Assembly: GCA_964648335.1 (NCBI GenBank) | Contig: CAZYLZ010000004.1 | Coordinates: 6,189 to 70,188, forward strand | DNA: 64,000 bases | Origin: an uncultured Candidatus Saccharibacteria bacterium | Lineage (GTDB): Bacteria; Patescibacteriota; Minisyncoccia; Phycocordibacterales; UBA2100 | Reading direction: 5' to 3' | Shown: positions 1-64,000 of the stretch, in pieces | How positions within the stretch are numbered: the first letter of the stretch is position 1 | Layout of the letters: each line of letters starts with the position of its first letter | Notes under the pieces: model-generated | Seen by the model: the letters and a program-made list of their open reading frames with translations, nothing else | Databases searched by the model: none | Told to the model about the DNA's origin: nothing | Made by a program: the position numbers and the translations under genes

Positions 1-8132: not shown

Positions 8133-9950
8133 TTACCCTACCTTGTCTAATTTTGCAATGTCAAGCGCAAGTCGCTGGCTTTCGGCCATCGCTCGGGCGA
8201 GTGCCTCATCGTCGCCCTGGGCCTCGGCCTGCTGTATCTGAGCAGTAGCTAGCTGAAGTTCGCGGCCGAGTTTTTCACGCAAAAGCGCCCGCAAAAGCTC
8301 GTGCGCCTCGATGGCAATATTGAGTCCCCCGTACAATCCCTCGGCCTTAAAGCGCATCACCTCGAGCTCTTCTTCGGCACCGGCAGAAACGGTGTCGAAA
8401 ATATCTCCGAGTGCAGCTTTGAGCTCGGCCCTGAAGACATCGGTGTCGATTTCTTTCTTCTGCAACGACTCTTGCCAGAGCAAGAGGCCAAAGACTTGTC
8501 GCGCACGAGCCAGAGGATCGTGATTTTTGCCAAACTGCGGTCGTGTAAACGATTGCGTAGACGACTGAGGCCGCAGCGACGGATTAGACGATGTAGTAGC
8601 TCCTTGCACTGAGCGCGCGGGCGTTACTGCTCCGCGGGCCACCTTTTGCACAGCCTCGGCTAGCACGCGCTCGGGAATGCCGGTGCGCTTGGACGTTTCG
8701 CGCGTAAAGAAATCGCGATCGAGCACGCTTGGCATCTCGACAATGAACGGAAGCACCGTAGCCTCGACCGCCTTCACGAAGGCATGATCGTCGACCGCGC
8801 GCTTCTTGAGGACATCGAGAAGAAAGAACACGACCGGCTGCGCGCTCTTGACCGCATCTTTCCACGCGTCGCTTCCCTTTTCTTTTATAATGTCCGCCGG
8901 GTCTTTTCCTCCTTCGACGGCTACGACTTTTACATCCATACCAAGTCCTAATGCCAGGCGCGCAGACTTTTGTGCCGCGGTTATGCCCGCGTCGTCGGAG
9001 TCGAGCGCGAGTATGAGGTTGTTGGTCATGCGCTTGAGCAGGGTCACGTGGTCGGCGGTCAAGGCAGTGCCCGACACAGCAACCGTGTTGGTCCACCCTG
9101 CTTGGTGCGACATCACCAGATCCATCTGCCCTTCGACCAAGATTGCGCAGTCGAGCTTGCGCATGCTCTGTTTGGCACGGTCGTAACCGTACAGGACTTT
9201 CGCCTTATGAAAGAGTTCCGATTCGGGGCTATTGATATACTTTGCCGCGTCGGAATCTTTGGACTGCCCGAAGATGCGGCCACTAAAGGCGATGATGCGT
9301 CCGGCGGTGTCGCCCATCGGAAACATGATGCGGCTACGAAAGCGGTCGTAGGCACCCTTGTTCGCCCCTTCGGAGTCGGGCATCTTGGCAAGACCCGCTG
9401 CTATTACCTCGGCTTCGGTGAAGCCCTTGTCCTTGAGATGAAGCGTGAGTGTGCGCCAGCCGACCTCTTCTGAGGGCGCCCAACCGAGCCGAAATTTCTG
9501 AATGGTCTCGGCCGTTATACCGCGCGAGAGCACGTAGTCGTACTGCGCGCTCTTGTCGGCAAGATTGCGCTGGAAAAAGATTGTCGCTGCCTCGATAAGC
9601 TCGTACAGACGCTGCTTGGCATCTTTGTCTTCTTTGCCCGCGCCCTTTTCGTACACGATCTCGACACCCGCTTTGTCGGCCAAAATCTTGAGCGCACCCT
9701 TGAAGTCAATCCCCTCGATGGTCTCGATAAAGGTAAACATGTCGCCGCCCACGCCGCAGCCGAAGCAGTGGTAGGTGCCGCGCTCGGGCGAGAGGGTGAA
9801 CGAGGGAGACTTTTCGCTGTGAAAGGGGCACCGTGCCTTGTAGTTGAGGCCGGCGCGCTTGAGCTCGACGTAGCCTGACACCACGTCGACGATCGAGAGT
9901 TTCTCTTTTATTTGTTCTACCGTTGTTGCCACAGGTGAATGATACGTCAT
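8133..9950 (-). CDS. dnaG: DNA primase DnaG.
   Basis: CHC2 zinc finger (CPFHSEKSPSFTLSPERGTYHCFGCGVGGD), TOPRIM region (ILVEGQMDLV...LDSDDAG). Confidence 0.9.
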   Translation of the reverse strand: MTYHSPVATTVEQIKEKLSIVDVVSGYVELKRAGLNYKARCPFHSEKSPSFTLSPERGTYHCFGCGVGGDMFTFIETIEGIDFKGALKILADKAGVEIVYEKGAGKEDKDAKQRLYELIEAATIFFQRNLADKSAQYDYVLSRGITAETIQKFRLGWAPSEEVGWRTLTLHLKDKGFTEAEVIAAGLAKMPDSEGANKGAYDRFRSRIMFPMGDTAGRIIAFSGRIFGQSKDSDAAKYINSPESELFHKAKVLYGYDRAKQSMRKLDCAILVEGQMDLVMSHQAGWTNTVAVSGTALTADHVTLLKRMTNNLILALDSDDAGITAAQKSARLALGLGMDVKVVAVEGGKDPADIIKEKGSDAWKDAVKSAQPVVFFLLDVLKKRAVDDHAFVKAVEATVLPFIVEMPSVLDRDFFTRETSKRTGIPERVLAEAVQKVARGAVTPARSVQGATTSSNPSLRPQSSTQSFTRPQFGKNHDPLARARQVFGLLLWQESLQKKEIDTDVFRAELKAALGDIFDTVSAGAEEELEVMRFKAEGLYGGLNIAIEAHELLRALLREKLGRELQLATAQIQQAEAQGDDEALARAMAESQRLALDIAKLDKVG

Positions 9951-9969
9951 GCTCTACGATGGCATGATA

Positions 9970-9998
9970 TTGACTTTTTACCCTAATAGTGTTATCAT
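9970..9998 (+). promoter_or_regulatory. Sigma70-like promoter (TTGACT, 17 nt, TATCAT) upstream of the 10055 ORF.
   Basis: ttgact at 9970-9975 and tatcat at 9993-9998. Confidence 0.45.
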
Positions 9999-10054
9999 AC
10001 TATTTAGCCCTCCTACCAGGGAATGGTAGGTTCATCACCGAGAGGAGCTGACTC

Positions 10055-10426
10055 ATGGCTACCATCCACGAGTACAACGACATCCTGCGCCGTCGTGGCG
10101 CAAAGGACGCGGTCGAGTTTGCCGTCGTTTCGCGGGAGCCCGTACTTCTGCGCGCCGCTCGTAAGACGGTGCAAGGTCTGTGGATCCTCGACGACAAGCG
10201 CGTGCCGGCATGCCCGGGTCTGTCTGTCCCGGACGAACTGCCAGCGATGGCCCGTCAGCCGCAGGACTTCCGTGATCACCGGACGGCACCTTCTCCGGCT
10301 CCCAAGCCGACGAAGACCGCCCTCGGCACCGGGAAAGCTGCATCCGATAAAAGGAAGCGCGATCGCTCCGCTGCCGACATGAAAATTCGCGCCAAGATGA
10401 AAGGTGCTGGCAGCAAAAAGAGCTAG
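10055..10426 (+). CDS. Hypothetical small basic protein (123 aa).
   Basis: Good RBS (gagaggagctgactcATG), promoter upstream, terminator downstream. Confidence 0.5.
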   Translation: MATIHEYNDILRRRGAKDAVEFAVVSREPVLLRAARKTVQGLWILDDKRVPACPGLSVPDELPAMARQPQDFRDHRTAPSPAPKPTKTALGTGKAASDKRKRDRSAADMKIRAKMKGAGSKKS

Positions 10427-10446
10427 CTGCCACTCCACTCACACCA

Positions 10447-10479
10447 CCGCCGACCCGTTCTGGGTCGGCGGATTTTTAT
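10447..10479 (+). terminator. Rho-independent terminator.
   Basis: ccgccgacccg-ttc-tgggtcggcgg + ATTTTTAT. Confidence 0.6.
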
Positions 10480-10482
10480 AGC

Positions 10483-10512
10483 AAAAGACCGCCACTGGTG
10501 GCGGTCTTCGGT
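10483..10512 (-). terminator. Terminator hairpin serving the minus-strand NUDIX gene.
   Basis: aaaagaccgccac-tg-gtggcggtcttcgg. The stem overlaps the NUDIX stop region. Confidence 0.4.
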
Positions 10513-10929
10513 CTATCGAGCCTCGCCCAGATAGAGCGATATGTCGGTAAGAATACGGAGATTGGTGCGTCCGATCGGAATACCGCCGAGCGCTTGGCGT
10601 AGCGAGTAGAACTTTCCGTACTCTCCTTCGCACACGGTCACGCTCGCTTCGAAGGTATCTGCAACAGCCATGATGAAGATGTGGTGAATCGACGTCTCTC
10701 CCTCGTAGTCTCCAAAGTACTGATACTGAGAAATATCGATGGAGAGCTCTTCTCGAATCTCTCGTCGGAGCGCCTGCTCAATGGTTTCGCCAGGCTCTAT
10801 TCCGCCTCCGAAGAATGCATACTTGCTGGCATGACGTGGCGCATCGGCCGTCCGCTTTTGCAGGAAAAACTTGAATTCGCCATTGCACGACCGGTACGGA
10901 ACCAGCACGGCACAGGTACGTTTTGTCAT
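10513..10929 (-). CDS. NUDIX hydrolase.
   Basis: Nudix box GGGIEPGETIEQALRREIREELSI (GX5EX7REUXEEXGU). Confidence 0.8.
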   Translation of the reverse strand: MTKRTCAVLVPYRSCNGEFKFFLQKRTADAPRHASKYAFFGGGIEPGETIEQALRREIREELSIDISQYQYFGDYEGETSIHHIFIMAVADTFEASVTVCEGEYGKFYSLRQALGGIPIGRTNLRILTDISLYLGEAR

Positions 10930-11078
10930 AGTCGCTCCTCCTCTGTTCTTTTTTGAGTATACGCGTACTCGTCATGCACGCAATGGATGGTCTTGTGCCT
11001 CTCGTCCGCGCACCCAGCACCCTTGCCACAGAGCTCGCTCGGGTGTATTTTCGATGACGGTCTGAGAGGGAGTCGTTA

Positions 11079-11288
11079 ATGAGAATATCCGTACAGCGGC
11101 GTAACGCCGCAAAGATCGCTCGAGAGTCGGTTGCAAAGCGTCCGCGTTCGGCAGCTAAACGGCAGCCGAAATGCAGCCAATGCCCACACTACCCTATCGC
11201 TTCCCTGCCGGCTCGAAAGCGTGAGATCAACCGATCAATACTGATCGCTCTCATACTGTCGCGGTTCTGCTTGGATCGCGACAGCTGA
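11079..11288 (+). CDS. Hypothetical small basic protein (69 aa).
   Basis: RBS gagggag 7 nt upstream of the ATG; terminator at 11296-11330. Confidence 0.4.
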   Translation: MRISVQRRNAAKIARESVAKRPRSAAKRQPKCSQCPHYPIASLPARKREINRSILIALILSRFCLDRDS

Positions 11289-11295
11289 TACCAAA

Positions 11296-11330
11296 CAACC
11301 CCCACGTTTCCGTGGGGGTTGTTCTCTTTC
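11296..11330 (+). terminator. Rho-independent terminator.
   Basis: aacccccacg-tttc-cgtgggggtt + GTTCTCTTTCT. Confidence 0.55.
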
Positions 11331-11386
11331 TGAATCAATGACTCTTTAGTCACGGATCGTTTTTGCTAAAACGTCCGCGACCCACT

Positions 11387-11410
11387 AAACAGTGCCTAGG
11401 CACTGTTTAA
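11387..11410 (-). terminator. Perfect palindrome/hairpin just downstream of rpoC; candidate rpoC terminator.
   Basis: taaacagtgcc-ta-ggcactgttta. On the minus strand it is followed by ...cgtttt. Confidence 0.35.
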
Positions 11411-11453
11411 TCGCGCCGTCGCGCTCCGATTCGTAAAGCTCCAAGTATTCGCT

Positions 11454-14400
11454 TTACGCGTCGCGACGGCGGACCTCCTTGTGTGGGAACTTGATATCAA
11501 GCTCGCGCTGCAAGTCGGTAATCATCTGCTTCTTGCGGCTACCCGGGAATCCGGTGCCTGCTGGGATGAGTCGGCCGATGATGACGTTCTCCTTGAGTCC
11601 GACAAGATTGTCAGTGACTCCCGAGACTGCAGCATCGGTGAGCTTGCGAGTTGCGTGCTGGAAGGATACGGCAGCAAGGAACGATGCGCGGGTCAGCGAG
11701 ACTTCTGCGATACCCAAGACGAGTCGCTTGCCCTTGCCTGCTTCGCCGCCTTTGGTCTTCACTTCGTCATTGGCTACATCGAGCTCGAACTCCTCGACGA
11801 CGTCGCCGACCGAGAACTGTGTGTCACCGGCAGTGACGAGTTCGACACGGCTAAACATCTGACGAACGATAAGTTCCAAGTGCTTGCGAGAAATCGCCAC
11901 TCCCTGGAGCTCGTAGATGCGTGTGATCTCTTCGATGATGTATACCTGGGTCGCCTCCTTGCCAGCGTACTGGTAGAGCTCCTCGAGGTTCGCCGATCCG
12001 TCAGTGAGGAATTCTCCCTTCTCGACAGTCTGGCCAACCTTGACGATGACCGAACGTGCTGGGTGCGATCGGTATTCGAGATCACGCTTGCCGTGCTTGC
12101 CTTCTGCCATGAGCATGATGACCGTCTCGGCGCCGTCTTTCTCGATAGATGCGACAGAACCGGTTACGTGTGAGACGAGTGCCGGAACCTTTGGCTTGCG
12201 GCGCTCGAAGACTTCTTCGACGCGTGGGAGTCCCGAGGTGATGTCTCCTCCTGCGACCGCCACACCACCGGTGTGGAACGTACGCATGGTGAGCTGCGTT
12301 CCCGGCTCGCCGATTGCCTGTGCTGCGACGACTCCGACCGCTTCTCCGATCTCTACCATCTCGCCGGTCGTGAGGTCGTTACCATAGCACTGCTGGCAGA
12401 TGCCGCGGACGGTCTTGCAGGTCATAGGCGAGCGCACGTTGATGGACTTTACGTCCGATGCGTCGATAAGCTTTACGTCTTCTGCGAGTACGCGGTGGTT
12501 GCGTTTCAGCGCGACACCGTCTCCCATAAGATCGTCGGCGATGACACGGCCCATAAGCTGCTGTCCAAGCGATTTTCCAAGCGCTCCTTCTTTTGGCTTC
12601 TCCAAAAGCACACCCTCTTTGGTTCCGCAGTCCTCTTCGATGACGATTACGTCCTGACCTACGTCGAACAAGCGGCGAGTAAGATATCCTGCCTTTGCCG
12701 TGTTGAGTGCGGTGTCTGCCAATCCCTTACGTGCACCGTGAGTCGAGATGAAGTACTCGATCGGAGTAAGACCCTCTTTCATCGAAGCGGTGATCGGGAA
12801 TTCGATGATCTCTCCGCGTGGGTTGGTGATCATTCCCTTCATACCAGCCATCTGGTTGAGCTGGCCCACCGATCCACGAGCGCCCGAGGTGATCATGTCG
12901 TAGACAGAGCCTTTGCGGTCGAGCGAATCCAAGATGAGCTTGCGGAGATCTCCTCCGATGCGCTCCCAGAGCTCGATCGTCATGCGACGGCGTTCGTCTG
13001 CAGTGAGAAGTCCTTCGTTGAACTGCGTCCAGAGCTCGGTCGTCGCCTTGCGACCGTCCTCGACGAGCTTGGTCTTCTCTGGCGGGACCGCGAGATCCGA
13101 GAAGCTCCAGGTGATTCCTGCGTGAGTAGCGTATTTGAAACCGAACTGCTTGATCTTGTCGATGATCGCAGGGATTCCCTCGAGCTTGTAGCGCTTGACG
13201 AGATCCTGCACGAGCGCGTTGATGCGCTTGTTGGTGACTTCGTCGTTGATGTAAGGGAAGTCGTTCGGGAGTGCTGCGTTGAACAAGAGGCGTCCAACAG
13301 TCGTCTCGAAGATCTTGCCGCCAAACTGTGCGTACTTAGCGTTTTCGGATGGAAGGACCTTGATCTTGGCACGGAGATTGATGTCGTCGAAGTCGTATGC
13401 GGTGATCGCCGCGTTGGTCGAGTGGAAGGCCTTGCCCTCACCCTTCAAACCATCGACAGATTTCGTCATCCAGTAGCAGCCCAAGACGATATCGAGGAGC
13501 TTCGATGCGATGACTGGATCTCCGTTACCTGGCTTGAGTACGTTCTTGTTGGCCGACATGATCTCGCGTGCTTCCATCTGCGCCTCAGGCGAGAGTGGTA
13601 CGTGGACCGACATGGTGTCTCCGTCGAAGTCTGCGTTGTATGCAGGACATACGAGCGGATGGAGCTGTATTGCCGAACCTTCGATGAGTACCGGGCGGAA
13701 TGCCTGGATAGACTGACGGTGAAGTGTCGGTGCGCGGTTGAGTAACACGTGCTTGTCGGCGATGACCTCTTCGAGGATTGCCCAGACCTCTGGCACGCCT
13801 TCTTCTATAAGACGGCCTGCGCCGCGGATGTTGTATGCGAGCTCGCGCTGCAACAATCCTGCGATGACGAACGGACGGAAGAGCTCGAGCGCCATGTGCT
13901 TTGGAAGTCCGCACTGGTCGAGGTTCAAGTCAGGTCCGACCACAATGACCGAGCGTCCCGAGTAGTCTACGCGCTTACCGAGGAGGTTTCCGCGGAAGTA
14001 ACCCTGCTTACCCTTGAGGTAATCAGCGAGCGACTTGAGCGGACGGCGGCGAGCACCCAAGATTCCTGCTGCACCCTGTCCGCGGCGCATCGAGTTATCC
14101 AAGAGCGCGTCGACTGCCTCCTGCAAGATGCGCTTTTCGTTGCGCAAGATGACTTCTGGCGCCTTGATAGCGAGAAGCTTCTTGAGACGGTTGTTTCGGT
14201 TGATGACGCGGCGGTAGAGATCGTTCAAGTCAGAAGATGCATGGCGACCGCCTTCGAGTGCCACCATCGGACGCAACTGTGGAGGAACGACTGGCAAGCG
14301 TGACATGAACATCCACTCTGGACGTACGCCCGAGCGGAGCATGCCCTCAGCGAGCGAGATGCGCTTGCGGAGCTTCTCGCGGTCGGCTGCAGGAGCCTTG

Positions 14401-15125
14401 TCGAGATCGCCCTTCAGGGTCTTTACGTATGCTGCGAGGTCGAGCTTCTTCAAGATGTCGTAGAGAGCCTCGGCACCGATAGCTGCTTCGAACATCGCGC
14501 CGTATTTGACGGCAAATGTGTGATACGCAGCCTCGTCGAGCACGATTCCCTCGCGCACGCGCTCGATGTCGCGCTTGGTCTGCGCAGCGAGATCCTTGAG
14601 ACGGGTCTTCTCGTCGGCATTGTTAGCGCCCTTCATCTTGGCGTTGAACTCGGTGTCCAAATCCTTGAGCAAGCGATTCTTCTCGTTCTCTAGAACGCGG
14701 GTCACGATGTAGCCGGCAAAGTAGACGACCTTCTCGACATCTGCTGCTGAAAGTCCGAGCAAGAGGGCGATGCGAGATGGAATGCCGCGCAAGAACCAAA
14801 TGTGAGCGACAGGAGTCGCGAGGTCGATATGACCCATGCGCTCGCGGCGTACGATGGCGCGCGTTATCTCGACGCCACACTTCTCACAGATGATGCCCTT
14901 GAAGCGGATACCGCGGTATTTACCACAGTAACACTCGTAGTCCTTCTCAGGACCGAAGATCTTCTCGTCAAAGAGTCCGCTCTTCTCGGGGCGCTGGGTT
15001 CGGTAGTTGATAGTCTCTGGCTTGGTCACTTCACCATACGACCAGTCGAGCATCCTCTCAGGCGATGCAAGTGACACCGACAGGATGTCGAAGTCTTGCG
15101 GGATCGAGTCTGTTTTCTTTTTCAT
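11454..15125 (-). CDS. rpoC: DNA-directed RNA polymerase subunit beta' (RpoC).
   Basis: 1223 aa; zinc-binding CxxC region, NADFDGD catalytic motif, conserved trigger-loop and bridge-helix regions. Confidence 0.95.
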   Translation of the reverse strand: MKKKTDSIPQDFDILSVSLASPERMLDWSYGEVTKPETINYRTQRPEKSGLFDEKIFGPEKDYECYCGKYRGIRFKGIICEKCGVEITRAIVRRERMGHIDLATPVAHIWFLRGIPSRIALLLGLSAADVEKVVYFAGYIVTRVLENEKNRLLKDLDTEFNAKMKGANNADEKTRLKDLAAQTKRDIERVREGIVLDEAAYHTFAVKYGAMFEAAIGAEALYDILKKLDLAAYVKTLKGDLDKAPAADREKLRKRISLAEGMLRSGVRPEWMFMSRLPVVPPQLRPMVALEGGRHASSDLNDLYRRVINRNNRLKKLLAIKAPEVILRNEKRILQEAVDALLDNSMRRGQGAAGILGARRRPLKSLADYLKGKQGYFRGNLLGKRVDYSGRSVIVVGPDLNLDQCGLPKHMALELFRPFVIAGLLQRELAYNIRGAGRLIEEGVPEVWAILEEVIADKHVLLNRAPTLHRQSIQAFRPVLIEGSAIQLHPLVCPAYNADFDGDTMSVHVPLSPEAQMEAREIMSANKNVLKPGNGDPVIASKLLDIVLGCYWMTKSVDGLKGEGKAFHSTNAAITAYDFDDINLRAKIKVLPSENAKYAQFGGKIFETTVGRLLFNAALPNDFPYINDEVTNKRINALVQDLVKRYKLEGIPAIIDKIKQFGFKYATHAGITWSFSDLAVPPEKTKLVEDGRKATTELWTQFNEGLLTADERRRMTIELWERIGGDLRKLILDSLDRKGSVYDMITSGARGSVGQLNQMAGMKGMITNPRGEIIEFPITASMKEGLTPIEYFISTHGARKGLADTALNTAKAGYLTRRLFDVGQDVIVIEEDCGTKEGVLLEKPKEGALGKSLGQQLMGRVIADDLMGDGVALKRNHRVLAEDVKLIDASDVKSINVRSPMTCKTVRGICQQCYGNDLTTGEMVEIGEAVGVVAAQAIGEPGTQLTMRTFHTGGVAVAGGDITSGLPRVEEVFERRKPKVPALVSHVTGSVASIEKDGAETVIMLMAEGKHGKRDLEYRSHPARSVIVKVGQTVEKGEFLTDGSANLEELYQYAGKEATQVYIIEEITRIYELQGVAISRKHLELIVRQMFSRVELVTAGDTQFSVGDVVEEFELDVANDEVKTKGGEAGKGKRLVLGIAEVSLTRASFLAAVSFQHATRKLTDAAVSGVTDNLVGLKENVIIGRLIPAGTGFPGSRKKQMITDLQRELDIKFPHKEVRRRDA

Positions 15126-15149
15126 ACGTTTGTGTGTGTTATGAGAAGA

Positions 15150-18100
15150 TTACGCTTCTGGGTTATTAATGGTGAACTGCTCGTCGCCATGGAACTGGAT
15201 GTCGATACCCAATCCGCGCAAGTGTCGTACAACGACGTTGAACGTAGCTGGGATGTTGGACTGCTCGATGCGCTCGTTGGAGACGATAGCGTCGAATGCG
15301 GCAGAGCGACCCAAGATGTCGTCCGATTTGATGGTGAGGATTTCGCGAAGTGAGTGAGCTGCTCCGTATCCCAAGAATGCCCACACTTCCATTTCTCCGA
15401 CGCGCTGACCGCCGTTTTGTGCTTTTCCTCCAAGCGGCTGCTGGGTGGTAAGTGAGTAGGGACCGATAGAGCGCATGTGGATCTTGTCTTCCACCATGTG
15501 ATGCAGCTTGAGCATGTACATGTAGCCGACTGCGGTGTGCTGGTCGAACTTGTCTCCGGTGCGGCCGTCGTAGAGCTGCATCTTGCCCGAGGCATTGAAG
15601 CCAGCCTTGACCAACTCGTCGCGGATCTCCTCTTCGGTTGCTCCGGCAAACGATGGTACGAGCGCCTGGTAGCCCAAGGTGTTTGCGGCCATTCCCAAGT
15701 GAAGCTCCAAGATCTGTCCCAGGTTCATACGGGATGGGACTCCGAGCGGGGTCAAAATGATGTCTACCGGCTCGCCGTTCTCGTCGTATGGCATGTCCTC
15801 TTCTGGAAGCACGCGCGAGATAACTCCCTTGTTTCCGTGGCGTCCTGCGAGCTTGTCACCCACCGATATGGTGCGCAGCTGTGCGACTTCGACGTGCACG
15901 CGCTTGATGACGCCGCTTTCGAGCGAATCGCCATTCTCGCGAGAGAAGATCTTCACGCCGACGACGCGTCCACGCTTTCCGCCTTCCATGCGAAGCGAGG
16001 TGTCTTTGACATCCTTCGCCTTCTCTCCGAAGATCGAGTGCAAGAGACGCTCTTCTGGGGTGAGCTGGGTCTCGCCTTTCGGTGTGACCTTGCCTACCAA
16101 GATGTCGCCTGGGCGGACCTCGGCGCCGATGCGCACGATTCCGTCCTCGTCGAGGTTTCTCAATTTAAATTCTGATACGTTAGGGATGTCGTGTGTCGTC
16201 ACTTCGGGACCGAGCTTCGTGTCGTGCACGACCGCTACGAACTCTTCCATGTGGATCGAAGAGAATCGTCCCTGCTTGGACAAGCGCTCCGATATGATGA
16301 TCGCGTCTTCGAAGTTGGCACCTGCCCACGACATAAACGCGATGCGGACGTTCTGGCCGATTGCCATCTGTCCGCCGACCGAAGTCGATGTGTCTGCGAG
16401 GACTTCTCCGCGCTTGACCTTCTGGCCCACATCGACGCAAGGGCGCTGGTGGCGCGCAGTGAAGTCGTTTGAGCGAGCGAAGTTGACCAATGGATACTCC
16501 TTCTTCTTTCCTTCTTTGTTCTCGACGACAACCTTCTTGGCGTCGACGTAGGTGACCTCTCCTGCCTCGAATGCGAGAGCGAGGCGACCCGAGTCGTGCG
16601 CTGCTACCTCTTCGATACCGGTTCCGACCAAGGGAGCCTCGGGAACGATGCAGGGCACTGCCTGCTTCATCATGTTCGAACCCATGAGCGCGCGGTTAGC
16701 GTCGTCGTGTTCTACGAACGGAACCAGGGATGTTGCAACCGAGAATGGCTGGTTGGTAGCGACCTCGATGAAGTCGACTTCGTCGCGCTTAACGACCGCT
16801 GGCTCGCCGTGCTTACGCACCTCGACCATGTCTGGAACAAGCTTACCGTTCTCTTCGCGGTCGATCGCCGAGTGAGCGATAACGTACTGCTCTTCGTCGA
16901 GCGCGTTCATATAGACGATCTCGTCGGTAACCTTCCCCTTCACGACCTTCGCGTATGGGGTCTCGATGATGCCGAACTCGTTAGGGCGGGCGTAGAGCGA
17001 CATGTGGAGCACGAGTCCGATGTTCTTACCTTCTGGAGAGTGCACCGGGCACACGCGTCCGTAGTGGGACGAGTGCACGTCGCGGACCTCGAGTCCTGCG
17101 CGCTCGGATGTGAGTCCGCCGGGGCCAAGTGTGCTCAAGATGCGCAAGTGCTCCATCTCGGTCAAGATGTTGTACTGCTGCATGAGCTGAGAGAGCTGGT
17201 TTGAAGTGAAGAATTCTTTCACAGACGCGGCAAACGGGCGCGGGTTCAAAACCTGGACCGGAAGCGTGGTCTCTGCCTCTACGGTCGACATGCGGTCTTG
17301 GGTATTGCGCTTCATGCGCGAAAGTCCGACGCGCATCTTTTGCTGGAGGAGTTCTCCGACGAAGCGGACGCGGCGAAGACCCAAGTGGTCGATGTCGTCT
17401 GCAGTCGATCCAGGTGTCTGGTTTAATGTAAGGATGTGCTCGATGATGCGGTAGATGTCTTCTGGTGAAAGTGTGCGTGCATCAAGCGCCTTCCCTTCGA
17501 ACGGGAGTCCGAAGCGGCGATTGAAGTGGAAGCGTCCTACCTTGGAGAGGTCGTAACGCTCGGAACCGAGCATCGTGTCGATGTGGTCCTTGGCAGTGTC
17601 GGCAGTCGCGATATCTCCGTCGCGAAGGCGGCGGTAGATCTCGGCGTATGCCTCTTCTGCAGAAGCAGTCGTGTCGTGTGCGACGGTATTCTTGTACGCC
17701 TCGGCTCCCCCTTCCATCTTCTCCATGCGCTTCGATATGTCCTCGACCTTCTCACCCATGACGCGAAGAAGGTTGGTGACCGGGAATTTGCGCTTGCGGT
17801 CAATCTTAACGTAGATACCTCCGTCTGCCTCTGACTCAATCTCGATCCAGACGCCGCGAAGCGGGATAATCTTGGCGGCAAAATAGTTGGTGCCGCGGTA
17901 TTGGTTCGCGTCGAAGAATACGCCGTAGGAACGCGCGAGCTGAGCGACGATGACGCGCTCGACTCCGTTGATGATGAACGTTCCGTGATCGGTCATCCAT
18001 GGGAAGTCGGTCAGGAAGATCTCCTGCTCCTTCTCCTCCTTAGTGGTCTTGTTCTTGAGGGTGGCGACTGCGGTCACCGGAACCTCGTAGTTGAGCATCT

Positions 18101-18344
18101 TGTGCTTTGCGTACTCTTCGGTCCACTTCGGCTGACCGAAAGTCACCTTAGAGATAGAGAGCTCGAACTTCTTGCCCGAATAGTCGGCAATAGGAGAAAA
18201 CTCCCGAAGAACGTCGGTAGTTCCTTCTTTGACGAGCCACTCAAACGACTTCAACTGCGCCTCCACGAGGTTCGGGAGTTCTGCAATCGGTTTCTTGTAC
18301 GCCGCGAAATACTTCTGCGGGCGTGACTGCTTTGCGTGTGCCAT
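15150..18344 (-). CDS. rpoB: DNA-directed RNA polymerase subunit beta (RpoB).
   Basis: 1064 aa; conserved rif-region and the C-terminal ...GGQRVGEMEVWA... motif. rpoB-rpoC are adjacent. Confidence 0.95.
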   Translation of the reverse strand: MAHAKQSRPQKYFAAYKKPIAELPNLVEAQLKSFEWLVKEGTTDVLREFSPIADYSGKKFELSISKVTFGQPKWTEEYAKHKMLNYEVPVTAVATLKNKTTKEEKEQEIFLTDFPWMTDHGTFIINGVERVIVAQLARSYGVFFDANQYRGTNYFAAKIIPLRGVWIEIESEADGGIYVKIDRKRKFPVTNLLRVMGEKVEDISKRMEKMEGGAEAYKNTVAHDTTASAEEAYAEIYRRLRDGDIATADTAKDHIDTMLGSERYDLSKVGRFHFNRRFGLPFEGKALDARTLSPEDIYRIIEHILTLNQTPGSTADDIDHLGLRRVRFVGELLQQKMRVGLSRMKRNTQDRMSTVEAETTLPVQVLNPRPFAASVKEFFTSNQLSQLMQQYNILTEMEHLRILSTLGPGGLTSERAGLEVRDVHSSHYGRVCPVHSPEGKNIGLVLHMSLYARPNEFGIIETPYAKVVKGKVTDEIVYMNALDEEQYVIAHSAIDREENGKLVPDMVEVRKHGEPAVVKRDEVDFIEVATNQPFSVATSLVPFVEHDDANRALMGSNMMKQAVPCIVPEAPLVGTGIEEVAAHDSGRLALAFEAGEVTYVDAKKVVVENKEGKKKEYPLVNFARSNDFTARHQRPCVDVGQKVKRGEVLADTSTSVGGQMAIGQNVRIAFMSWAGANFEDAIIISERLSKQGRFSSIHMEEFVAVVHDTKLGPEVTTHDIPNVSEFKLRNLDEDGIVRIGAEVRPGDILVGKVTPKGETQLTPEERLLHSIFGEKAKDVKDTSLRMEGGKRGRVVGVKIFSRENGDSLESGVIKRVHVEVAQLRTISVGDKLAGRHGNKGVISRVLPEEDMPYDENGEPVDIILTPLGVPSRMNLGQILELHLGMAANTLGYQALVPSFAGATEEEIRDELVKAGFNASGKMQLYDGRTGDKFDQHTAVGYMYMLKLHHMVEDKIHMRSIGPYSLTTQQPLGGKAQNGGQRVGEMEVWAFLGYGAAHSLREILTIKSDDILGRSAAFDAIVSNERIEQSNIPATFNVVVRHLRGLGIDIQFHGDEQFTINNPEA

Positions 18345-18732
18345 GACGTTATGGTGCTAATCCATCCACAGATGCACGGTTCATCGGCCGTTCATCAGCG
18401 GTCGGACGCGAATAAATGTGACCCCTTTATCGAATCCAGGTTAACAAAAACCTGTGTTTATAAAAAACGGGGTCGGGTTCGAGCGGAACTGTGCTAGTTC
18501 TGACACTAAAGACAGGAGTCAGGTGACCATGTACTCCACGCATGCATCTTTTCAGCCAAGACTCAATCGCAAGCAGGAGGAAAGTACGCGCGGGATTATA
18601 TACCCTGGGCCAGGCCAGGTCAAGGGGAAAACTATCGTTTTGGAGTCATTTTGAACGAAGAAATGCGGGCGACCATTATGGCCGCCCGCATCGGGGTTGT
18701 CGGGTATATGCTCATTATCATCTCAGCTACAG

Positions 18733-18948
18733 CTAGCGGATGCCAGACGAATGGTTGCCGATTTCGCCGTAGACGGCACAGGCTGCTTGGCGCAATGCCA
18801 TGCGCGCACGGGCGTCACGTTCCTTCTGTCGGTCGACTGCATCTGAATACTGCAGTTTACGGGCCAGAAAGTCGTCGTGCGATTCGCCATCAAGCCTCGT
18901 GGGCTCGACGAGCACGACGTCGGAACCATCTTCCGAACAGGTATTCAT
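18733..18948 (-). CDS. Hypothetical small acidic protein (71 aa; alternative longer start at 19068).
   Basis: ATG at 18948 preceded by aaggggaa. No homology recognised. Overlaps the trmD 3' end only in its longer form. Confidence 0.25.
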   Translation of the reverse strand: MNTCSEDGSDVVLVEPTRLDGESHDDFLARKLQYSDAVDRQKERDARARMALRQAACAVYGEIGNHSSGIR

Positions 18949-19027
18949 ACAAAATTCCCCTTCTTGCTGAGTTGTTGCCAGCCCGACGCCGACAACACCA
19001 GAACCGTACTCCTCCCCCGCGGGAGTG

Positions 19028-19756
19028 TCAATTCTGTTGTCCCCGTTTCCAGGCCTCGATCTCGGCATGATTGCCGCCCAAGAGTACTTTTGGCACCCTG
19101 TGGTTCTTTCCTTTCCACTTCAAGACCTCGGGGCGTGTATACACGTCGGGGCTTGCCGTGCGTTCCTCTTCCAAAGACTCATACTTACCCAAGACTCCCG
19201 GAATCTGCCGAACAACCGCATCAATAACGGTTGCTGCTGGCAACTCGCCGCCGGTAAGGACATAGGGGCCGACAGTGATCGCGTCTGCTTTGAGTATCTT
19301 TGCGACACGCGCGTCCACGCCTTCGTAGTGACCACAAATCATGAGTATGTTTTTCTTTTTCGACAGATCTCGGGCCATCTTGGCGTCGAATTGCTTACCG
19401 CTCGGAGAAAAGAAGAGCACGGTAGCGCCACGCGTACCTTTAAGAGCGGCGGCCGCCGCTTTAAGCATGCTTTCAGGTTCCATCACCATGCCAGGCCCGC
19501 CACCGTATGGCCTGCGATCTACCCTGCTTCGCAAATGCTTCGCAGGACGAGCGTTCACGATATCAACTTTCTTGTTTGCCTCTTGGGTATCGGTCACGAA
19601 ATCGCGTGGATTGTAGTACGAGATTTTGACCAACGCTTTGCGTCCCGGTTTTCTGCCATGCGGTTCGATATCCTTTTGCGAACGGCCGAGCATCGACGCG
19701 TCGAGGTACGGCTTGATGGACTCGGGAAACAGCGAAAGTATGTGGAAATGCAACAT
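19028..19756 (-). CDS. trmD: tRNA (guanine37-N1)-methyltransferase TrmD.
   Basis: MLHFHILSLFPESIKPYLDASMLGRS...; SPOUT-fold motifs (ILMICGHYEGVDARV). Sits downstream of rpsP and a KH protein in the usual rpsP-KH-(rimM)-trmD neighbourhood. rimM is not present. Confidence 0.85.
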   Translation of the reverse strand: MLHFHILSLFPESIKPYLDASMLGRSQKDIEPHGRKPGRKALVKISYYNPRDFVTDTQEANKKVDIVNARPAKHLRSRVDRRPYGGGPGMVMEPESMLKAAAAALKGTRGATVLFFSPSGKQFDAKMARDLSKKKNILMICGHYEGVDARVAKILKADAITVGPYVLTGGELPAATVIDAVVRQIPGVLGKYESLEEERTASPDVYTRPEVLKWKGKNHRVPKVLLGGNHAEIEAWKRGQQN

Positions 19757-19758
19757 AG

Positions 19759-19787
19759 TTGACACTATACAATAAACGACGTAATAT
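19759..19787 (+). promoter_or_regulatory. Consensus sigma70-like promoter (TTGACA, 17 nt, TAATAT).
   Basis: ttgaca at 19759-19764 and taatat at 19782-19787, placed to drive the 19814 ORF. Confidence 0.5.
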
Positions 19788-19813
19788 ATCAACTGGTAAC
19801 AACGGAGACTCCG

Positions 19814-20200
19814 ATGACTGCGAATTCAAAAAAACGCGCTATGGTACTCAAGCTACCGGCTGCACAATTTTTTAGCACGCCGTTCATACTCGAGTCGTCA
19901 CCGAGTGACTGCGCCACTGCCACCGCGAAACGCATCGCCAAAGCGTTCCTGAACACGTTTGTCCTGCGGGATGAACGTATGACTGTGGCAGAAGTGCTTG
20001 AGCAGACAGCCAGTAACAGAGGTGTGAAAACGACGCTGCTCTCGGCAATCGGTACCCCGGAATCTACCGCCCGGGCTGTATTCGCGAAGTTCTGCGAAAA
20101 GTTCGAGCTGCACGAGCTCTGCGACAACCAACCCGCCAAGATGTACGAAACCGGTTACGCGCTCTCTGCGGAAGCGAAGGCCGTTCTGGCTGAGAACTGA
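19814..20200 (+). CDS. Hypothetical protein (128 aa).
   Basis: RBS ggagac, consensus promoter upstream, strong terminator directly downstream. It lies on the opposite strand between KH and trmD, where rimM usually sits. Confidence 0.5.
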   Translation: MTANSKKRAMVLKLPAAQFFSTPFILESSPSDCATATAKRIAKAFLNTFVLRDERMTVAEVLEQTASNRGVKTTLLSAIGTPESTARAVFAKFCEKFELHELCDNQPAKMYETGYALSAEAKAVLAEN

Positions 20201-20209
20201 ACAATACGC

Positions 20210-20247
20210 AATCAGCCGCGACATTGTCGCGGCTGATTTCTTTTTTA
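20210..20247 (+). terminator. Rho-independent terminator.
   Basis: aatcagccgcgac-attg-tcgcggctgatt + TCTTTTTTAT. Confidence 0.7.
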
Positions 20248-20258
20248 TGTAAGAAAAA

Positions 20259-20588
20259 TTAGGACTCGAGATCTGCCAAGGCTTCGTCGACGGACTTCTC
20301 GCGAGGGGCCGATGTGCCGCCGGTTGCACCATCGCGCATACCGCCTTCGGGTTCGTTGATCTTGAGGTTGACGCGAGCGTCGTACTTCATGCCGACGACG
20401 CGAAGTACCGTGCGGATTGCCTTAGCTGTCTGTCCTGCACGTCCTATCACCTTCCCCATGTCGTCGCGATGTACCGTAAGGGTAAGGAGCACGCCCATCT
20501 CGTCGACGGTTCGCACTATCTTGATGTCGGCCGGATGGTCGACCAAAGCCTTGATTACGTATTCGAGAAATATCTGATCTTGTTCCAT
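20259..20588 (-). CDS. KH-domain RNA-binding protein (YlqC/UPF0109-like) with a short C-terminal tail.
   Basis: VIKALVDHPADIKIV...MGKVIGRAGQTAKAIRTVL KH-like GXXG core. Conserved position between rpsP and trmD. Confidence 0.7.
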   Translation of the reverse strand: MEQDQIFLEYVIKALVDHPADIKIVRTVDEMGVLLTLTVHRDDMGKVIGRAGQTAKAIRTVLRVVGMKYDARVNLKINEPEGGMRDGATGGTSAPREKSVDEALADLES

Positions 20589-20739
20589 GGCGGTATACGT
20601 TAATTCTTAAATCCTAAAGACTTTTCGGTCAAAAAAGCATGTCCGCGCATGTGATGCGCGCATGAACGTAATGCTACACGAGAACCGCAGAAATCCTGCG
20701 GACTTTTCCACATGATACTGCAAAGAGGAGTCGAGCGAG

Positions 20740-21102
20740 TTACGCTCCGGGCGCGTCGGCGACAACTGGTGTCTCCTCTGCCGCTGCAATTGGGGCTGCT
20801 GCAGGTGCTGCAACCTCTTCCTTCTTAGGAGCACTTTTCTGAGGAAGAACGTTGACCTTCTTCCCCTTAATGATACCTGCCGAGATGAGCATGTTATGAA
20901 CCGTCGGAGATGGCTGAGCGCCCATTTTTATCCAGTGCTGGATGCGGTCTGCCTTGAGATTGCGCTGCTTGGTTATAGGGTCGTACGTGCCGACCATGTC
21001 GACATTGGTACCCGCCTTAGGGCTTGCTGTATGCTCGCACACCACGATTCGATACGAAGGATCGTTGGTGCGGCCGCCGCGTTGCATGCGTATCTTCAAC
21101 AT
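20740..21102 (-). CDS. rpsP: 30S ribosomal protein S16 with a Lys/Ala/Pro-rich C-terminal extension.
   Basis: MLKIRMQRGGRTNDPSYRIVVCEHTASPKAGTNVDMVGTYDP matches the S16 N-terminus. The ORF-track start at 21120 is probably an upstream artefact. Confidence 0.85.
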   Translation of the reverse strand: MLKIRMQRGGRTNDPSYRIVVCEHTASPKAGTNVDMVGTYDPITKQRNLKADRIQHWIKMGAQPSPTVHNMLISAGIIKGKKVNVLPQKSAPKKEEVAAPAAAPIAAAEETPVVADAPGA

Positions 21103-21266
21103 AGGGTCAAACTGTAGCAAATAATAAGTATGCGGTCAAATTGCTCGAAATAAGGGTCTAACAACGCCAAGATGTCCGGGTACGGGATACGGGCCAGGAA
21201 TCGGACCGACGGTCGGACAATAGCACGGGATTCCTGCTGTGGCAAACGGGTGGTATACTCCCCTGT

Positions 21267-23177
21267 GTGTTAACTCCAAAGACCTATCGCGGCATCATCG
21301 CCGTCACCCGTCGTGGCACGGGTTTCTTATCAAACCCCGAATTCACTGAAGACGTGCTCATCGAGCGCGAGTCTCTTAACTGTGCCTTAAATGGCGACGA
21401 GGTCGAGATAACCTTGGGCAAGAAGGTACGCGGGCGCCAGACCGGCCAGGTGACGGAGGTCCTCATCCGCGCCCAGACCGAGTTCGTCGGCGTCATGTCG
21501 AAGGTCGACAGCACGCTCGTGCTCGTTCCCGACGACCAGCGCTGCTACGTAAAATTCCGTCTCTCGGACCCCAAAGACGCACAAATTGGCGACAAGGCAA
21601 TTGTCAGGCTCTCTCGCTGGAACAATGCCCGCCTCGACCCTATTGCAGACTTGGTAGAGGTCTTGGGCAAGGCCGGCGAACACGAGGCCGAGACCCGCGC
21701 TACCGTCATCGTCCACGGCTTCAAGACCGAATTCCCTGCCGACGTGCTGAGAGAAGCAGAAGAGCTTCATAAAAACCGTGCAATAACCGACGCCGAAGTT
21801 GCGCTGCGCCGCGACATCCGCGATGTCGTCACCTTCACCATCGACCCGGACGACGCGAAAGACTTCGACGACGCGCTTTCAGTAAAAAAGATTTCTGACG
21901 ATCGATACGAGATCGGCGTGCACATCGCCGACGTGACGCACTACGTACGCCCCGGCATGGCGCTCGACGCCGAAGCGAAGAAGCGTGGCACCTCGGTATA
22001 CCTGGTAGACCGTACTATCCCCATGCTTCCCGAAGTACTATCGAACGACATCTGCTCGCTTCGTCCCAACGAAGATCGACTCACCTTTAGCGCGATGTTC
22101 GTGGTAGATGCAAGCGCGCGCATTCACGAGCGCTGGTTTGGCCGCACCGCCATCAACTCGAACAAGCGATTCACCTACAAAACAGCGCAGGATAATCTCG
22201 ACGCCAACTCCGGCGAGCACATCGAAGAGCTTACTGTGCTGCGTGACCTCGCGCGTCTCATGCGGCGCGAGCGCGAAAACTCGGGAGCAATATCCTTCGA
22301 AACAGACGAGGTCAAGATTGCGCTCGACGACAAGGGCAAGCCGGTGAAGGTGTACGTGAAGGAGCGGCTCGAAACAATGAAGATGATCGAGGACTGGATG
22401 CTCCAAGCAAATCGCGAAGTACCTGACTACATAAAGAGCCTATCGCCCAAAGACGCCGAGCTACCCTTCATCTACCGTATCCACGACACGCCCGCGGACG
22501 ATCGTATCGAGGACCTGCGCATATTCTTAAAGGCCGTCGGCTATGAACTCGGAAAAGCAGGATCGAAGATCGCACCCGGAGACATCAACAAGCTCCTCGC
22601 TGCAGCGAAAGGATCGCCCGAAGAGACCGTCGTGCAGATGGCGACCCTGCGTTCGATGGCCAAGGCGATCTACAGCCACGCAAACATCGGACACTTCTCG
22701 CTCGGGTTCGAGAACTACACACATTTCACCTCGCCTATCCGTCGTTACCCCGACATGCTCGCGCACCGATTGCTCGCATCGCATATCAAAGGAAAACCCA
22801 TATCGAAAGAAGAGCTCGAAAGCTACCGTCGCGCCTGTGTCACCAGTTCCGAGCGCGAGGTGGCTGCTGCCGAGGCTGAACGCGAGTCAATAAAGTACAA
22901 GCAGATCGAGTTCTTGGAGAACCGCATCGGGCAGACGTTCGAAGGAACAATCACCGGAGTCGCCGAGCACGGCATCTACGTTGCCGAAAAGGAGTCGCGC
23001 GCCGAAGGACTCTTGCGCGTCGCAAACCTCAAAGACGACTACTACAGTTTTGACAAGAAGCACTATGCGCTCGTGGGCCAGCGCAACAAAAAATCATATC
23101 GCTTGGGCGATGCCATCACCGTCAAGTTGTATGCTGCGGACCCGCTCCATCGTCAGATCGACTGGATGCTCGCATAG
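21267..23177 (+). CDS. rnr: Ribonuclease R / RNase II-family 3'-5' exoribonuclease (RNB domain + C-terminal S1).
   Basis: RNB catalytic region (TIDPDDAKDFDDALSV, ...FSLGFENYTHFTSPIRRYPDMLAHR...), N-terminal cold-shock-like OB and C-terminal S1-like region. GTG start. Confidence 0.85.
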   Translation: MLTPKTYRGIIAVTRRGTGFLSNPEFTEDVLIERESLNCALNGDEVEITLGKKVRGRQTGQVTEVLIRAQTEFVGVMSKVDSTLVLVPDDQRCYVKFRLSDPKDAQIGDKAIVRLSRWNNARLDPIADLVEVLGKAGEHEAETRATVIVHGFKTEFPADVLREAEELHKNRAITDAEVALRRDIRDVVTFTIDPDDAKDFDDALSVKKISDDRYEIGVHIADVTHYVRPGMALDAEAKKRGTSVYLVDRTIPMLPEVLSNDICSLRPNEDRLTFSAMFVVDASARIHERWFGRTAINSNKRFTYKTAQDNLDANSGEHIEELTVLRDLARLMRRERENSGAISFETDEVKIALDDKGKPVKVYVKERLETMKMIEDWMLQANREVPDYIKSLSPKDAELPFIYRIHDTPADDRIEDLRIFLKAVGYELGKAGSKIAPGDINKLLAAAKGSPEETVVQMATLRSMAKAIYSHANIGHFSLGFENYTHFTSPIRRYPDMLAHRLLASHIKGKPISKEELESYRRACVTSSEREVAAAEAERESIKYKQIEFLENRIGQTFEGTITGVAEHGIYVAEKESRAEGLLRVANLKDDYYSFDKKHYALVGQRNKKSYRLGDAITVKLYAADPLHRQIDWMLA

Positions 23178-23247
23178 AGACTCTCCGCGATTGGTGCATT
23201 CCGGCATTGCGACCTTGAGGCGCATCCGGTTTCTGAGATCACACGTA

Positions 23248-24156
23248 CTAGCGAGTCTTTGTCTTCTTTTTCGAAGCCGCTTTCTTCTGAGAAATCGGCG
23301 CTACTGCTGCGACAGCATCGCTGCCGTAGACGCCACGAAGGAGGTCGAGATCTTTTCCTGTTGATGTAAGCAGATGGATATTCTTCTTTTCCATCGCCTT
23401 TAAGACGTCGATGCCTATCGCATCGTCCTTGCAGTACATCTCGTAATGACCTCGGAGCGCCGCCATGTCTTTTATAAAGCAGACGCCACCGGCACCCCGT
23501 CCGCCCTGGTCTACTGGGCGTGTGTATTCGGGCCCGTTCTCGGGGTCTGCGGCGATAGCCTGGCGTATCGGGTCCCAGTTGGCGTCGAAGGTGCTCGCGA
23601 GGTCGTGCAGTATGTTGTAGAAGATGATTCTAAAGTACCCGACACCGTTGCGCGCATACTTTATGAGCTCGGCCTCGGTCGAATCGCACACCAAATCGAA
23701 CGATGCCTTGGGCAAGAGCTTGATGATTGCTGCTGCTGCCTTGCGCTGCGCCGGCGTGTCCTTGGTTATACCGACGATGTTGCGCTTAGGATTCGCGGCG
23801 TCGTACGCGGCAGTGCGCGCATTAAGGAATTCTGGGCTGTGAAGCACCGAAATCTTGGGAAATGCTTTCTGCAGATTCTTGGTCGTGCCGGGTAATAGGG
23901 TCGACTTGACGACGGCGGTCTTGCCGGTGCCCACGAGCCGCAGCGCGCCTTCGACGATACTCATGTCGAACTCGCCGTTTTTGGTAGGCGTCGGCACCGC
24001 AATAAAGACGTAATCGCACTTCGATATCTTGTCCTTGTTCTTTACGTACGCGGGCTCGAGCGAGTAACGCACCACCTCGTAGCCGCGCGACTCGAAGTCG
24101 TCGGCGTAGGACTTTCCTATGAACCCCTGCCCTATAAAACCTATGGTTACGCTCAT
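23248..24156 (-). CDS. Nucleotide-sugar (UDP-glucose/GDP-mannose) 6-dehydrogenase family protein, short form.
   Basis: N-terminal Rossmann GFIGQGFIGKS; SPEFLNARTAAYDAANPKRNIVG (EFL motif); catalytic GGxCFxKD-like GGVCFIKD. Confidence 0.6.
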   Translation of the reverse strand: MSVTIGFIGQGFIGKSYADDFESRGYEVVRYSLEPAYVKNKDKISKCDYVFIAVPTPTKNGEFDMSIVEGALRLVGTGKTAVVKSTLLPGTTKNLQKAFPKISVLHSPEFLNARTAAYDAANPKRNIVGITKDTPAQRKAAAAIIKLLPKASFDLVCDSTEAELIKYARNGVGYFRIIFYNILHDLASTFDANWDPIRQAIAADPENGPEYTRPVDQGGRGAGGVCFIKDMAALRGHYEMYCKDDAIGIDVLKAMEKKNIHLLTSTGKDLDLLRGVYGSDAVAAVAPISQKKAASKKKTKTR

Positions 24157-24335
24157 AAAATCCATCCTACCAGAATAAAAAAACCATGCACGCACTGCCC
24201 CTCACCCCCTCATGTTACGAGGTTTTGAAAGTATTGATGCTTAGTACCAAAGACAGCACTAGATCAGGCATGGAAAGGCGCCAACGATGCCGGTGTTCTG
24301 TTTTGTTATAATCGGATAAGACAAAGGAGGAAGCG

Positions 24336-24599
24336 ATGACACCAGAACAAAAGACTGCGAGAGACAACTGCATCAGGCATGCGGCGTCCGTTCAGGTAAC
24401 AGTTGATTTTAGGATGGACGGGGTCACCTGTATCGCCTATTTCCATAGCGGCGGCCCAGCCCAGCTCTACGAGCTAATCTCGCCCGAAGGATTCTCGATT
24501 GAGCTCGATCCGAACCAAGGCATTACGCGTGACATGATAGATCGCCTCGAAGATCTGCGTATCCACGGTAAGGAACCAGTCGTTTCCTCGTCGGCATGA
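24336..24599 (+). CDS. Hypothetical protein (87 aa).
   Basis: Strong RBS (aaaggaggaagcgATG); hairpin downstream. Confidence 0.5.
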   Translation: MTPEQKTARDNCIRHAASVQVTVDFRMDGVTCIAYFHSGGPAQLYELISPEGFSIELDPNQGITRDMIDRLEDLRIHGKEPVVSSSA

Positions 24600-24618
24600 C
24601 TCCTCGTTACCGCAAACA

Positions 24619-24656
24619 ACCCCGGTAAGGCCATCTTCGGCACTTATCCGGGGTTC
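24619..24656. terminator. Hairpin between convergent genes (aaccccgg ... ccggggtt).
   Basis: 8-bp GC stem with a large loop, followed by cgttcgttc. Weak T-tract. Confidence 0.35.
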
Positions 24657-24662
24657 GTTCGT

Positions 24663-26375
24663 TCATGCGACCGGGTCCAACGAGAACCCGCCCGAGATCT
24701 GCTTGAACGTTTTCTTCTTTTGGGGCGTATCGGGTGCCGGAACTAATACAACAGGAGATGAATGGTGCTCCGTCGATGGATCAGAATCCTTGCGAACGAT
24801 GTCGCCTATCGTCCCGGCTTTTTCGCCAGAAAATACTGCGCGCAAAAAATGGTTTTTCCAGCTATTCGTCGCCGGATTGTGCGTATGGACCAATGACTGA
24901 CCACTCTCGCTGCCAGCGATCACGATACTAGCCGGGACGCCCGCCTTCGTGACCGTATCGAGCACTTTTTGCGCAAGATCTCCCGATAGACATGCCGAAA
25001 AAACATAGACATCTGGCTGCTTGGGATCGAAGGTCTTGTTCTTTATGCGTCGACGTGTCCGCTCGATTATTGCAGACGCCAGAGCATCGCTCGAAAGTGC
25101 AAACGCAGGATGTAGGGGCCTCAGAGGATCGGTAGACACCGACATCCTTTCAGGAGAACCGTGCATTGCAAAGATTACGCTGAGCGGCGCATCGGATGAT
25201 TTTCGTATGACTTCAAAAATAGCTCCAGGAAAATGCTCGAGGTCGCTTTGCCGCGATGGAGGGCGCAAAACTAAGAATTTCGTGGCGGTGTCGTTGTTTT
25301 TTTTCCAAAGTTCTTCTAGGGATTTTTCTGCCACTCTGTCATCCAAAAAATTGACATTACCTACAGTATCAAAGCCGTACGTCATTATCACATTGCGTTG
25401 CTTCAATATGTCTAAGTCCTCGAACTGATGCCGCAGCGCAACAAGCGACTCGACAGATTCTCTAATCGCTTCAGGAGTGACTGCCATCTTCTTCTTTGCC
25501 AAGTCCGCAGCAACAAGAAGTTTTGCCTGCGCCCATGCCGAGAAATTCCTCATCATATGTTCTTCCGAGAATGATTTTAAGAAAGCATATCGCTCGTAGT
25601 TGAGCGTGTATTTTTCTTGTGAATACTGCTTCCATTTTATCTGAGAAGGTAGGCCCCCCATACTCGGATTCATAAGTGGTTCGTAATCATTCCATACGAC
25701 TGGAGCAGCGGTGTCAGTGATCGGCAACAGTGCCTCGTCGGGAATTTTGAGGGCAATCGTAACCAAAGGATTCTCCCAAAAAGTTTTCCAATTGACCACA
25801 AAGTTATCGATCGTAAAGAAAGCGCCGACACCAAGAGCTGCAGCTTGGTCGTCGAGCGCACGCTCAAGGTTCTTCGCTCTGTTACCTGGTTTGCCACTCT
25901 CTCGCGCAGCGCGCGATTCGTCTAAGATCTTTCCCGTCTCGATTGGGTGCATCGACGACCAATACCGTACAAAGATTGGGTCCACGACGCCGGTCTCTAT
26001 TACGAATGCCGCAACAACCCACGCGTCTTTGTGCGAAGCATAGTGGTCGTAGGCAAGCAGAGCTGCAAGTGGATCCTTTGCGACGGCTGCTGCCAAAAGT
26101 TCCGTCGATTTTGGGTGCTCTCCCCATCGCGCGGCGAAGCGCTCGTAAAAGAGCGGCAAATTACTCGCCAAAGTATCGCGTGCTTCTTTCTCGCTCAGCT
26201 GCACGGGATCCCCCGGAACCTCTGGTGCGCTCGCCGAGGGGCTTTTTGCTAGGAGTGCATCGTCGGGCGATGCGGCGATAGCTTCGACCGGACCGCTCGC
26301 CAAAAGCGCCGCAAGAGCGGCACCCAAGAGCGGATTCTTTTTTGGCACACGGTTCTTTCGTCCCTCGAAGCTCAT
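24663..26375 (-). CDS. Secreted hypothetical protein (570 aa) with an N-terminal signal peptide.
   Basis: MSFEGRKNRVPKKNPLLGAALAALLASGPVEAIAAS signal-like N-terminus. No recognisable catalytic motif. Start overlaps the stop of the upstream gene (operon). Confidence 0.55.
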   Translation of the reverse strand: MSFEGRKNRVPKKNPLLGAALAALLASGPVEAIAASPDDALLAKSPSASAPEVPGDPVQLSEKEARDTLASNLPLFYERFAARWGEHPKSTELLAAAVAKDPLAALLAYDHYASHKDAWVVAAFVIETGVVDPIFVRYWSSMHPIETGKILDESRAARESGKPGNRAKNLERALDDQAAALGVGAFFTIDNFVVNWKTFWENPLVTIALKIPDEALLPITDTAAPVVWNDYEPLMNPSMGGLPSQIKWKQYSQEKYTLNYERYAFLKSFSEEHMMRNFSAWAQAKLLVAADLAKKKMAVTPEAIRESVESLVALRHQFEDLDILKQRNVIMTYGFDTVGNVNFLDDRVAEKSLEELWKKNNDTATKFLVLRPPSRQSDLEHFPGAIFEVIRKSSDAPLSVIFAMHGSPERMSVSTDPLRPLHPAFALSSDALASAIIERTRRRIKNKTFDPKQPDVYVFSACLSGDLAQKVLDTVTKAGVPASIVIAGSESGQSLVHTHNPATNSWKNHFLRAVFSGEKAGTIGDIVRKDSDPSTEHHSSPVVLVPAPDTPQKKKTFKQISGGFSLDPVA

Positions 26376-26376
26376 A

Positions 26377-27210
26377 TCATTTCGCCTGCCAGTAGTGCCG
26401 CCACGAATAGACCGTTTTTCCAGTATTGCTCTTTTGTATCGGAGTATACCGGCTCACATATTCGTGACCTTCGTAAGTAATCACCGCTCCCGAGGGTGCA
26501 TTTGGGTACAGGTCGTCGAGCATAATGTCCAACCTCTCCTCTTCGGTCATAGGAATCTTCCCTGTCTTCTTGAGTGCACGCTCTATGCGCATTTTTTTCT
26601 TGTAGCTGTCTACAAACGGAGCATCGCTACTCTTGTTTGGATTGTTGCTGTTATCACTCATAGTTCCGAATATCTGACCGTCCTTATATCGTTCGTATTC
26701 TTCGAGCGTAAACGATTCGTCGGGCCGTGCCAAAAATTCCTTAAGATTTTGCGCCGATCGTCTCGCTGCCGCTCGTTCAGCTTTGAGTAGCTGTTCGTGT
26801 GCCTCGCGATATTTTGCAGACTGCTCCATACCCTCGAGCACGCGCTCGCGCGAATACTCAAACGTATGTGGTCTCCACTGGTCCTGCAGTTCGGGTGACA
26901 TTTGTAGTTTATGCTTTTCCCATTGCTTAAGACTTACCAGCGCGCTCAGGGTTACCGATCGTTCGTCCCAAGACACCTCGGGTTGCTTCTGTCGTATCCA
27001 TCGAACTGCTTGTTTGGCTTCTTCGAGCGAGATGTTCGATTGTAAATGTTTGTGGTTGATCCGCTGTACTTTGGCAAAGTCGACGATAAACATGCGGGCC
27101 TCTTGTTCGAGCTTGTCTTCGGTAAATTCCGGCGCCGCTTTGGGAATCACTTCTTTCTTGGCTCGCTTAGTGGGCTTTTCGATACCTTTCTTGGACATAC
27201 TATTTTGCAA
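26377..27210 (-). CDS. Hypothetical protein (277 aa); overlaps the smc stop, so likely the same operon.
   Basis: Intact ORF with a basic N-terminus. No motif recognised. Confidence 0.5.
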   Translation of the reverse strand: MQNSMSKKGIEKPTKRAKKEVIPKAAPEFTEDKLEQEARMFIVDFAKVQRINHKHLQSNISLEEAKQAVRWIRQKQPEVSWDERSVTLSALVSLKQWEKHKLQMSPELQDQWRPHTFEYSRERVLEGMEQSAKYREAHEQLLKAERAAARRSAQNLKEFLARPDESFTLEEYERYKDGQIFGTMSDNSNNPNKSSDAPFVDSYKKKMRIERALKKTGKIPMTEEERLDIMLDDLYPNAPSGAVITYEGHEYVSRYTPIQKSNTGKTVYSWRHYWQAK

Positions 27211-29422
27211 CGCGTTCCGCTTCTTCGAGCTTTACAGAGAGCAAGCGCGAGATGCCGTCGTGGCCCATGGTAACGCCGTAGAGTTCTCCTGCGGCAGCCA
27301 TGGTGGCGCGGTTGTGCGTTATCAAAATGAGCTGGCTGCGGTTAGAGAGCGCCTTTACGATCTCGGCATAGCGGCGACTGTTGGCCTCGTCCAAGGCCGC
27401 GTCGGTCTCGTCCAATATGATAAACGGCGGCGGATTCACCTGCGACATTGCAAAAATGAGCGCGATAGACGTAAGCGCGCGCTCGCCGCCCGACAATACC
27501 TCGAGCCCACGCACTTTCTTCCGCGGCAACTGTACCGTGACGGTAAGTCCGGCGATCGGTGCTTCGTCTTCGATGATTGTTTCCTCTCCCGACTCTTCGT
27601 CGTCGAGAACTTTCTTCTCGGGCATCTCGAGAGCAAGCTTGGCTTCACCACCACTAAACAGTTCGGCAAAAAAAGTACCAAAGGCATCGTTTATCTTTAC
27701 GAGTCCCCGCTTAAAATCTTCGTCAATCTTCGCATCCAGCTCTTCAATAATCTTTTTCAGCTGCTCTGCCGATGCCGACAAGTCGCCGAGCTCGCGTGCC
27801 AAGAACGAGTCGCGCTCTTTGGTGGTGTTGAATTCGCGCACGACCTCGTCTCCCGACCCTGCACCGGACTCCTCGAGTTTTATCTTAAGGCGCTCGATCG
27901 TGCGGCGGCGCTCGTGCTGCATGCGGCGGTCTTCCGAAAGAGCACCGTCGGGAATGCCCGCGTGCTCGTACTGGCGGATATCGCTCCCCACCAGGGCAAT
28001 CCCTTCGCGCACCTCTGACTCAAAGGCCTCGCGAGCACCTGCTATCTCGCCGAGCATCCGCTCGACGTTTGCCAAAGTGCCCCGCACTTGCGCCATATTG
28101 GTTTCCAAATGCAAAAGTCCTGTCTCAGCCTCGTGTGCCGCGTCTTTGCGCTCTTGAACGTCGGCGCGCATCCGGCTTAGCCTCTGTTCGAGCTCGCGCT
28201 CTTTTCCCCGCGCAAGTTCCAATACCTGCGTCGCCGCTTGCGCCTTGGTTCGCACCTCTTCTATGAGCTCAGCAGAATCATCGATCGGCGCTGCTACGTC
28301 GTGTGCTCTGGCCGAGAGTTCGCCCAAGGCAGTCTGTGCGCCCCGTACCGCTGTCTTTGCCTCTTCGAGCGACGACGCATCGAGTGCGCGCGCCAGCGAG
28401 TCTCCTGCCGCGTGAACATGGGCCAAGACTACCTGTCGTGGTATCGGCGATTCGTCGGGCGTAGGTACCCGCACCATGCGAATCGCCGCTGCAAGCTCGC
28501 CCTCGGCGCGCCCGAGCTCGCGTGCCGCATCTTGGCGCTCTATTCGCAGAGCACTGAGCGTTTCTTCGAGCTCGCGCGTGTGATCGTTCTCGGGATCGGC
28601 GACTTTGGTGTCTTGTACCAAGACAGCGCGCGCCTGCCGCATTTCTTCTTCGATACGGGCAAGTTCGGCGCGATACGCACTTTCTTCGCCCTTGAGCCGT
28701 GCGCCCTCTTGTCCTATGTAGGCATGCTCGCGTGCCAGGTAGTCGGCAAGTTTGTGCTTAAGCTCTTCGGCGAGCTCTTTCGCCTTCTCTATCTTCTCTA
28801 CCTGTTTGCGCAAGAATGTAAGATGGGGCCCCAGTTCGCGGCGCAAGCTCTCTACCCGTCCGATATTCTCTTGCGTCTCGTCGAGCTTTCGCTCGCTCTC
28901 GGCTTTCTTGTGCTGGTAGAGCTTAAGACCGAGTGCGTCTTCGATCATCTCGCGCCGCTCGCGAGGGCTCGCGTTCAAGATGCGGTCGGCCTCGCCCTGC
29001 GAGATGATCTGATATCCCGATCCACCAATATTGGCCCCGGCCAAGAGGCGGATAACGTCCTTGAGGCGAACCTGCGATCCGTTTATGAGGTATTCGTTGA
29101 CGCCGTCGCGAAAGACCGAGCGCTCCACCACCACCTCGGGAAAATCGATATCTAAAAGTTTGTTCGAGTTGTCGAAGGTAACCTTGACCGAAGCGCGATT
29201 TCCACGCGGGACGGCGGGACTCCCGCCCCAAATCAGATCTTCGCCTTTCTTGCTGCGCAAGGACTTCATTGACTGCTCGCCCAAGACGAAGCGAAAGCCT
29301 TCGGCCACATTACTCTTGCCCGAGCCATTAGGACCGACGATCCCCGCCACGCGCGACCCGAAGACGAGCTCGGTTTTCTTTCCAAACGATTTAAACCCGA
29401 CGAGCTCGATGGACTTCAGCAT
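27200..29422 (-). CDS. smc: Chromosome segregation protein SMC; unusually short at 740 aa.
   Basis: N-terminal Walker A (GPNGSGKSNVAEGFRFVLGEQS) and a C-terminal signature/Walker B/D-loop (LSGGERALTSIALIFAMSQVNPPPFIILDETDAALD...ITHNRATMAAAGELYGVTM) typical of SMC heads. The coiled-coil/hinge region is much shorter than in canonical SMC proteins of about 1150-1200 aa. Confidence 0.75.
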   Translation of the reverse strand: MLKSIELVGFKSFGKKTELVFGSRVAGIVGPNGSGKSNVAEGFRFVLGEQSMKSLRSKKGEDLIWGGSPAVPRGNRASVKVTFDNSNKLLDIDFPEVVVERSVFRDGVNEYLINGSQVRLKDVIRLLAGANIGGSGYQIISQGEADRILNASPRERREMIEDALGLKLYQHKKAESERKLDETQENIGRVESLRRELGPHLTFLRKQVEKIEKAKELAEELKHKLADYLAREHAYIGQEGARLKGEESAYRAELARIEEEMRQARAVLVQDTKVADPENDHTRELEETLSALRIERQDAARELGRAEGELAAAIRMVRVPTPDESPIPRQVVLAHVHAAGDSLARALDASSLEEAKTAVRGAQTALGELSARAHDVAAPIDDSAELIEEVRTKAQAATQVLELARGKERELEQRLSRMRADVQERKDAAHEAETGLLHLETNMAQVRGTLANVERMLGEIAGAREAFESEVREGIALVGSDIRQYEHAGIPDGALSEDRRMQHERRRTIERLKIKLEESGAGSGDEVVREFNTTKERDSFLARELGDLSASAEQLKKIIEELDAKIDEDFKRGLVKINDAFGTFFAELFSGGEAKLALEMPEKKVLDDEESGEETIIEDEAPIAGLTVTVQLPRKKVRGLEVLSGGERALTSIALIFAMSQVNPPPFIILDETDAALDEANSRRYAEIVKALSNRSQLILITHNRATMAAAGELYGVTMGHDGISRLLSVKLEEAERVAK

Positions 29423-29443
29423 TCCCCTATTCTACCCGAATAT

Positions 29444-32092
29444 ATGGCTGTGGAGAACCATGATTTCGCGGATAGCACGAGCGTATACTGGATTGACATG
29501 AAGCAGCCACACGGAGGCAAGAGAGAGTTGATCGGAAAGCCCGGTGCCGAGAAAGGGTCATCTGCGCCCGAAGTACTCCCTCCGCTTGAGCAATCAGAAG
29601 CTCCCCATTTTCAAGAAACCATGGCGGTCTTTGGAAAAGCCATATCGAAGGCGCGCGAATCTGCAAACACGCAAGACAAGTACGGGCTCTACCAGCTGCA
29701 GGTGCTTATGCGTATGGAAGAAGCGCTCAAAGAGGGTGTCTTGGATGTGCGAGTCATCGAAGCGGTCCATACGATTTTTAAAGACCACCGCGCGATAAAC
29801 AAGTTTGGCGAAAACAAGGGCGGCGTCATCTTGCAGCATATCAATACGTATTACGACTCCGTACTCGACAAGAGCGAAGCATCAAAAAAGGTCGAGGCCC
29901 ACGGCAATATCATGCTGGAGCTCGCCGAGGCACTTGGCATACCACTGAGCGATCCCGGTCTCATATCGGCCGAAGCACGCAAGACCAAACAATGGCTTGC
30001 GGTTATCCCTAAGGAAACGATGTCCAAAGAGGCACGTGCCGAGTACGAACGCACACAGAGCATGCAGGAGCGCGCTGCAAAACGCGGCGAGCGCATCGAT
30101 GCCATCATAAACGGCCTGTTGCCGCGCATCATGGAAGCGGTACCAACCATGCGGATAGCGAAGGGCGACTTCAAAGACGGAGAACCTCACCCCGAGATGA
30201 ACGAGAAGCTGCAGCAGTTCGCTACAGTGGTGGTCCAGCGTATCAACCGCCAGCTCAAGGCAAAGTTCACCGACATCTCGCGCGCCGACAAGATGTCGAT
30301 GACCGACGAAGAGGCCTATATTCAGATGCAAAAAGACAAGGGCCATTGGAGCGATGACGACTCGTCACGCTGGGACGAGTTGTCGGACGAAGGCAAGGCG
30401 GGCGTCCTCAAAAGCAATCGTACCGAGATACTGCGTATCAAGGACGATCCCACGCGTCGACAAGTCTTTCAGAACGAGTACCTAGAAAAGCTCGCCACGC
30501 TCGATGCGGCGCTCGCAAAGCTCGCAGAATCCGCCACAGGCACCGGCGAACGTATGGGACGGCTCGATCTGTTGCGCGACGATCGTGTCTATGTAGCCCT
30601 CGCTCACATCAAGGCATTTTTTAAGCACACGTACCTTGCAGACGAGATGACTCAGAACGAGAAAGACCGAATCGCAAATTACATGAAAGACGGCGGAAAC
30701 TTTGTTAAGACCTTCGGTACCTACGTCGGCGCAACGTTCCCAAAAACACTGAAGGGCATCGATGGCGCCAAAAAATTCGAAGAAAAGAAGCGCAACGAAA
30801 ACACAGGACTCTCGCTCGATGATACTCCCGAAGAAATCGCGCCACCGGAAGATCGGCTAGAGTCAGAACGATTGCGCAATCTTGCTATCGTCTACCGTGC
30901 CGATCTGGCACGCTTCAACTCACGCTATATCGCGCCAATCCAGCACATGGTCGACCACCCTAACCATCCGTACTTGTCTCCCGATTTCCTGGTCATTTTG
31001 AAAGGACTCATCCCTATATTGCACAAAGACCGCGAGCGGATGCGTACCGGCGCGCTCGCTCGCATAACCGAGGCCGAGAACGGTCCGCAAGACGCGCACA
31101 TCCGCAGCAACCTGTACGCAGCGCGCCTGACGCTCCAGAGCGCGATGATAGGAAGTATCGATCTCGATACCCGCGCACGAGTGCTCATCGAAAAGATCGA
31201 GAGCAGTGGAATATCGACTGCCGACAGCAAACTCGGCGTCACGCCAAAAAGCCAATCGAGCCTAGAAGAAGCATTTGACATACTCGTGGCAAAAGACGGT
31301 CAACTCACGAGACTCTACGACACCTCGATCCACGGCACGATGCTCCAGCTTGCAGACCGCGTCGAGGACCTCCGCAGGGCCGGAATCGACACGGAAGAAT
31401 TACGAAAAATGCGTCTCGCTCTCAAAGGTCTCGAACAGAGCGTTGCCCGGGATTACGCAACGGAAGAGCGACTGCAAAAAATCCGTTTCCGAACTGCCGA
31501 AGCCCAGCTTCGCTCTGCCGAACCATCCGACCGGTTGGGCGAACTCTCCGTTTCGCAGAGTCTGGTCACCAACGAGCTCCTCGCAAACCGTACCGCTGCG
31601 CTTTCGGCCTGTATGGTACTTGATAAGACAATAGACAGGCTTGTTCTTACCCTTCCGAAGGCGGGAACGATGTCCCTTGCATCGCCTATAGATCGGGCTG
31701 CTACCGCGATACCAAAAGAGGAAACGAGATCTTTTGCGCCACCAAGTCCGGTGGCCGAGGCAAAATCAGTTCTCGATACCTTCGATATGGCGCGCAAGAA
31801 TAATGGCATCCAAAGAGATCTCGATACAGCCAAAGCAGCGTTGGCAGCAATGAAAGCAGAAGCGGCTCAGAACAGCGAAGCACTTCGGGAGCTCCAAGCA
31901 GAAGCGAACGAGACGAAAGAGTCTCTCCTCGATCACCAAGAATTTTTGGGTGGTATGACCGATGTTGTAAAATCAACGATATCCATGCTTGAAGCCGTCC
32001 TCGCCGAGGGACATGAAGATCCGAAGGTTCTTTCTAAAGACATTGAAACGATACTAGCTAAGCTCCGTCGCATAAACGAAATAACCGATTAA
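29444..32092 (+). CDS. Large hypothetical protein (882 aa), predicted soluble, alpha-helical/coiled-coil rich. Start codon uncertain.
   Basis: Long intact ORF with no recognisable motif. The start is only 21 bp from the divergent smc start and has no clear RBS. Alternative in-frame ATGs at 29498 and 29621. Confidence 0.6.
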   Translation: MAVENHDFADSTSVYWIDMKQPHGGKRELIGKPGAEKGSSAPEVLPPLEQSEAPHFQETMAVFGKAISKARESANTQDKYGLYQLQVLMRMEEALKEGVLDVRVIEAVHTIFKDHRAINKFGENKGGVILQHINTYYDSVLDKSEASKKVEAHGNIMLELAEALGIPLSDPGLISAEARKTKQWLAVIPKETMSKEARAEYERTQSMQERAAKRGERIDAIINGLLPRIMEAVPTMRIAKGDFKDGEPHPEMNEKLQQFATVVVQRINRQLKAKFTDISRADKMSMTDEEAYIQMQKDKGHWSDDDSSRWDELSDEGKAGVLKSNRTEILRIKDDPTRRQVFQNEYLEKLATLDAALAKLAESATGTGERMGRLDLLRDDRVYVALAHIKAFFKHTYLADEMTQNEKDRIANYMKDGGNFVKTFGTYVGATFPKTLKGIDGAKKFEEKKRNENTGLSLDDTPEEIAPPEDRLESERLRNLAIVYRADLARFNSRYIAPIQHMVDHPNHPYLSPDFLVILKGLIPILHKDRERMRTGALARITEAENGPQDAHIRSNLYAARLTLQSAMIGSIDLDTRARVLIEKIESSGISTADSKLGVTPKSQSSLEEAFDILVAKDGQLTRLYDTSIHGTMLQLADRVEDLRRAGIDTEELRKMRLALKGLEQSVARDYATEERLQKIRFRTAEAQLRSAEPSDRLGELSVSQSLVTNELLANRTAALSACMVLDKTIDRLVLTLPKAGTMSLASPIDRAATAIPKEETRSFAPPSPVAEAKSVLDTFDMARKNNGIQRDLDTAKAALAAMKAEAAQNSEALRELQAEANETKESLLDHQEFLGGMTDVVKSTISMLEAVLAEGHEDPKVLSKDIETILAKLRRINEITD

Positions 32093-32096
32093 TCAT

Positions 32097-33317
32097 ATGG
32101 CTGAAGGATTTAGAAAAAAAGCAGAAGCGTTGCGAAGACTCGCGAAAGATATCCTGGATACGGAACTCACACCGGCCCAGAAAGCCGCAGCTGAAGCGGC
32201 GGAGCAAGAGGGTGCAGAAGCCGAGATAGTCCCACCTGTCGTCGATACCCCGCACGATATGCCAACCGGCACTGCCCCGATAGACCGCGCGCACGACGAA
32301 AACGAGGCACGAAGGGCCGCCCAGGCGGATCTTGCAGAAGCTACGCGTGCGGCCGCGGCTCTCGAACCTATCGCTCCCCCAACGGCAGCACCTGAACCCG
32401 TTGTCGAGGATGAGAAAACAGAACGAAATACAAGGAAGCCGATACGCCGAGTGCGTAGAAAGAAAAGCGATGGACCTACAAAAGCTACTCTTGACGGTGC
32501 CATGCGCTATACTGCCGACAAGGCCCGTTTCGGTCGCGAGATGGTTGAAGCCTGCGGTCGACTGAAAGAGCGAATCGACAAACAATCCATAGTAATTATG
32601 GAGCAGCTCAATACAGCACTGACTTCAGCCGCCGATGGAAGAGCATACTCGTTCGACGCGACGACAGGAAAAATATCAGCAAACCCACAAACTCCAGATC
32701 TGGTGACTGGATATATCAATACAGAAGAGGTCGTGCGCGAACTCGAGGCACTGGTCCGCGATATCCCGAGGGAAATCGAGACGCTCTTCCATACACTGGA
32801 CGAATCGCACGCGGAATTTGTCGGAATAATGAACGGGGAGCCCGAAACAGCAACCCGAAGGACTTTCGCAGAAGTACCGAAAGTCGAATCGAAACCGCTC
32901 GATACTATCGCTGGAGGAACGCCGAGCCCGATTAAGACTTCGCTCGAAGCGGCACTTCTTGCGAGCGCGGACCGAACCGCTTTCCTTAAAGAACTTGTCG
33001 AAGCATCGAATCGCCTCAAAAAGCAAATTGACGAAAAAGTGGTTTCCCTTCTCATGATGATGAAGAGCGCGCTTGCCACCGGTGTCGATGACATAGCCTT
33101 TACACAAAACGAATCGACAGACGCCATCACCCCGGTCCCTCAGAGCGATCCAGTCGCAGGCTTTGCGACACTCGAACGGACTGCGCATGAATTTGCCAAC
33201 GCCGTCGAGAGCATGCCAGAAGAGATCAGACTCCTCATCCAGACACTCTTCGATGCCGATCAGGAATTCACGCGGATTATCAGCAACGGCCTGAACAAAG
33301 GCAGTGCGACTAAATAA
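32097..33317 (+). CDS. Hypothetical protein (406 aa) with an internal tandem duplication of about 130 aa.
   Basis: Repeat pairs FGREMVEACGRLKERIDKQS.../AFLKELVEASNRLKKQIDEK... and ...IETLFHTLDESHAEFVGIMNG/...IRLLIQTLFDADQEFTRIISNG. Starts 4 nt after the previous gene. Confidence 0.6.
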   Translation: MAEGFRKKAEALRRLAKDILDTELTPAQKAAAEAAEQEGAEAEIVPPVVDTPHDMPTGTAPIDRAHDENEARRAAQADLAEATRAAAALEPIAPPTAAPEPVVEDEKTERNTRKPIRRVRRKKSDGPTKATLDGAMRYTADKARFGREMVEACGRLKERIDKQSIVIMEQLNTALTSAADGRAYSFDATTGKISANPQTPDLVTGYINTEEVVRELEALVRDIPREIETLFHTLDESHAEFVGIMNGEPETATRRTFAEVPKVESKPLDTIAGGTPSPIKTSLEAALLASADRTAFLKELVEASNRLKKQIDEKVVSLLMMMKSALATGVDDIAFTQNESTDAITPVPQSDPVAGFATLERTAHEFANAVESMPEEIRLLIQTLFDADQEFTRIISNGLNKGSATK

Positions 33318-33326
33318 CCTACTCAT

Positions 33327-36300
33327 ATGGCAGAATCATTCTTGAGAAAGATGCGCGAAGGCAAAAGCACGGCTGGACCGGCAATGCCGACATTTACCGG
33401 AAATCGAGCGAACGTAGAACACCTACTATCTCCGACCAAGGACATTGAAGCAGGCGCGAGCAAAGAGACGCTCGAGGCGATACAGCGGATAAAGGAAAAT
33501 GCCATACAAGGCATGGTTGCCGATATGAAGGCGGCCGGTATCGAGATCGACGACGCCGGCATCAAAGCCGCCATCGACAACTACGAGAACCAGCCCGGAG
33601 TTAAGCAAGAAGCGATGAAAGCGGTCAAATCGATGCTGCAGTCCCTGCAAGGGAAGACGCCGGATGAGATTGCAGAAACGCTGGCCCAAGACTCTCTCGC
33701 CGTCTTCGAGGCAGGAAAAAACAAGTCAGAGATTCCGCTCGACAACGTCCTGATACCCCTTCTCATGTCCCAGGGCCAGATTCAGCAATCGGCGCTCGAT
33801 AAGGCATCCAAGAAAAAACTTCGCGGTGTAAGCTTAAGCACCAAGAAGCTCAAGACCGGGGCGTTGAGTGCGACAAAGACCGCCATAAGCCGAACCGCCA
33901 TTCCATCGGCATATCTCGTGCACTTTACCCTCGGCGTCGTAGACACAGCAGTCGTCGAGACCGCCGCGAACGGCACGTTTTCGGATTGGGGTCTCGAAGG
34001 CAAGGTCAAAGACGGATTAGCACTCACCTTCTCCATCGCGGCAAATGCTCAATTCGTTAACCGAAAGCTCGGAGTACGAGGAGAATGGATTCGCGGTATC
34101 GGCGACATGGTATGGGGCGATACAACACGTACACGCGTCACCGGTGTCCTCACCTCCGCCCTTATGGCGACGATGGCCCTTGCCATAACTGCAAATACCG
34201 AACGCGGCATCGTAGATTCTGCGGTTTCCGAAGAAGTCGGAATGAAGATGAAAGAGCGCTGGGAAACAGAACGCAAAGCGATGGAAAGTACTATCAGGCA
34301 AGCAGCCAGCCTGTTCCAGACCATTCAGCCGGTAATTGATAAGAAAATGAGCGACGCGTACGTAGCGGGCGGCGTCGGTTGGGGCCCGAGGACCTGGGGA
34401 GTAAACCGTGTTCTCTATGGCAAGAACGCAGAAAGCGATTCGAACTATGCTTCTTTCAAGTCAACACCGGCAACCGCGACACCAACCTTCCGCGGCAAAG
34501 CCATGTCTACCGTAGAAACTCCTACTGCGGCACCAGAAGCACCTGGCCGGCGTGAGGCGGCAGCAGCAGAACTTGCTGCGGCGCAAAAGCGACTAGATGC
34601 GATAAATAAGCAAGCCGAAGGAAAAAGCAAAGCAGAAAAGTCTAAAAAGAAGGCAGATTTAGATGCGGCAAGACTGCGAGTGACAAACGCTCAGGCCGCT
34701 ATCAATGCTCCAAGTCGTGGCACCCCGGCTCCGGGAACTCCCGATACCAGAGCAGCAAAGAGCCCCGAAGAGGTTGAGGCTGCCATGAAAGCGCTCAACG
34801 AGAAGTATGGGTTACAACCTACCGATGGCGCCGAGCAGTATCTTAAAAAGTTGACCGCGGACATTGAACGGGTAAACCCAGAAAATGTGTTCGCCATGCT
34901 CGACTCTCTCATAAAGGAAAGCGAAGTACTTTCGAAATCGGGAATCCTCGGTAACATTTTCGGCATCCTGGCTCCGGTGCCCGGCGTCATGAAGCAGATC
35001 GGAACCAACGTATGGCAAGGCGAGGGATTAGGGTCATTCACTCACGACATCGACTGGTCTGAAACGTTCCATCGAACGTCCGGTGTACGTGCGATTTTTA
35101 AGTCAGAAGAGAAATACCGTAATCGGCGTAACGAGATGGTCAAAGAGCTGAAGAAGGTAATGGTAAGCGCCCAGCTTGATGCCTATCTGAAAGAAGTCTC
35201 TGCTGTCACCGGCATCGACACTGCCATGTCGCTTCCCAATACAAACTTCAACGTTGAGAATGACGCGTTGGGCATCGACCAGACCCCGTATAAGGACATC
35301 GCCAACAAGACCGTTTTCGACTATGTGACACAGATCATCCCTCCCGATGACAGTCCGACGTGGGGTTATATTCAAAGGAGTTTCAGCAAATCGGGCATAG
35401 ATTGGGTGGATGTCTCGACACCACTCGGCAAGAAAGAGGCAATGACACTGCTCATATCTTTTGTGATTCTTCTAATCGGCGGTAGCGTTCTCTACACTAT
35501 CGGCGCCAAGAAAGTGAGTAAACGCTGGGGCGTCATGGGCGCTCTCAAGGATGATGAGAAGAATGGTATCTACAAGACGGAATCGAAGCTCGTCCAGGAC
35601 ATGGTGAAGCTCATCGACGACCGTGAGAAGACGACCCTTGGTGCTATCGCAAAAAGCGGGCTCGATGTTGCCTTGCCGCAGAGAGACAGCGTCGCATTAA
35701 GTGCTGTATTACAGAAGCGGCTGCGCGAACACATCTTGAGCCGCATGAATCCCCCACTCGACCAGACGCCCGAGGGTATCGCATTCGTCAACCGGGAAAA
35801 TTCGCTTGGAAGCCGTAAACTCCGTCACGAGTACGTAGGCAAGTTGAACGAATACATTGAAGGATACAAAAACGATCGAAGCGGTGCCTTGGTTGCCATT
35901 CTACGCGACATAGATTCGGGCCGGTATGCAGAGATAAGCGCCATCAAGGGCTTCGTTGAGAGTTCTCAGGTGCCGGTAAATCGCGAAATGGCGGCAAAGA
36001 ACGTCGCGGACTGGTGGAGCCGTATTGATTCGAAATTTACCAAGACCGAGGTCGAATCCCGCAAGGCAGAAGTACAGAACTTGTATGCACAGCGCGAAGC
36101 GCTTTTGAGCTTGCGACCAGCCATGAAGATCGAGCTCAGCGGATCGATACCGTCTGACGTGATATCACCTGCCGATATCGTCTACACAAACCGATTGGCC
36201 GATATCGATGCCGATATCGCCATACACCACGAAGCGATTAAGCGCATAACCGAGGGCAAAGTAGATGGTCCTGTCGACCGCGACCCGAACGTAGTCTTTT

Positions 36301-37097
36301 CGACCGAACAGGTTCAGTCGCTACAGTCGGAACTCCAAGAGGAAGAGCTTGGAAATACCCTTGAAGGCGCGGATATTACCAAAATAGCGAAGGAATACAG
36401 CACTCTCGTGCAGAGCCTCGGAAAACGCATCGGATCGATGGAAGGGCTCGTATCGCGTGCCTTCGGCGATCAGGCATCCGGGAGCAAAATCTCTTTCGAA
36501 TACGCCTATCGCGACGATCTCCGCGGGCCGGCGATAGTACTCAATCTCGTGCGCCCCGATGGTGACGTGATGACGCTTCCCTTGCGACAAGTAGTCCCGA
36601 GCGTACTCCTCTCTTCCGATGAAGCGATCATGGGAGCAATCGCTCAGTGGTTGCGTCCCGATAGCCAAGAGATGCAAGTTACGCGTCTCTATGCTGTCCA
36701 CGACTCGTATGCGACAACAGTCGAAGAGATCAAAAAAGAGGTGCTTTCCGGAGCAACAGGAGGAATGCTCGACATCGCAGACATCGACGATGCAAAGCTT
36801 GCAAACCTCCAAGACCTGATCCGTCGCAGTGACGTGCTCAAGGTGCAGCGACAACTCATTAAGGTCGCGGACTCTCCCGGTAAGAGTCTCAACCCGGTAC
36901 AACAGAAGGTCTTCGAACAGCCAGACAAGGTTACCCTCAGCGGCATATGGAATAAGGATATCCGCATTACCTTCCGGTTTGCTAAGGAGCGCTACCCTGG
37001 AATCCCTATCAAGTATGATGTTGCCACCGAAGAAGTGGTCATACCTGACCCGACGGGTGAAAAACGAATCAGCATCCGCAGTCCGCAGCTTGGATAA
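33327..37097 (+). CDS. Giant hypothetical protein (1256 aa) with a single central transmembrane helix (around aa 700; LLISFVILLIGGSVLYTIGA) and an N-terminal amphipathic/hydrophobic region.
   Basis: Long intact ORF 9 nt after the previous gene. Shares the start context cATATGGCnGAA and the N-terminus MAE(G/S)F(R/L)(K/R)K with the 32097 gene. No domain recognised. Confidence 0.6.
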   Translation: MAESFLRKMREGKSTAGPAMPTFTGNRANVEHLLSPTKDIEAGASKETLEAIQRIKENAIQGMVADMKAAGIEIDDAGIKAAIDNYENQPGVKQEAMKAVKSMLQSLQGKTPDEIAETLAQDSLAVFEAGKNKSEIPLDNVLIPLLMSQGQIQQSALDKASKKKLRGVSLSTKKLKTGALSATKTAISRTAIPSAYLVHFTLGVVDTAVVETAANGTFSDWGLEGKVKDGLALTFSIAANAQFVNRKLGVRGEWIRGIGDMVWGDTTRTRVTGVLTSALMATMALAITANTERGIVDSAVSEEVGMKMKERWETERKAMESTIRQAASLFQTIQPVIDKKMSDAYVAGGVGWGPRTWGVNRVLYGKNAESDSNYASFKSTPATATPTFRGKAMSTVETPTAAPEAPGRREAAAAELAAAQKRLDAINKQAEGKSKAEKSKKKADLDAARLRVTNAQAAINAPSRGTPAPGTPDTRAAKSPEEVEAAMKALNEKYGLQPTDGAEQYLKKLTADIERVNPENVFAMLDSLIKESEVLSKSGILGNIFGILAPVPGVMKQIGTNVWQGEGLGSFTHDIDWSETFHRTSGVRAIFKSEEKYRNRRNEMVKELKKVMVSAQLDAYLKEVSAVTGIDTAMSLPNTNFNVENDALGIDQTPYKDIANKTVFDYVTQIIPPDDSPTWGYIQRSFSKSGIDWVDVSTPLGKKEAMTLLISFVILLIGGSVLYTIGAKKVSKRWGVMGALKDDEKNGIYKTESKLVQDMVKLIDDREKTTLGAIAKSGLDVALPQRDSVALSAVLQKRLREHILSRMNPPLDQTPEGIAFVNRENSLGSRKLRHEYVGKLNEYIEGYKNDRSGALVAILRDIDSGRYAEISAIKGFVESSQVPVNREMAAKNVADWWSRIDSKFTKTEVESRKAEVQNLYAQREALLSLRPAMKIELSGSIPSDVISPADIVYTNRLADIDADIAIHHEAIKRITEGKVDGPVDRDPNVVFSTEQVQSLQSELQEEELGNTLEGADITKIAKEYSTLVQSLGKRIGSMEGLVSRAFGDQASGSKISFEYAYRDDLRGPAIVLNLVRPDGDVMTLPLRQVVPSVLLSSDEAIMGAIAQWLRPDSQEMQVTRLYAVHDSYATTVEEIKKEVLSGATGGMLDIADIDDAKLANLQDLIRRSDVLKVQRQLIKVADSPGKSLNPVQQKVFEQPDKVTLSGIWNKDIRITFRFAKERYPGIPIKYDVATEEVVIPDPTGEKRISIRSPQLG

Positions 37098-37101
37098 AAG
37101 C

Positions 37102-37134
37102 AAAAGTCCCCGAATGGTCGGGGACTTTGCATTT
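37102..37134. terminator. Bidirectional rho-independent terminator.
   Basis: aaaagtccccga-atgg-tcggggacttt + GCATTT. Sits between convergent genes. Confidence 0.65.
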
Positions 37135-37315
37135 ATGGCAACCGCTTGCCTATGAAGAAAAGGAGCGCACCGACCATGCTGCCGAGGATCGAGAAAGTGA
37201 GCACGAGCGTCAACTTGCGTATATCGGTATAGCCATGGCTTTCGAGAAAGAGTGTGATTCCCCACAGAAATGCCAGTACGAACGTCATTATGAAGAGAGC
37301 TTTCCTGTTGGTCAT
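37133..37315 (-). CDS. Small membrane protein (60 aa, two predicted TM helices).
   Basis: MTNRKALFIMTFVLAFLWGITLFLESHGYTDIRKLTLVLTFSILGSMVGALLFFIGKRLP. Excellent RBS (aaaggagacagtctgATG). Confidence 0.5.
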   Translation of the reverse strand: MTNRKALFIMTFVLAFLWGITLFLESHGYTDIRKLTLVLTFSILGSMVGALLFFIGKRLP

Positions 37316-37411
37316 CAGACTGTCTCCTTTCCGATCTCGGCTGTGTTGGACTTTCCAATATCAATTAAATACCCAGACGGATGTAAATGCAATGAAGTAA
37401 GAAGATCTCTC

Positions 37412-37475
37412 TACCACCCCTTTGCCGCAAGGGCGTTCTCTGCGGCCATCTGCTCGCCCACTTGCTTGGACCTCC
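37412..37475. repeat. Diverged direct duplicate (about 89% identity over about 64 nt) of the rnc 3' end (38350-38413). In-frame and ends with TAG.
   Basis: The 29-nt perfect core aagggcgttctctgcggccatctgctcg occurs at both sites. Minus-strand translation of the copy gives ...KQVGEQMAAENALAAKGW* versus rnc ...KQEAEQMAAENALSAKGW*. Confidence 0.8.
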
Positions 37476-37564
37476 TCTTCGTCTTTTTTCCTTTTTGCCA
37501 GATAAACCCTGTCTTTTTATCTCCTCATATTCACACCGTAAGCTCTTTCTCCATACATGTCCTT

Positions 37565-37598
37565 ATATCAAGACGACCGTTTCAATATAAGAAATCGG
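37565..37598. repeat. 34-bp quasi-palindrome downstream of PaaX-like gene 1 (tccttatatcaagacgaccgtttcaatataagaa). Same sequence family as 38222-38255.
   Basis: Central acgRccgt core flanked by inverted tccttata/tataagRa arms. About 80% identical to the copy upstream of the gene. Confidence 0.7.
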
Positions 37599-37638
37599 AC
37601 TCTGACTGCTCTTCGAAAGTTGTCGTGCCTTGATTTCC

Positions 37639-38220
37639 TCACGGCTTCGAAAGATTAAATCGCTTGCGAAGACGAGTATCGCCCTCGAGTTCTTCTACGA
37701 CCGCATACAATACCTCTCGACCGAGCACGAATTGGGTCTTGATGAGCGTAACGACGTCTTCACTGTCATAAGGATATACCCATACACTCCCCTGAAGCTG
37801 AACAAAGCCTACCGACGCAAGCATCGCGCGAAGCTGATTTCGTGCAGTGCGTCTTCGTTCAGGAACATCAAAAATGACCATCCTCCACTTTTGATCCCAC
37901 TTTTTAGGAACACTTGTCGACCGCGGCTTTTCGGAAAACTTGATTAAAAAACTTTCACCGAGCGAGGTTATGCGCGCATATTTTTTACCATTTTCCTCGT
38001 GCCATGCCACATATCCATGTGCCACAAGTCGCGCTAATGCTGCATTTGCTCGCCAAGCATACGCGGAGCGGTTTTGATTAGTGTACGTCAGCAACTGCAA
38101 GGCATTTGGTGCAACAACTGCGACGCCGAGTAATCCTCCCACCTTGAGTGCTGTCAGGACTGCGTGCTTGATATTCTGCTTACGGGCTCGTTTCTTGACT
38201 CGTTTTTCTATTTTACCCAT
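37639..38220 (-). CDS. PaaX-family transcriptional regulator-like protein, short form (N-terminal winged helix plus central PaaX/Cas2-like domain; no long C-terminal domain). Paralog of 60191..60754.
   Basis: WDQKWRMVIFDVPERRRTARNQLRAMLASVGFVQLQGSVWVYPYD matches the PaaX central region (WDGKW...GFG...). N-terminal wHTH ...LARLVAHGYVAWHEENGKKYARITSLGESFL. Confidence 0.6.
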   Translation of the reverse strand: MGKIEKRVKKRARKQNIKHAVLTALKVGGLLGVAVVAPNALQLLTYTNQNRSAYAWRANAALARLVAHGYVAWHEENGKKYARITSLGESFLIKFSEKPRSTSVPKKWDQKWRMVIFDVPERRRTARNQLRAMLASVGFVQLQGSVWVYPYDSEDVVTLIKTQFVLGREVLYAVVEELEGDTRLRKRFNLSKP

Positions 38221-38221
38221 A

Positions 38222-38255
38222 TCCTTATATTAACACGGCCGTCTATTTATAAGGA
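38222..38255. repeat. 34-bp quasi-palindrome immediately upstream of PaaX-like gene 1 (tccttatattaacacggccgtctatttataagga). Putative operator.
   Basis: Near-perfect dyad around a palindromic acggccgt core. Begins 2 bp upstream of the gene start. Confidence 0.7.
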
Positions 38256-38348
38256 TACTGAGAGGAGATCGGGCAAAATTGAGGGACGGGAAATCGCTTG
38301 GTAGGTGCCGGGCTTTTCGATGTATCGTTAGAGAAACGCTTGTGTGAA

Positions 38349-39038
38349 TTACCAACCTTTTGCTGAAAGGGCGTTCTCTGCGGCCATCTGCTCGGCCTCT
38401 TGCTTGGACTTCCCTTCGCCCTTGGCGACCAAGGTCTGGCCTATGTAGGCTCCCGTTATGAACTTCTTGTCGTGGTCGGGTCCTGCCTGCGCCACGAGCT
38501 CGTACGACGGCGTGATGCCCTCTTTCTCTTGCGCGATCTCCTGGAAGCGGCTCTTAGCGTCTTGCCAGAGGCGTTTCGCAACCACCTCGTCGGTCTTATG
38601 GAACAGCTGCTTGGCGATAAACTGCTCTGCGGCAGCATAGCCTTGGTCCAGGTACAAAGCACCTATGAAGGCCTCGAAGGTGTTGGCCAGTATGTATTGG
38701 CGTGCGCGGCCGGTGTCTTTTGCCTCGCCCTTCGAGAGGAGCAAGAAGTCGTTCATGCCAAGATCGGTCGCAGCCTGCGATATAGAAACAGTATTGACGA
38801 GCGCTGCACGAAACGCTGTGAGCTCCCCTTCGGCTTTGTCGGGATACTTGCCGAACAAAAAATCGGTGACAGCAAGCTCCAAGACCGCGTCGCCCAAGAA
38901 CTCGAGACGCTCGTTATGTGCGATACCCGAGCGGTTCTCGTTTATAAACGAGCGATGTGTAAAGGCCTGCTTTAGCAGCTCTTTCTTGGCAAACGTAAAG
39001 CCGACACGTACCTCGAATGTAGAGAAATCTTTGTCCAT
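38349..39038 (-). CDS. rnc: Ribonuclease III.
   Basis: RNase III signature ERLEFLGDAVLELAVTDFLF; C-terminal dsRBD. Confidence 0.9.
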   Translation of the reverse strand: MDKDFSTFEVRVGFTFAKKELLKQAFTHRSFINENRSGIAHNERLEFLGDAVLELAVTDFLFGKYPDKAEGELTAFRAALVNTVSISQAATDLGMNDFLLLSKGEAKDTGRARQYILANTFEAFIGALYLDQGYAAAEQFIAKQLFHKTDEVVAKRLWQDAKSRFQEIAQEKEGITPSYELVAQAGPDHDKKFITGAYIGQTLVAKGEGKSKQEAEQMAAENALSAKGW

Positions 39039-39075
39039 GTGTCTGCACTCTATCGTAGCGGACCTAAATTACAAG

Positions 39076-39996
39076 CTATTTACTCTCGAGACGCGAGCGC
39101 TCCTTCGAGACGAGCACGTTAATGGCGCGCGTGACGACCGGCAAGATATCGTCGTAAAAGTTGAGGTCTCCTACCTTAGCGAGCGGAAACCACTGAGCGT
39201 CGTCGAGCCCGCCCTCGCGCTTCAAGGTAAGTTCGTCAAATGGCGCTTCGGCGAGGTAGTAGGTGCAGTGACGGCGCTTCTTTCCACGCTCTGGGTCGTT
39301 GGCGATGTACTCGTTCTCGCCGAGCTTTTCGTCGATAACCGAGAGGTCGATACCCATTTCTTCTTTTACTTTGCGGCGAACGCCGTCTTCTGCCGGTTCG
39401 TCGGGCTTGAGCTTTCCTTTGGAAAGCGTCCAGTGCCCGAATATGTCGTGCACGAGCGCAAGATATATCGAACCCGAGTCGCGTGCGTACACGACCGCAC
39501 CGATGAGCTCTTCTACAAACATCTGTTCGCGCGGAATCTTGGGCTTCTTTGCTATGTCGTTCTTTCCAGGCTCACCCAGTTCTACGTATACCGCGCCCAA
39601 GACGCCGTTAACGAAGCGTCCCGACGATTCGCTACCGAAGGTCTTTGCGAGCTCGATAGCTTCGTTTATAGCGACTTTTGCGGGAACCTGCGAGCGGTCG
39701 GCGAACAAGAGCTCGGCCAAGCCCAATCGAAGTATGTTTCTGTCGATGACGGCTATCTTAGATATTGGCCAATCCGGTGCTGCTTTCTCTATGACGCGGT
39801 CGAGCTCGGGGCGCTTGGCGAGGATAGTACGAACGAGCGCCTGCATAAACGGCATGTCGGCTTCGCGAGCGCCGAATTCTTGCGTGTTGGCCATGAGCCG
39901 GCCATTGAGAGCGTCGTCGTTGATAGCATATCCCGCGCTATCCCACTCAAAGAGGGTCTGAAGAACAATCGATCGGGACAGGTGCCTGTTAGCCAT
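39076..39996 (-). CDS. nusB: Transcription antitermination factor NusB fused to a C-terminal NUDIX hydrolase domain.
   Basis: NusB core [31 protein letters not shown] (compare E. coli [31 protein letters not shown]). A Nudix box follows: [23 protein letters not shown]. Total length 306 aa versus about 140 for NusB alone. Confidence 0.75.
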   Translation of the reverse strand: [306 protein letters not shown]

Positions 39997-40072
39997 ACGT
40001 ACGATTATACCTGGTTTAAAAAAGAAAACCCCCTATCGATAGTGGATAGAGGGATTTCTTGCATAGTTTGAT

Positions 40073-40468
40073 TTAAGCTCCTTTCGCGTCGTCTCCTGCC
40101 TTCTTGCGTGATTTTCCTTTTACCTTCTTCGTCTCTTTCTTTCCGTCTACTTCGCCATGATCGTGCTTGTGATCTCCGTGATCGTGGTCGTGGTGATCGT
40201 GAGTCTGCTTGGCGCCTTCTTTCGGAGCGGTGTCGGTGCCGAGTGCGCGCGATTCGGTCTCGCGGCGCTTCAAGCGCTTCTGCGCGCGCTCGGTGCGAGC
40301 AACGACGTTGATGACCTGGCGTCCGCGGTACTTGCCGCAATTGGCGCAGGCGCGGTGTTTCTGGTGATAAGCACCACATTCGCACAAAGCGAGGCGAACC
40401 TCGTCGAGTCCGTGGTGTGAGCGGCGTTTGCCGGTTGCTGAGCGCGTAGAGCGCATTCGGGATACCAT
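40073..40468 (-). CDS. rpmF: 50S ribosomal protein L32 with a long C-terminal extension containing a His/Asp-rich tract.
   Basis: L32 core ...GKRRSHHGLDEVRLALCECGAYHQKHRACANCGKYRGRQV (CxC...CxxC). Tail HDHHDHDHGDHKHDHGE plus a Lys-rich end. 131 aa versus about 57-60 typical. Start could instead be at 40456. Confidence 0.75.
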   Translation of the reverse strand: MVSRMRSTRSATGKRRSHHGLDEVRLALCECGAYHQKHRACANCGKYRGRQVINVVARTERAQKRLKRRETESRALGTDTAPKEGAKQTHDHHDHDHGDHKHDHGEVDGKKETKKVKGKSRKKAGDDAKGA

Positions 40469-40561
40469 AAGGCGCCTAGTATACGTGATATTTCAAATCT
40501 GGCAAGATGAAGCCCCGCAGAGGCCACAGATGGCGCTGATGCGGGGCTAAATATGGCTTTG

Positions 40562-40849
40562 TTAAGCCGTTTTCTTATTCTTAGCACGAACGGAGCCGGC
40601 CAAGAACACTGCGTCTGCACTCAACTTTACCTGCGTGCAGGTTGTTATGAAATTGCTGTCAGCCCCGGATTTGGTACAGCCCGTGCATGCGGGCGAGCCA
40701 GTATGTTCCTTGCAGTGATCGCATGCGAAGCGATCGAGCTCGGTGCGGCTTACCGATTCCAACTCTGAATATCGTTCGAGGACCGATCTGAGGTCCCGAA
40801 CATCGAGCCGGTCTCTTGGCAATCCCTTAGACGCTTTTGGTACTGTCAC
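40562..40849 (-). CDS. Small Cys-rich protein, possibly YceD/DUF177-like (conserved position upstream of rpmF).
   Basis: Contains CDHC...CTGC cysteine pairs. Gene order rnhB - this ORF - rpmF. Weak similarity only. Confidence 0.35.
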   Translation of the reverse strand: MTVPKASKGLPRDRLDVRDLRSVLERYSELESVSRTELDRFACDHCKEHTGSPACTGCTKSGADSNFITTCTQVKLSADAVFLAGSVRAKNKKTA

Positions 40850-40901
40850 GACTTCCCCTTCTTCACTTGTGTTGCAGACCGCGTATCAGTTAACGTCTTT
40901 T

Positions 40902-41483
40902 TTACGAGTTAGTCAACGACCTGATGAAGGTAGCACGATGGATACCGACCGATGGACCGTGCGCAACAATCGCGTCTCGATGAATCTGCGTACCGTAGCC
41001 CTTGTGGATTTCGAACGCGTACGCAGGATAGTCTTGGGCAAGTGCTGTCATCAAGCGATCGCGCGAGACCTTGGCGACAATGGATGCAAGCGCGATGGCC
41101 ACTTCGGTCTCGTCGCCACGCACGATAGCCTTTTGATCCCAAGCATCGTACGGCAGCACCTTGAGACCGGCGTCGAGTACGACCGGCACCGAACCCGGCG
41201 ACGCCAGCCGAGCGGCCGCACGACTCGCGGCAGCGTTGCATGCAGGGACGATACCCTCTGTGTCGATTGTCTTGGCACTCGAGAACTCGACCGCCCAGAC
41301 GACCGCATCGCTTTGCTGTATCCACGCAAACCATTCGTCGCGTTTCTTTGCCGAAAGCTTCTTGCTGTCTTTGAGCTTGGGCACATCGGCCCAGGCGAGC
41401 GGCCTTACGAGCATCACAGCACCTACCGACACTGGACCTGCGAGCGCCCCGCGCCCGGCTTCGTCTATACCAATGCAAATCAT
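40902..41483 (-). CDS. rnhB: Ribonuclease HII.
   Basis: MICIGIDEAGRGALAGPVSVGAV... catalytic DEAGRG motif. Confidence 0.85.
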   Translation of the reverse strand: MICIGIDEAGRGALAGPVSVGAVMLVRPLAWADVPKLKDSKKLSAKKRDEWFAWIQQSDAVVWAVEFSSAKTIDTEGIVPACNAAASRAAARLASPGSVPVVLDAGLKVLPYDAWDQKAIVRGDETEVAIALASIVAKVSRDRLMTALAQDYPAYAFEIHKGYGTQIHRDAIVAHGPSVGIHRATFIRSLTNS

Positions 41484-41599
41484 CTGTGCATCATAGCAGC
41501 CCCCAGATTGGTCGCAGAAACCAGAAAAACGCGTCTGCTATAATCTGCCAATGTCTCCCTGTAGCAGAGCTAGCCTCGCTACAGGGCAAGCGTCTGCCT

Positions 41600-44500
41600 A
41601 TGAAAAACTTCGTCCATCTGCATGTCCACTCGCACTACTCGCTCCTCCAAGCACTCCCCCAGATAGACCAGCTCGTGAAGGCCGCAAAAAAAGACGGCCA
41701 GACGGCGCTTGCACTTACCGACGCCGGCAACATGTACGGCGTCATCGATTTTTACAAAGAATGCCAGAAAGCGGGAATAAAGCCGATCATCGGCGTGGAT
41801 GCATACGTAGCGCCGCGCACGCGCTTCGACAAGGAGCACCGCATCGACAACCGTACCGCGCGCCTTGTCTTGTTGTGCCAGAACGAAATTGGTTACAAGA
41901 ATCTGATCCAGCTCGTCACTAAGTCGAACCTCGAGGGTTTCTACTACAACCCGCGCATGGACCGCGATCTCCTCACAACCTACAAAGAAGGCCTGATCGC
42001 CATCCTTCCGTCCTTCGGCAGTGAAGTTTCGCGTGCCATAGACGAAGAAGATATACCCCGTGCCGAACAGGCGCTCGACTGGTACAAGAGCACATACGGC
42101 AATGCCCTCTACATGGAGATCACGCACCACCCCGAGATCGACCGCCACGACGAGAAGATGGCGAAGATCGTAGCCATCGCAAAGAAGCACGCGGTGCCCC
42201 TGGTTGCCGCGCAAGACACGTACTACATGCAGCCCGGCGAGGGCCTCGCACGTGAGCTCGTGATCAAGATAAAGAGTGGAGGACATCTCGACCGCGACAG
42301 CGAAATCGTCGAGGACTTCTCGTTCAAGACGACGCCACAGATCAACGACATGTTCGAGGACTACCCGGAGGCCGTCGCCAATACCGCGCTCGTCGCCGAA
42401 CGCTGCAACGTCACCTTAAACCTCGGCTCGTGGGTGTTTCCCAATATCACGGTGCCGCCCGGAACGACCCACGACTCGGAGCTCCGCGACCTCGCCTACC
42501 GTGGTTTCGAGTTGCGCGGACTTCCTAAGACGCCCGAGATCATCGCGCGACTCGACTACGAGCTCAACGTCATCTCGACCAAAGGATACTCGCCGTACTT
42601 TTTGGTGGTGTCCGACCTGTTGCAGTATGCGCGCAAAGTAGGAATATTTACCAACACGCGTGGCTCTGCAGCAGGATCCTTGGCCTCGTACATGACCGGC
42701 ATCACTACGGTGAACCCGCTCGAGTACCAGCTTCCCTTCGAGCGCTTTTTAAACCCCGAGCGCCCCTCGCCGCCGGATATCGATATGGACATCGCGGACA
42801 ATCGTCGCGACGAGCTCATCGATTATGCGCGATCAAAGTACGGCGACGACCACGTGGCGCAAATAGGCACCTTCGGAACGATGATGGCGCGTGCAGCCGT
42901 GCGCGACGTCTCGCGCGCGCTTGGGTTCTCGTACGGCGTGGGTGACAGGATTGCCAAGCTCATCCCTTTCGGAAAGCAGGGATTCCCCGTAACCATCGAC
43001 AGCGCGCTCAAAGAAGTCGCCGAGCTTAAAGAAGCGTACGACAGCGATTCTGAGGTCCGCTCCGTAATCGACCTCGCGCAGAAGATCGAGGGCAACGCGC
43101 GTCACATCGGTGTGCACGCAGCGGGCGTTGTTTTGGCACCAACGCCAGTGACCGACTTCGTCCCGCTGCAGCAGGACCCCAAAGGCGGCAAGACCATCAC
43201 GCAATACGACATGCATGCGGTCGAGGACGCAGGCCTCCTCAAGTTCGACTTCTTGGGACTCACCAACCTTTCCATATTGGCCGATGCCGTCTCGCGCGTA
43301 AAGAATCGCCTCAACGTCATAGTCGACACCGACAAACTCCCGCAGACCGACGAAAAGACGTTCGCAATGCTTAGCCGTGGCGAGACCTTGGGTGTGTTCC
43401 AAATGGCAAGCGACGGCATGACGAGCTATCTCGTGCAGCTTAAGCCCACGCGCATCGACGACTTGAACGTGATGGTCGCCTTGTACCGCCCAGGACCGAT
43501 GGACAACATCACCGAGTACATGGCGCGCAAGAACGGCGAGAAAAAGGCCGAGTACCTGCACCCCAAGATGGAGTCGTATCTCGCAAAGACCTTCGGCGTG
43601 CTCGTGTACCAAGACGACCTTCTCATGACCGCAATCGAGCTCGCTGGCTACTCGTGGGGCGAGGTCGACAAGTTTCGCAAAGCGGTCGGAAAGAAGATCC
43701 CCGAAGAGATGGCAAAACAGCACGTGATCTTCGTCGAAGGCTGCAAGAAGCACACCGGCATGAGTGCACGCGACGCCGAGGCGCTCTGGAACCTCTTCGA
43801 GCCGTTCCAAGGTTACGGCTTCAACAAGGCGCACGCGGCAAGCTACGGCAACCTCGCGTATCAGACCGCCTACATGAAGGCCAACTTCCCCGTCGACTAC
43901 ATGGCGGCACTCCTTACCGCCGACTCGGGCGACGTCGAAAAGATCGGCGGCATAGTGGGCGAAGCAAAGCGTATGGGCATCGCGGTCTTGCCGCCCGACA
44001 TAAACGAGAGCGATAACACCTTCACGGTCGTCGACGACAAAACCATCCGCTTCGGACTCTCGTCGATAAAAAACTTCGGCGAAGGCATCGGTGCGGCGAT
44101 CATCGCCGAGCGAAAATCCGCCGGACGCTTTGCATCCTTGGCCGACTTCCTGACGCGCGTCACCGACAAGAACCTCAACAAGAAGTCGCTCGAGTCGCTC
44201 ATCATGTGCGGCGCCCTCGACGCTTTGGGAGAGCGCGGCGCCCTGCTCGAGAATATCGAATTCTTGCTCGCGTACCACAAAGAAGGCTCGCATGCAGCCA
44301 AAGACCAAGGATCGCTTTTTGGCGGCGGAGCACAAACCACTATCCCGCTCGTCCTTCCACCGTCGCGTCCTGCGACCCAAAAGCAGATGCTTACCTGGGA
44401 GAAAGATCTCTTGGGCCTCTATGTCTCGGGTCATCCGCTCGACGCATTTCGCGAGAAGCTCTCGAAGCAGAAGCTCGACTTGGCGGGGGCCAAAGCCACG

Positions 44501-44755
44501 CTCAAGGACGGTGCGCAGACAGTGATAGCCGGCTGTGTTGAGGCACGCACCGAGATAATCACCAAGAAAGGCGACAAGATGGCGTTCATCACTATTGTCG
44601 ACATGAAAGACAAGATGGAAGTCGTCGTATTTCCTAAGACGCTCAAAGAAAATGCGGCGCATCTCGAGTCGGGCAAGTGCATCCTCATCAAGGGCGCCAT
44701 GTCGGAGCGCAACGGCGAAAAATCGTTCATAGCCGACGCGATTATGGCATTGTAG
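41600..44755 (+). CDS. dnaE: DNA polymerase III alpha subunit DnaE.
   Basis: PHP domain start MKNFVHLHVHSHYSLLQALPQ; polymerase core motifs (GSAAGSLASYMTGIT; ...FDFLGLTNL...). The ORF-track start at 41486 is probably upstream of the true ATG at 41600. Confidence 0.9.
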   Translation: MKNFVHLHVHSHYSLLQALPQIDQLVKAAKKDGQTALALTDAGNMYGVIDFYKECQKAGIKPIIGVDAYVAPRTRFDKEHRIDNRTARLVLLCQNEIGYKNLIQLVTKSNLEGFYYNPRMDRDLLTTYKEGLIAILPSFGSEVSRAIDEEDIPRAEQALDWYKSTYGNALYMEITHHPEIDRHDEKMAKIVAIAKKHAVPLVAAQDTYYMQPGEGLARELVIKIKSGGHLDRDSEIVEDFSFKTTPQINDMFEDYPEAVANTALVAERCNVTLNLGSWVFPNITVPPGTTHDSELRDLAYRGFELRGLPKTPEIIARLDYELNVISTKGYSPYFLVVSDLLQYARKVGIFTNTRGSAAGSLASYMTGITTVNPLEYQLPFERFLNPERPSPPDIDMDIADNRRDELIDYARSKYGDDHVAQIGTFGTMMARAAVRDVSRALGFSYGVGDRIAKLIPFGKQGFPVTIDSALKEVAELKEAYDSDSEVRSVIDLAQKIEGNARHIGVHAAGVVLAPTPVTDFVPLQQDPKGGKTITQYDMHAVEDAGLLKFDFLGLTNLSILADAVSRVKNRLNVIVDTDKLPQTDEKTFAMLSRGETLGVFQMASDGMTSYLVQLKPTRIDDLNVMVALYRPGPMDNITEYMARKNGEKKAEYLHPKMESYLAKTFGVLVYQDDLLMTAIELAGYSWGEVDKFRKAVGKKIPEEMAKQHVIFVEGCKKHTGMSARDAEALWNLFEPFQGYGFNKAHAASYGNLAYQTAYMKANFPVDYMAALLTADSGDVEKIGGIVGEAKRMGIAVLPPDINESDNTFTVVDDKTIRFGLSSIKNFGEGIGAAIIAERKSAGRFASLADFLTRVTDKNLNKKSLESLIMCGALDALGERGALLENIEFLLAYHKEGSHAAKDQGSLFGGGAQTTIPLVLPPSRPATQKQMLTWEKDLLGLYVSGHPLDAFREKLSKQKLDLAGAKATLKDGAQTVIAGCVEARTEIITKKGDKMAFITIVDMKDKMEVVVFPKTLKENAAHLESGKCILIKGAMSERNGEKSFIADAIMAL

Positions 44756-44812
44756 CCAAGACCAAACCTCCCCTAGAAACCGGTGCGTGCCGGTGGTAGG
44801 ATGGCTTGATAT

Positions 44813-46570
44813 ATGGAATCAAACATAGACGCGATCCGGCACACGCTTGCCCACGTATTAGCATCGGTTATAGCCGAACGATACCCCCACGCCAAAGCAA
44901 CGATAGGACCTGCTATCGACGACGGCTTTTATTACGACTTTGACTTTGCTGGTGGGCAGACACCTGGCGAAGCCGACCTCAAGGACCTCACTAAGGCGAT
45001 GAAGAAAGCCCTCAACAAGTGGACGGCCTTCGAGCGTGCCGAAGTTTCGGCGACTCAGGCAAAAGAACGATTTGCCGGGAACGAATACAAGCTCGAACTC
45101 ATAGAAAATCTCGAGACCGAAGGTGCGACCATAACGCTCTATACCTGTGGCGGCTTTACCGACCTGTGTCGCGGCGGCCACGCCGAAGAGCCAAAGAAAG
45201 AGATCGACACCGACGCGTTCATGCTCTCGCGTATCGCAGGCGCCTATTGGCGCGGCGACGAGACGAAGCCCATGCTCACCCGCATCTACGGCCTCGCGTT
45301 CGCTACTGCAGCCGAGCTCGATGCATACATTCGGCAGCAAGAAGAAGCCAAGAAACGCGACCACCGCAAACTCGGCGCCGAACTCAAGCTGTTCACCAAT
45401 TCCCCGCTTGTCGGCGCTGGGCTTCCCCTTATGCAGCCACGCGGCATGATCGTCCGCAAAGAGATTGAGGATTACCTCTGGTCGCTCCACGCAGACAAGG
45501 GCTATTGGCGTGTATGGACGCCACACATAGCAAAAGAAGACCTCTACGTTACTTCCGGCCACGCAGAGAAATTCGGCGATGAGCTCTTCCGCGTGAGCGG
45601 TAAGGAAGAGAAGTTCATCATGAAGCCCATGAACTGTCCGCACCACATGCAGATCTTTGCCGACAATCAGTTCAGCTACCGCGACATGCCCGTGCGCTAT
45701 TTCGAGCCGGCAACCGTGTACCGCGACGAGAAGACCGGCCAGCTCGGCGGTCTCACGCGTGTACGCTCGATAACGCAAGACGACGGACACCTTTTCTGCC
45801 GCGTCTCTCAGATCAAGAATGAGGTATCGACGATTGTCGGCATCATCAAGGAATTCTTCACGACCATGGGTATGATGGAAGGCTACTGGGTACGACTATC
45901 GCTCCGTGGACCAAACGGGAAATACCTCGGGTCCGACGAGGTGTGGGACGCAGCAGAGGCAGCTTTGCGCGAAGCAGCAGAATTTAACGACCTTCCGATA
46001 AAAGTAGGGATCGACGAGGCCGCATTTTACGGACCGAAGCTCGACTTCATGTTCAAGGATGCAATCGGGCGCCAGTGGCAGCTCTCTACCATCCAGTGCG
46101 ATTTCAACCTTCCGAACCGTTTTGAGCTTTCGTTCACTAACGAAAAAGGAGAAAAGGAGCAGCCAGTCGTCATCCATCGTGCCATCTCGGGTTCGCTCGA
46201 GCGCTTCATGGGCGTCATGATCGAGCACTTCGGAGGAGCATTCCCCGCATGGCTCTCGCCTGTCCAATGCTCTATCGTTCCGATTTCCGAGCCGCATACC
46301 GCGTACGCTCAGACGGTCGCGAGCGCTCTTAGGGCCGCAGGGATACGCTACGACATGTCTGGAACCGATGACAGCTTGGGCAAGCGAATCCGTAACTGGA
46401 AAGTATCTAAGACACCGTACGCGCTCGTTATGGGAGACGCAGAAGTAGCCGACGGCACTGTCTCGGTGGAGCACCGCGAGCTCGGCAAAGTGGGCGTCAT
46501 GCCGCTTGCCGACTTTGTCGCCAAGATAAAAGATGAGGTCGCAAGTCGTGCCCTTGCTCCGAAGGCGTAG
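44813..46570 (+). CDS. thrS: Threonine--tRNA ligase (ThrRS). Appears to lack the N-terminal TGS (N1) domain.
   Basis: Class II core motifs (HLFCRVSQ..., FMFKDAIGRQWQLSTIQCDFNLPNRF), editing-domain-like N-terminus HTLAHVLASVIAERYPHAKATIGPAIDDGFYYDFD. Confidence 0.9.
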   Translation: MESNIDAIRHTLAHVLASVIAERYPHAKATIGPAIDDGFYYDFDFAGGQTPGEADLKDLTKAMKKALNKWTAFERAEVSATQAKERFAGNEYKLELIENLETEGATITLYTCGGFTDLCRGGHAEEPKKEIDTDAFMLSRIAGAYWRGDETKPMLTRIYGLAFATAAELDAYIRQQEEAKKRDHRKLGAELKLFTNSPLVGAGLPLMQPRGMIVRKEIEDYLWSLHADKGYWRVWTPHIAKEDLYVTSGHAEKFGDELFRVSGKEEKFIMKPMNCPHHMQIFADNQFSYRDMPVRYFEPATVYRDEKTGQLGGLTRVRSITQDDGHLFCRVSQIKNEVSTIVGIIKEFFTTMGMMEGYWVRLSLRGPNGKYLGSDEVWDAAEAALREAAEFNDLPIKVGIDEAAFYGPKLDFMFKDAIGRQWQLSTIQCDFNLPNRFELSFTNEKGEKEQPVVIHRAISGSLERFMGVMIEHFGGAFPAWLSPVQCSIVPISEPHTAYAQTVASALRAAGIRYDMSGTDDSLGKRIRNWKVSKTPYALVMGDAEVADGTVSVEHRELGKVGVMPLADFVAKIKDEVASRALAPKA

Positions 46571-46590
46571 ATCCGTGGTAGATTGAATCG

Positions 46591-46827
46591 ATGGATGCAA
46601 ACGAGAACATCGAGAAGAAACTGGACGAGCTCTTGGAGGCGGTCCTCGTGATGCGCGATAAGATGGTCACCAAAGAGGACCTCGACGAGGCCGTACAGAA
46701 CATAAACGACGCCCTGAGCATGAAGTTAGGCGGGCTCAATCGCCGCATGGACGAAGAGCTCGACCGCCGCAAGGTCATGGAAGCGCGCCTCGCGAGCGTC
46801 GAGCACGTAAAAGAAGACGCGGCATAA
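46591..46827 (+). CDS. Hypothetical small coiled-coil protein (78 aa), sitting where infC often follows thrS.
   Basis: Intact ORF directly after thrS with a terminator at its 3' end. No IF3 similarity. Confidence 0.45.
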   Translation: MDANENIEKKLDELLEAVLVMRDKMVTKEDLDEAVQNINDALSMKLGGLNRRMDEELDRRKVMEARLASVEHVKEDAA

Positions 46828-46866
46828 AAAGAAAGAACCACCTCTTGCGAGGTGGTTCTTTCTTTG
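46827..46866. terminator. Rho-independent terminator (bidirectional context).
   Basis: aaagaaagaaccacctc-ttgc-gaggtggttctttctttg. Confidence 0.7.
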
Positions 46867-46919
46867 CGACTGAGCACTTGTTTTTGGAGCTCGCACCCAG
46901 TCCATTTACCATTCAGATT

Positions 46920-48800
46920 CTAAGAACGGTTGATGATAAGCCGAGGCATACCATCGTTACCGGTAGAAAACTGCATGGTGTCGTGAGTTGTGATATCCGA
47001 GGTGACGATGACTTTCTCTGGGGCGGCAGTTGTGACAGGAGCCTCAGGAGTAATCGGTGCCTCTTCGTAAGCTGGCTCGTCGATGATGGTCTCGTCGAGG
47101 ATCATAGACTCGGGGTCGCTTGCGTGAGCAGATGCTCCCACGAGTCCCAAGACCGATCCTGCAAGGAGTCCGCGCTTGGCTACCACGAGGTAGCCTGCGA
47201 CGACCGAGAGCGATACAAGAGTGAACCAGTACATCGCGTTTCCGAACGGACCGAAGTCGATGCCGGTATACGGGATCTGCGAGAGCGATACGTACGGTGC
47301 ACCCGAGACGTTCACGTTGGTCGCACAGGTGGTCTGGCGTCCCGCGAAGTCTGCGATGGTGAGCACGTAGCTGCGCGATGCCTCTGGGCGTACTGCGAGC
47401 ACTCCCGAAGGGTTTACGTTACCCAAGCCGTCAGAGAGCCATGCACGTACGGCACCCGTCGAGTTCCAGGTAAGGTTTGCTGCAGCGCCGTTTGCAATAA
47501 CATTTGGCGTTGCCGAGATCGAGCATGCAAGGTTGCCAGGAACAGGGATTGGCGTAGGAACCGGTACTGGGATGTAGGTGCTGCCTACCACAGTCGAACA
47601 GGTGTTCGAGCGACCGTTGTTGTATACCGTGAGGGTATAGGTACGTGCGCCGTTGTTAGTACCTGGGTAGACGGTCGTGGTGCCCGCGGTCGAGACCGTT
47701 CCGACACCCGAGAGGTTTGCCGAGGTGGCGTTGTACGAGGTCCAGGTGACCGTCGCATAGCCGTTTGCGTTGATAGTAGAAGGGTTTGCAGAGATGGTGC
47801 AGGTAGGAAGCTGGACCGGCTGTGGCTGTGGAGCGACAACGGAAACCGTTGCTGCACACGAGCTCGTACCGCCTGGGCCATTAACCTGCATAGTGTAGGT
47901 GCGGTTGGTGGTGACGTTCGCTTCGGTTCGGGTACCCGAGCCTATTGCGACCTGGCCAAAGCCCGAGAGGTTTGCCTGGGTTGCATTAGTGGTCGTGTAG
48001 CCAATCGAGACGGTGCCGCCGTAGTTTACCCCCGTGACATGCAGCTGGCATGACGGAACTGGGTAGAACTGTGCCTGCACTATTGGCTGTGGGGTCACCT
48101 GGGTGACGCGAGCAACAGTAGTTACCGGAGTGACGGTGGTTACCGGGCGTGCAACCGAGGTTGCGTATCCAGTAGCGCCGTAGGATGCGCCACGAGCGCT
48201 GGTGTACGAGCCGTAGGCCTGTGCACCGTAGCTAGCTGCGCCATAGCTTGCCGATCCCATTGATACGCCGTAGCCGTCTTCGTTGACGTTAGTCCATGTG
48301 TCGGACTCCGCGACGTTAGTCCAAGTATCTGATTCATTGACGTTAGTCCACGTGTCGGACTCCGCAAGATTAGACCAGGTGTCAGACTCGGACTGGTTAT
48401 ACCAAGCATCGGTGTCACCGGTGTTTGTCCACACATCGGAAGCTGCGTTGTCGTACCATGCATCAGAAACGCCCAAATCAGCCCAGGTATCGGACGAGCC
48501 ATCGGTGTACCAAGAATCAGAGTCGCCGCCAGCATCAGTCCACGTATCAGAAGATCCGCTGTCGTACCAAGAATCCGATGAACCCGAATCATACCAACTG
48601 TCAGACGACCCACTGTCGTACCACGAATCGGACGAACCAGAGTCGTACCAACCGTCGGAATCTCCAAAACCGTCTGCGAATGCTATCTGCACCGTACCAA
48701 AAACACTGGCGAACATGATCGTCGCGACGAGTGTGGTCTGTGCTGTTGTTGCCAATGTCTTATACATACTATGCGTTGTTAAACCCTGTAATAGAGCCAT
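46920..48800 (-). CDS. Large secreted surface protein. Signal peptide, tandem SDSWYDSGS / ESDTWTNVN repeats, three Cys-bracketed domains of about 75 aa, ...YVSLSQIPYTG motif plus TM plus KRG, then a 90-aa acidic C-terminal tail.
   Basis: MYKTLATTAQTTLVATIMFASVFGTVQIAFADG signal (alternative start at 48767). Repeats CTISANPSTINANGYATVTWTSYNATSANLSGVGTV...C. C-terminal PYVSLSQIPYTGIDFGPFGNAMYWFTLVSLSVVAGYLVVAKRG. Confidence 0.7.
   Translation of the reverse strand: MALLQGLTTHSMYKTLATTAQTTLVATIMFASVFGTVQIAFADGFGDSDGWYDSGSSDSWYDSGSSDSWYDSGSSDSWYDSGSSDTWTDAGGDSDSWYTDGSSDTWADLGVSDAWYDNAASDVWTNTGDTDAWYNQSESDTWSNLAESDTWTNVNESDTWTNVAESDTWTNVNEDGYGVSMGSASYGAASYGAQAYGSYTSARGASYGATGYATSVARPVTTVTPVTTVARVTQVTPQPIVQAQFYPVPSCQLHVTGVNYGGTVSIGYTTTNATQANLSGFGQVAIGSGTRTEANVTTNRTYTMQVNGPGGTSSCAATVSVVAPQPQPVQLPTCTISANPSTINANGYATVTWTSYNATSANLSGVGTVSTAGTTTVYPGTNNGARTYTLTVYNNGRSNTCSTVVGSTYIPVPVPTPIPVPGNLACSISATPNVIANGAAANLTWNSTGAVRAWLSDGLGNVNPSGVLAVRPEASRSYVLTIADFAGRQTTCATNVNVSGAPYVSLSQIPYTGIDFGPFGNAMYWFTLVSLSVVAGYLVVAKRGLLAGSVLGLVGASAHASDPESMILDETIIDEPAYEEAPITPEAPVTTAAPEKVIVTSDITTHDTMQFSTGNDGMPRLIINRS
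48283..48665. repeat. Imperfect 27-bp tandem repeats encoding (S/E)D(S/T)W(Y/T)(D/N)xGx nonapeptide repeats.
   Basis: Top-strand units gttagtccatgtgtcggactccgcgac / gttagtccacgtgtcggactccgcaag etc. At least 5 SDSWYDSGS copies. Confidence 0.7.
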
Positions 48801-48902
48801 TATACTACTTATAAATGATTTGTCAAGAGCAAAGAAAAGAGCGGCTATAGTATAGCCGCTCTTGGAGTTTTGTCATCATCCGATTCCCAGGTCAACCCGG
48901 AA

Positions 48903-49457
48903 TCACTTCCAGGTCATCTGCGGCATGTCGAACTTGCCACCCTTCTTGCCGACTGGCTTGAGGATGATGCCTTCGCTCGCGGTTCCGGCCCACTCGCCTT
49001 CATAGCACTGCTGGGCGAAGTTCGAGCACGAACGAATCTTGATTACCCCTGCATTAGTCGGGAGCATCAACTTCGCCGTATCGTAGTCAGGATTGAAGCC
49101 GGCCGAATCTTTCTTGTTGGGCAGCACCCGCACTTGATAGCGGATGACGCGGTCGCTGCAGATTGCAGCACCGAGCACCGAACTCTTCGATTCGACCTCG
49201 GAATCGACCCGCAGACGATCCTCGATCTGGTCGATCTTGGTGGTGAACTGCACCTCGATCGGCAGATCCGAGAGATATCCTTTCGGACTCTCGACGAGCG
49301 GTCGACGCACGCCGACTGCGACATACCCCGAGCTGGACTCCGCGACCTTGATGGTCTTGTAGTCCACTTCGGTGCATTCCGGCTTCTGCGCCATAGCGCC
49401 GAACGATGACGTGACGAGCGCAGCGAGAGCTGCGGTAGCGAGAGCGAGCTTGTTCAT
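48903..49457 (-). CDS. Secreted hypothetical protein (about 184 aa) with a signal peptide.
   Basis: MNKLALATAALAALVTSSFGAMA signal peptide at an internal ATG of ORF 48903..49877. Lies in the surface-protein cluster. Confidence 0.5.
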   Translation of the reverse strand: MNKLALATAALAALVTSSFGAMAQKPECTEVDYKTIKVAESSSGYVAVGVRRPLVESPKGYLSDLPIEVQFTTKIDQIEDRLRVDSEVESKSSVLGAAICSDRVIRYQVRVLPNKKDSAGFNPDYDTAKLMLPTNAGVIKIRSCSNFAQQCYEGEWAGTASEGIILKPVGKKGGKFDMPQMTWK

Positions 49458-49675
49458 TGGATTGGTATCCTTTGCCAGTTTCACTTTTTCGCACCCTTCG
49501 AGGAGCGTCTGCAGAGGCCATAATTGCCCTCGACAGATACTCCTCGAACCTCGTGTTTGTAAAGAACGTGCATCCTCTTGCGAAGACCTGTAAGCATCCC
49601 GTGGATGTTCGTAGGTACTAACAAAAGTCGAAAAAATTGGGGTGGGCGGTGCGTACAGCACCGGCCCGACTCCCG

Positions 49676-50110
49676 TCATTGTGCAGCCGTCTTTCGACAG
49701 CCGTATTGCGTTTGCCCATCGGGACCAATTCGCGTCCCGAGATACGTTTGTCCCACTGGGCAGGGGTTTTGGCTTGGAGTTGACCGAGTTTCTTGCGACG
49801 GAATCTTTCGACATCCGTGCTGCAATTGTCCGTCTTCTCCTCTGCGGTAGCCGATCGACTTTTGTCCTTGCGGACAAATGTCGTTTCTTGGCTGCGCTCC
49901 GCCGCGACTTGCTGACCCCAAGGATGCTCCGACATGATCGGGCACCCTGACAATCATCGGCAGATCTGGCGGCAATATTTTTGCCGCTATCAAGAATGGC
50001 TTCACCATCACGTTGAATAAAACGACTAACGCGATAGTGCAGACTCCGACGGTCAAGGCTACTTTTGCGATGTCTCCACCGCCACCGCCGCCCTTTGGAT
50101 GGTCGCTCAT
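49676..50110 (-). CDS. Membrane protein with a Gly-rich N-terminus, one TM helix and two short Cys-containing repeats (CPxGQ...GxRxGxDGQxQxGCRK).
   Basis: MSDHPKGGGGGGDIAKVALTVGVCTIALVVLFNVMV... Repeats CPQGQKSIGYRRGEDGQLQHGCRK / CPVGQTYLGTRIGPDGQTQYGCRK. Confidence 0.45.
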   Translation of the reverse strand: MSDHPKGGGGGGDIAKVALTVGVCTIALVVLFNVMVKPFLIAAKILPPDLPMIVRVPDHVGASLGSASRGGAQPRNDICPQGQKSIGYRRGEDGQLQHGCRKIPSQETRSTPSQNPCPVGQTYLGTRIGPDGQTQYGCRKTAAQ

Positions 50111-50211
50111 TCTATGAGTCCCTCTTTTGTTCTTGCTCCCTTTATTATATACCAAAGAACAGGCATTGTCAATATACCCTGTTTTGGCTAAAGTATGGCT
50201 CTAAATAAGAG

Positions 50212-51351
50212 CTAAATATCGTATGTTCGAACCTCTGCGCTATCCACTGTGCCCTGGTCGTTATCGTTAGGGTCTTGGTACTGAGCACCCTCTGGAAGCG
50301 CATCGTACGAACCTCCCTCCTCACCCCATGGTGCACCCGGCGTTCCTTGGTCGTTATCATCAGAGTTTTGGTACTGCGGCACCCGCAGGCTATTCGGTGT
50401 AAACACACCACCTTGATCATTAGAATTAAAATCTCCTTCGGTAACATAGGTCCCGTCTGCTGTTTCGGTCGTGCGATACGTACCTCCCTGATCGTTATCG
50501 TAAGGGTCCTGGTAATTACTTCCATCTGAATCGCTTCGCACATAGCTATCATCGTATTCTTCGTCGAGGTATCCAAAATAGCTTTCGATTGGCTCCCATA
50601 CCGGCAAGAACACTTCGTCGTAGACAAACTCGGGCACTGCCCATACGGGCTCGAGCCACGAGTACCACGGGTCGTCGACGATTATAACCGGTGTCGAGTT
50701 GACCAACTGATATGAGGGCGAGACGACCGTCAGAGGGCGCGGTTGAGCCACGCTTCCCTGTTGTCTGATTTGGGGCGCGGCAACCGAGTTGTTCGAATTT
50801 ACGACCGAAAGCGTCGTCGCACAGCTTGCGGTGCCCGACGAGTTTTGAACCGTCATGCGGTACTGTGTCGTTACCGATGGGCTCACGATGTACGAGTCGT
50901 TTGGATCTACCGTACCGATGCCGGGAATATTTGCACCAAGTGCATCCTTCGAGCGCCACGAGATCGATGCAGAATTACCGCGTACGATCTGTGCCGGGTT
51001 TACGGCGATAGTGCAGCTGGGCATTGCCGAGCGGACAATGACCTGTGTTGCGCACGTTGTCTGTGCTCCGGAGTCGTCTTTGACTACCAGTGTGTACGAG
51101 CGGCTCTCGGTAGGCTTTACCGTGTCAGAGCCCGAAGCGGTTACCGTCTTTCCTCCCGAGAACACACCAACGATGGCGTTGTTCATGGTCCAGCTCAAGC
51201 GCGTAGATTCGCCCGGTGCAATCGTACTGGGCACCACCGCGATAGAACAGGCGGGTGTTGCCGCCAGAGCCACGACCGGGCCGAGAGATGCCGCGATGAG
51301 TGCTCCAGCAAGAACCAAGCGGGTCGTAAGGAAAGGTAAGCGCATCAGCAT
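50212..51351 (-). CDS. Secreted surface protein with two Cys-bracketed domains of about 75 aa (same family as 4605..6224 and 46920..48800) and an acidic C-terminal region with D-N-D-Q-G repeats. No C-terminal anchor.
   Basis: Signal peptide MLMRLPFLTTRLVLAGALIAASLGPVVALAATPA. Repeats CSIAVVPSTIAPGESTRLSWTMNNA...C and CTIAVNPAQIVRGNSASISWRSKDA...C. Tail ...YQDPYDNDQGG...NSNDQGG...NSDDNDQGT...PNDNDQGT. Confidence 0.65.
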   Translation of the reverse strand: MLMRLPFLTTRLVLAGALIAASLGPVVALAATPACSIAVVPSTIAPGESTRLSWTMNNAIVGVFSGGKTVTASGSDTVKPTESRSYTLVVKDDSGAQTTCATQVIVRSAMPSCTIAVNPAQIVRGNSASISWRSKDALGANIPGIGTVDPNDSYIVSPSVTTQYRMTVQNSSGTASCATTLSVVNSNNSVAAPQIRQQGSVAQPRPLTVVSPSYQLVNSTPVIIVDDPWYSWLEPVWAVPEFVYDEVFLPVWEPIESYFGYLDEEYDDSYVRSDSDGSNYQDPYDNDQGGTYRTTETADGTYVTEGDFNSNDQGGVFTPNSLRVPQYQNSDDNDQGTPGAPWGEEGGSYDALPEGAQYQDPNDNDQGTVDSAEVRTYDI

Positions 51352-51400
51352 GCCCAAAGTATACGTCCTCGCAACAGACGCATTTTCCACGAATGGGGAC

Positions 51401-51445
51401 AAAAAATACCCGGTGCCGCCTACGCAGCACCGGGTATTTTTAAAA
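51401..51445 (-). terminator. Rho-independent terminator downstream of the sortase gene.
   Basis: atacccggtgc-cgcctacgca-gcaccgggtat flanked by A/T tracts. Confidence 0.6.
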
Positions 51446-51448
51446 GAT

Positions 51449-52213
51449 TTATTGCGTAGCGTCTGGCGTCGGATATGCCGAGACAAAGTTGGCTTCGACG
51501 ACCCAGCGCGAGCTCTTTGCTCCAAAGGTGTCACAGGTGCTAAGGGTCAGCTTTTGTCCGCCGTTGCCGCTTAAGTCGATTACTTCTTCGCTCGCATCGG
51601 TCTTGCGAATCTTCGTCACTTGGTAGGTGTAGGTATAGCCGCCTCCGATGACCTCGATAAGCGCGCCATCACTTAGGTCGGGTAAGCCGTTGAAGGCTTT
51701 GTACATCTGGTTGTGCACGACCGGAAGGTGCGAACTATGGCCAAAGATAAGGACATTTCCGACCTCGCCGAGTTTGCCCGACGATGGGTAGCGCACGACC
51801 TCTTTCGTAAGAAGCGCATCGAGTGATGCGACGTTGGTGGTCGATGGATTGCCTACAGGCAAGTCGAGACCTATCGAGCGGATCACCAGGCGCGAAGGCT
51901 CGGCGATTGGTGCGTGCGCCACAACAGGCGCGAGCTCCTCGCCCAAAACCGGAAGCGCGCTGAGTGCCACGGCCATTTCCGGATGCTCTGCCAAGGGGGC
52001 AATCGCTGCAATCTCGGAGTCTGAAATAGTATAGGCCACCGGTACGTCGAAGTCGCTCGAGGCCGAGACGGTGGGCGCGCTACCGTCGACGTAGTATGGA
52101 ACAAACCCGGTCGCGAAAGCGGCCGAGAATGTGATACCGAACAGGAAGAGGCTCGCGAGCATTACTGCGGCGAGATCGCTCGGTTCTTTATGTACTCGTT
52201 TTTGTATGGCCAT
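51449..52213 (-). CDS. Sortase-family transpeptidase (membrane-anchored).
   Basis: N-terminal TM (LAAVMLASLFLFGITFSAAFA), catalytic His (NVLIFGHSSH), TLxTC cysteine motif (QKLTLSTCDTFG) and a downstream Arg (SSRWVV). Confidence 0.8.
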   Translation of the reverse strand: MAIQKRVHKEPSDLAAVMLASLFLFGITFSAAFATGFVPYYVDGSAPTVSASSDFDVPVAYTISDSEIAAIAPLAEHPEMAVALSALPVLGEELAPVVAHAPIAEPSRLVIRSIGLDLPVGNPSTTNVASLDALLTKEVVRYPSSGKLGEVGNVLIFGHSSHLPVVHNQMYKAFNGLPDLSDGALIEVIGGGYTYTYQVTKIRKTDASEEVIDLSGNGGQKLTLSTCDTFGAKSSRWVVEANFVSAYPTPDATQ

Positions 52214-52264
52214 ACGGGTTTTCGCACTGTAGCAGAGACACGGCCCCTGGCTACTGGTACCGGC

Positions 52265-52294
52265 ATATTACCATATAAATGATGCTTTTGTCAA
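52265..52294 (-). promoter_or_regulatory. Consensus sigma70-like promoter for the sortase gene (TTGACA, 18 nt, TAATAT).
   Basis: Reverse complement of tgtcaa at 52289-52294 and of atatta at 52265-52270. Confidence 0.5.
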
Positions 52295-52336
52295 TATTTG
52301 TGTTTTTGGAACCATTCATGCTAAGACCACCATTAC

Positions 52337-52365
52337 TTGACACACGACACCGTATATACTATAAT
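52337..52365 (+). promoter_or_regulatory. Perfect consensus sigma70-like promoter (TTGACA, 17 nt, TATAAT) for the 52414 gene.
   Basis: ttgaca at 52337-52342 and tataat at 52360-52365. Confidence 0.6.
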
Positions 52366-52413
52366 CCCTGCTATATTAGGAGTGCCCCGTACTAGCGAAA
52401 ATTCATACGATTT

Positions 52414-53514
52414 ATGTCCGAGATCCACAAAGAAGTGACCATCGAGAAGAAGAGCACGCTCATGAACGTGCTTTCTATCGTCGGCTTCATCATCATCGTC
52501 GGTATCGGCATCTGGGGTGCGATCAACGCGGTGCGCCTCGCTCCTTCCCTCTTTTCGACCATCGGCAATCCGTTCGCTTCGGCCTCGACCAAGCTCACGC
52601 TCAAGCTCCCCACTTCGCCAGTACAGTCGGGCACACCGTTTGCTATCACCTGGACCCACACGCCCAAAGGCGGCATCTATGCCTTTAGCTACGCCTGCAA
52701 GGACGGCTTCGCATTCCAGACAGCCGCTACCTCGACCGGCGGCTTCTCTGACATCAAGTGCCAGACCGCGTACACCATTCCGGTAACACAAAAGTCGCTT
52801 ACCTTGCTCGGTGTCTCGACCAAGAATCACTTCATGGACGTTCCGTTCGCAGTCGCCTACGTCGGCGCCGACGGCAAAAAGGCAGCAGAGGCTTCGGCGT
52901 CGCTTACCTTCGAGAACATCACCATCGCCCAGAGCCCTAACACCACCGGATCTGTCGCAACTACAACTACCGCTAAGCCTGCGACCACAGTAACGCCAGT
53001 TGTTAAGCCCACCACAACGACTCCTGCAAAGCCTGTCGTCACAACGCCAACAACGCCCACCAAGACTCGCTCGAACCCCAACGGCACGGCCGACCTCGCA
53101 GTACGCATCCTCTCGATCACTGGCAACACCAGCTATTCAAACGGCTCGCAGTACGGCGCGTACGTCGATCCTTCGCAGCTTGTATCGGTAAAGTTCGAGG
53201 TTAAGAATATCGGAGACAAAGCAACGCCATCGTGGACTTTTAACGCAGCGCTCCCAACGAACCCTCCGCAGCCGTTCTACTCGAAGGTCCAGGCGCCGTT
53301 GTATCCGGGCGACCGTGTCGAGTACACACTTACCTTCGACCACATCATCCCGGGCGCCTTCATGGTCACGGTAGACCCGACACAGCAGGTATACGAGGCA
53401 AGCGAGAGCAACAACGTCGTCTCGTACCCAATCGAGGTAAACTCGTACCAGCCGGTACCACAGCCACAGCCCTACTATCCGACCGTCTACGACAACGGCT
53501 ACGGCACCTACTAA
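52414..53514 (+). CDS. Membrane-anchored surface protein with Thr/Pro-rich linker and a C-terminal beta-sandwich (CARDB-like) domain.
   Basis: N-terminal TM (LMNVLSIVGFIIIVGIGIWGAI); TTTAKPATTVTPVVKPTTTTPAKPVVTTPTTPTKT linker; ...ADLAVRILSITGNTSY...KFEVKNIGDKATPSWTFNAALP resembles CARDB. Confidence 0.55.
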   Translation: MSEIHKEVTIEKKSTLMNVLSIVGFIIIVGIGIWGAINAVRLAPSLFSTIGNPFASASTKLTLKLPTSPVQSGTPFAITWTHTPKGGIYAFSYACKDGFAFQTAATSTGGFSDIKCQTAYTIPVTQKSLTLLGVSTKNHFMDVPFAVAYVGADGKKAAEASASLTFENITIAQSPNTTGSVATTTTAKPATTVTPVVKPTTTTPAKPVVTTPTTPTKTRSNPNGTADLAVRILSITGNTSYSNGSQYGAYVDPSQLVSVKFEVKNIGDKATPSWTFNAALPTNPPQPFYSKVQAPLYPGDRVEYTLTFDHIIPGAFMVTVDPTQQVYEASESNNVVSYPIEVNSYQPVPQPQPYYPTVYDNGYGTY

Positions 53515-53534
53515 AAAGATATCCACAGAAAACT

Positions 53535-53567
53535 AAAGCCCCCTTTCGGGGGCTTTAGTTTTCTGTA
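53535..53567 (+). terminator. Rho-independent terminator.
   Basis: aaagccccc-tttc-gggggcttt + AGTTTTCTG. Confidence 0.7.
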
Positions 53568-53796
53568 TAATCGTACACTGGTCCCTGTGCCGAAACGCTC
53601 CGTATATTCCTACGCTCGAGATATTTTCTCACTTGAGCACGTACAAAGGAATTTGGGTAAATAACCCTCGGGGCGTTTTTGAGCGCCTGCCGCCGCAATC
53701 TCTTTTACAAATACACACGCCGCAGCAGCTGCGTGCGTAAGTCTTTTCATTCGCAGCAGTAGCTAAAAAAGGTCGCTGTCTGCCGCTGTTGCGGCA

Positions 53797-53946
53797 GCGC
53801 TGACTCTCGCGTCGTCACGCTGCGAGACACCTTTTTATACCTACCTGCTGCCGGGAATGGAATACAGGAATCCCTGTATTTAAAACACCCGCTGCCCATG
53901 CTTTAAAACCGTGTCTCGCAGGCAGACGTGCCGAGAGTCAGCGCTG
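53797..53946. repeat. Nested long inverted repeats forming a 150-nt imperfect hairpin in the gyrB-downstream noncoding region.
   Basis: cagcgctgactctcg at 53797-53811 pairs with cgagagtcagcgctg at 53932-53946. ctgcgagacac at 53820-53830 pairs with gtgtctcgcag at 53910-53920. Inner hairpin aatacagg/cctgtatt near 53860-53882. A further inverted pair gctgccCatGctttaaaaccgt (53893-53914) / acggttttaaagTatggcagc (53961-53982). Confidence 0.6.
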
Positions 53947-54048
53947 GGCGAGCACGCCCAGATAGCGACGGTTTTAAAGTATGGCAGCTATAAAGAAGAC
54001 TTAACGCACCTGGCTTTGCAGGGCGTGCGTATGTTCGATCAAAAAAAC

Positions 54049-56082
54049 CTAGATATCCAAATTCGCTTCGCGTGCGTGCGACTGGATGAACGACTTGCGC
54101 GAGGTAACGTCATTACCCATGAGAATATCGAAGGTACGGTCTGCATCTTGTGTGTCGTCGATGCGCACCTGCTTCAATATGCGCCGCGCTGGATCCATCG
54201 TCGTCTCCCACAGCTCCTCGGCGTTCATCTCTCCCAATCCTTTATACCGCTGCACAGTGACTTTGGATTTCTTTACCGGTGCCTCTTCGTCGCCGATGTC
54301 TGTCGGCTCTTCGTCGACCGACTCTTCTGGTTCGGGGTTATCTTTGCCGGCGATGGCTACTTTTTCTTCTTCGGTGTATGCGTACGAGACTTCGCGTCCT
54401 TTGGTGACCTTGTACAAGGGCGGCTGCGCGATATAGAGGAAACCACCGTCGATGACGGGACGGAAGTAGCGGTACATGAGCGTAAGCAAGAGCGTACGAA
54501 TGTGGGATCCATCGACGTCTGCATCGGTCGCGATGATGATCTTGTGATAGCGCAGCTTCGAGAGATCGAAGGTGTCGCCGATAGCGGTGCCGAGCGCGAT
54601 GACGAGGTTCGTGATCTGCTCGGAGTCGAGCATCCGGTCGAGACGTGCACGTTCGATATTGAGGATCTTGCCGCGCAACGGAAGGATCGCCTGGTTTCTG
54701 CGATCGCGGCCGGCCTTTGCCGTTCCACCTGCGGAGTCTCCCTCCACGATAAAGAGTTCGGCCTCTTCGGCAGAGGTTCCGCGCTGACAGTCGGCAAGCT
54801 TCCCCGGAAGCGTCATACCCTCGAGTGCTCCTTTGCGGAGGATCGAGTCTTTCGCCGCCTTTGCGGCCTTGCGCGCCTTCATCGCCAAGAACGCCTTGCT
54901 TACGATCGCACGTGAGTCGTCCGGATGCTCTTCCAAGAACTGCGAGAGTGCCTCAGAGAATACCGATTCGACGGCGCCGCGTGCCTCGACCGATCCGAGC
55001 TTGCCCTTTGTTTGGCCCTCGAACTGGACTTCGCGCATCTTTACCGAGACGACCGCAGTGAGCCCCTCGAGCACGTCGTCTCCCGAGAGCGCCTCGACGT
55101 CCTTGGCGTTACCCTTCTTGGCGACGTTGTTGATGGTGCGTGTGAGCGCGGTCTTGAATCCAGTTATATGGGTTCCACCTTCCGAGTTGTAGATGTTGTT
55201 GGCAAATGCGCTGATGCGCGTCGTCATGTCGTCGACGTACTGGAGAGCAATCTCCACCTGCACGCCGTCTTGTTCTTTCTCTACGTAAAAGACGTTCTTG
55301 TGGAGCGGGCTCTGGTGGCGGTTCTGGAAGTTTATAAGCGACGCGAGACCTCCCTCGAAGTAGTACGTCTGCGACGGAGCCTCGATACCGAGCTCGCGCA
55401 GGTACATGACAGATGTGTCGTCGAACTTAGCCTTGACCTCGCGCATGTCAAGGATTGCGATGCGAAGCCCCTTTACAAGGTATGCCTGCTGGCGCAGGTG
55501 CGAGACGATGGTATCGAAATCGAAGGTACGGTCGGGGAAGATCGATCCGTCAGGTTCGAAGGTGATGATGGTGCCGTGGAGTTTCGAGGTGCCAACCTTC
55601 TTTCCTTTGGCGACCGGCTTTCCACCGTTCTTGTACTCCTGTACGAAGCGCTCGCCGTCGCGATGCACCTCGGCGCGTACGTACGTAGAAAGCGCGTTTA
55701 CCACAGACACTCCCACACCATGGAGTCCGCCGGATACTTTGTAGCCTTCGCCACCGAATTTTCCTCCGGCATGGAGGATGGTCATGACAGTCTCCAGGGT
55801 CGACACCTTGGTCTTGGGGTGGATGTCGGTCGGGATGCCGCGGCCGTTGTCGACGCAGCGAATCTTGCCGCCGGGCAAAAGCGCTACTTCGATATCATCA
55901 CAAAAGCCGCCCATCGCTTCGTCGCGCGAGTTGTCGAAGATTTCCCAGATGAGGTGATGCAACCCCGAGATGCCGGTGGTACCGATGTACATTCCCGGAC
56001 GCTTGCGTACCGCCTCGAGTCCCTCGAGGACAGTGATCGAGTCTGCGCCGTATGATCCAGGTTTTGATGTATCTTTTGCCAT
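54049..56082 (-). CDS. gyrB: DNA gyrase subunit B.
   Basis: GHKL ATPase motifs (GLHHLIWEIFDNSRDEAMGG; GGKFGGEGYKVSGGLHGVGVSVVNALS), TOPRIM (EGDSAGGTAKAGRDRRNQAILPLRGKILN). Start MAKDTSKPGSYGADSI at 56082; the ORF-track start at 56169 is probably upstream. No gyrA adjacent. Confidence 0.9.
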   Translation of the reverse strand: MAKDTSKPGSYGADSITVLEGLEAVRKRPGMYIGTTGISGLHHLIWEIFDNSRDEAMGGFCDDIEVALLPGGKIRCVDNGRGIPTDIHPKTKVSTLETVMTILHAGGKFGGEGYKVSGGLHGVGVSVVNALSTYVRAEVHRDGERFVQEYKNGGKPVAKGKKVGTSKLHGTIITFEPDGSIFPDRTFDFDTIVSHLRQQAYLVKGLRIAILDMREVKAKFDDTSVMYLRELGIEAPSQTYYFEGGLASLINFQNRHQSPLHKNVFYVEKEQDGVQVEIALQYVDDMTTRISAFANNIYNSEGGTHITGFKTALTRTINNVAKKGNAKDVEALSGDDVLEGLTAVVSVKMREVQFEGQTKGKLGSVEARGAVESVFSEALSQFLEEHPDDSRAIVSKAFLAMKARKAAKAAKDSILRKGALEGMTLPGKLADCQRGTSAEEAELFIVEGDSAGGTAKAGRDRRNQAILPLRGKILNIERARLDRMLDSEQITNLVIALGTAIGDTFDLSKLRYHKIIIATDADVDGSHIRTLLLTLMYRYFRPVIDGGFLYIAQPPLYKVTKGREVSYAYTEEEKVAIAGKDNPEPEESVDEEPTDIGDEEAPVKKSKVTVQRYKGLGEMNAEELWETTMDPARRILKQVRIDDTQDADRTFDILMGNDVTSRKSFIQSHAREANLDI

Positions 56083-56250
56083 AGTGTTATAGAAATTTTT
56101 GCAACAGTCTCCCCCGAGGGATTCGACCCTGAGTCCCAAAAGTATACCAAATTCAAGTGTGCAATGCACGGGACAAGGGACACCAAATATGTTGCATTTG
56201 CTCGATTTTTCTGATGTACTCTAGTGAGTAAGCAGCGAGAGGAGAACATA

Positions 56251-56736
56251 ATGAACATAGAACACCAGTGGCTTCCGCAAATATCGAGGCAGTCGCTCGC
56301 CTATGTGAGCTCCGCCGATACAGAAGATATGGCACGGCTCGTTCAGCAACTGTCGCCCAAAGCCCCGCCCTTTACCGACCAAAAGCTGCTCGCACTTCGT
56401 CGCTCGGCCGACATCATCCTGATGCGCGACAAGGACGTTCCGCGAGGTTCTTGGTCGGAAACCGGTCAGGAGCGTTTTAAGATAGTGGCCATGACCTGCG
56501 TCTTCCCGATGCATCTACCGCAAGGATTGCGGCTGCATATCGAAAATGTCGTCGTTGACGAGGCATATCGAGGCAAAGGAGTCGGCAAGCACATGATGAA
56601 ATGCATCGAAGCTTCGGCGCTCATGATGGGTGGCGAGCGCCTGCAGCTGACCTCGAGCAGGCCCGACGCGCAAAAGATGTATCTTTCGCTCGGGTTTACG
56701 ACGCCCAAAACCCAGCTCTTTCGCAAGAGCCTGTAG
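56251..56736 (+). CDS. GNAT-family N-acetyltransferase.
   Basis: Acetyl-CoA binding motif VVVDEAYRGKGVGKHMM. RBS gagaggagaacataATG. Confidence 0.65.
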   Translation: MNIEHQWLPQISRQSLAYVSSADTEDMARLVQQLSPKAPPFTDQKLLALRRSADIILMRDKDVPRGSWSETGQERFKIVAMTCVFPMHLPQGLRLHIENVVVDEAYRGKGVGKHMMKCIEASALMMGGERLQLTSSRPDAQKMYLSLGFTTPKTQLFRKSL

Positions 56737-56741
56737 AAGGA

Positions 56742-56778
56742 AGAGACCCGAAGCATGGCTTCGGGTCTCTGTTTTTTG
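56742..56778 (+). terminator. Rho-independent terminator (bidirectional context).
   Basis: agagacccgaagc-atg-gcttcgggtctct + GTTTTTTG. Confidence 0.75.
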
Positions 56779-56782
56779 TGAG

Positions 56783-57781
56783 TCAGCGGATGCCTTGCGC
56801 CAAAAGCGACAAGAGTGCCATACGAATCGGCAGTCCGTTGTTGGCCTGCTCGAAGTACTTGGCACGCGGGTCGCTGTCGATGCATTCGGGCAGCTCGGAG
56901 TTACGGGGCAGTGGATGCATGATGATCGCATCAGGCTTCATCGAGGCGACAATCTTGGGCGTGAGATTGATCTGTTCTTGCGCACGTCTCCATCGCTCTT
57001 CCATAACATGTGCCTCACCAATGAAGCGCTCCTTCTGGACGCGAGTCATGTACAGGACATCGATGTTTTTGGCGACGGCAGCAAGATTGCTGCTTTCGGA
57101 AAAGTCGACCTCGTGCTCGCGAAGATGGTCCTTGATTCCTTGCTTTATCTGAAATTCCTCGGGCGAGACGAACAAGATTTCGTTCCCTGAGAACTTGGAC
57201 AAGATATAGGCCAAGGATCCGCATGTTCGACCATGCTTGAGATCGCCCACGATTGCAACCCGCAGGTTGGTGAGGCGCTTATAGTGCCTTTTTATGGTAA
57301 AGGCGTCCAAGAGCGCCTGTGTCGGATGTTGTTCTTTACCATTGCCCGCGTTGATCATCGGCACGTGAAGCTTATTGTGCCCACTTATGCTATACGGATA
57401 TGCTCGCTCGCACGCATCGTCGTCTTTGTGGCGCATCACGAGCATGTCGCAGTTGCCAGCGAGGATGCGCGTAGTGTCCTGGAGCGATTCGCCTTTGACA
57501 GCCGACGAGAACTGCTCTGCGTTTTCGGTTGTAACGCATTCGCCGCCGAGGCGCTTTACCGCGCTTTCGAACGAAAAACGCGTTCGGGTCGACGCCTCGT
57601 AAAAGACGATTCCGACGACCATCCCGCGTAGTACGTTGTCGTAACCGCGTAGACCGTATTTCTGCATGTCCTCGGTACGCTTGAACAGGTGCTCGAGATA
57701 CTCGGGCGAGAACTGTCGGGTGTCGATTACATGCTCGTACGGCGAGATGTCTTTGGCCTTGATAGCCAATCGATGTGGCAT
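56783..57781 (-). CDS. pyrB: Aspartate carbamoyltransferase catalytic subunit.
   Basis: STRTRFSFE carbamoyl-phosphate motif; HPLPR (ATCase-type, not HCLP). C-terminal MHPLPRNSELPECIDSDPRAKYFEQANNGLPIRMALL matches PyrB. No pyrI or other pyr genes adjacent. Confidence 0.8.
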   Translation of the reverse strand: MPHRLAIKAKDISPYEHVIDTRQFSPEYLEHLFKRTEDMQKYGLRGYDNVLRGMVVGIVFYEASTRTRFSFESAVKRLGGECVTTENAEQFSSAVKGESLQDTTRILAGNCDMLVMRHKDDDACERAYPYSISGHNKLHVPMINAGNGKEQHPTQALLDAFTIKRHYKRLTNLRVAIVGDLKHGRTCGSLAYILSKFSGNEILFVSPEEFQIKQGIKDHLREHEVDFSESSNLAAVAKNIDVLYMTRVQKERFIGEAHVMEERWRRAQEQINLTPKIVASMKPDAIIMHPLPRNSELPECIDSDPRAKYFEQANNGLPIRMALLSLLAQGIR

Positions 57782-57847
57782 CGTACCTCTCCTCTGCTTC
57801 TATTGACCTAAAGGATGGTACATGGTCTTAGAAATTTTGGCAACCGT

Positions 57848-58258
57848 CTAATCACCAAAGTTCATGGGTGCGTTATTGGGGTCTTGGGGCGGACTGCAGG
57901 TCACCGGCGTAGGCATGTCGGCTCGCGTTATGGCTACCCCTTCGCCCCTAAAGGTAAAAGTCGTGTGCTGATCTTTGTATACCCTGCCCGAAGAGCTTGG
58001 CGTAAGTGTAACCTGCTTGATAGCGACGCCGTCGACGACGATCTGGGCACTTTCCATGTCGGTACTGAATGCCGCAACAAAATGTGATCCGTCGTTGCAC
58101 AGAAACGGCGCTTCGATAGTCTGCGTCACGGCCGAGATTTGTACTGCGCGCGCAGCAGGAGCTTTGGCATCGTCTTTCTTTCCAAACACGCTTATGCCGA
58201 CAAGCACAAGAAAAAAGATACAGAGACCGGCGAGCACATGGTTTTTGTTAAGCTCCAT
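57848..58258 (-). CDS. Membrane-anchored or secreted protein with an MliC-like (C-type lysozyme inhibitor) domain.
   Basis: Signal/TM MELNKNHVLAGLCIFFLVLVGISVFG. Paired Cys (FLCNDG ... VTCSPP) and the SSSGRVYKD...FTFRGEG pattern resemble the MliC SxSGAxY/KG motifs. Confidence 0.45.
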   Translation of the reverse strand: MELNKNHVLAGLCIFFLVLVGISVFGKKDDAKAPAARAVQISAVTQTIEAPFLCNDGSHFVAAFSTDMESAQIVVDGVAIKQVTLTPSSSGRVYKDQHTTFTFRGEGVAITRADMPTPVTCSPPQDPNNAPMNFGD

Positions 58259-58326
58259 GGAGGTACAAAAAGTATACATCGCACCGGTGCCAACGGAGGC
58301 GTCTGCATATGAATTCTGTTTATAGC

Positions 58327-58354
58327 AAAACCACCCGTCGAAACGGGTGGTGTG
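58327..58354 (-). terminator. Terminator hairpin for the small basic protein gene.
   Basis: On the minus strand, ccacccgtttcgacgggtgg is followed by TTTTGCTAT. Confidence 0.5.
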
Positions 58355-58362
58355 GTCAGCAC

Positions 58363-58532
58363 TTAGCAGGCGCAGATAGGAAACATCGAGTTCGAGTTGG
58401 TGCTCGATGTAGATGGGGCCGACGTGCGGTCGTACGGCACATGTTGCCGGTGCGTTGAAATTTTGCCGCGCTTTGCAGGCCTTTTAACAGGGCGATTGAC
58501 GAAAGGAACCTTGGGCTGACGAATCTTGAGCA
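58363..58532 (-). CDS. Small basic protein (56 aa), possibly ribosome-associated. Function unknown.
   Basis: MLKIRQPKVPFVNRPVKRPAKRGKISTHRQHVPYDRTSAPSTSSTNSNSMFPICAC. Very good RBS (ccaaaggagtgttcATG) and terminator. Confidence 0.4.
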
Positions 58533-58582
58533 TGAACACTCCTTTGGTTGCAGGCCTCAAAGTACCTTTTTTTATTAAAATG

Positions 58583-58819
58583 TCAAATCTCGACCGGAGC
58601 AAACCGCGGTACCGTCTTCCCTTCGTATTCGACGGTCGCCAAAAACATAGCTGCCGGGCGTGCCCATACTGGTTTTGGACCGAACTCGGCCGAGTCGTAC
58701 TCGCCGCGGTAAATAACGAGCGGCTCCAGAGTCTCGCTGTGATGCGCGAGTGCGATCACCTCGTACATGTTCTTAGTTTTGTAGTGGCGGTAACGCATAC
58801 CCACCTGCGGCATTTCCAT
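58583..58819 (-). CDS. DUF1653-family protein.
   Basis: GMRYRHYKTKNMYEVIALAHHSETLEPLVIYRGEYDSAEFGPKPVWARPAAMF matches the DUF1653 consensus (YRHYKG..YEV...A.HSET.E..VVY...W.RP..MF). Confidence 0.55.
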   Translation of the reverse strand: MEMPQVGMRYRHYKTKNMYEVIALAHHSETLEPLVIYRGEYDSAEFGPKPVWARPAAMFLATVEYEGKTVPRFAPVEI

Positions 58820-58866
58820 GTGCACAACTATACCAGGCCAAGGCTCCTGCCCCGTATACTGACGGC

Positions 58867-59331
58867 ATGAAGCGACATCACAGCGCACTCATTCTTCTCG
58901 CTGCGCTCATCATCGTCTTTGCGTACGTTCAGTACTCGATAAAGACGCGCTTTATCTCGACCGACACCGTCGACGTCGCGACCACCGAGGTCGTGACCAT
59001 CTGCGGCAAAGAGCTCGAAACCGATGTCGTGACGATAGACGGCGTCGACGTCGCACGCGAGCTGGGAGCGATCATGACCAGCGAATACGAGGCAGTGGCG
59101 AATAAAGATGCGACAAGCTGCTTCGTGATGCAGGCGTATCTCGATGGCACGCGGATACGCACCTCGGTAACCGAGGAGATTGGCATTGACTCACCACTCA
59201 AGGGTAGGCACCTGTACCGCATCCGCCTCGACGACACGCAGTTCTTGCTGGACCGCGCAACACGGCAAATCTACAGCGTAAACACGATGGACGGCAGCAC
59301 CCGCGATATCGTCGGCATCTTTGCCGACTAG
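58867..59331 (+). CDS. Membrane-anchored hypothetical protein (154 aa).
   Basis: N-terminal TM MKRHHSALILLAALIIVFAYV. Intact ORF. Confidence 0.45.
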   Translation: MKRHHSALILLAALIIVFAYVQYSIKTRFISTDTVDVATTEVVTICGKELETDVVTIDGVDVARELGAIMTSEYEAVANKDATSCFVMQAYLDGTRIRTSVTEEIGIDSPLKGRHLYRIRLDDTQFLLDRATRQIYSVNTMDGSTRDIVGIFAD

Positions 59332-60035
59332 AACGGCTGCACTACCCCTTTGTGATCGACGAATGCACCCGAAACCAGGGTGTCTTTTTTTGCCGTAAGC
59401 AGTGCAAAGATGTCGCGTGCAGCGTCTGTGGCAGCAATAGGCGCCGACGTGCCACCCATATCGGTAGCGACCCAGCCCGGGTGTATCAAGACCGATGTGA
59501 TGTCTTTGTTGCGTATGCCGAACGACGCGAATGCGTAGTTGAGTGCAGCTTTGCTCGCACCATACGCCCAATGGTCGGCATAGTATTGGTTGCCCTCTCC
59601 CACAGTAAGCGCAGACACCGATCCCATGATCGACGTGATAGAGGCGACGATCTTGTCGTTACCGGCATGAAGGTTTTCTAAGAGAGCATTGGCCAAAAAA
59701 GTGGGACCGATGGCATTGGTCTTGAATATGGTATCGACAGTGACGAAATCGCTAGTGATATCGTCGTCATCGACCGAGGTGCTGTCGTAGAGCCCAGCGT
59801 TGTTGATGAGGATGTCGAGACCGACTCCGGAAAGCGATGACGCGAGCGCTTGAATAGACTCTTGGCTCGTGACATCCAAAGGCACCACGATGGCGGACGC
59901 GTCTGCCACCAAGTCCTCGGGCATGCTGCCAGGGTCGCGCACCGCGGCGTACACCTGCCACCCTTCGCGCAAAAAGACCCGAGTAAGTTCGAGCCCCACC
60001 CCGCGCCCAGCCCCGGTTATGAGTACGGTTTTCAC
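59328..60035 (-). CDS. Short-chain dehydrogenase/reductase (SDR) family oxidoreductase; GTG start.
   Basis: TGAGRGVG cofactor-binding motif, NNAG motif, catalytic Yxxx K region (YGASKAALN). Confidence 0.8.
   Translation of the reverse strand: MKTVLITGAGRGVGLELTRVFLREGWQVYAAVRDPGSMPEDLVADASAIVVPLDVTSQESIQALASSLSGVGLDILINNAGLYDSTSVDDDDITSDFVTVDTIFKTNAIGPTFLANALLENLHAGNDKIVASITSIMGSVSALTVGEGNQYYADHWAYGASKAALNYAFASFGIRNKDITSVLIHPGWVATDMGGTSAPIAATDAARDIFALLTAKKDTLVSGAFVDHKGVVQPF
60005..60034. repeat. Native 5' end of the SDR gene (first 10 codons), duplicated in diverged form at 60979-61008.
   Basis: gcccagccccggttatgagtacggttttca versus gcccagtctcggtaatgagtacggttttca (27/30). The copy reads ATGAAAACCGTACTCATTACCGAGACTGGGC (MKTVLITETG) versus the native VKTVLITGAG. 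Confidence 0.75.
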
Positions 60036-60123
60036 AGAGTAATACTAACACCCAACATTCATCAGGGTTACCCTTGTCCGCACGTCGACCTCCATGATGA
60101 TCGCCCAAACTACATGCACCGAT

Positions 60124-60157
60124 AATGTCCTATAGGACATTATCGGTGCATTCAAAA
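60124..60157. repeat. Perfect 34-bp palindrome gcaccgataatgtcctataggacattatcggtgc, between PaaX-like gene 2 and the SDR gene. Putative operator.
   Basis: Exact reverse-complement symmetry. Same family as 60755-60786 and 60841-60874. Confidence 0.8.
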
Positions 60158-60190
60158 AATCGCAAAAAAATAATTGGTACCGCAGTATAC

Positions 60191-60754
60191 TTAACGAAGT
60201 GAGAAGTGTGACCTAAGATCGCGGTCGTTCTCGATCGATTCTACAACCATGTACACAAGATGTTTTCCTATCCCAAGTTCAGTTTTTAATAATGTAAGCA
60301 GATCCTCGCAGTCGTAGGGATGAATCCAGACGCTATCTTGTAAACGCAAGAAGCCGGCGAGCATCAAGATTTCTCGAAGACGAACTCGCAGTTTCCGCCG
60401 TTTCTCTGGTATATCGAACACAACCACACGCCATCGTTCGTCCCACAGACGTGCACGACGTATCGCAAAATCCTCGAATACAAATTGTGACATCCTTCGC
60501 TCACCAGCTCTTGTGAGCGAATAGCCCTTCTCAGACCGTATTACCAAGCCGTTTTCTACCAAACGCTCAAGCGATCGGCCAAGGCTCGCCTTATGTCGTT
60601 TTCCCGGCACCATGCCGAGCCTCTGCATGGCACCGAGGATGTTTGGCACTACTAAGGCCACCGCTAAGACTCCCGCGAGTTTTATCGCATTAAGCAAAAG
60701 CTTTTGCTCGGGCGACAACCTCTTCTTCCTACCTTGTTCCTCAACAGCTCCCAT
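60191..60754 (-). CDS. PaaX-family transcriptional regulator-like protein, short form. Paralog of 37639..38220.
   Basis: WDERWRVVVFDIPEKRRKLRVRLREILMLAGFLRLQDSVWIHPYDCEDLLTLLKT (PaaX central/Cas2-like motif). wHTH ...LERLVENGLVIRSEKGYSLTRAGERRM. Confidence 0.6.
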   Translation of the reverse strand: MGAVEEQGRKKRLSPEQKLLLNAIKLAGVLAVALVVPNILGAMQRLGMVPGKRHKASLGRSLERLVENGLVIRSEKGYSLTRAGERRMSQFVFEDFAIRRARLWDERWRVVVFDIPEKRRKLRVRLREILMLAGFLRLQDSVWIHPYDCEDLLTLLKTELGIGKHLVYMVVESIENDRDLRSHFSLR

Positions 60755-60786
60755 ACGCCGATACTAGCCTATAGGACTATATCGGT
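60755..60786. repeat. Degenerate copy of the 34-bp palindrome (cgccgatactagcctataggactatatcggtg), abutting the start and RBS region of PaaX-like gene 2.
   Basis: 26/32 identical to 60125-60156. Centred on tcctatagga. Confidence 0.6.
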
Positions 60787-60840
60787 GTAGTTGCGTTGCC
60801 ACGAGGATCATTGCGCGTAATTCTTCTGTCTTTTTGGCTT

Positions 60841-60874
60841 TTCTACCAATACACCGATAACATCCTATAGGATG
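60841..60874. repeat. Perfect 34-bp palindrome acaccgataacatcctataggatgttatcggtgt, a variant with the central tg/ca dinucleotides swapped.
   Basis: Exact dyad. Differs from 60124-60157 only at the inner NN positions (CA...TG versus TG...CA). Confidence 0.8.
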
Positions 60875-60978
60875 TTATCGGTGTATTTGGAAGCGGATAA
60901 TGCTAAAAAATGGGTGCTAGAGATTGACAGAGATGGAGGCTAGAGTATTTGATGCTATCATCTGCCACACTTCCAACC

Positions 60979-61008
60979 CTGCCCAGTCTCGGTAATGAGT
61001 ACGGTTTT
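60979..61008. repeat. Diverged duplicate of the SDR gene 5' end (pseudo-start ATGAAAACCGTACTCATTACC...).
   Basis: See 60005-60034. It lies 944 bp away, on the far side of the PaaX-like cassette. Confidence 0.75.
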
Positions 61009-61060
61009 CATCCTTTAGTGTAAACCTAATAACTCTAGCAGGCGAACAAATGAGTCGACT

Positions 61061-62104
61061 TTAAAAAGGAATATCATCAATACTTATGTCAGGAGGTCGG
61101 GTAATTTCTACAGGTGTAAGTACCATCGGGCGTGGTGGCGATTCAAGGCCCAGTATACGCTTGGCACGAGCAAGTACATGATCATACGTCATGATTGCGA
61201 GGTTATGGTACGAAGAATTTACAATTCGATAGGCTTCATTCTGTGAAGAAGTCCAGTCCGCTGATCGCCCAAAGACTAACACGCAGCGTGGTTTTACAGT
61301 CTTTACATATTCGATCCTTTCAAGAAATTTGACACTGTTTGCCTCGCGCTCAAGCTCATAAACATACCTATTTGCCTGTGTTATTGCTTTCGTTAAATCC
61401 GGCGATGGAATATCATTCCCATGATCCTGACTATTCGCCCAAAACGTGAGGCCACCTCCGGGCCGCTTTATCTCAACAACATCCACGAAGCCATCATAGG
61501 CCTGCATTAAATAGTCTGAGACATGCGCTGTATCAATCGATCTCTCGTCCAGTATCTTTACAAACTCTGTTCCTAATACCCAATGATTCTCTTTAAACCA
61601 TTTCTGCCAACTACTTTCAGTTAAATCTTCACCCAGCATGCGCTCGAAGTCTTCCAATGCAGAAACCCTCTTTTGCTGGTCTAGACTGAGTAAGATATCT
61701 CTCGGTAAAATTGAGTTTTCATTTATGAACTTCAGAACACTTGTCTTGTCAGGATTCTCGAAGAGTGCCTTGATATGCTCAATATCGCCGCCATCAAATT
61801 TCTGATCAAGAGGGATATATTTTTTTACCCCATCTATTAGAGGAGCATAATTCTCACCTATAAATTTAACTAAAGATAAAAATTCTTCATTATCTAATGT
61901 GAGCTCGCTCTTCGGAACAGTAACCTCTGGCGATTCGGCCCCAACCTCATTCTTATAACGACCAATCTTGAGATTTATGTCATCAGTTTTTCCGGAATTA
62001 TGCGGAACCCTCCAAAAAGAGGCTCGTGTGACAACGGTTTTTTTCCTTTTTAGAACAGTGTGCAATGAGCCTATGCCTCCCTTACTTTGTCGCACCTCTT
62101 TCAT
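61061..62104 (-). CDS. PD-(D/E)xK nuclease-fold protein resembling the Shedu/DUF4263 defense family. The gene is AT-rich (about 42% GC versus about 58% for flanks).
   Basis: ESSWQKWFKENHWVLGTEFVKILDERSIDTAHVSDYLMQAYDGFVDVVEIKRPG has a D...(D)hhEhK nuclease motif preceded by a W..F..N.W.LG segment. Visibly lower GC than neighbours. Confidence 0.5.
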   Translation of the reverse strand: MKEVRQSKGGIGSLHTVLKRKKTVVTRASFWRVPHNSGKTDDINLKIGRYKNEVGAESPEVTVPKSELTLDNEEFLSLVKFIGENYAPLIDGVKKYIPLDQKFDGGDIEHIKALFENPDKTSVLKFINENSILPRDILLSLDQQKRVSALEDFERMLGEDLTESSWQKWFKENHWVLGTEFVKILDERSIDTAHVSDYLMQAYDGFVDVVEIKRPGGGLTFWANSQDHGNDIPSPDLTKAITQANRYVYELEREANSVKFLERIEYVKTVKPRCVLVFGRSADWTSSQNEAYRIVNSSYHNLAIMTYDHVLARAKRILGLESPPRPMVLTPVEITRPPDISIDDIPF

Positions 62105-62110
62105 GATGCG

Positions 62111-64000: not shown

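Follow-up and report, generated by a model that had tools for sequence, protein, structure and literature searches.

The window analysed here, a stretch of 64,000 nt (64 kb) from a CPR bacterium, raises the question of how a short regulator-like gene came to lie between the working 3' end of rnc and a diverged second copy of that end. CPR/Patescibacteria have tiny genomes and few recognisable mobile elements, and accessory gene exchange in them is poorly understood. The preliminary description of the locus took the duplicated gene end for the attachment site of an integrative element, with one copy native and the other foreign. The locus, from rnc down to smc, is laid out as follows:

38349..39038, minus strand: rnc (RNase III), functional, its 3' end duplicated; 229-aa ORF (Ribonucleas_3_3, 2.9e-38; dsrm, 3.9e-17)
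38350..38413, minus strand: repeat copy A, the functional last 20 codons and stop of rnc, from repeat and translation comparison
38258..38348, minus strand: spacer 1, 91 nt, from the rnc stop to palindrome 1, unlike the sequence after copy B
38220..38257, no strand: palindrome 1, 19 + 19 nt, with arms TATCCTTATA..ACGG and CCGT..TATAAGGATA, abutting the ATG of the PaaX-like gene
37639..38220, minus strand: PaaX-like-1 gene, 193 aa (PF20803 PaaX_M, 1.4e-21)
about 37558-37595, no strand: palindrome 2, approximately 78% identical to palindrome 1 and of one family with it, 45 nt past the PaaX-like stop
37476..37557, minus strand: spacer 2, from palindrome 2 to copy B
37411..37475, minus strand: repeat copy B, the displaced non-functional 3' end of rnc, with an in-frame TAG and the start codon absent
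37133..37315, minus strand: 60-aa hydrophobic ORF adjoining copy B downstream, a gene call in independent assemblies, with no family match
27200..29422, minus strand: smc (SMC_N, 3.5e-64, and tblastn), 8.9 kb from rnc

Positions 37412-37475 and 38350-38413 form a 64-nt direct repeat with 57 of 64 positions identical (89%), so that the duplicate of the rnc tail is in frame and stop-terminated, as had been claimed. The perfect core, AAGGGCGTTCTCTGCGGCCATCTGCTCG, is 28 nt long and not 29 nt as first reported. It occurs exactly twice in the window (0 expected from 100 shuffles). When the whole 64 kb was searched for non-tandem direct repeats of at least 85% identity within 6 kb, only the pair at this cassette (cassette 1) and the pair at a second cassette (cassette 2) were recovered. 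Similarity between copies A and B stops at the stop codon, and a weaker similarity with a 1-nt indel extends approximately 15 nt further upstream. Copy A is the true end of rnc, reading KSKQEAEQMAAENALSAKGW before the stop, and retains the QEAEQ motif that is universally conserved in 74 other lineages. Copy B reads RSKQVGEQMAAENALAAKGW before a TAG stop at 37411-37413; its open frame lacks a start codon and it is, therefore, a pseudo-end. Invariant residues are radically altered in it: QEAEQ has become QVGEQ, with E replaced by V and A by G. When 74 other lineages were compared, 63 proved closer to copy A than to copy B. Copy B was 87% identical to copy A and at most 83% identical to any of the 74. 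A sensitive tblastn search for rnc-tail pseudo-copies at other PaaX loci found one in this window only.

In the clade, smc is the usual gene directly after rnc, and the gap between the two was shorter than 50 nt in approximately 22 of 56 related loci. This ancestral adjacency is now an insertion hot spot with many different small inserts, and PaaX-like modules occupy it in either orientation. The displacement of smc by 8.9 kb marks the same hot spot here. The PaaX-like genes of the window have rnc, nusB-nudix, an SDR gene and a small membrane ORF as neighbours. The arrangement around cassette 1 was seen without change in more than 17 contigs, which come from at least 8 independent samples and assemblers, and an assembly artefact is thereby ruled out. 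All contigs with exact PaaX-1, 60-aa ORF, NusB-NUDIX, SDR, PaaX-2 or Shedu proteins belonged to the same clone, and the contigs of this clone were 100% identical across 36000-41000. Among these contigs there was neither an empty site nor a donor lineage, and no circular junction was found. Homology search among 5.8 billion proteins returned no other rnc above 77% amino acid identity besides that of the identical clone. A single contig of low coverage (L088), in which the first 308 nt differ and meet the window sequence at 38308, is either chimeric or rearranged and was left out as evidence; its head is an IMPDH fragment.

Between the repeat copies (37476-38349, approximately 870 bp) there is one credible gene, 37639..38220 on the minus strand, and the statement that only a short PaaX-family gene lies there was borne out by the PF20803 match in its 193-aa ORF. 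The GC contents of the two cassettes are 46.3% and 46.9%, compared to 54.8% for the window, and fall in the lowest 2% of windows. Low GC (46% vs 55%), the hot-spot site and recurrence elsewhere all uphold the view of the 0.87-kb segment as an acquired cassette. Neither an integrase nor a transposase was found in the cassette, consistent with the integrase absence noted earlier, or among the approximately 35 Pfam-scanned genes of the 64-kb window. Spacer 1 presumably carries the cassette promoter. A promoter and terminator scan of the window gave nothing beyond shuffle expectation, and an Rfam scan of the window gave no known RNA family. We also asked whether spacer 2 is an smc 5' end that has decayed, since this would have pointed to a donor arrangement rnc-cassette-smc. 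The idea was plausible by eye only: nhmmer with a profile of 56 smc heads had no match at 37476-37558, and local-alignment scores against smc heads were not above those of shuffles (p = 0.07). No smc-head duplicates were seen in 25 occupied rnc-to-smc gaps.

PaaX-like-1 consists of a hydrophobic N-terminal segment, a winged-helix part and a Cas2-like PaaX_M domain. The top Foldseek matches of its AF2 model (pLDDT 75) were PaaX 8a39, Rv0674, VapD and Cas2, with probabilities of 0.85-0.99 and E values above 1e-3 for the Cas2 and VapD matches. PF20803 is the only PaaX profile that it passes; it scored 37.2 bits against TIGR02277 (cut-off 264.55). Scores against Cas2 profiles were 19.6 bits for PF09827 (cut-off 23.8) and 25.6 for TIGR01573 (cut-off 24.5). 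A repeat scan found no CRISPR array in the window, and neither cas1 nor paa genes were present among the scanned window genes. The protein resembles PaaX of E. coli (PDB 8a39) in its winged-helix part and central Cas2-like domain; unlike PaaX, it has no C-terminal domain, is 193 rather than approximately 305 aa long, has no paa genes nearby and has flanking palindromes of its own. The fold is predicted from the model to be of nuclease type, with D118 and E121 invariant. We know of no catalytic activity for PaaX_M domains. The PaaX-like family comprises 637 clusters at 50% identity (E up to 1e-30).

The gene is flanked on both sides by quasi-palindromes of one family, as had been described; each is 38 bp long. 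Palindrome 1 includes an AAGGA Shine-Dalgarno-like motif. A locus-specific palindrome was present at both gene ends in 57 of 80 PaaX-like loci, a count that is BLAST-based, as a strict finder misses imperfect sites such as those of cassette 1. Across loci, palindrome similarity follows protein identity (Mantel, 0/500). The palindromes lie 29-112 nt inside the repeats at a variable distance, and those of the window are local only and are not dispersed elsewhere in it. Extra copies flank neighbouring genes, for example thyA-folA at one locus (L131). A literature search for short PaaX-like genes with cognate palindromes found no description of them, and flanking palindromes are apparently a family-wide and hitherto undescribed feature. 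Most simply, they are cognate binding sites and not recombination sites; a role in recombination was not sustained, given their position some 30-110 nt inside the repeats and their generality in the gene family. We infer that the PaaX-like protein binds the palindromes and is, most simply, an autoregulator or a selfish or defence-type module.

The arrangement at rnc recurs. At least 4 more CPR loci have a PaaX-like cassette with a gene end on one side and a short duplicate of that end on the other. The duplicated segment is the last 13 codons and stop of ftsW/rodA in L144, C-terminal codons of the convergent neighbour in L171, and the last 10 codons and stop of rpmB in both L145 and L167; in L150 a 67-nt non-coding stretch is duplicated. 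Bracketing repeats were found at 12 of 65 PaaX loci compared to 0 of 232 random placements, which served as the control. In this window, cassette 2 (60035-60980) lies between 30-nt copies, 90% identical, of the 5' end of the next gene (SDR), and its features are as follows:

60005..60034, minus strand: repeat copy A', the functional SDR 5' end (GTG start and 9 codons) of the SDR gene at 59328..60035
60111..60154, no strand: palindrome downstream of the gene, with a perfect 19 + 19 core at 60114-60151
60191..60754, minus strand: PaaX-like-2 gene, 187 aa, 38% identical to PaaX-like-1
60750..60793, no strand: palindrome over the PaaX-like-2 start codon
60846..60889, no strand: third palindrome, perfect 20 + 20 at 60848-60887
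60981..61010, minus strand: repeat copy B', the displaced SDR pseudo 5' end, with an ATG start

In copy B', the TGAGRG nucleotide-binding motif is broken to TETGQG. Related cassettes have, thus, struck the 3' ends of rnc, ftsW and rpmB, the 5' end of SDR and a non-coding site, with repeats of 30 to over 100 nt and no shared core among the targets. Toxin-antitoxin cargo was also found between rnc-tail duplicates, MazF/PemK in L012 and RelB/YafQ in L006. A partial gene-end copy beyond the acquired module is present at cassettes 1 and 2, L144, L171, L145/L167, L012 and L006, and the scar does not depend on the type of cargo. The MazF-like cargoes of L012 and L079 were considered as a donor-recipient pair; at only 34% identity, they were uninformative.

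The reading we lean towards, with modest confidence, is that cassette 1 was acquired horizontally and entered by general recombination, with the conserved rnc 3' end as its anchor and without an integrase of its own. The gene-end scar at several cassettes suggests that they spread by recombining in conserved gene ends and not by their own integrase. In this Paceibacteria/Parcubacteria (CPR) chromosome, the cassette comprises the PaaX-like gene, its two cognate 38-bp palindromes and a spacer of approximately 90 nt on each side. The incoming DNA would have borne its own homologue of the rnc end, some 20 codons long; with the exchange complete, copy A would close the working rnc, and copy B would be stranded 0.94 kb downstream, decaying. 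Two sub-mechanisms may be envisaged. In one, a linear fragment would enter by homology-facilitated illegitimate recombination: it would cross over homologously within rnc and be joined illegitimately approximately 80 nt upstream of the resident stop codon. The other would be a Campbell-type single crossover with a circular cassette carrying a partial gene end. Both fit cassette 1; cassette 1 and L012 favour different ones. Identity blocks of 13-16 nt in cassette 2 and L171 are marginal for RecA-type recombination unless decay came later. A further point against the homology-anchored model is that the closing or illegitimate joint often lies just 30-100 nt inside the anchor gene, for which the model does not account.

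The repeat, the gene content and unusual composition of the cassette, its recurrence at other gene ends and with other cargo, and the hot spot are observations; the foreign origin of one copy and the recombination route are inferences. In six copy pairs, changes were silent in 14 of 22 differing codons, an excess over random decay (p = 3e-5), over the 35% of an in-situ-duplication mixture (p = 0.006) and over 43%, with transition bias allowed for (p = 0.04). Start and stop codons are switched between copies (TAA/TAG, TGA/TAA, ATG/GTG), and in 5 of the 6 coding cases the repeat edge lies within 4 nt of a stop or start codon. The L012 copies are identical at 35 of 35 positions and then only about 72% identical (approximately 7 differences in 25 nt), with the step exactly at the last codon. 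The silent excess, the codon switches, the edges at ORF termini and the L012 step favour copies that were once functional ends in different lineages rather than a simple in-situ duplication. The claim of one native and one foreign copy gains from these points and loses from one other, namely that no sampled lineage is as close to copy A or copy B as the two copies are to one another, so that in-situ duplication with decay of B is still a candidate.

Such a duplication, in which break repair or a replication template switch copied 30-100 nt of the target, copy B decayed neutrally, copy A was selected and no foreign gene end took part, seems unlikely as the origin of the scar. It would account for the clear decay of copy B (the radical changes at invariant sites and the 1-nt indel upstream), for the 87% identity of A and B against at most 83% with other lineages, and for the L006 copies, which are 99-100% identical over at least 99 nt. 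The silent excess, at either of the two stricter baselines, and the absence of differences over the inner 35 nt of L012 before its step speak against it, as do the repeat edges, where all similarity ends, since non-coding flanks should remain recognisable at such an age. In addition, the PaaX-flanking gene-end pairs are all 88-93% identical, with none at 94-100%.

The integrative-element mechanism of the preliminary description, in the form of a non-autonomous, cis-mobilisable-like site-specific cassette, would have the 28-nt core as its att site, a tyrosine or serine recombinase encoded elsewhere that integrates and excises it, and a gene-end mimic that restores rnc. A perfect core between diverged arms is in keeping with this, and the element-side copy ends exactly at the stop codon, as in elements that use tRNA genes or gene 3' ends. 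The terminal differences are silent and the inner ones radical, a pattern like that of hybrid attL/attR (p = 0.07); as proof of a reciprocal crossover this asymmetry was rejected, being not significant. Bracketing repeats are present with copy A completing rnc, but both a recombinase, which is absent from the cassette and from the approximately 35 scanned window genes, and a reused att core or target are lacking. Related cassettes hit unrelated targets with repeats of differing length, toxin-antitoxin cargo leaves an identical kind of scar, and the identical inner 35 nt of L012 fit a non-reciprocal event better. We, therefore, regard an att-based mechanism as improbable for cassette 1. Integrase-less derivatives (CIMEs) of 3'-end integrative elements are known, such as those at fda in Streptococcus thermophilus. 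As in such elements, direct repeats bracket the insert, one of them completes the target and ends at the gene end, and the cassette has no integrase. Unlike them, the cassettes described here have no common att core, repeats of variable length, no recombinase in the scanned window genes and a size below 1 kb with a single gene.

A broader proposal, that short PaaX-like genes with cognate palindromes are CPR-wide self-mobilising mini-elements whose protein would recognise their own palindromes and promote excision and integration at gene termini, with a gene-end mimic that protects essential genes, we consider doubtful to a high degree. More improbable again is the version in which the palindrome-gene-palindrome unit would be a new mobile element whose winged helix-turn-helix and Cas2/VapD-like protein binds the terminal palindromes and catalyses or directs movement, by analogy with IS200 and REPtrons; gene-end duplications would then be mere side effects. 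In its favour are the palindromes at both gene ends (57 of 80 loci) and their covariation with the protein, the many contexts and both orientations at one hot spot, the nuclease-type fold predicted with D118 and E121, and the extra palindromes around neighbouring genes such as thyA-folA. However, the repeats lie outside the palindromes at variable spacing, the palindromes have no copies scattered through the rest of the window and cover the start codon and AAGGA in the manner of operators or translational hairpins, toxin-antitoxin cassettes are scarred alike without a PaaX-like protein, and PaaX_M domains have, to our knowledge, no catalytic activity. REPtrons and IS200/IS605 likewise have a single small gene for a product of ferredoxin-like fold, with cognate palindromes on both sides; the protein here is PaaX_M/Cas2-like and not a HUH Y1 transposase, and its palindromes are undispersed. 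The cassettes differ from IS and MITE in that the palindromes are 29-112 nt inside diverged repeats of variable length, with no transposase domain and with local copies only. They differ from integron cassettes in that the palindromes are locus-specific, flank the gene at either end and vary together with the protein, and no integrase was found among the scanned window genes.

A remnant of a tandem rnc duplication whose second body was deleted or replaced would leave copy B in frame and stop-terminated, but the second body, looked for as the sign of such an event, is absent from the window, which holds one rnc body and a 20-codon tail only, so that this origin is effectively refuted; a like pattern at another gene's 5' end and at several other genes also opposes it.

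Gene-end-anchored recombination has parallels. Displaced ('orphan') 3' ends in Rhs/CDI/T6SS effector-immunity loci have been attributed to homology-facilitated illegitimate recombination (PMC5361080), for which that paper cites de Vries & Wackernagel 2002, Prudhomme 2002 and Meier & Wackernagel 2003. There, as here, a module enters beside a conserved anchor, the resident end is pushed downstream and persists as an incomplete, non-functional copy, and a dedicated recombinase plays no part; arrays may accumulate at one hot spot. At the Rhs/CDI/T6SS loci the new 3' end brings another toxin domain and with it a change of function. Here it is an equivalent housekeeping end (rnc, rpmB, ftsW) of 30-100 nt, and what it accompanies is an unrelated small module of regulator-like or toxin-antitoxin type. 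In either case the mechanism is deduced. Campbell-type integration similarly duplicates an exact homologous segment of any length, leaves hybrid copies and needs host recombination only, although how a circle with part of a gene end would arise is hypothetical, and no circular form was observed here. In fungal mitochondria, mobile ORFs of the Allomyces atp6 type bring in a foreign C-terminal segment and displace the resident one. The order is the same: the hybrid gene with its foreign 3' end comes first, the mobile ORF second and the displaced native end last. The Allomyces ORFs are homing endonucleases that cut the target; at the loci described here, toxin-antitoxin cargo leaves the same scar. 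We know of no homing-endonuclease-like activity for the PaaX-like protein.

Taken together, these comparisons describe a repeatable scar, a short displaced gene-end copy beside a cassette of less than 1 kb, that marks recent gene gain at housekeeping loci such as rnc, rpmB and ftsW and could serve to catalogue and date such gains genome-wide. The pattern suggests that selfish or regulatory modules can spread by gene-end-anchored recombination, plausibly following DNA uptake, with no integrase of their own. The analysis also brings to light a large family of modules, each with one gene that encodes a Cas2-like domain and with cognate palindromes on either side of it. In cassette 2, the palindrome at 60111..60154 belongs to another family than those of cassette 1 and, as an RNA hairpin, has a folding energy of -29.4 kcal/mol (z = -8.4), compared to z = -2.6 for palindrome 1.

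A copy of the last 64 nt of rnc (38350-38413), identical at 57 of 64 positions, was found at 37412-37475; it is on the minus strand, like all of the genes at rnc and cassette 1.

Features at rnc and cassette 1
38349-39038, minus: rnc, with RNase III and dsRBD domains
38350-38413, minus: copy A, the functional rnc end, encoding ...KSKQEAEQMAAENALSAKGW and stop
37412-37475, minus: copy B, the displaced end, encoding ...RSKQVGEQMAAENALAAKGW and stop (TAG)
37639-38220, minus: PaaX-like-1, 193 aa, PF20803 (PaaX_M)
38220-38257: 38-bp quasi-palindrome abutting the ATG of PaaX-like-1
About 37558-37595: 38-bp quasi-palindrome beyond the PaaX-like-1 stop, related to that at 38220-38257

The in-frame, stop-terminated duplicate of the preliminary description was borne out, as was a PaaX-like regulator being the only credible gene between the copies. 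The quasi-palindromes on both sides of this gene were verified to be of one family but to measure 38 bp rather than 34 bp, and the perfect core shared by the copies was 28 nt, not 29. This core occurred only twice, compared to 0 expected occurrences in shuffles. Copy B lacks a start codon, and no rnc body was found ahead of it; its decay includes an upstream indel and the replacement of QEAEQ, whose positions do not vary in 74 lineages, by QVGEQ. More than 17 contigs, drawn from three assembly sources and at least 8 samples, were 100% identical over the region, indicating that the arrangement is genuine and, in the clone sampled, fixed.

A second PaaX-like cassette, cassette 2, lies beside an SDR gene.

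Features at cassette 2
60191-60754: PaaX-like-2, 38% identical to PaaX-like-1
60111-60154, 60750-60793 and 60846-60889: palindromes, of a family different from that of cassette 1
60005-60034 and 60981-61010: bracketing direct repeat, 30 nt, 90% identity

The bracketing repeat consists of the start codon of the downstream SDR gene and nine further codons; in the pseudo-copy, the start is ATG and the TGxxxGxG motif is disrupted. A search of all 64 kb for non-tandem direct repeats lying within 6 kb of each other at 85% identity or more gave only the cassette 1 and cassette 2 pairs. Both cassettes had a GC content of 46-47% compared to 54.8% for the window, among the lowest 2% of windows. A Shedu (SduA) anti-phage gene at 61061-62104 on the minus strand (PADLOC E 1.8e-137; only 42% GC) lies between pheT and cassette 2, immediately upstream of the displaced SDR head, and thus represents a further small accessory insertion. 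One contig (L188, JGI 3300045332, 7634 nt) folds back, with Shedu, PaaX-2, and SDR followed by the same genes reversed, probably an assembly hairpin artifact, and Logan contigs end within the cassette 2 palindromes.

Among 76 testable rnc loci, an rnc-tail duplicate was present downstream of rnc in two more, bracketing a RelB/YafQ pair in L006 (at least 99 nt) and a MazF/PemK toxin gene in L012. A survey of 89 PaaX-like loci and a 1.13-Mb self-repeat scan identified further displaced ends linked to PaaX-like genes.

Duplicates flanking PaaX-like cassettes at other loci
L144: last 13 codons and stop of ftsW/rodA
L171: C-terminal codons of the convergent neighbor
L145 and L167: last 10 codons and stop of rpmB, beside the murB stop
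L150: 67-nt non-coding repeat

Flanking repeats were found in 12 of 65 PaaX loci compared to 0 of 232 control placements made at random within these loci; in 6 of the 12 (cassettes 1 and 2, L144, L150, L171, and L168), the repeats lay clearly outside the gene-adjacent palindromes. The L150 repeat (2140-2250 and 3140-3245) is rich in DnaA-box-like motifs (TTATCCAC, TGTCCACA) and is a possible replication-origin region, next to a Phd/Doc pair.

The duplicates could have arisen by duplication in situ and subsequent decay of one copy, a scenario that retains appreciable weight because the closest match to copy B was copy A (87%), ahead of every lineage sampled (83% or less). However, all similarity ended within 4 nt of a stop or start codon in 5 of the 6 coding cases, and these codons were kept yet switched between copies (TAA/TAG, TGA/TAA, ATG/GTG). 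Silent changes accounted for 14 of 22 differing codons, which departs from random decay (p = 3e-5), from the 35% predicted for a selected copy paired with a neutral one (p = 0.006), and from the 43% to which transition bias may lift that prediction (p = 0.04). In L012, the inner 35 nt were identical and identity was about 72% from the last codon on, with an indel, a drop that resembles a crossover point. These data lead us to favor two homologous gene ends that were each once functional over duplication in situ. Derivation of one end from another lineage, as originally proposed, is partly supported: it agrees with the silent excess and the ORF-edge boundaries but not with copy B being nearest to copy A. 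A transposase or site-specific integrase, and with it the att-like core of the preliminary description, is argued against by bracketing repeats of 30 to over 100 nt across cassettes, repeat-to-palindrome distances of 29 to 112 nt, differing targets with no core in common, a scar that is present whatever the cargo (PaaX-like or toxin-antitoxin), and the absence of a recombinase from the roughly 35 window genes scanned.

Taken together, the case against such enzymes and the signs of two functional ends favor import of a cassette anchored in a conserved gene end. This import could have been of a linear fragment, through homology-facilitated illegitimate recombination, a route proposed for displaced 3' ends at T6SS and Rhs loci (PMC5361080), or of a circular molecule with a partial gene end, through Campbell-type integration. 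Cassettes 1 and 2 lean toward a reciprocal event, since differences near the terminus were silent and inner ones radical, an asymmetry that was not significant (p = 0.07); L012 leans toward a non-reciprocal event. The contigs searched yielded no empty site, donor, or circle, and the neighbor-protein contigs were of the same clone, the next rnc being 77% identical. The event is probably a displaced gene end from homology-anchored gene gain, which is of a known kind; the scar is now seen at CPR housekeeping genes and is tied to a widespread, undescribed cassette family.

The PaaX-like family comprised 637 clusters at the 50% identity level (E up to 1e-30), and no published description of this family was found in the literature searched. 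The AF2 model of PaaX-like-1 (pLDDT 75) combines a hydrophobic N-terminal segment, predicted with low confidence, with a helix-hairpin-helix winged-helix part and a ferredoxin-like domain; the protein's best solved relatives were E. coli PaaX, Rv0674, VapD, and Cas2. The protein was rejected as a true PaaX (TIGR02277, 37 bits compared to a cut-off of 264; C-terminal domain absent), and no paa genes were found nearby. A role of the protein in mobility is possible but not indicated, since there is a gap between repeats and palindromes and the same scar accompanies toxin-antitoxin cassettes.

In 57 of 80 loci, a repeat of 30-40 bp that was specific to the locus and usually palindromic was present both just 5' of the ATG and just 3' of the stop, and the closest homologue (55% identity) had a closely similar palindrome. 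Palindrome-site similarity followed protein identity (Mantel 0/500), a pattern that shared ancestry alone could yield. Because the upstream palindrome of PaaX-like-1 contains an AAGGA motif and abuts the start codon, its simplest reading is as a candidate cognate operator or translational hairpin. In L131 (4063-5638), a second copy of the palindrome that follows the PaaX-like gene lies 1.5 kb farther downstream, the two together bracketing a thyA-folA operon; L183 and L168 have a third palindrome copy with an additional repeat of 70-80 nt.

The host of the window is a Paceibacteria/Parcubacteria (CPR) bacterium, with its nearest rnc 73-75% identical in species-representative genomes and 77% in a large protein collection. 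The ancestral order is rnc directly followed by smc. Of 56 loci, about 22 had fewer than 50 nt between the two genes, and about 30 had 0.3-5.5 kb of varied small genes there; PaaX-like modules occupy the gap in several lineages, in either orientation. In the window, smc (27200-29422) is 8.9 kb from rnc. Most of this gap is taken up by three large genes (29444-37097, plus strand; 882, 406, and 1256 aa) that had no match in Pfam or PADLOC, and it also holds cassette 1 and a 60-aa membrane ORF. In three other loci (L010, 1360-1490; L004, 7410-7540; L001, about 8180-8222), the smc start codon is the exact site of a MITE-like insert that is about 122 nt long and has terminal inverted repeats of 14 nt (CCCGTTAGAAGT...ACTTCTAACGGG) and duplicated ATGTA(T/C) flanks. 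A single 306-aa protein (39076-39996, minus strand) joins NusB to a NUDIX hydrolase domain, a fusion kept in related loci L002 and L006. A 2.7-kb contig (L088, JGI 3300045377; region 1-330) joins an IMPDH gene fragment to window sequence at 38308, 41 nt past the rnc stop, and is then collinear with the window through cassette 1 and copy B; the join reflects either a real rearrangement or a chimera formed during assembly at a short shared word. Intragenic tandem repeats were observed at 5881-6095 (irregular 12-18-nt spacing) and 48279-48663 (27/54-nt units) in two large genes, 4605-6224 and 46920-48800, that had no Pfam matches. Both probably encode surface proteins, given a sortase gene nearby at 51449-52213.

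Follow-up and report, generated by a model that had tools for sequence, protein, structure and literature searches.

How does an ultra-small CPR bacterium of Paceibacterota/Kaiserbacteria type hold proteins built of repeats at its surface? This question is raised by a stretch of DNA of 64,000 nucleotides from an uncultured Candidatus Saccharibacteria bacterium (the window), in which three proteins, here termed A, B and C, share a small domain bracketed by two cysteines, and a sortase gene lies beside those for B and C. We consider it fairly likely that all three proteins are exported and form shafts of Ig-like repeats, that A and B are anchored by the neighbouring sortase through an (I/V)PYTG motif, and that C is without an anchor signal. 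The proteins and their domains are as follows.

4605..6224, minus strand: protein A, 539 aa, with four Cys-bracketed Ig-like domains, Pro-rich linkers and a predicted C-terminal sorting signal
5595..5795, minus strand: domain A1, aa 144-210, Cys to Cys
5346..5546, minus strand: domain A2, aa 227-293, the copy chosen for the structure model
5088..5288, minus strand: domain A3, aa 313-379
4830..5030, minus strand: domain A4, aa 399-465
46920..48800, minus strand: protein B, 626 aa (615 aa in the NCBI call)
47856..48050, minus strand: domain B1, aa 251-315
47598..47801, minus strand: domain B2, aa 334-401
47325..47525, minus strand: domain B3, aa 426-492
50212..51351, minus strand: protein C, 379 aa, with a signal peptide and two Cys-bracketed domains
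51052..51249, minus strand: first domain of C, aa 35-100
50821..51015, minus strand: second domain of C, aa 113-177

The original prediction, made from the sequence of this DNA, had counted nine copies of the domain in three secreted proteins. All three open reading frames are present, and their Cys positions bracket nine units, four in A, three in B and two in C. The copies span 65-68 aa from Cys to Cys and about 75 aa with their flanks, which matches the predicted size, and the computed consensus agrees with the one proposed at the outset. Pairwise identity among the nine is 25-66%. Homology of the three proteins is also found by BLASTP (8e-45 for A/B, 6e-18 for A/C and 9e-17 for B/C), a result independent of any profile built from the nine copies. 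When the domain profile was run against all six-frame open reading frames of the window, the strong copies were exactly these nine, with one weak partial match (E=0.002) in a PG_binding_1 protein (3386..4138) that adjoins A and places it in a wall context. The Pro-rich linkers attributed to the repeats occur in A (PPPP, PPPPHY and PPPPYY) and in B (PQPQPVQLP and PVPVPTPIPVP); C has a short linker. Beyond the window the domain is not rare: it is carried by 17,771 clusters at 50% identity, with a maximum of 47 copies per protein.

The predicted structure of domain A2 is a seven-strand Ig-like sandwich (pLDDT 96.8), and its two sheets and independent folding bear out the Ig-like beta-sandwich that had been proposed. 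None of the window copies lies above any Pfam gathering threshold, the best match being I-set with E=0.33; the Ig and PKD families considered were Big_2, PKD, K319L-like_PKD, I-set and Big_9. Among 68 diverse domain instances, no single Pfam family was matched by more than four at E<0.01, and two whole homologues passed the K319L-like_PKD threshold through their summed score.

The cysteines that bracket the domain are coupled. Of 713 domains, 340 have Cys at both column 4 and column 69, 216 at neither, and about 10 at only one of the two. The bracket is all-or-none within each protein and complete in 33 of 33 PYTG proteins. Strands A and G of the A2 model comprise residues 3-9 and 66-75, ranges compatible with a parallel A-G register that would set Cys4 opposite Cys70. 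The terminal pair is probably a disulfide clamp that ties Cys 4, in the first strand of each domain, to the Cys at position 69/70 in the last. Since nearly the whole domain would lie inside a covalent loop, it should resist mechanical or proteolytic unfolding, and the clamp would do the job of the intramolecular isopeptide bonds in Gram-positive pilins; by analogy with those pilins, a domain locked in this way is expected to be mechanically inextensible. The Pro-rich linkers would space these domains along a shaft, and the shaft would keep a strongly acidic, Lys-free, low-complexity tip, (GGGD)n in A and (SDSWY)n in B, off the cell, where any binding by the tips may take place. The regions flanking the domains are listed here.

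5898..6095, minus strand: acidic (GGGD/SGSD)n low-complexity region of A
4605..4766, minus strand: predicted sorting signal of A, motif PYVSLTQVPYTG at 4731..4766
48273..48674, minus strand: N-terminal acidic repeat region of B, aa 43-176
47178..47297, minus strand: PYTG module of B, motif PYVSLSQIPYTG at 47262..47297
46923..46991, minus strand: extreme C-terminal conserved peptide of B, TTHDTMQFSTGNDGMPRLIINRS

How might such shafts be attached? Protein A starts with a signal-like hydrophobic segment. Protein B has a signal peptide, then (SDSWYDSGS)n repeats in an acidic region rich in Trp and Tyr (aa 43-176, with 27 Asp and 14 Trp but no Lys or Arg, and with 27-nt and 54-nt tandem repeats at the DNA level), an S/Y/G-rich stretch, its three domains, the PYTG module, a transmembrane (TM) helix and a long cytoplasmic tail. 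Towards the C-terminus both proteins have YVSL(T/S)Q(I/V)PYTG, which precedes a membrane helix and R/K. In A the hydrophobic helix (4653..4730, 26 hydrophobic residues) is followed by RGGH and a short tail, leaving 41 aa after VPYTG, within the roughly 30-45 aa typical of LPXTG-type sorting signals; in B the motif is followed by IDFGPFG, the TM helix NAMYWFTLVSLSVVAGYLVVA (47178..47240; 21 hydrophobic residues) and KRG. With VPYTG in A and IPYTG in B, the pentapeptide has the form [LIV]PxTG, and judged by its sequence the module is a sorting signal of LPXTG type in which X is always Tyr. As a predicted anchoring signal, (I/V)PYTG is previously undescribed. Neither Pfam Gram_pos_anchor (PF00746) nor NCBIfam LPXTG (TIGR01167) matched A or B at E<=1, and the signal of one homologue scored 17.1 bits on Gram_pos_anchor against a cut-off of 20. 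The combination of (I/V)PYTG, TM helix and basic residues, which had no place in the original prediction, ties the locus together.

PYTG is invariant in 63 related signals, where it is followed by an acidic residue, a hydrophobic stretch of about 20 aa and R/K; the sequence after it, FD(F/L)GPxGNAxYW..AYL.VYY(R/K)GG, is unusually conserved. Related loci totalling 1.1 Mb contain 70 occurrences of PYTG in their six-frame open reading frames, 63 of them followed by a TM helix, whereas every other PxTG occurs 0-30 times, with a helix after 0-2. Some of the PYTG proteins have short tails (24-50 aa) of the classical sorting-signal form, and eight of these abut the sortase gene.

51449..52213, minus strand: sortase (PF04203), 254 aa, or 237 aa from the NCBI start

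The sortase that had been read from this locus is confirmed by PF04203 (2e-17; 63.6 bits against a cut-off of 26.6). It has an N-terminal TM helix and a juxtamembrane motif GFVPYYVDG (52082..52108), and the catalytic residues lie in FGHSSH (His; 51728..51745), LTLSTCD (Cys; 51530..51550) and SSRWVV (Arg; 51497..51514); His141, Cys209 and Arg218 are invariant in a 25-member clade alignment. None of the NCBIfam sortase class models (A-F, GN) comes near its cut-off (15-27 bits against 39-166): the best class match is class E, with 27.3 bits against 160, and TIGR01076 gives 25.2 bits against 39.35. By these profile scores the enzyme is a divergent sortase outside classes A-F with His, Cys and Arg intact. 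Its gene shares the strand of B, 2.6 kb upstream of it, and is 45 kb from A. The (I/V)PYTG of A and B is probably read by this unusual adjoining enzyme, so the locus is probably a variant of the known sortase wall-anchoring system and not a new kind of machine. A and B would be type-I precursors ([YVSL(T/S)Q](I/V)PYTG, hydrophobic helix, R/K), cut by the sortase most likely between Thr and Gly, with transfer of the ectodomain to the cell wall. Protein C has neither a PYTG signal nor a TM helix; it would be secreted, or held non-covalently through its tail of 199 aa, which is acidic and aromatic-rich (pI about 4) and contains four (D/N)ND-Q-G-(G/T) repeats.

Several points speak against this account: A is 45 kb away from the sortase, the curated anchor models miss A and B, the enzyme belongs to none of classes A-F, and protein B has a long tail. 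After IPYTG it has 113 aa (85-150 aa in its 43 orthologues, and 90-125 aa in the B-type proteins with their conserved end peptide). This cytoplasmic PRIVIxR peptide is odd for a discarded signal, since residues thrown away at cleavage would hardly be expected to stay conserved if the signal were a simple one. The motif D-x-M ... G-x-x-P-[RK]-I-V-I-x-R is exclusive to PYTG proteins (34/34 matches), and in a third class of tails a cytoplasmic YPxEDGW domain of about 70 aa is conserved. Together with the conservation after PYTG and the housekeeping neighbourhood of B-like genes, these tails favour the view that the PYTG module is an uncleaved juxtamembrane/TM element of permanent single-pass membrane proteins, and that the sortase is a coincidental neighbour through core synteny. 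B-type proteins would then stay in the membrane, with either the PRIVIxR peptide or the YPxEDGW domain linking their Ig stalk to a partner in the cytoplasm. We regard this as unlikely, if worth keeping in mind, because the same invariant PYTG stands on the short-tailed classical signals, including those abutting the sortase gene, and because the motif fits [LIV]PxTG exactly and is the only such tetrapeptide coupled to TM helices. Moreover, remnants of cleaved sorting signals can have a function of their own: the C-peptide of S. gordonii, such a remnant, is sensed by a two-component system (PMC11326707). It is possible, though rather doubtful, that the PYTG proteins form a Patescibacteria-specific sortase-coupled transmembrane system that leaves a conserved tail in the membrane after the cut. 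Cleavage at (I/V)PYT|G would send the Lys-free, disulfide-clamped Ig stalk to the wall, and the remnant, with the PRIVIxR end peptide in B-type proteins or the YPxEDGW domain in another class, would stay in the membrane. If so, it could report or regulate surface assembly, a built-in version of streptococcal C-peptide sensing conserved beside core genes in an entire CPR lineage. That A and B are instead pilin-like subunits, polymerised by the sortase into a covalent fibre in the style of class C, seems very improbable. Class C accounts for two of the three solved sortases that are nearest in sequence (E about 0.002-0.006), tandem Ig-like domains with a covalent first-last strand lock resemble the pilin design, and the VPYY motif near the TM helix of the sortase might, speculatively, be a lid or pseudosubstrate. 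However, the mature ectodomains contain no lysine (none among the 454 residues of A or the 471 of B), so that the Lys nucleophile of the pilin motif is missing, and Lys is nearly absent family-wide (median 0.33% in PYTG ectodomains, against 6.1% in other long open reading frames of the loci); the NCBIfam class C model gives the sortase only 18 bits against a cut-off of 160, and a Pfam scan detected no CnaB or isopeptide domain.

Anchoring by the neighbouring sortase, as preferred here, also has to be seen in its genomic setting, which includes the following genes.

48903..49457, minus strand: protein D, 184 aa, basic, with a signal peptide and 4 Cys
49676..50155, minus strand: protein E, a single-pass membrane protein of up to 159 aa
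52414..53514, plus strand: protein G, 366 aa, CARDB-like, divergent from and adjoining the sortase

D and E correspond to the secreted 184-aa protein and the Cys-repeat membrane protein that had been predicted, and both are there as open reading frames. D is a lineage-specific filler of the sortase-B interval with one positional homologue (L041); E has two mini-repeats CPxGQ..G.R.G.DGQ.Q.GC(R)K and no homologue among 80 related loci. Protein G consists of an N-terminal membrane anchor, a beta-rich domain, a Thr/Pro-rich linker and a CARDB-like domain, the last of which had also been foreseen and is above threshold but marginal (PF07705, 24.1 bits against 22.7; E=4.2e-5, residues 252-337). An orthologue of G occupies the same position in 70 of the 80 loci. 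The order gyrB, CARDB protein, sortase, variable genes, PYTG protein, thrS, dnaE is found in most of the 80 related genomes, and B is the orthologue of their conserved thrS-adjacent PYTG protein. The segment is thus a core syntenic block across Kaiserbacteria/Paceibacterota, between gyrB and thrS/dnaE, and its only variable part is the genes between the sortase and B. Of 37 loci having at least 8 kb downstream of the sortase, 32 contain an open reading frame with PYTG and a TM helix; all 63 such frames share the strand of the sortase, and 10 of them lie directly against its gene. Because the 80 loci come from related genomes with core synteny, this repeated co-location does not amount to 80 independent observations. 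"Island", the word first applied to the locus, is wrong: in most of the 80 genomes the B-type protein, the sortase and the CARDB protein stay in place, which makes it very improbable that the locus is an accessory adhesin island, gained by horizontal transfer and used to attach to a host. In favour of such an island, surface proteins with Ig repeats are often adhesins, orthologues differ in domain number from 0 to 8, and several parts (C, D, E and the tips at the N-termini) are lineage-specific. Yet the GC content of the locus (0.545-0.568) is without anomaly beside the rest of the window (0.50-0.59, except one 0.446 bin at 60-62 kb), and neither mobility genes nor a binding domain were found.

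How do these parts compare with known systems? The domain has its seven-strand Ig-like sandwich in common with PKD, K319L-like PKD and I-set domains, and its F-G strand motif Y-x-L-x-(A/V)-x-N/G-x-x-G is reminiscent of I-set, but the terminal Cys bracket is absent from those families. The grappling-hook fibre GhpA of Aureispira (PDB 9flp, 9g8b and others) is likewise a long extracellular shaft of many small Ig-like repeats, and its structures are recurrent structural matches (18-23% identity, Foldseek E>0.01). In contrast, GhpA belongs to another phylum, uses another, sortase-independent secretion route and has no Cys bracket. The likeness is one of generic fold only. The sortase resembles other PF04203 enzymes in its TLxTC-type active site, catalytic His and Arg, and N-terminal membrane anchor, and differs from classes A-F in the invariant juxtamembrane GFVPYYVDG motif of its clade; even the nearest solved sortases match it at only E about 0.002. 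As in pilins of the Spy0128 type, each Ig-like domain of the sortase substrate would be closed covalently from its first beta-strand to its last, here by a putative disulfide and there by a Lys-Asn/Asp bond; A and B are without the pilin-motif lysine, and polymerisation is unlikely. The closest parallels are the Gram-positive LPXTG stalk substrates, such as Cna B-repeats, SasG/Aap and Rib/alpha-like proteins, with which A and B share a Sec signal, a variable N-terminal tip, tandem Ig-like repeats, a Pro-rich wall-proximal segment, a pentapeptide of [LIV]PxTG form with a hydrophobic helix and a basic residue, and a sortase gene nearby. Here, however, the host is a CPR bacterium, the Tyr is invariant within extended flanks (YVSL(T/S)Q upstream and FDxGP downstream) to which the Pfam and NCBIfam anchor models are blind, the repeats are putatively locked by disulfides instead of isopeptide bonds or Ca2+, the ectodomains are Lys-free, and many members bear long conserved cytoplasmic tails.

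The secreted proteins A and B, which share an Ig-like domain with a third protein, C, end in what reads as a tripartite LPXTG-type sorting signal with Ile or Val at position 1 and Tyr at X. The original prediction had named the sortase of this locus and had missed the signal of its likely substrates. The genes concerned are the following:

4605..6224, minus strand: protein A, 539 aa, four Cys-delimited units
46920..48800, minus strand: protein B, 626 aa, three Cys-delimited units
50212..51351, minus strand: protein C, 379 aa, two Cys-delimited units
51449..52213, minus strand: sortase (PF04203, 2e-17)

In A, ...PPYVSLTQVPYTG is followed by a 26-residue hydrophobic stretch and RGGH (41 residues after the motif); in B, the ectodomain ends in ...APYVSLSQIPYTG-IDFGPFG, followed by a 21-residue helix and KRG (113 residues after the motif). 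The stretch ...VSLSQIPYTGFDF... contains the (I/V)PYTG motif and is a putative sortase substrate, and C has no PYTG-type signal. Among related loci the signal is conserved far outside the pentapeptide, as P-Y-V-S-L-(T/S)-Q-I-P-Y-T-G-F-D-(F/L)-G-P-x-G-N-A-x-Y-W ... A-Y-L-x-V-Y-Y-(R/K)-G-G. PYTG occurs 70 times in the six-frame ORFs of these loci (1.1 Mb) and precedes a transmembrane (TM) helix in 63 cases, whereas each of 19 other PxTG tetrapeptides occurs 0-30 times and precedes such a helix at most twice. A second motif, YPTG plus a TM helix, was rejected as an artefact of uncharged (GSSYPTG)n repeats. Curated LPXTG-anchor models do not include the A/B signal, and a literature search of incomplete coverage, which leaves novelty unproven, returned no description of a PYTG signal or of CPR sorting signals.

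The sortase retains its catalytic His (in FGHSSH), Cys (in LTLSTCD) and Arg (in SSRWVV), all invariant across 25 relatives, which are labelled Paceibacterota, Kaiserbacteria or Parcubacteria. It belongs to the sortase family and to none of the sortase classes: no NCBIfam class fits (the best score, 27 bits, falls far short of the cut-off, 160), and solved sortases show likeness at an E of about 0.002 only. A juxtamembrane GFVPYYVDG (window 52082..52108, sortase aa 36-44), invariant in the sortase clade, resembles (I/V)PYTG. Class C sortases carry a DP(W/Y/F) lid, and by analogy it is pure speculation that GFVPYYVDG might serve as a lid or pseudosubstrate.

The nine domain copies that had been claimed for A, B and C are borne out, since the ORFs are present and regular Cys pairs delimit 4 + 3 + 2 units of 65-68 residues, with the proposed Pro-rich linkers visible in A and B. 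The units align over their full length at 25-66% identity, with two Cys, one Ala, one Gly and one Val invariant, and BLASTP of whole proteins, which is independent of any profile, gives 8e-45 for A/B, 6e-18 for A/C and 9e-17 for B/C. A profile HMM run on all six-frame ORFs of the window finds these nine strong copies only. The secreted PG_binding_1 protein that adjoins A (3386..4138, plus strand) gives a weak partial match to a broader Ig-repeat profile (E=0.002), in a segment resembling the family's '...SWSATGATSC...C.GPGG' variant. As to the prediction's own caveat, that the repeat might prove to be a well-annotated domain, Pfam and NCBIfam do not recognise it in A, B or C (best I-set, E=0.33), and no solved structure is matched in sequence by the nine-copy profile or by the broader, 68-member profile.

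Word-indexed searches of 5.8 billion proteins gave one match with the 76-aa domain profile and one with the 59-aa PYTG-module profile; they are uninformative because profiles this short cannot reach E<1e-3 in a database of that size, and an exhaustive search of representatives was therefore needed. Among 1.84 billion representatives, this HMM search found 17,771 clusters at E<=1e-3, of which 7,027 also pass E<=1e-10; a single protein can hold as many as 47 domain copies. The Ig-like domain is thus not rare. Its homologues, named 'hypothetical protein' in public sources, show scattered, mostly sub-threshold Pfam matches to K319L-like_PKD, I-set, Big_9 and Ig_ADGRF3, and within the Ig/PKD-like superfamily the domain forms an uncatalogued branch.

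The Cys bracket marks a subtype within this family. The 150 proteins with the highest scores supplied 713 full-length domain instances for alignment; 340 of them have Cys at both profile columns 4 and 69, 216 at neither and about ten at one alone. A minority of unbracketed domains instead have two Cys at columns 31 and 60, the inter-sheet site of classical Ig domains. No protein of 131 mixes the two states: every domain is bracketed in 58 and unbracketed in the other 73. In the sortase loci 102 of 107 domains are bracketed, and in a sample independent of the loci, the 33 of 150 representatives with PYTG near the C-terminus are fully bracketed without exception. The modelled domain has its first strand at residues 3-9 and its last at 66-75, ranges from which we infer parallel A-G pairing with Cys4 facing Cys70. 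A putative disulfide at the bracket would enclose nearly the whole domain. In Gram-positive pilins, isopeptide bonds link the first and last strands; by analogy, the disulfide is expected to render each shaft bead inextensible.

The gene-content comparison that had been proposed was made on 80 loci fetched around homologues of this sortase (identity 42-55% in the segment that aligns best), each taken with at most 10 kb on either side. The conserved order runs from gyrB through a divergent CARDB-like protein, the sortase and a variable insert of 0.7-7 kb to a PYTG protein, beyond which thrS and dnaE follow on the opposite strand, and the window has exactly this order. The CARDB-like protein holds its position in 70 of the 80 loci, and a PYTG protein with a B-matching tail is present in 46. 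Where at least 8 kb lies downstream of the sortase, 32 of 37 loci have a PYTG+TM ORF in that stretch. The 63 ORFs of this kind all share the strand of the sortase, and ten abut the sortase gene, eight of these with short classical tails of 29-62 aa. Ig-like domains, 1-8 copies each, are found in 54 of 62 signal-bearing ORFs. Since the 80 genomes are related, their conserved order does not amount to 80 independent confirmations of functional coupling. The share of genes with signal peptides between sortase and B-like genes, 24% versus 11%, was estimated with a crude heuristic from six-frame ORFs, which are noisy, and is too weak to use.

In loci whose PYTG protein lies directly upstream of the sortase, the next gene downstream codes for a secreted (G-S-S-Y-P-T-G)n protein (L027 2226..2930, L030 10679..11323, L041 10634..11272 and L042 1194..1994). 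B contains an S/Y/G-rich stretch, ASYGAASYGAQAYGSY..., related to these repeats.

The cytoplasmic tails of PYTG proteins are also conserved. B, like 43 orthologues, continues past the helix with a variable Pro/Ala-rich linker and then an extreme C-terminal peptide with the consensus (T/K)-D-x-M ... G-x-x-P-(R/K)-I-V-I-x-R-(S/N):

46923..46991: TTHDTMQFSTGNDGMPRLIINRS, conserved C-terminal peptide of B (in the loci, for example, L001 13021..14991)

In a scan of 7,723 six-frame ORFs (>=70 aa) of the loci and 654 (>=50 aa) of the window, all 34 matches to this motif fall in PYTG proteins. A full-length single-sequence AF2 model of B is poor (pLDDT 38) and carries no information on the acidic tip or domain arrangement; only the last ~25 residues, the end peptide, form a beta-hairpin with a pLDDT near 70. 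A third class of PYTG proteins, with nine representatives (P0003, P0028, P0053, P0063, P0072, P0080, P0085, P0092 and P0094), has tails of 160-195 aa after the TM helix, ending in a conserved helical domain of ~70 aa with the motif …LDxVIxxAKAxYPxEDGWxxINxER…. A Pfam scan of the cytoplasmic tails, including this domain, gave no match. An FEAGP-type module as in the third class is seen in L069 6075..7997 (tail 170 aa) and L075 4221..7292 (tail 314 aa), both abutting the sortase gene.

The ectodomains are also unusual in composition, with hardly any basic residues. Lysine is found in none of 454 residues in A and none of 471 in B (pI about 4). Across PYTG ectodomains of the loci the median is 0.33%, compared with 6.1% for the remaining long ORFs there; 25 of 63 lack lysine, and Arg stands at 1.1% against a background of 6.3%. 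The acidic, Lys-free, low-complexity tips, (GGGD)n in A and (SDSWY)n in B, may vary in length because tandem DNA repeats encode both. The tail of C (window 50215..50811), also acidic and Lys-free and rich in Tyr/Trp, has four near-repeats of (Y/N/D)-(D/S)-N-D-Q-G-(G/T); a search for its family found no match, and it may be a cation-binding region.

The reading that we hold with moderate confidence is that A and B are exported and then held by the C-terminal helix, whereupon the neighbouring sortase would cut the Thr-Gly bond of (I/V)PYTG and join them to the wall. The PG_binding_1 protein next to A indicates that a peptidoglycan wall exists. Disulfide-clamped Ig beads with Pro-rich linkers would form a stiff shaft displaying the acidic tip, and C would be a soluble or non-covalently held paralogue. 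That the B-type gene keeps its place in related loci speaks for a role in the core envelope and against an accessory one; 'adhesin' is a reasonable guess. Alternatively, the PYTG module could be a permanent membrane anchor that stays uncleaved, which we regard as unlikely. Conserved cytoplasmic parts are not expected for a signal that is simply discarded; a remnant with a function has a precedent in the streptococcal C-peptide, which a two-component kinase senses (PMC11326707).

Polymerisation of A and B in the manner of pilins is very improbable, being disfavoured by the complete lack of lysine in both ectodomains. It is also very improbable that the locus is an acquired adhesin island. The term 'island' in the original prediction sits poorly with conserved synteny in related loci and an unremarkable GC across the locus. 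Across the 80 loci gene order is conserved, while counterparts of D and E (small genes between the sortase and B), of C's tail and of B's N-terminal tip are absent or nearly so; on this evidence the locus is best described as a block of core synteny that holds a variable insert.

Elsewhere in the window, three consecutive large plus-strand ORFs (29444..37097; 882, 406 and 1256 aa) have an AT skew of 0.19-0.28, against mostly about ±0.1 in the rest. Scans of the full 64 kb detected no tRNA, tmRNA or Rfam family.

Life attached to other microbes is the presumed habit of CPR/Patescibacteria, and to our knowledge little is known of their surface besides type IV pili. For one large lineage, this locus offers signatures by which the sortase-dependent surface proteome can be searched: the (I/V)PYTG motif with a TM helix behind it, a dedicated clade of sortases, and an Ig-like repeat that is uncatalogued but very common, with a Cys-bracketed subtype that follows the PYTG motif perfectly in the sample examined. 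With them, surface proteins could be listed from metagenomes as candidates for host contact, and the repeat family merits a profile in domain databases. Compared with known systems, the window repeat falls outside the annotated Ig/PKD Pfam families, and in its overall working the system would resemble the LPXTG surface proteins of Gram-positive bacteria that carry Ig-like stalk repeats. No new class of machinery is involved; the one real oddity is the conserved cytoplasmic tails.

Follow-up and report, generated by a model that had tools for sequence, protein, structure and literature searches.

A probable P-Y-T-G sorting signal paired with a lineage-specific sortase in Kaiserbacteria-like Paceibacterota

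We analyzed a 64-kb stretch of DNA (hereafter, the window) that encodes a single sortase and two surface proteins whose C-terminal regions share a block ending in P-Y-T-G. The pattern [Y]-[VI]-[SA]-L-x-[QN]-[IV]-P-Y-T-G, with a hydrophobic helix about 4 residues on and basic residues after that, is probably the C-terminal sorting signal of a lineage-specific sortase clade in Kaiserbacteria-like Paceibacterota, which belong to the candidate phyla radiation (CPR). The sortase/PYTG pairing was found again in more than 100 related genomes, which argues for a lineage-specific version of LPXTG anchoring. A preliminary description of this DNA had proposed a lineage-specific sortase/substrate pair, and that idea is largely supported by the association of signal and sortase across loci and by the non-globular setting of the block; cleavage and wall attachment are inferred by analogy with sortase A. 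No description of the signal was found among the Pfam and NCBIfam models or in the searchable literature (PYTG signals with sortase; sortase with Parcubacteria/Patescibacteria). The literature on CPR bacteria does contain general statements that many of them have sortases and "sortase motifs."

Results

The sortase and its transcription unit

51449..52213, minus strand: sortase gene, 254 aa (NCBI version 237 aa, start at 52162)
52265..52294, minus strand: promoter-like site ahead of the sortase gene, TTGACA-18-TAATAT, its -10 preceded by TG (10/12 match)
51402..51441, minus strand: intrinsic terminator of the sortase gene (18-bp stem, 4-nt loop, U-run)

The gene at 51449-52213(-) encodes a genuine sortase, as judged by Pfam domain, catalytic triad, and modeled fold, and transpeptidase activity is predicted for it. 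The preliminary description had reached the same view from the TLSTC motif and the catalytic His and Arg. The product matches Pfam Sortase (PF04203; MEROPS C60) over residues 109-242 with 63.6 bits against a cut-off of 26.6. His159, Cys227 (in TLSTC), and Arg236 show no variation over 21 homologs (alignment A1), and all three align with the corresponding residues of B. anthracis SrtA. The AF2 model (pLDDT 79) has a sortase fold; the best 50 PDB matches listed by Foldseek are all sortases, with a probability of 1.0 and E values down to 4e-11. With its His-Cys-Arg triad, the enzyme is predicted to be anchored in the membrane through an N-terminal helix (residues 13-34), which is followed by the segment GFVPYYVDG, a linker of ~70 aa, and the catalytic domain. 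GFVPYYVDG is invariant in A1, directly after the helix, and has an AF2 confidence of just 51-66. Candidate substrate peptides for this sortase are VSLSQIPYTGFD and YVSLSQIPYTGFDFG, and the predicted catalytic domain spans residues ~100-254.

We tried to place the enzyme in a sortase class, and no class is given here because three methods (NCBIfam, PDB sequence profile, and Foldseek) returned mixed A/C/D/E neighbors at 16-27% identity. The sortase falls far under every cut-off of the NCBIfam class A-F models (NF033745-NF033748, TIGR01076, and NF058671). Its NCBIfam scores, in bits over cut-off, are 27.3/160 for class E, 25.2/39.35 for sortase_fam, 21.8/140 for SrtD, 20.6/165 for class D, 18.4/166 for class F, and 18.1/160 for class C. 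At 27.3 bits against 160, it is not a class E member. The Foldseek neighbors come from classes E, C, and A and include A. oris SrtA and class E enzymes of Streptomyces and Thermobifida.

In the window, the sortase gene is monocistronic and shares no operon with its putative substrates. It has, as had been claimed, a promoter and a terminator of its own: TTGACA-18-TAATAT lies at 52294-52265(-), and a hairpin with a U-run stands directly 3' of the stop codon. The hairpin has an RNA fold of -31.9 kcal/mol (z -7.15), and 0 of 200 shuffles were as good. It was found by direct folding, a consensus terminator scan having passed over it.

Two paralogous surface proteins and their shared block

46920..48800, minus strand: long-tail PYTG surface protein, 626-aa ORF (probable start 48767, 615 aa)
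48799..48826, minus strand: promoter-like site before the long-tail PYTG gene (12/12 consensus)
47262..47297, minus strand: proposed sorting block P-Y-V-S-L-S-Q-I-P-Y-T-G of the long-tail protein (motif scan and related signals)
47178..47252, minus strand: transmembrane (TM) helix GPFGNAMYWFTLVSLSVVAGYLVVA, then K-R, of the long-tail protein (AF2 and conservation)
4605..6224, minus strand: short-tail (classical-type) PYTG surface protein, 539 aa, ending 41 aa past the Gly
4731..4766, minus strand: proposed sorting block P-Y-V-S-L-T-Q-V-P-Y-T-G of the short-tail protein (motif scan and related signals)

The three ORFs described earlier, for the sortase and the two surface proteins, all exist with the coordinates given here. 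For the 626-aa ORF, a -10 element ending at 48799 and an NCBI call of 615 aa suggest that the true start is the Met at 48767. From its N terminus, the long-tail protein consists of a signal peptide, acidic/aromatic DSWYDSGSS repeats, Cys-bounded Ig-like repeats, the sorting block, the TM helix, and a tail. The short-tail protein has a signal peptide, a Gly/Asp/Ser-rich region, 4 or 5 Ig-like repeats, a Pro-rich stalk, the sorting block, a TM segment, and R-G-G-H.... Both have a hydrophobic segment at the N terminus, as do 97 of 104 full-length relatives (by a heuristic, with no dedicated signal-peptide predictor). At the level of sequence and model, the substrates run from such signal-peptide-like segments through Ig-like ectodomains to a Pro/Tyr-rich stalk. 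Neither ectodomain in the window (~450 aa) contains any Lys, and 60 of 101 family members have a Lys-free ectodomain. A fold search with the passenger domain gave generic Ig-like/PKD/SoxYZ-type matches only (E about 1e-3) and no functional lead.

The two proteins had been called otherwise divergent, a characterization that does not hold: 46920-48800 and 4605-6224 encode paralogs, to judge from 38% identity over 285 aa (E 2e-41) and the same Cys-bounded Ig-like repeat. Their 13-residue block is identical at 12 of 13 positions, far above the conservation elsewhere. A six-frame scan of the whole window found exactly two [VI]PYTG sites inside long ORFs, ...GAPYVSLSQIPYTGIDFGPFGNAMYWFTLVSLSVVAGYLVVAKRG... 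in 46920-48800(-) and ...HPPYVSLTQVPYTGFGDIDVLMAIYLGAALVCLSTGIYAVRGG... in 4605-6224(-). The architecture reported earlier, a near-identical block followed by a hydrophobic stretch and then Arg/Lys, is seen in both proteins. In the AF2 model of a 224-aa fragment of the long-tail protein, a 25-residue helix (residues 115-139, pLDDT 85-89) begins 4 residues past the Gly, and the block occupies a low-confidence linker between this helix and the last Ig-like domain (pLDDT >93). The earlier account had asked whether the block might lie inside a globular domain; the model puts it outside the Ig-like domain, in an unstructured linker right at the external face of the membrane.

Conservation of the signal is strict. 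In 67 related signals, P, Y, T, and G are each found in 67/67, L in 62/67, Q in 56/67, and I in 55/67. Over all loci, 157 of the 163 xPxTG sites with a TM helix read [IVL]PYTG (145 IPYTG, 10 VPYTG, and 2 LPYTG), 4 are other, and none of the 163 is an LPXTG with X other than Tyr. The suggestion that LPXTG has been replaced by (V/I)PYTG needs refining: the motif is not a replacement, as it still fits the general [LIV]PxTG pattern. By its sequence, it is a restricted variant of [LIV]PxTG, and its new features are a Tyr that never varies and the long stretch of conservation upstream. Neither window protein matches the anchor HMMs (PF00746 Gram_pos_anchor, TIGR01167, and NF033846), even with the limit set at E<=10. 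In one short relative, LPXTG and NPXTG anchor models match below threshold (12.4/20 and 13.9/23.5), exactly on its signal. At least four families with differing tails and TM sequences share the block, the TM helix, and the charge alone. Such a pattern is the signature of a sorting signal and not of one conserved domain.

Association of the block with the sortase across genomes

52414..53514, plus strand: CARDB-like single-pass membrane protein, divergent from the sortase (Pfam CARDB 24.1 bits)
50212..51351, minus strand: secreted protein, 379 aa; signal peptide, two Ig-like repeats of the kind seen in the paralogs, and a C terminus of acidic DNDQG repeats
48903..49457, minus strand: small secreted protein, 184 aa, poorly conserved, with a strong hairpin after it (48837-48863)

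We fetched 80 genome loci through the sortase. At least one [QSN][VIL]PYTG ORF is present in 51 of the 80, every one on the sortase strand. A PYTG ORF lies downstream of the sortase, on the same strand, in 34 of the 38 genome loci with at least 8 kb downstream; of the 52 with 8 kb or more upstream, 4 have one on that side, and no locus has one on the opposite strand. The association also holds from the other side: among metagenome loci that were fetched by the signal alone and have a complete upstream flank of 10 kb, 18 of 18 have the sortase upstream. These counts answer the concern, raised with the first description, that the block could be unique to the two proteins or unlinked to this sortase family.

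The signal is widespread. Within the 1.16 Mb of related loci, 67 of 73 P[YFW]TG matches carry the extended block with invariant P-Y-T-G, and metagenomes contributed 326 confirmed stretches with the signal. An exhaustive HMM search of 1.84 billion proteins gave ~875 cluster representatives (50% identity) at E<=1e-3, 356 of them at E<=1e-10. The underlying alignment (A3) was built from substrings of window and retrieved proteins; it was seeded from the full-length 626-aa query, which gave 16 matches, and low-complexity words dominated the candidates. A word-indexed homolog search with the 66-aa signal alone returned no match, as the index needs more shared words.

Gene order around the sortase is conserved across the clade (CARDB-like gene, sortase ... 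PYTG gene, thrS), and most related loci have an ortholog of the long-tail gene downstream of the sortase. Part of the sortase/PYTG linkage is therefore conserved synteny, and neighborhood alone over-counts independent events. Additional PYTG genes pile up in a variable island downstream of the sortase, or abut the sortase in diverged loci. In diverged loci L065 and L073, a minimal 180-aa PYTG protein begins 1-33 bp after the sortase. In L028, L030, L041, L046, and L062, another family (PIQYYPPNIPISYIPYTG) ends directly upstream of it, and in L071 that place is taken by a PYTG protein from a different family. The most constant neighbor is the CARDB-like homolog, which adjoins the sortase in 69 of 80 genome loci; the protein has 17 Lys in its ectodomain. 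Both small secreted proteins listed above belong to the island. The 379-aa protein at 50212-51351(-) has neither PYTG nor an anchor, and homologs of it occur in 26 genome and 32 metagenome loci. Scans of the window for tRNAs and Rfam families found nothing.

The conserved tail of the principal substrate

46926..46982, minus strand: conserved C-terminal cytoplasmic motif THDTMQFSTGNDGMPRLIINR, predicted beta-hairpin

The substrates are of two kinds, the classical short-tail type (4605-6224) and a syntenic type that we call principal (46920-48800). After the Gly, short-tail members have 29-48 aa and the long-tail family 74-170 aa, one member excepted. The long-tail protein of the window has 113 aa after the Gly, with about 85-110 aa of tail past the TM helix. 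The preliminary description had noted such a tail as an oddity; the tail is real, but it is the norm for the syntenic family and has a C-terminal motif of its own. This motif, D[STAV]M...[PGK][RK][ILV][VIT][IV]xR, stands one residue from the C terminus in 85 of 110 distinct tails, and AF2 models strands at residues 205-211 and 217-223 of the 224-aa fragment. Conservation extends to the membrane segment: the pattern around the long-tail helix is GPxGNAxYW...FAxAxAYLxVYY[KR]GG, and the residues past the putative cleavage site are conserved in the principal substrate as FDFGPxGNAxYW.

Discussion

How would the signal be used? By analogy with sortase A and LPXTG, the precursor would be held in the membrane by its C-terminal helix after Sec export, Cys227 would attack the Thr-Gly bond, and the acyl-enzyme would be resolved by the amino group of a peptidoglycan precursor. 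The Ig-repeat ectodomain would in this way be fixed covalently to the wall, with its acidic/aromatic N-terminal repeats facing outward, and the G-...-TM-tail fragment would be left in the membrane.

The principal substrate is conserved past the putative cleavage site, unlike classical sorting signals, and this would fit an intact bitopic membrane protein. In that case, the PYTG block would be a juxtamembrane element (for instance a hinge, or a place where a partner docks), the long-tail family would conserve everything from the residues past TG through the helix to the cytoplasmic C-terminal hairpin as one working module, and the nearness of the sortase would be inherited gene order. The constant order of the CARDB-like gene, sortase, PYTG gene, and thrS agrees with this, as does the separate transcription of the sortase. 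Yet unrelated tails and TM sequences, the minimal 180-aa proteins, and the short classical tails have the block alone in common, and its conserved core is exactly P-x-T-G, placed as in LPXTG signals. The extra PYTG genes, moreover, are concentrated in the variable downstream island or stand right next to the sortase. The adjacent sortase is the most parsimonious common partner for the block, and we consider it unlikely that the PYTG proteins simply stay intact.

If the block is a sorting signal, as we prefer, the helix and cytoplasmic C-terminal beta-hairpin conserved in the principal substrate suggest an extra function, either for the remnant or in precursor targeting. Cleavage at PYT|G would split the principal substrate into a wall-linked, Lys-free ectodomain and a functional membrane remnant (GFDFGPxGNAxYW helix, linker, and DxM...PRIVIxR hairpin). 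The remnant might report processing to the cytoplasm, or target the precursor and the sortase to a defined site, and GFVPYYVDG of the sortase might be a pseudo-substrate or docking site. We offer this as speculation and think it rather unlikely. If true, it would mean a sortase-coupled transmembrane signaling or targeting device in a candidate-phyla bacterium; a functional sortase "leftover" peptide, hinted at by the conserved helix and hairpin, would be unusual for sortases.

A further question is whether peptidoglycan is the acceptor. A polymerizing or protein-ligating sortase (class C-like) could instead join PYTG proteins to each other or to a protein acceptor, e.g., the Lys-rich CARDB-like protein. 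Class C pilus sortases are among the structural neighbors of the enzyme, IPxTG/VPxTG-type motifs are known in pilins, Ig-like repeat proteins generically resemble pilin folds, and the CARDB-like protein, with its 17 ectodomain Lys, is the most constant neighbor of the sortase. On the other hand, the ectodomains of both window proteins and of 60/101 family members are without Lys, so Lys-mediated self-polymerization would be impossible for most members. This favors wall anchoring over pilus polymerization, and a pilus was rejected as the main reading on these grounds. The 64-kb window also has a single sortase, the class C model is matched at 18.1 bits against a cut-off of 160, and a part for the CARDB-like protein in the reaction is purely hypothetical. 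Altogether, we regard a class C-like role as improbable. As for a chance or low-complexity resemblance between two proteins, the short PYTG core is all that speaks for it, and recurrence of the block in hundreds of proteins (the 67/73 matches in related loci, the 326 metagenome stretches, and the 875 cluster representatives) refutes it.

The candidate-phyla bacteria (Patescibacteria) have tiny cells, are for the most part uncultured, and are believed to live attached to other microbes. The 10-12-residue signal would provide a sequence rule with which to predict the covalently displayed proteins of Kaiserbacteria-like organisms from metagenomes. Lys-free Ig-repeat proteins tipped with acidic/aromatic repeats are plausible adhesins. 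In addition, the signal combines length with strictness (the Tyr never varies, and L-x-Q is conserved upstream), and if confirmed, it may yield an orthogonal sortase-tag pair for protein ligation.

Comparison with known systems

The closest parallel is the sortase A/LPXTG system of Firmicutes (PF04203 with PF00746/TIGR01167), with which the present one shares a membrane-anchored Cys transpeptidase fold with His-Cys(TLxTC)-Arg and substrates that have a signal peptide, a Pro-rich stalk, P-x-T-G, a hydrophobic helix, and basic residues. It differs in the signal, where position 1 is Ile/Val (Leu in 2/163), Tyr at X is invariant, 5 or 6 more upstream positions are conserved ([VI]-[SA]-L-x-Q), and anchor HMMs stay sub-threshold. 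It differs in the enzyme, which scores far under the class A-F models and has the conserved GFVPYYVDG past its TM helix, and in the principal substrate, whose TM helix is conserved and whose tail (~85-150 aa) has a conserved hairpin at its end. LPYTG itself serves as a natural sortase A signal in the beta antigen of group B streptococci (PMC4457541).

Class E/LAXTG, the housekeeping system of Actinobacteria, is likewise a lineage-specific housekeeping sortase with a variant pentapeptide. Class E enzymes are among the best structural neighbors and give the best, though weak, NCBIfam match (27.3 bits). However, the signal here keeps Pro at position 2 rather than Ala, and identity to solved class E enzymes is 22-27%.

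With class C pilus sortases, the likeness lies in Ig-like repeat substrates and in class C structures among the top fold matches. Pilin signals (IPQTG/VPPTG/YPRTG type) include pentapeptides that begin with Ile or Val, and pilus loci usually pair a pilin-specific sortase with a housekeeping sortase. In contrast, the substrates here are without the pilin-type Lys nucleophile, each locus has a single sortase, and the class C model is matched at 18.1/160.

A precedent for a functional membrane remnant comes from Streptococcus gordonii, in which sortase-cleaved C-terminal peptides ("C-pep") are reportedly sensed by a membrane histidine kinase. A similar use would, speculatively, rationalize the conserved helix and tail, though the tail here is far longer, with the conserved beta-hairpin at its end.

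More broadly, the system resembles enzyme/signal pairs recognized through co-occurrence, namely exosortase/PEP-CTERM, archaeosortase/PGF-CTERM, rhombosortase/GlyGly-CTERM, and Ruminococcus NPXTG, in each of which a short lineage-specific motif, a TM helix, and a basic cluster are shared by many secreted proteins that otherwise differ and are served by one enzyme. Ruminococcus NPXTG has a further tie, in that a short member here gives a weak match to the NPXTG anchor model (E 0.05). Unlike the exosortase, archaeosortase, and rhomboid pairs, the enzyme here is a true sortase by domain and modeled fold, and its putative motif is a derivative of LPXTG.

A genuine sortase outside the recognized classes

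The preliminary description named a sortase and two surface proteins, and all three ORFs are present in the window. A six-frame scan of the whole 64 kb finds exactly two [VI]PYTG sites within long ORFs, one in each surface protein:

51449-52213 (-): sortase
46920-48800 (-): long-tail PYTG protein (626-aa ORF); site NVSGAPYVSLSQIPYTGIDFGPFGNAMYWFTLVSLSVVAGYLVVAKRG, with 113 residues following the Gly
4605-6224 (-): short-tail PYTG protein (539 aa); site VYHPPYVSLTQVPYTGFGDIDVLMAIYLGAALVCLSTGIYAVRGG, with 41 residues following the Gly

The sortase is bona fide, as first proposed: its Pfam Sortase domain scores 63.6 bits (cut-off 26.6), and TLSTC is present. A word-indexed search returned 648 homologs, the named ones all Paceibacterota, Kaiserbacteria or Patescibacteria, and 21 aligned homologs (43-56% identity) all share His159, Cys227, and Arg236. 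In the AF2 model (pLDDT 79), an N-terminal helix (residues 13-34) is joined to a beta-barrel by ~70 poorly defined linker residues. Foldseek retrieved sortases only, with Actinomyces SrtA (class E-like) and class C, E, and A enzymes interleaved at 16-27% identity, and the top match in a PDB sequence profile search is B. anthracis SrtA (E 5e-10). All NCBIfam class models score far below their cut-offs (class E is highest, at 27.3 versus 160); thus, the enzyme is a genuine sortase, yet one not assignable to classes A-F.

Directly after the N-terminal membrane helix, residues 36-44 (window ~52084-52110, -) form the element GFVPYYVDG, in which G36, P39, Y41, and G44 are invariant and V38 and D43 are kept in at least 90% of the sortase family. 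It is loosely similar to [VI]-P-Y-T in the substrate signal. A role as a lid or pseudo-substrate is only an idea, because AF2 confidence is low there.

The gene is monocistronic in the window, and its regulatory signals were read correctly from the start: the promoter is TTGACA-18-TAATAT with an upstream TG (52294-52265, -), and the terminator (-31.9 kcal/mol, z = -7.15), overlooked by the consensus scanner and revealed by direct RNA folding, is an 18-bp hairpin with a trailing U-run that begins 8 nt past the stop codon.

Anatomy of the PYTG proteins

The two surface proteins had been considered otherwise divergent; they are instead paralogs (38% identity, E 2e-41) built on the same Cys-bounded Ig-like repeat of ~95 aa. 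The 13-residue block proposed as the sorting signal is 12/13 identical between them, well above conservation elsewhere in the proteins. A hydrophobic, signal-peptide-like N-terminal segment occurs in 97 of 104 full-length relatives, usually followed by short acidic/aromatic repeats (DSWYDSGSS in the window protein, GWTDYGVT or YSYSDYTTPS in other relatives), one to six Cys-bounded Ig-like repeats, a Pro/Tyr-rich stalk, the block, and the membrane helix.

We modeled the C-terminal 224 residues of the 626-aa protein with AF2, using a 20-sequence alignment. In this fragment, an Ig-like sandwich (residues 23-97, pLDDT >93) is followed, after Ala98, by the block as a low-confidence, non-regular linker (99-111). 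Next come a helix (115-139, pLDDT 85-89) and a further, short one, then a disordered region and a terminal beta-hairpin. The block therefore lies outside globular domains, as its proposed role implied, with the hydrophobic helix starting just four residues past the Gly, the same placement as in classical sorting signals.

Beyond the helix, the proteins fall into several tail classes that have only the block in common. Short classical tails (29-48 aa) include that of 4605-6224, those of minimal 180-aa proteins beginning 1-33 bp after the sortase (loci L065 and L073), and those of a 675-916-aa family ending PIQYYPPNIPISYIPYTG, whose genes sit directly upstream of the sortase in loci L028, L030, L041, L046, and L062. 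A medium tail of 57-59 aa terminates in RFSFAxEVKxAMRNQ. The long tail of 46920-48800 was correctly noticed but is not the oddity it was taken for, since every member of its family but one has 74-170 aa past the Gly. Long tails end in D[ST]M...G..P[RK]IVIxR-x-COOH, strictly in 85 of 110 distinct sequences and in looser form in most others. This motif (window 46926-46982, -) is the predicted beta-hairpin and matches no known domain.

The ectodomains of both window proteins (~450 aa each) contain no Lys. Lys is likewise absent from 60 of 101 full-length relatives (median 0%), compared with 17 Lys in the CARDB-like protein encoded beside the sortase and 37 in thrS; such composition might avoid self-ligation by the sortase or protease attack.

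A 12/12 promoter-like site ends at 48799, among the opening codons of the 626-aa ORF, and the NCBI product is 615 aa; for both reasons, the true start is probably the Met at 48767. Between this gene and that of a 184-aa secreted protein is a perfect 12-bp palindromic hairpin (48837-48863), terminator-like on both strands.

Association of signal and sortase across genomes

We gathered 80 loci from species-representative genomes via the sortase alone (128 confirmed matches). At least one ORF with [QSN][VIL]PYTG is present in 51 of them, on the sortase strand every time and never on the opposite one. It lies downstream in 34 of the 38 loci with at least 8 kb of downstream sequence and upstream in only 4 of the 52 with an equally long upstream flank, so the suspected association extends to relatives. 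An anchored alignment of 67 signals gives the consensus P-Y-V-S-L-[ST]-Q-I-P-Y-T-G-[FL]-D-[FL]-G-P-x-G-N-A-x-Y-W-..L..FA.A.AYL.VYY-[KR]-G-G, in which the P, Y, T, and G of the signal are invariant and Leu -4 (62/67), Gln -2 (56/67), and Ile -1 (55/67) are common. Among the xPxTG sites of the sortase loci that precede a hydrophobic stretch, 145 are IPYTG, 10 VPYTG, 2 LPYTG, and 4 other; therefore, no ordinary LPXTG population exists beside these sortases.

Reciprocally, metagenome contigs were scanned with the signal alone, giving 326 confirmed stretches, and the sortase was found upstream on the same strand in 18/18 returned loci whose 10-kb upstream flank was complete. A 52-position profile of the signal, run as an exhaustive HMM search against 1.84 billion cluster representatives, matched 875 proteins at E<=1e-3, 356 of them at E<=1e-10. 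The signal is outside the reach of every Pfam and NCBIfam model; one short relative has sub-threshold matches to Gram_pos_anchor and the Ruminococcus NPXTG anchor, exactly on it. Many metagenome-assembled genomes with this sortase clade are labeled "uncultured Candidatus Saccharibacteria," while their nearest named relatives are Kaiserbacteria/Paceibacterota; the labels look unreliable.

The neighborhood has a conserved order:

CARDB-like gene (divergent from sortase; 52414-53514, + in the window), sortase, variable island, long-tail PYTG gene, thrS (convergent)

Part of the co-localization is therefore inherited gene order rather than independent association. However, a functional link beyond synteny is argued by PYTG paralogs piling up in the island, by PYTG genes abutting the sortase in diverged loci, by unrelated C-terminal modules with only the block in common, and by a conserved core that is exactly the P-x-T-G of sortase signals. 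The island spans 0.3-9 kb, and additional PYTG genes or genes for other secreted proteins are frequent in it; in the window it encodes secreted proteins of 379 aa (50212-51351) and 184 aa (48903-49457). The product of the CARDB-like gene spans the membrane once and carries its CARDB-like domain at the C-terminus; the gene is divergent from the sortase in 69/80 loci, a more constant neighbor than any PYTG gene, and its product may be a partner of the sortase.

Proposed mechanism and alternatives

The best-supported reading of the sequences and models is that a housekeeping sortase specific to this lineage acts on a sorting signal of its own. PYTG precursors would be exported by Sec and retained in the membrane by the C-terminal helix; Cys227 would attack the Thr-Gly bond of the block, and the substrate would be transferred to a peptidoglycan amino group. 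Both the cleavage itself and the acceptor are inferred from likeness to sortase A. The main rival is that long-tail PYTG proteins stay intact as bitopic membrane proteins, which the conserved helix and cytoplasmic hairpin of that family keep alive. Less probably, the sortase would ligate its substrate to another protein, such as the constant, Lys-rich CARDB-like neighbor. Pilus-type polymerization is unlikely, given the Lys-free ectodomains of both window proteins and most relatives.

Other genes of the window

Otherwise, the window holds housekeeping genes usual for a candidate-phyla bacterium (rpoB/C, dnaG, dnaE, thrS, gyrB, pheT). Further genes are as follows:

3386-4138 (+): secreted protein carrying the peptidoglycan-binding domain PG_binding_1 (34.4 bits), encoded shortly upstream of the second PYTG gene
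29444-37097 (+): three large genes in a row (882, 406, and 1256 aa), downstream of an SMC-like gene
37639-38220 (-): 193-aa protein, PaaX central Cas2-like domain (PF20803, 76.8 bits)
61061-62104 (-): 347-aa protein, Shedu anti-phage defence nuclease domain SduA_C (PF14082, 80.4 bits), adjoining pheT

The PG_binding_1 protein is consistent with a peptidoglycan-containing envelope in this organism. The three large genes may form an operon; they have no Pfam matches, and hydrophobic segments are absent from the first two products, with TM-like stretches in the third.

Comparison with known sorting signals

That many CPR bacteria have sortases and proteins bearing "sortase motifs" is known in general terms (PMC6744442, PMC5220378); we found no mention of IPYTG/VPYTG signals in these bacteria in the searchable literature. 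In practice, the signal opens up the surface proteome of Kaiserbacteria-like organisms, and a functional remnant peptide would be a further, speculative gain. SrtA naturally uses LPYTG in the streptococcal beta antigen (PMC4457541), and [VI]PYTG fits the general [LIV]PxTG pattern, so what was described as a replacement of LPXTG is better seen as a restricted variant. In contrast to general [LIV]PxTG signals, the Tyr is invariant and the upstream positions [VI]-[SA]-L-x-Q are conserved. This extended signal is new. So are the sortase clade, which falls outside the curated classes and conserves an element after its TM helix, and the principal substrate, whose helix and cytoplasmic hairpin are conserved.

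Follow-up and report, generated by a model that had tools for sequence, protein, structure and literature searches.

The 64-kb window (the whole 64,000-nucleotide stretch of DNA that was analysed) contains a short-chain dehydrogenase (SDR) gene that is preceded by a compact cassette consisting of a single PaaX-like gene, three palindromes, and two arms, and beyond the cassette stands a second, diverged copy of the SDR 5' end (Table 1). A repeat finder recovers this duplicate as a direct repeat of 30 nt at 90% identity (60005-60034 and 60981-61010; start-to-start distance 976 nt), and with the start codon included the two copies, 60005-60035 (GTG) and 60981-61011 (ATG), are identical at 27 of 31 positions. 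An initial annotation, made from the sequence alone, had reported a 27/30 match encoding similar peptides (MKTVLITGAG and MKTVLITETG), with a PaaX-like gene and three palindromes between the copies, all of which held; its coordinates for the outer copy, 60979-61008, were off by about 2 nt, and its distance of 944 bp is right as the gap between the copies (about 944–945 bp) but not as the period. The repeat is beyond chance: when the 900 nt before the cassette ORF were locally aligned with the 900 nt after it, the score was 21, against a mean of 10.3 (sd 1.5, maximum 17) in 150 trials with mismatched locus pairs as the null. The adh_short Pfam match starts from residue 2, which makes the GTG-started copy part of the working SDR gene; the displaced copy is without the Rossmann glycines and shows a pN/pS of 1.2 over 14 codons. 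The chance expectation for the three palindromes in the pattern search is none, and the one abutting the start codon is the presumed operator of the cassette gene, an inference made without binding data. We likewise infer that the right arm must hold whatever now drives SDR, and the SDR copy may once have continued, in a form now decayed, into the first ~15 nt of the left arm. A sigma-70 promoter and terminator scan of 59900-61200 gave nothing above shuffled expectation, and the arms match no Rfam family at the gathering threshold, the permissive matches being only hairpin look-alikes. The neighbours of this cassette are SDR, Shedu, and pheT, with the low-GC Shedu defence gene lying directly upstream of the displaced SDR copy and outside the repeats.

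A second locus in the window has the same layout, as the initial annotation had also held: the 3' end of rnc (38350-38413) is repeated at 37412-37475 (64 nt, 89%) on the other side of a 193-aa paralogue, which has a different palindrome pair. This rnc cassette, hereafter cassette 1 or W1 (the SDR cassette being cassette 2 or W2), neighbours rnc, a small ORF, and a 1256-aa ORF. The arms outside the palindromes of the two cassettes are similar in length (92/93 and ~80/78 nt) and unrelated in sequence on both sides. Fixed element ends were considered and rejected, given these unrelated arms and the variation of arm length at other loci.

Table 1. Coordinates of the features of the two cassette loci in the window
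Feature	Position	Strand	Evidence or remark
SDR (short-chain dehydrogenase) gene, GTG start	59328..60035	-	adh_short PF00106 residues 2-195, E=3.3e-23; first 31 nt are copy A'
Repeat copy A', SDR 5' end on the working gene	60005..60035	-	family D15
Cassette 2 right arm, 78 nt, from downstream palindrome to SDR start	60036..60113	-	sequence
Cassette 2 downstream palindrome ATGCACCGATAATGTCCTATAGGACATTATCGGTGCAT	60114..60151	.	pattern core 60119-60146
Cassette 2 gene, 187 aa, N-terminal winged helix and C-terminal Cas2-like (PaaX_M) domain	60191..60754	-	
ATG-proximal imperfect palindrome, ends exactly at start codon	60755..60788	.	60758-60785, one mismatch to search pattern
Distal perfect 40-nt palindrome	60848..60887	.	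I18, 20+20 nt, 100% complementary; pattern core 60854-60881
Cassette 2 left arm, 93 nt	60888..60980	-	sequence
Repeat copy B', displaced/pseudo SDR 5' end (ATG MKTVLITETGQGWKCGR stop)	60981..61011	-	repeat finder
W1 repeat copy A, last ~22 codons and stop of working rnc (38349..39038)	38349..38417	-	family D6
Cassette 1 upstream site ATCCTTATAAATAGACGGCCGTGTTAATATAAGGAT (minus strand), ends at ATG	38221..38256	.	
Cassette 1 gene, 193 aa	37639..38220	-	PaaX_M E=1.4e-21; 38% identical to cassette 2 protein
Cassette 1 downstream site, same outer arms TCCTTATA..TATAAGGA, centre CGACCG	37559..37594	.	
W1 repeat copy B, displaced rnc 3' end, still reads ..RRSKQVGEQMAAENALAAKGW then own stop	37411..37479	-	family D6

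The cassette 2 protein matches PF20803 PaaX_M (E=4.7e-20), and the best structural matches of the cassette protein are PaaX (PDB 8a39) and Rv0674 (3kfw), with both of which it shares an N-terminal winged helix followed by a central Cas2-like domain. PaaX is a repressor of phenylacetate catabolism. The cassette proteins differ from it in ending after the central domain (187 and 193 aa), without the C-terminal phenylacetyl-CoA effector domain, and they fail the full-length equivalog criterion of TIGR02277, scoring 34.5 and 37.2 bits against a cut-off of 264.55; no paa catabolic genes were found near cassettes, either among the window neighbours or elsewhere, where the neighbours include ligA, ruvC, recJ, murB, and the S10 operon. 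From Rv0674 the family differs in the Cas2 beta-1 Asp and the QxSVW motif, which are invariant in the cassettes and replaced in the aligned Rv0674, with F113-D114, whose acidic residue lies at the end of beta-1, being invariant in 35 sequences. The model of the protein (pLDDT about 90) has the ferredoxin-like fold common to Cas2 and VapD, many chains of which were matched by Foldseek at target-normalised TM-scores of 0.45-0.66, and weak Cas2 profile matches were obtained to PF09827 and to TIGR01573 (28.2 bits against a cut-off of 24.5, residues 108-150 only), a PADLOC defence-system scan returning nothing beyond such weak Cas2 matches. Unlike Cas2, however, the cassette domain is fused to a DNA-binding domain and its gene stands alone with its own palindromes; no CRISPR repeat-spacer array was present among the repeat families of the 64-kb window, and cas1 was not among the cassette-neighbouring ORFs there (SDR, Shedu, pheT, rnc). 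The sole gene between the repeats matches only PaaX_M, Cas2, and wHTH profiles in Pfam, NCBIfam, and PADLOC, with no recombinase and no transposase. The cassettes may bear some relation to type II toxin-antitoxin modules: the fold is VapD/Cas2-like and a palindrome overlaps the -10 box and the ATG, and there is one fused gene in place of a two-gene operon; a toxic function would be conjecture. Phage carriage was rejected, as no relative of the protein was found in IMG/VR (2.9 million viral contigs).

These two cassettes belong to a family with at least 586 related loci in Patescibacteria species-representative genomes, the cluster count being 689 at 50% identity with a cut-off of E<=1e-30. All 80 fetched loci (denoted by L-numbers) come from Patescibacteria-type assemblies, 12 of which hold 2-3 copies per genome, and the family, as far as the sampling goes, occurs only in Patescibacteria (CPR), for the most part in Paceibacteria. 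No description of it was found in the literature searched (PaaX/Cas2-like in CPR, together with winged-helix, palindrome, and mobile-cassette terms), and the family is widespread and apparently undescribed. The palindromes are cassette-specific, measuring 34-40 bp and occurring in 2-3 copies around each gene, and in the 64-kb window they were found only beside their own cassette gene. The 120 nt before the ATG were compared with the 120 nt after the stop, with mismatched pairs as the null; 55 of the 81 loci fetched exceeded the 99th percentile of that null, their genes being bracketed by the cassette's own ~36-bp palindrome pair. The upstream site ends <=3 nt from the ATG in 32 loci, and 21 of the 81 have an exact TATAAT 10-45 nt upstream of the ATG, against 0.009 per background window. 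Because the palindromes are paired, with the upstream one overlapping a -10-like box and abutting the ATG, the protein is most likely an autorepressor, although binding and autoregulation both remain inferences. Two loci show such sites in other settings: at L077 a third exact cognate palindrome lies upstream of a membrane-protein gene 3 kb from the cassette and suggests ordinary regulon targets, and at L026 the palindromes on either side of a DinJ/RelE-like toxin-antitoxin pair have the same GCTATAGC centre. Unrelated genomic contexts hold cassettes whose proteins are 66-78% identical, and since the copies of a single genome diverge from one another as much as random pairs do (median 51%), there has been no recent intragenomic transposition.

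At nine of 82 loci (~11%) a gene end or intergenic stretch next to the cassette is duplicated on the flanks, and at the other 89% none is; control ORFs gave 4 distinct non-trivial flanking-repeat cases in 273 placements, and such repeats are about five times more frequent at cassettes. Besides W1 (rnc, 64-69 nt) and W2 (SDR, 30 nt), the repeat-bearing loci are seven from other genomes, namely L019 and L027 (ligA, about 125 nt at the protein level, E=2.5e-15 and 2.6e-11), L051 (ruvC), L031 (recJ), L004, L041 (tRNA-Leu, 157 nt), and L061 (a perfect 21-nt intergenic repeat). Repeat length varies from 20 to 157 nt, and the span enclosed is 760-1150 nt at all nine, holding the same single gene with an extra 76-aa ORF at L004 only. 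The outer limit of the repeat is exactly a start or stop codon in W1, W2, and L031, and the displaced copy reaches its own stop codon in L019, L027, L051, L004, and W1, the stop of L031 reading TGG. Duplicates of this kind are not exclusive to the family: at L001 another gene's 5' end and promoter form a 77-nt repeat on both sides of a segment with a TrmB-like HTH gene.

The divergence between copies at the other loci is of the coding type. The pN/pS values are 0.26 (L019), 0.22 (L027), 0.23 (L051), 0.18 (L031), and 0.23 (L004), with 0.27 for all seven coding pairs pooled, and the L051 copies have five synonymous and no replacement differences in EFDAIAIGLTHFAI. Since the differences at these five coding loci are mostly synonymous, the copies are to be read as two versions of a gene end and not as a decayed target-site duplication, so that, where testable, the duplicates are two diverged versions of a coding gene end. 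W1 and W2, whose copies are short and 86-90% identical, give 0.33 and 1.2 (9 and 11 differences). At ligA, the frame of D27 is intact over 41 codons and that of D19 contains one stop; between the U and D copies identity is only ~64%, synonymous sites are close to saturation, and the longest identical run is 17 nt, and ordinary RecA recombination between them is therefore implausible. The four ligA ends of L019 and L027 are about equidistant (62-70% nt) with saturated synonymous sites, which leaves a vertical or horizontal origin of this insertion undecided; the whole filled structure is common to both loci, whose nucleotide identity is only ~66-73%. Compared with L167, the closest relative of L019, U19 is native-like to about nt 108 of 126, whereas the last 18 nt are native-like in D19 instead (7/7 informative sites); the permutation test for this chimera breakpoint gives p=0.017 and is significant against one relative only.

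Empty sites exist at other loci. Other genes directly follow ligA in the four closest relatives of L019 (84-89% LigA amino acid identity; L166-L170); rnc and smc are contiguous in L090, L098, L099, L103, and L104, and the site between them is filled in L088, L089, L091, and L097. For SDR no empty site was found, as the 100%-identical matches of the protein lie on five contigs that are all filled and the next homologue is 53% identical. Among eighty loci fetched as rnc relatives, the sole close one (92%) is without the 3' end. Mean identity to the relatives is 0.71 for copy A and 0.68 for copy B, and because the 3' end is retained by no relative above 74%, neither rnc copy can be called native. 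Eighteen contigs of the population carry the exact rnc or cassette 1 protein, and since they are near-identical (99.6-100%) and all filled, there is no sign of current activity; one of the population contigs, L184, has a different left junction, where a guaB fragment joins at window position ~38308, and may be a chimera or else a second insertion context. The proposal of the initial annotation that a recurrent insertion process is at work is thus supported by the at least 586 loci, the seven further duplicate-bearing loci, the empty sites at ligA and rnc-smc, and the unrelated contexts; a lack of further copies and of empty sites would have refuted it, and both were found, the latter not at SDR, nor among close relatives of the window's rnc locus. 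Three refinements are needed, namely that the testable duplicates are diverged gene-end versions, not target-site duplications made at insertion, that duplicates accompany only about 11% of loci, and that they are not cassette-exclusive.

The closest parallel among known systems is the e14 cryptic prophage at icd/icdC of E. coli, where the working gene is completed by an element-borne end and a displaced C-terminal fragment remains at the other border; mainly synonymous or conservative substitutions separate the two icd versions, and after excision the gene is chimeric but functional (PMC13626634). As with e14 and phage 21, the cassettes are flanked by two gene-end versions of which one completes the gene (W1, W2, L019, L027, L051, L031, L004), the same picture being shown by the 3' ends of ligA, ruvC, recJ, and rnc. 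They differ in that e14 is about 15 kb long with its own site-specific recombination system, whereas the cassettes, at 0.8-1.1 kb, hold a single gene, lack a recognisable recombinase, and use many target genes, at 5' ends (SDR) as well as 3' ends. Integron attC cassettes and Xer-dependent pdif modules are site-bracketed units moved by a recombinase supplied in trans; they are small, promoter-poor or single-gene, have variable imperfect palindromes, and frequently carry toxin-antitoxin cargo. The palindrome-bracketed single genes, and the L026 toxin-antitoxin pair within similar palindromes, resemble these units, but the cassette palindromes are not at the segment edge (10-95 nt of unrelated arm lie outside), the upstream one would double as promoter and operator, and no recombinase-binding arms are common across cassettes. 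Integron cassettes also differ in that here palindromes lie on both sides of the gene, one of them overlapping the promoter; the neighbouring ORFs scanned contained no integron integrase, and there was no array and no Rfam match. Insertion sequences and transposons are set apart by the lack of a transposase domain, by palindromes lying 10-95 nt inside the repeat borders, and by repeats of 20-157 nt that have diverged as coding sequence and are not fixed-length target duplications. Homology-facilitated illegitimate recombination and Campbell-type integration can explain one-anchor insertion, chimeric copies, and the absence of an element enzyme, but neither transformation route is known to produce a recurrent family-specific architecture, and the ~64% similarity of the ligA copies is too low for efficient homologous pairing.

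We propose that the cassette is a mobile, autoregulated unit for which a single crossover inside a gene end supplies the replacement end, in the manner of e14 but without a recognisable recombinase, a reading that we judge as likely to be right as wrong. The ~945 bp between the SDR copies is one example of a large family of single-gene cassettes; in this view, each ~190-aa protein is inferred most likely to bind its palindromes as a dimer and repress its own gene, and the cassettes would move horizontally between genomes; the direction of transfer and a circular intermediate are inferred. The incoming segment would consist of the cassette and a stub of the neighbouring gene from the previous host, and a single crossover within the gene end, of Campbell or attachment-site type, would join it to the homologous gene of the new host, after which one version would complete the working gene and the other would remain as a displaced stub. 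Applied by inference to W2, the stub would be the SDR 5' end; the GTG copy on SDR would have come at least in part with the cassette, and the native start, displaced and now decaying, would be the upstream ATG copy. The recombination might have been carried out by the host, through homologous or short-homology recombination of DNA taken up, by a recombinase supplied in trans, or by the cassette protein. In a bolder variant, which we think unlikely, the cassette protein is itself the mobility factor, its Cas2-type acidic site nicking or cutting at the two palindromes, a cleavage that is purely inferred, and thereby freeing the cassette together with its gene-end stub, or activating it, for integration.

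Of the rival explanations, duplication in situ, whether by staggered cuts with fill-in or by slippage or template switching at insertion, with the outer copy since decayed, remains possible but is rather unlikely. It is favoured by the W1 and W2 copies being mutually closest (86-90%, against <=79% to any rnc relative), by the glycine-less W2 pseudo-copy with its pN/pS of about 1.2, and by the perfect repeat at L061, and from W1 and W2 alone it is not excluded, given their short repeats and pN/pS. Against it stand the lack of a fixed repeat length, the outer limits at start or stop codons in W1, W2, and L031, the pN/pS of 0.18-0.26 in five loci, where neutral drift expects about >=0.55 and frameshifts, and the intact D27 frame and single stop of D19. 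It may also be, with about the same low likelihood, that the cassettes are ordinary autoregulated paralogous transcription factors that contribute nothing to movement, the duplicates being a by-product of generic addition of foreign DNA in DNA-scavenging bacteria, through one homologous anchor with an illegitimate join or through single-crossover integration. For this second possibility speak the repeat-flanked TrmB-like segment of L001, the L026 pair within similar palindromes, the distant cognate site at L077, the absence of recent intragenomic transposition, and the fixed and stable window population; against it speak the roughly fivefold excess of flanking repeats over control ORFs, the restriction of the window palindromes to their own genes, the paired site after the stop codon in most loci, which is unusual for a plain regulator, and the related cassettes in unrelated contexts. 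Finally, the repeats could be the attachment sites of a larger element (prophage, ICE, or island) that has lost its integrase by deletion and of which the cassette is what remains. The low-GC Shedu gene beside the displaced SDR copy could suggest this, as could the fact that e14-type architecture is normally made by an element-encoded integrase, but it is very unlikely, because at nine independent loci the repeats span just 760-1150 nt around the same single gene (and one extra ORF at L004), Shedu lies outside the repeats, and no relative was found in 2.9 million viral contigs.

The CPR/Patescibacteria have tiny genomes for which few mobile elements have been described, and in them about 700 clusters now represent a one-gene cassette that occurs in several copies and at varying positions and at times carries a substitute end for the adjacent host gene. 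If truly mobile, the cassettes would be among the smallest integrative units known, without a recognisable recombinase, and would mean that a Cas2-like domain whose acidic site is intact occurs outside CRISPR, in a selfish setting that is specific for DNA sequence. Should the protein prove to be the mobility factor, it would define a new class of single-gene mobile element and a free-living selfish relative of Cas2, with a bearing on the origin of the second subunit of the CRISPR adaptation module. With one protein and one 36-bp site, the family offers a tractable system for studying how DNA joins CPR genomes, and in practical terms short "pseudogene" copies of gene ends in these genomes mark past insertions and chimeric gene termini.

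The short-chain dehydrogenase (SDR) gene beside cassette 2 is repeated over its first 30-31 nt at the other border of the cassette, with 27 of 30 positions identical (repeat-finder family D15), the second copy reading ATG MKTVLITETGQGWKCGR and then a stop codon. When the two 900-nt flanks of the cassette 2 ORF are aligned with each other, the best local score is 21, against 10.3 +/- 1.5 (maximum 17) in 150 trials with mismatched locus pairs, and the repeat is therefore no chance match. The palindrome CCGATAnnnnCCTATAGGnnnnTATCGG occurs three times between the two copies, where chance predicts none. The initial annotation, which had described an SDR 5' end duplicated around a PaaX-like gene and three palindromes, held, as did its claim of a second locus with the same layout: the last 64 nt of rnc are repeated at 89% identity (family D6) around a 193-aa paralogue, 38% identical to the cassette 2 protein, with a palindrome pair that differs from that of cassette 2 (outer arms TCCTTATA/TATAAGGA, centre CGGCCG or CGACCG) and whose upstream member ends exactly at the ATG. 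A family HMM run over the window found no genes beyond those of the two cassettes. Cassette 2 is family-like in all anatomical respects; both cassettes are fixed across many samples of the population carrying the window sequence, and databases hold no empty SDR site.

Positions of cassettes, flanking duplicates and neighbouring features in the window and in loci fetched from other genomes (L-numbers)
Locus	Feature	Position	Strand	Detail
Window	SDR gene	59328..60035	-	GTG start; Pfam match from residue 2, bona fide short-chain dehydrogenase
Window	Cassette 2 ORF	60191..60754	-	187 aa; PaaX_M E=4.7e-20
W2 (cassette 2)	SDR 5' end, second copy	60981-61011		30 nt
W1 (cassette 1)	rnc 3' end	38350-38413; 37412-37475		64-69 nt
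L019, L027	ligA 3' end			~125 nt at protein level; E=2.5e-15 and 2.6e-11
L051	ruvC 3' end			44 nt
L031	recJ 3' end		opposite	20 nt
L004	gene 3' end and 35-nt intergenic stretch			different gene in between in each copy
L041	palindrome, arm and tRNA-Leu fragment			157 nt
L061	intergenic, perfect			21 nt
Window	Shedu gene	61061-62104	-	SduA
Window	tandem repeats	5881-6095; 48279-48663		imperfect
L001	direct repeat	1392-1468; 2930-3007		77 nt, 93% identical
L001	receiver-domain gene	923..1414	-	
L001	TrmB-like HTH gene	1561..2337		
L026	bracketed region	7385-8132		
L026	DinJ/RelB-like antitoxin gene	7542..7814		
L026	RelE/YafQ-like toxin gene	7824..8081		
L041	tRNA-Leu region	1000-2240		
L041	tRNA-Leu(CAG)	1177-1259	-	
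L077	third palindrome	7641-7690		38 bp
L088	smc-start insertion	~3870-4060		
L091	smc-start insertion	~3240-3420		

The surroundings of the cassettes hold features of other kinds. A defence gene of the Shedu SduA type (PADLOC PDLC00385, E=1.8e-137; Pfam SduA_C) has pheT on one side, 6 nt from its stop, and the displaced SDR 5' copy on the other; its GC content is markedly low, at 0.37-0.46 versus ~0.55-0.58 nearby, and it is likely a separate acquisition. The perfect, tail-to-tail inverted duplication of the pheT-Shedu-cassette-SDR segment in L081 (JGI 3300045332 Ga0490005_002210) is almost certainly an assembly artefact. At cassette 1, JGI contig 3300045377 Ga0490019_022876 (L184) joins an internal guaB (IMP dehydrogenase) fragment, at contig positions 1-308 and in opposite orientation, to the left arm at window position ~38308, 41 nt past the rnc stop; beyond the joint, which shares only ~12 nt, it is 99.96% identical to the window over 2.4 kb, and either a second cassette context or an assembly chimera is possible. 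The two tandem-repeat stretches, of short period (12-18 nt and 27-54 nt) and in long ORF-rich regions, probably encode repetitive low-complexity proteins.

Homologues of the cassette protein, of ~190 aa, come from Patescibacteria (Kaiser-, Adler-, Zambryski-, Taylor- and Nomurabacteria, Paceibacterota) and are annotated as 'PaaX' or 'Cas2'; among 1.84 billion cluster representatives searched with a profile, 689 clusters match at E<=1e-30 and 3621 at E<=1e-10. In the AlphaFold model a C-terminal beta-alpha-beta-beta-alpha-beta domain (residues 108-183) is predicted with confidence (pLDDT ~90), the N-terminal part being poorly defined. The closest structures are E. coli PaaX (8a39) and Rv0674 (3kfw); many Cas2 chains and VapD come next. 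The C-terminal domain of PaaX is missing from the protein, which scores far below the PaaX equivalog cut-off. The beta-1 Asp (FD[IV]P), QxSVW and PYDCE vary little or not at all in the family, and the Asp is absent from the aligned Rv0674 sequence. The protein thus combines a PaaX-like architecture with Cas2-like conserved residues, and it belongs to neither functional family; no description of the cassette family was found in the literature searched.

The palindromes were compared across the two window cassettes and 80 loci taken from species-representative genomes. In 55 of 81 loci the 120-nt stretches preceding the ATG and following the stop have a site in common whose score exceeds the 99th percentile for mismatched pairs; in 37 of the 55 the matched segment is an inverted repeat. 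The upstream site reaches to within 3 nt of the ATG in 32 loci, and the downstream site starts a median of 18 nt past the stop. Site sequences are cassette-specific and the design is common, with outer arms often ATAC../..GTAT and centres of CTATAG, CGATCG or CGGTCG; conserved element ends were considered and rejected, the arms outside the palindromes not being conserved. An exact TATAAT precedes the ATG by 10-45 nt in 21/81 loci (versus 0.009 per background window), and the downstream site contains it in only 9/55. The simplest reading, inferred without binding data, is that a dimeric winged-helix protein would repress its own promoter and have a second cognate site behind the gene. L077 carries a third, exact copy of its cassette's own palindrome, 3 kb away from the cassette and with TATAAT in both arms, ~110 nt upstream of the gene for a 239-aa membrane protein; this is possibly an extra regulatory target, and some cassette proteins may thus have ordinary regulatory targets. 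In L026 a toxin-antitoxin pair is bracketed by two related palindromes with the centre AGCTATAGCT found in many PaaX-like cassettes, so that such bracketing is not limited to the PaaX-like gene family.

A recurrent insertion process, as the initial annotation had proposed, is supported by the comparative loci, their contexts and empty sites elsewhere. Cassettes with 66-78% identical proteins sit in unrelated contexts (e.g. L020/L037, L014/L018, L005/L015). Two or three copies occur in each of twelve assemblies represented among the 80 loci, and copies within one genome diverge like random pairs (median 51%, maximum 65% identity), hence there is no sign of recent intragenomic copy-and-paste. 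The rnc-smc spacer is 12-134 nt in five rnc relatives (L090, L098, L099, L103, L104); a distant family member in the opposite orientation, with 39-bp palindromes, occupies it in L088, L089, L091 and L097. In the four closest LigA relatives of L019 (84-89% aa) other genes come directly after ligA, and the filled structure is common to L019 and the far more distant L027 (ligA ~66-73% nt identity), collinear at ~70%. In L088 and L091 an insertion of ~170 nt splits the region of the smc start codon; it has terminal inverted repeats CCCGTTAGAAG...CTTCTAACGGG, comes with a duplicated ATGTA and resembles a miniature inverted-repeat element.

With palindromes set aside, non-palindromic direct repeats flank the cassette in 9/82 loci; 273 control placements around similar-size ORFs gave 14 hits, only four of them distinct and non-trivial. 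In W1, W2 and L031 the similarity ends on its outer side exactly at the start or stop codon. In L019, L027, L051, L004 and W1 the displaced copy, the stub at the border away from the working gene, reaches its own stop codon. The ratio of replacement to synonymous differences (pN/pS) between copies is 0.26 in L019, 0.22 in L027, 0.23 in L051, 0.18 in L031 and 0.23 in L004 (pooled over all seven pairs, 0.27); synonymous sites of the ligA copies are near saturation, and the 14-codon core of L051 has five synonymous and no replacement differences. At these five loci the two copies differ like orthologous coding sequences. Variable length, codon-exact limits and coding-type divergence argue against duplication at the moment of insertion, and since neutral drift after insertion would give pN/pS towards 0.55 or more, plus frameshifts, the displaced copies spent nearly all their divergence inside working genes. 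L041 also has two degenerate tRNA-Leu copies, each adjoining a copy of the palindrome plus a 70-nt arm; one such unit lacks the gene and is therefore a solo palindrome remnant. L001 is another gene-start duplication around inserted DNA: its direct repeat, the first 23 nt and upstream region of the receiver-domain gene, flanks a 1.5-kb segment with the TrmB-like gene and a 135-aa gene that possibly uses the repeated start.

L167, the closest empty-site relative of L019 (82% identical over the 900-nt ligA segment compared), bears on which end is native. Informative sites mark the attached copy, which completes the working gene, as native up to ~nt 108 of 126, and favour the displaced copy for the last 18 nt (7/7 sites, including an identical TTACAAATATTGACA); the gene end of L167 aligns collinearly with the displaced copy and the flank downstream of it. 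A breakpoint permutation test gave p=0.017 versus L167 but was not significant versus L166. The mosaic is the trace expected of one crossover inside the gene end, on modest evidence. In E. coli, icd runs into the e14 prophage and a C-terminal icdC pseudogene lies at the other border (PMC13626634); the cassette architecture matches, with a working gene completed at one border and a displaced end at the other.

A serious rival is a generic, host-driven integration route, since gene-end duplicates (in L001, a gene's 5' end and promoter) and palindromes of similar design (L026) also surround other inserted genes. The cassette encodes no recombinase, and the divergence between the ligA copies is too great for ordinary homologous recombination. 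Duplication in situ with later decay is not excluded for the SDR and rnc loci taken alone, where the W2 repeat is just 30 nt, the upstream SDR copy has lost the Rossmann glycines (pN/pS ~1.2 over 14 codons) and the W1 ratio of 0.33 rests on merely 9 differences, although the cross-genome evidence favours the gene-end-carrying model in general. On that evidence, the data from SDR and rnc alone being thin, we regard gene-end carrying as the better general explanation, a preference that could as easily fall as stand. The best description we can offer, with the mechanism inferred and as much room for doubt as for confidence, is that the cassette would be an integrative unit that replaces a gene end, cut down to one winged-helix/Cas2-like gene and its own palindromes.
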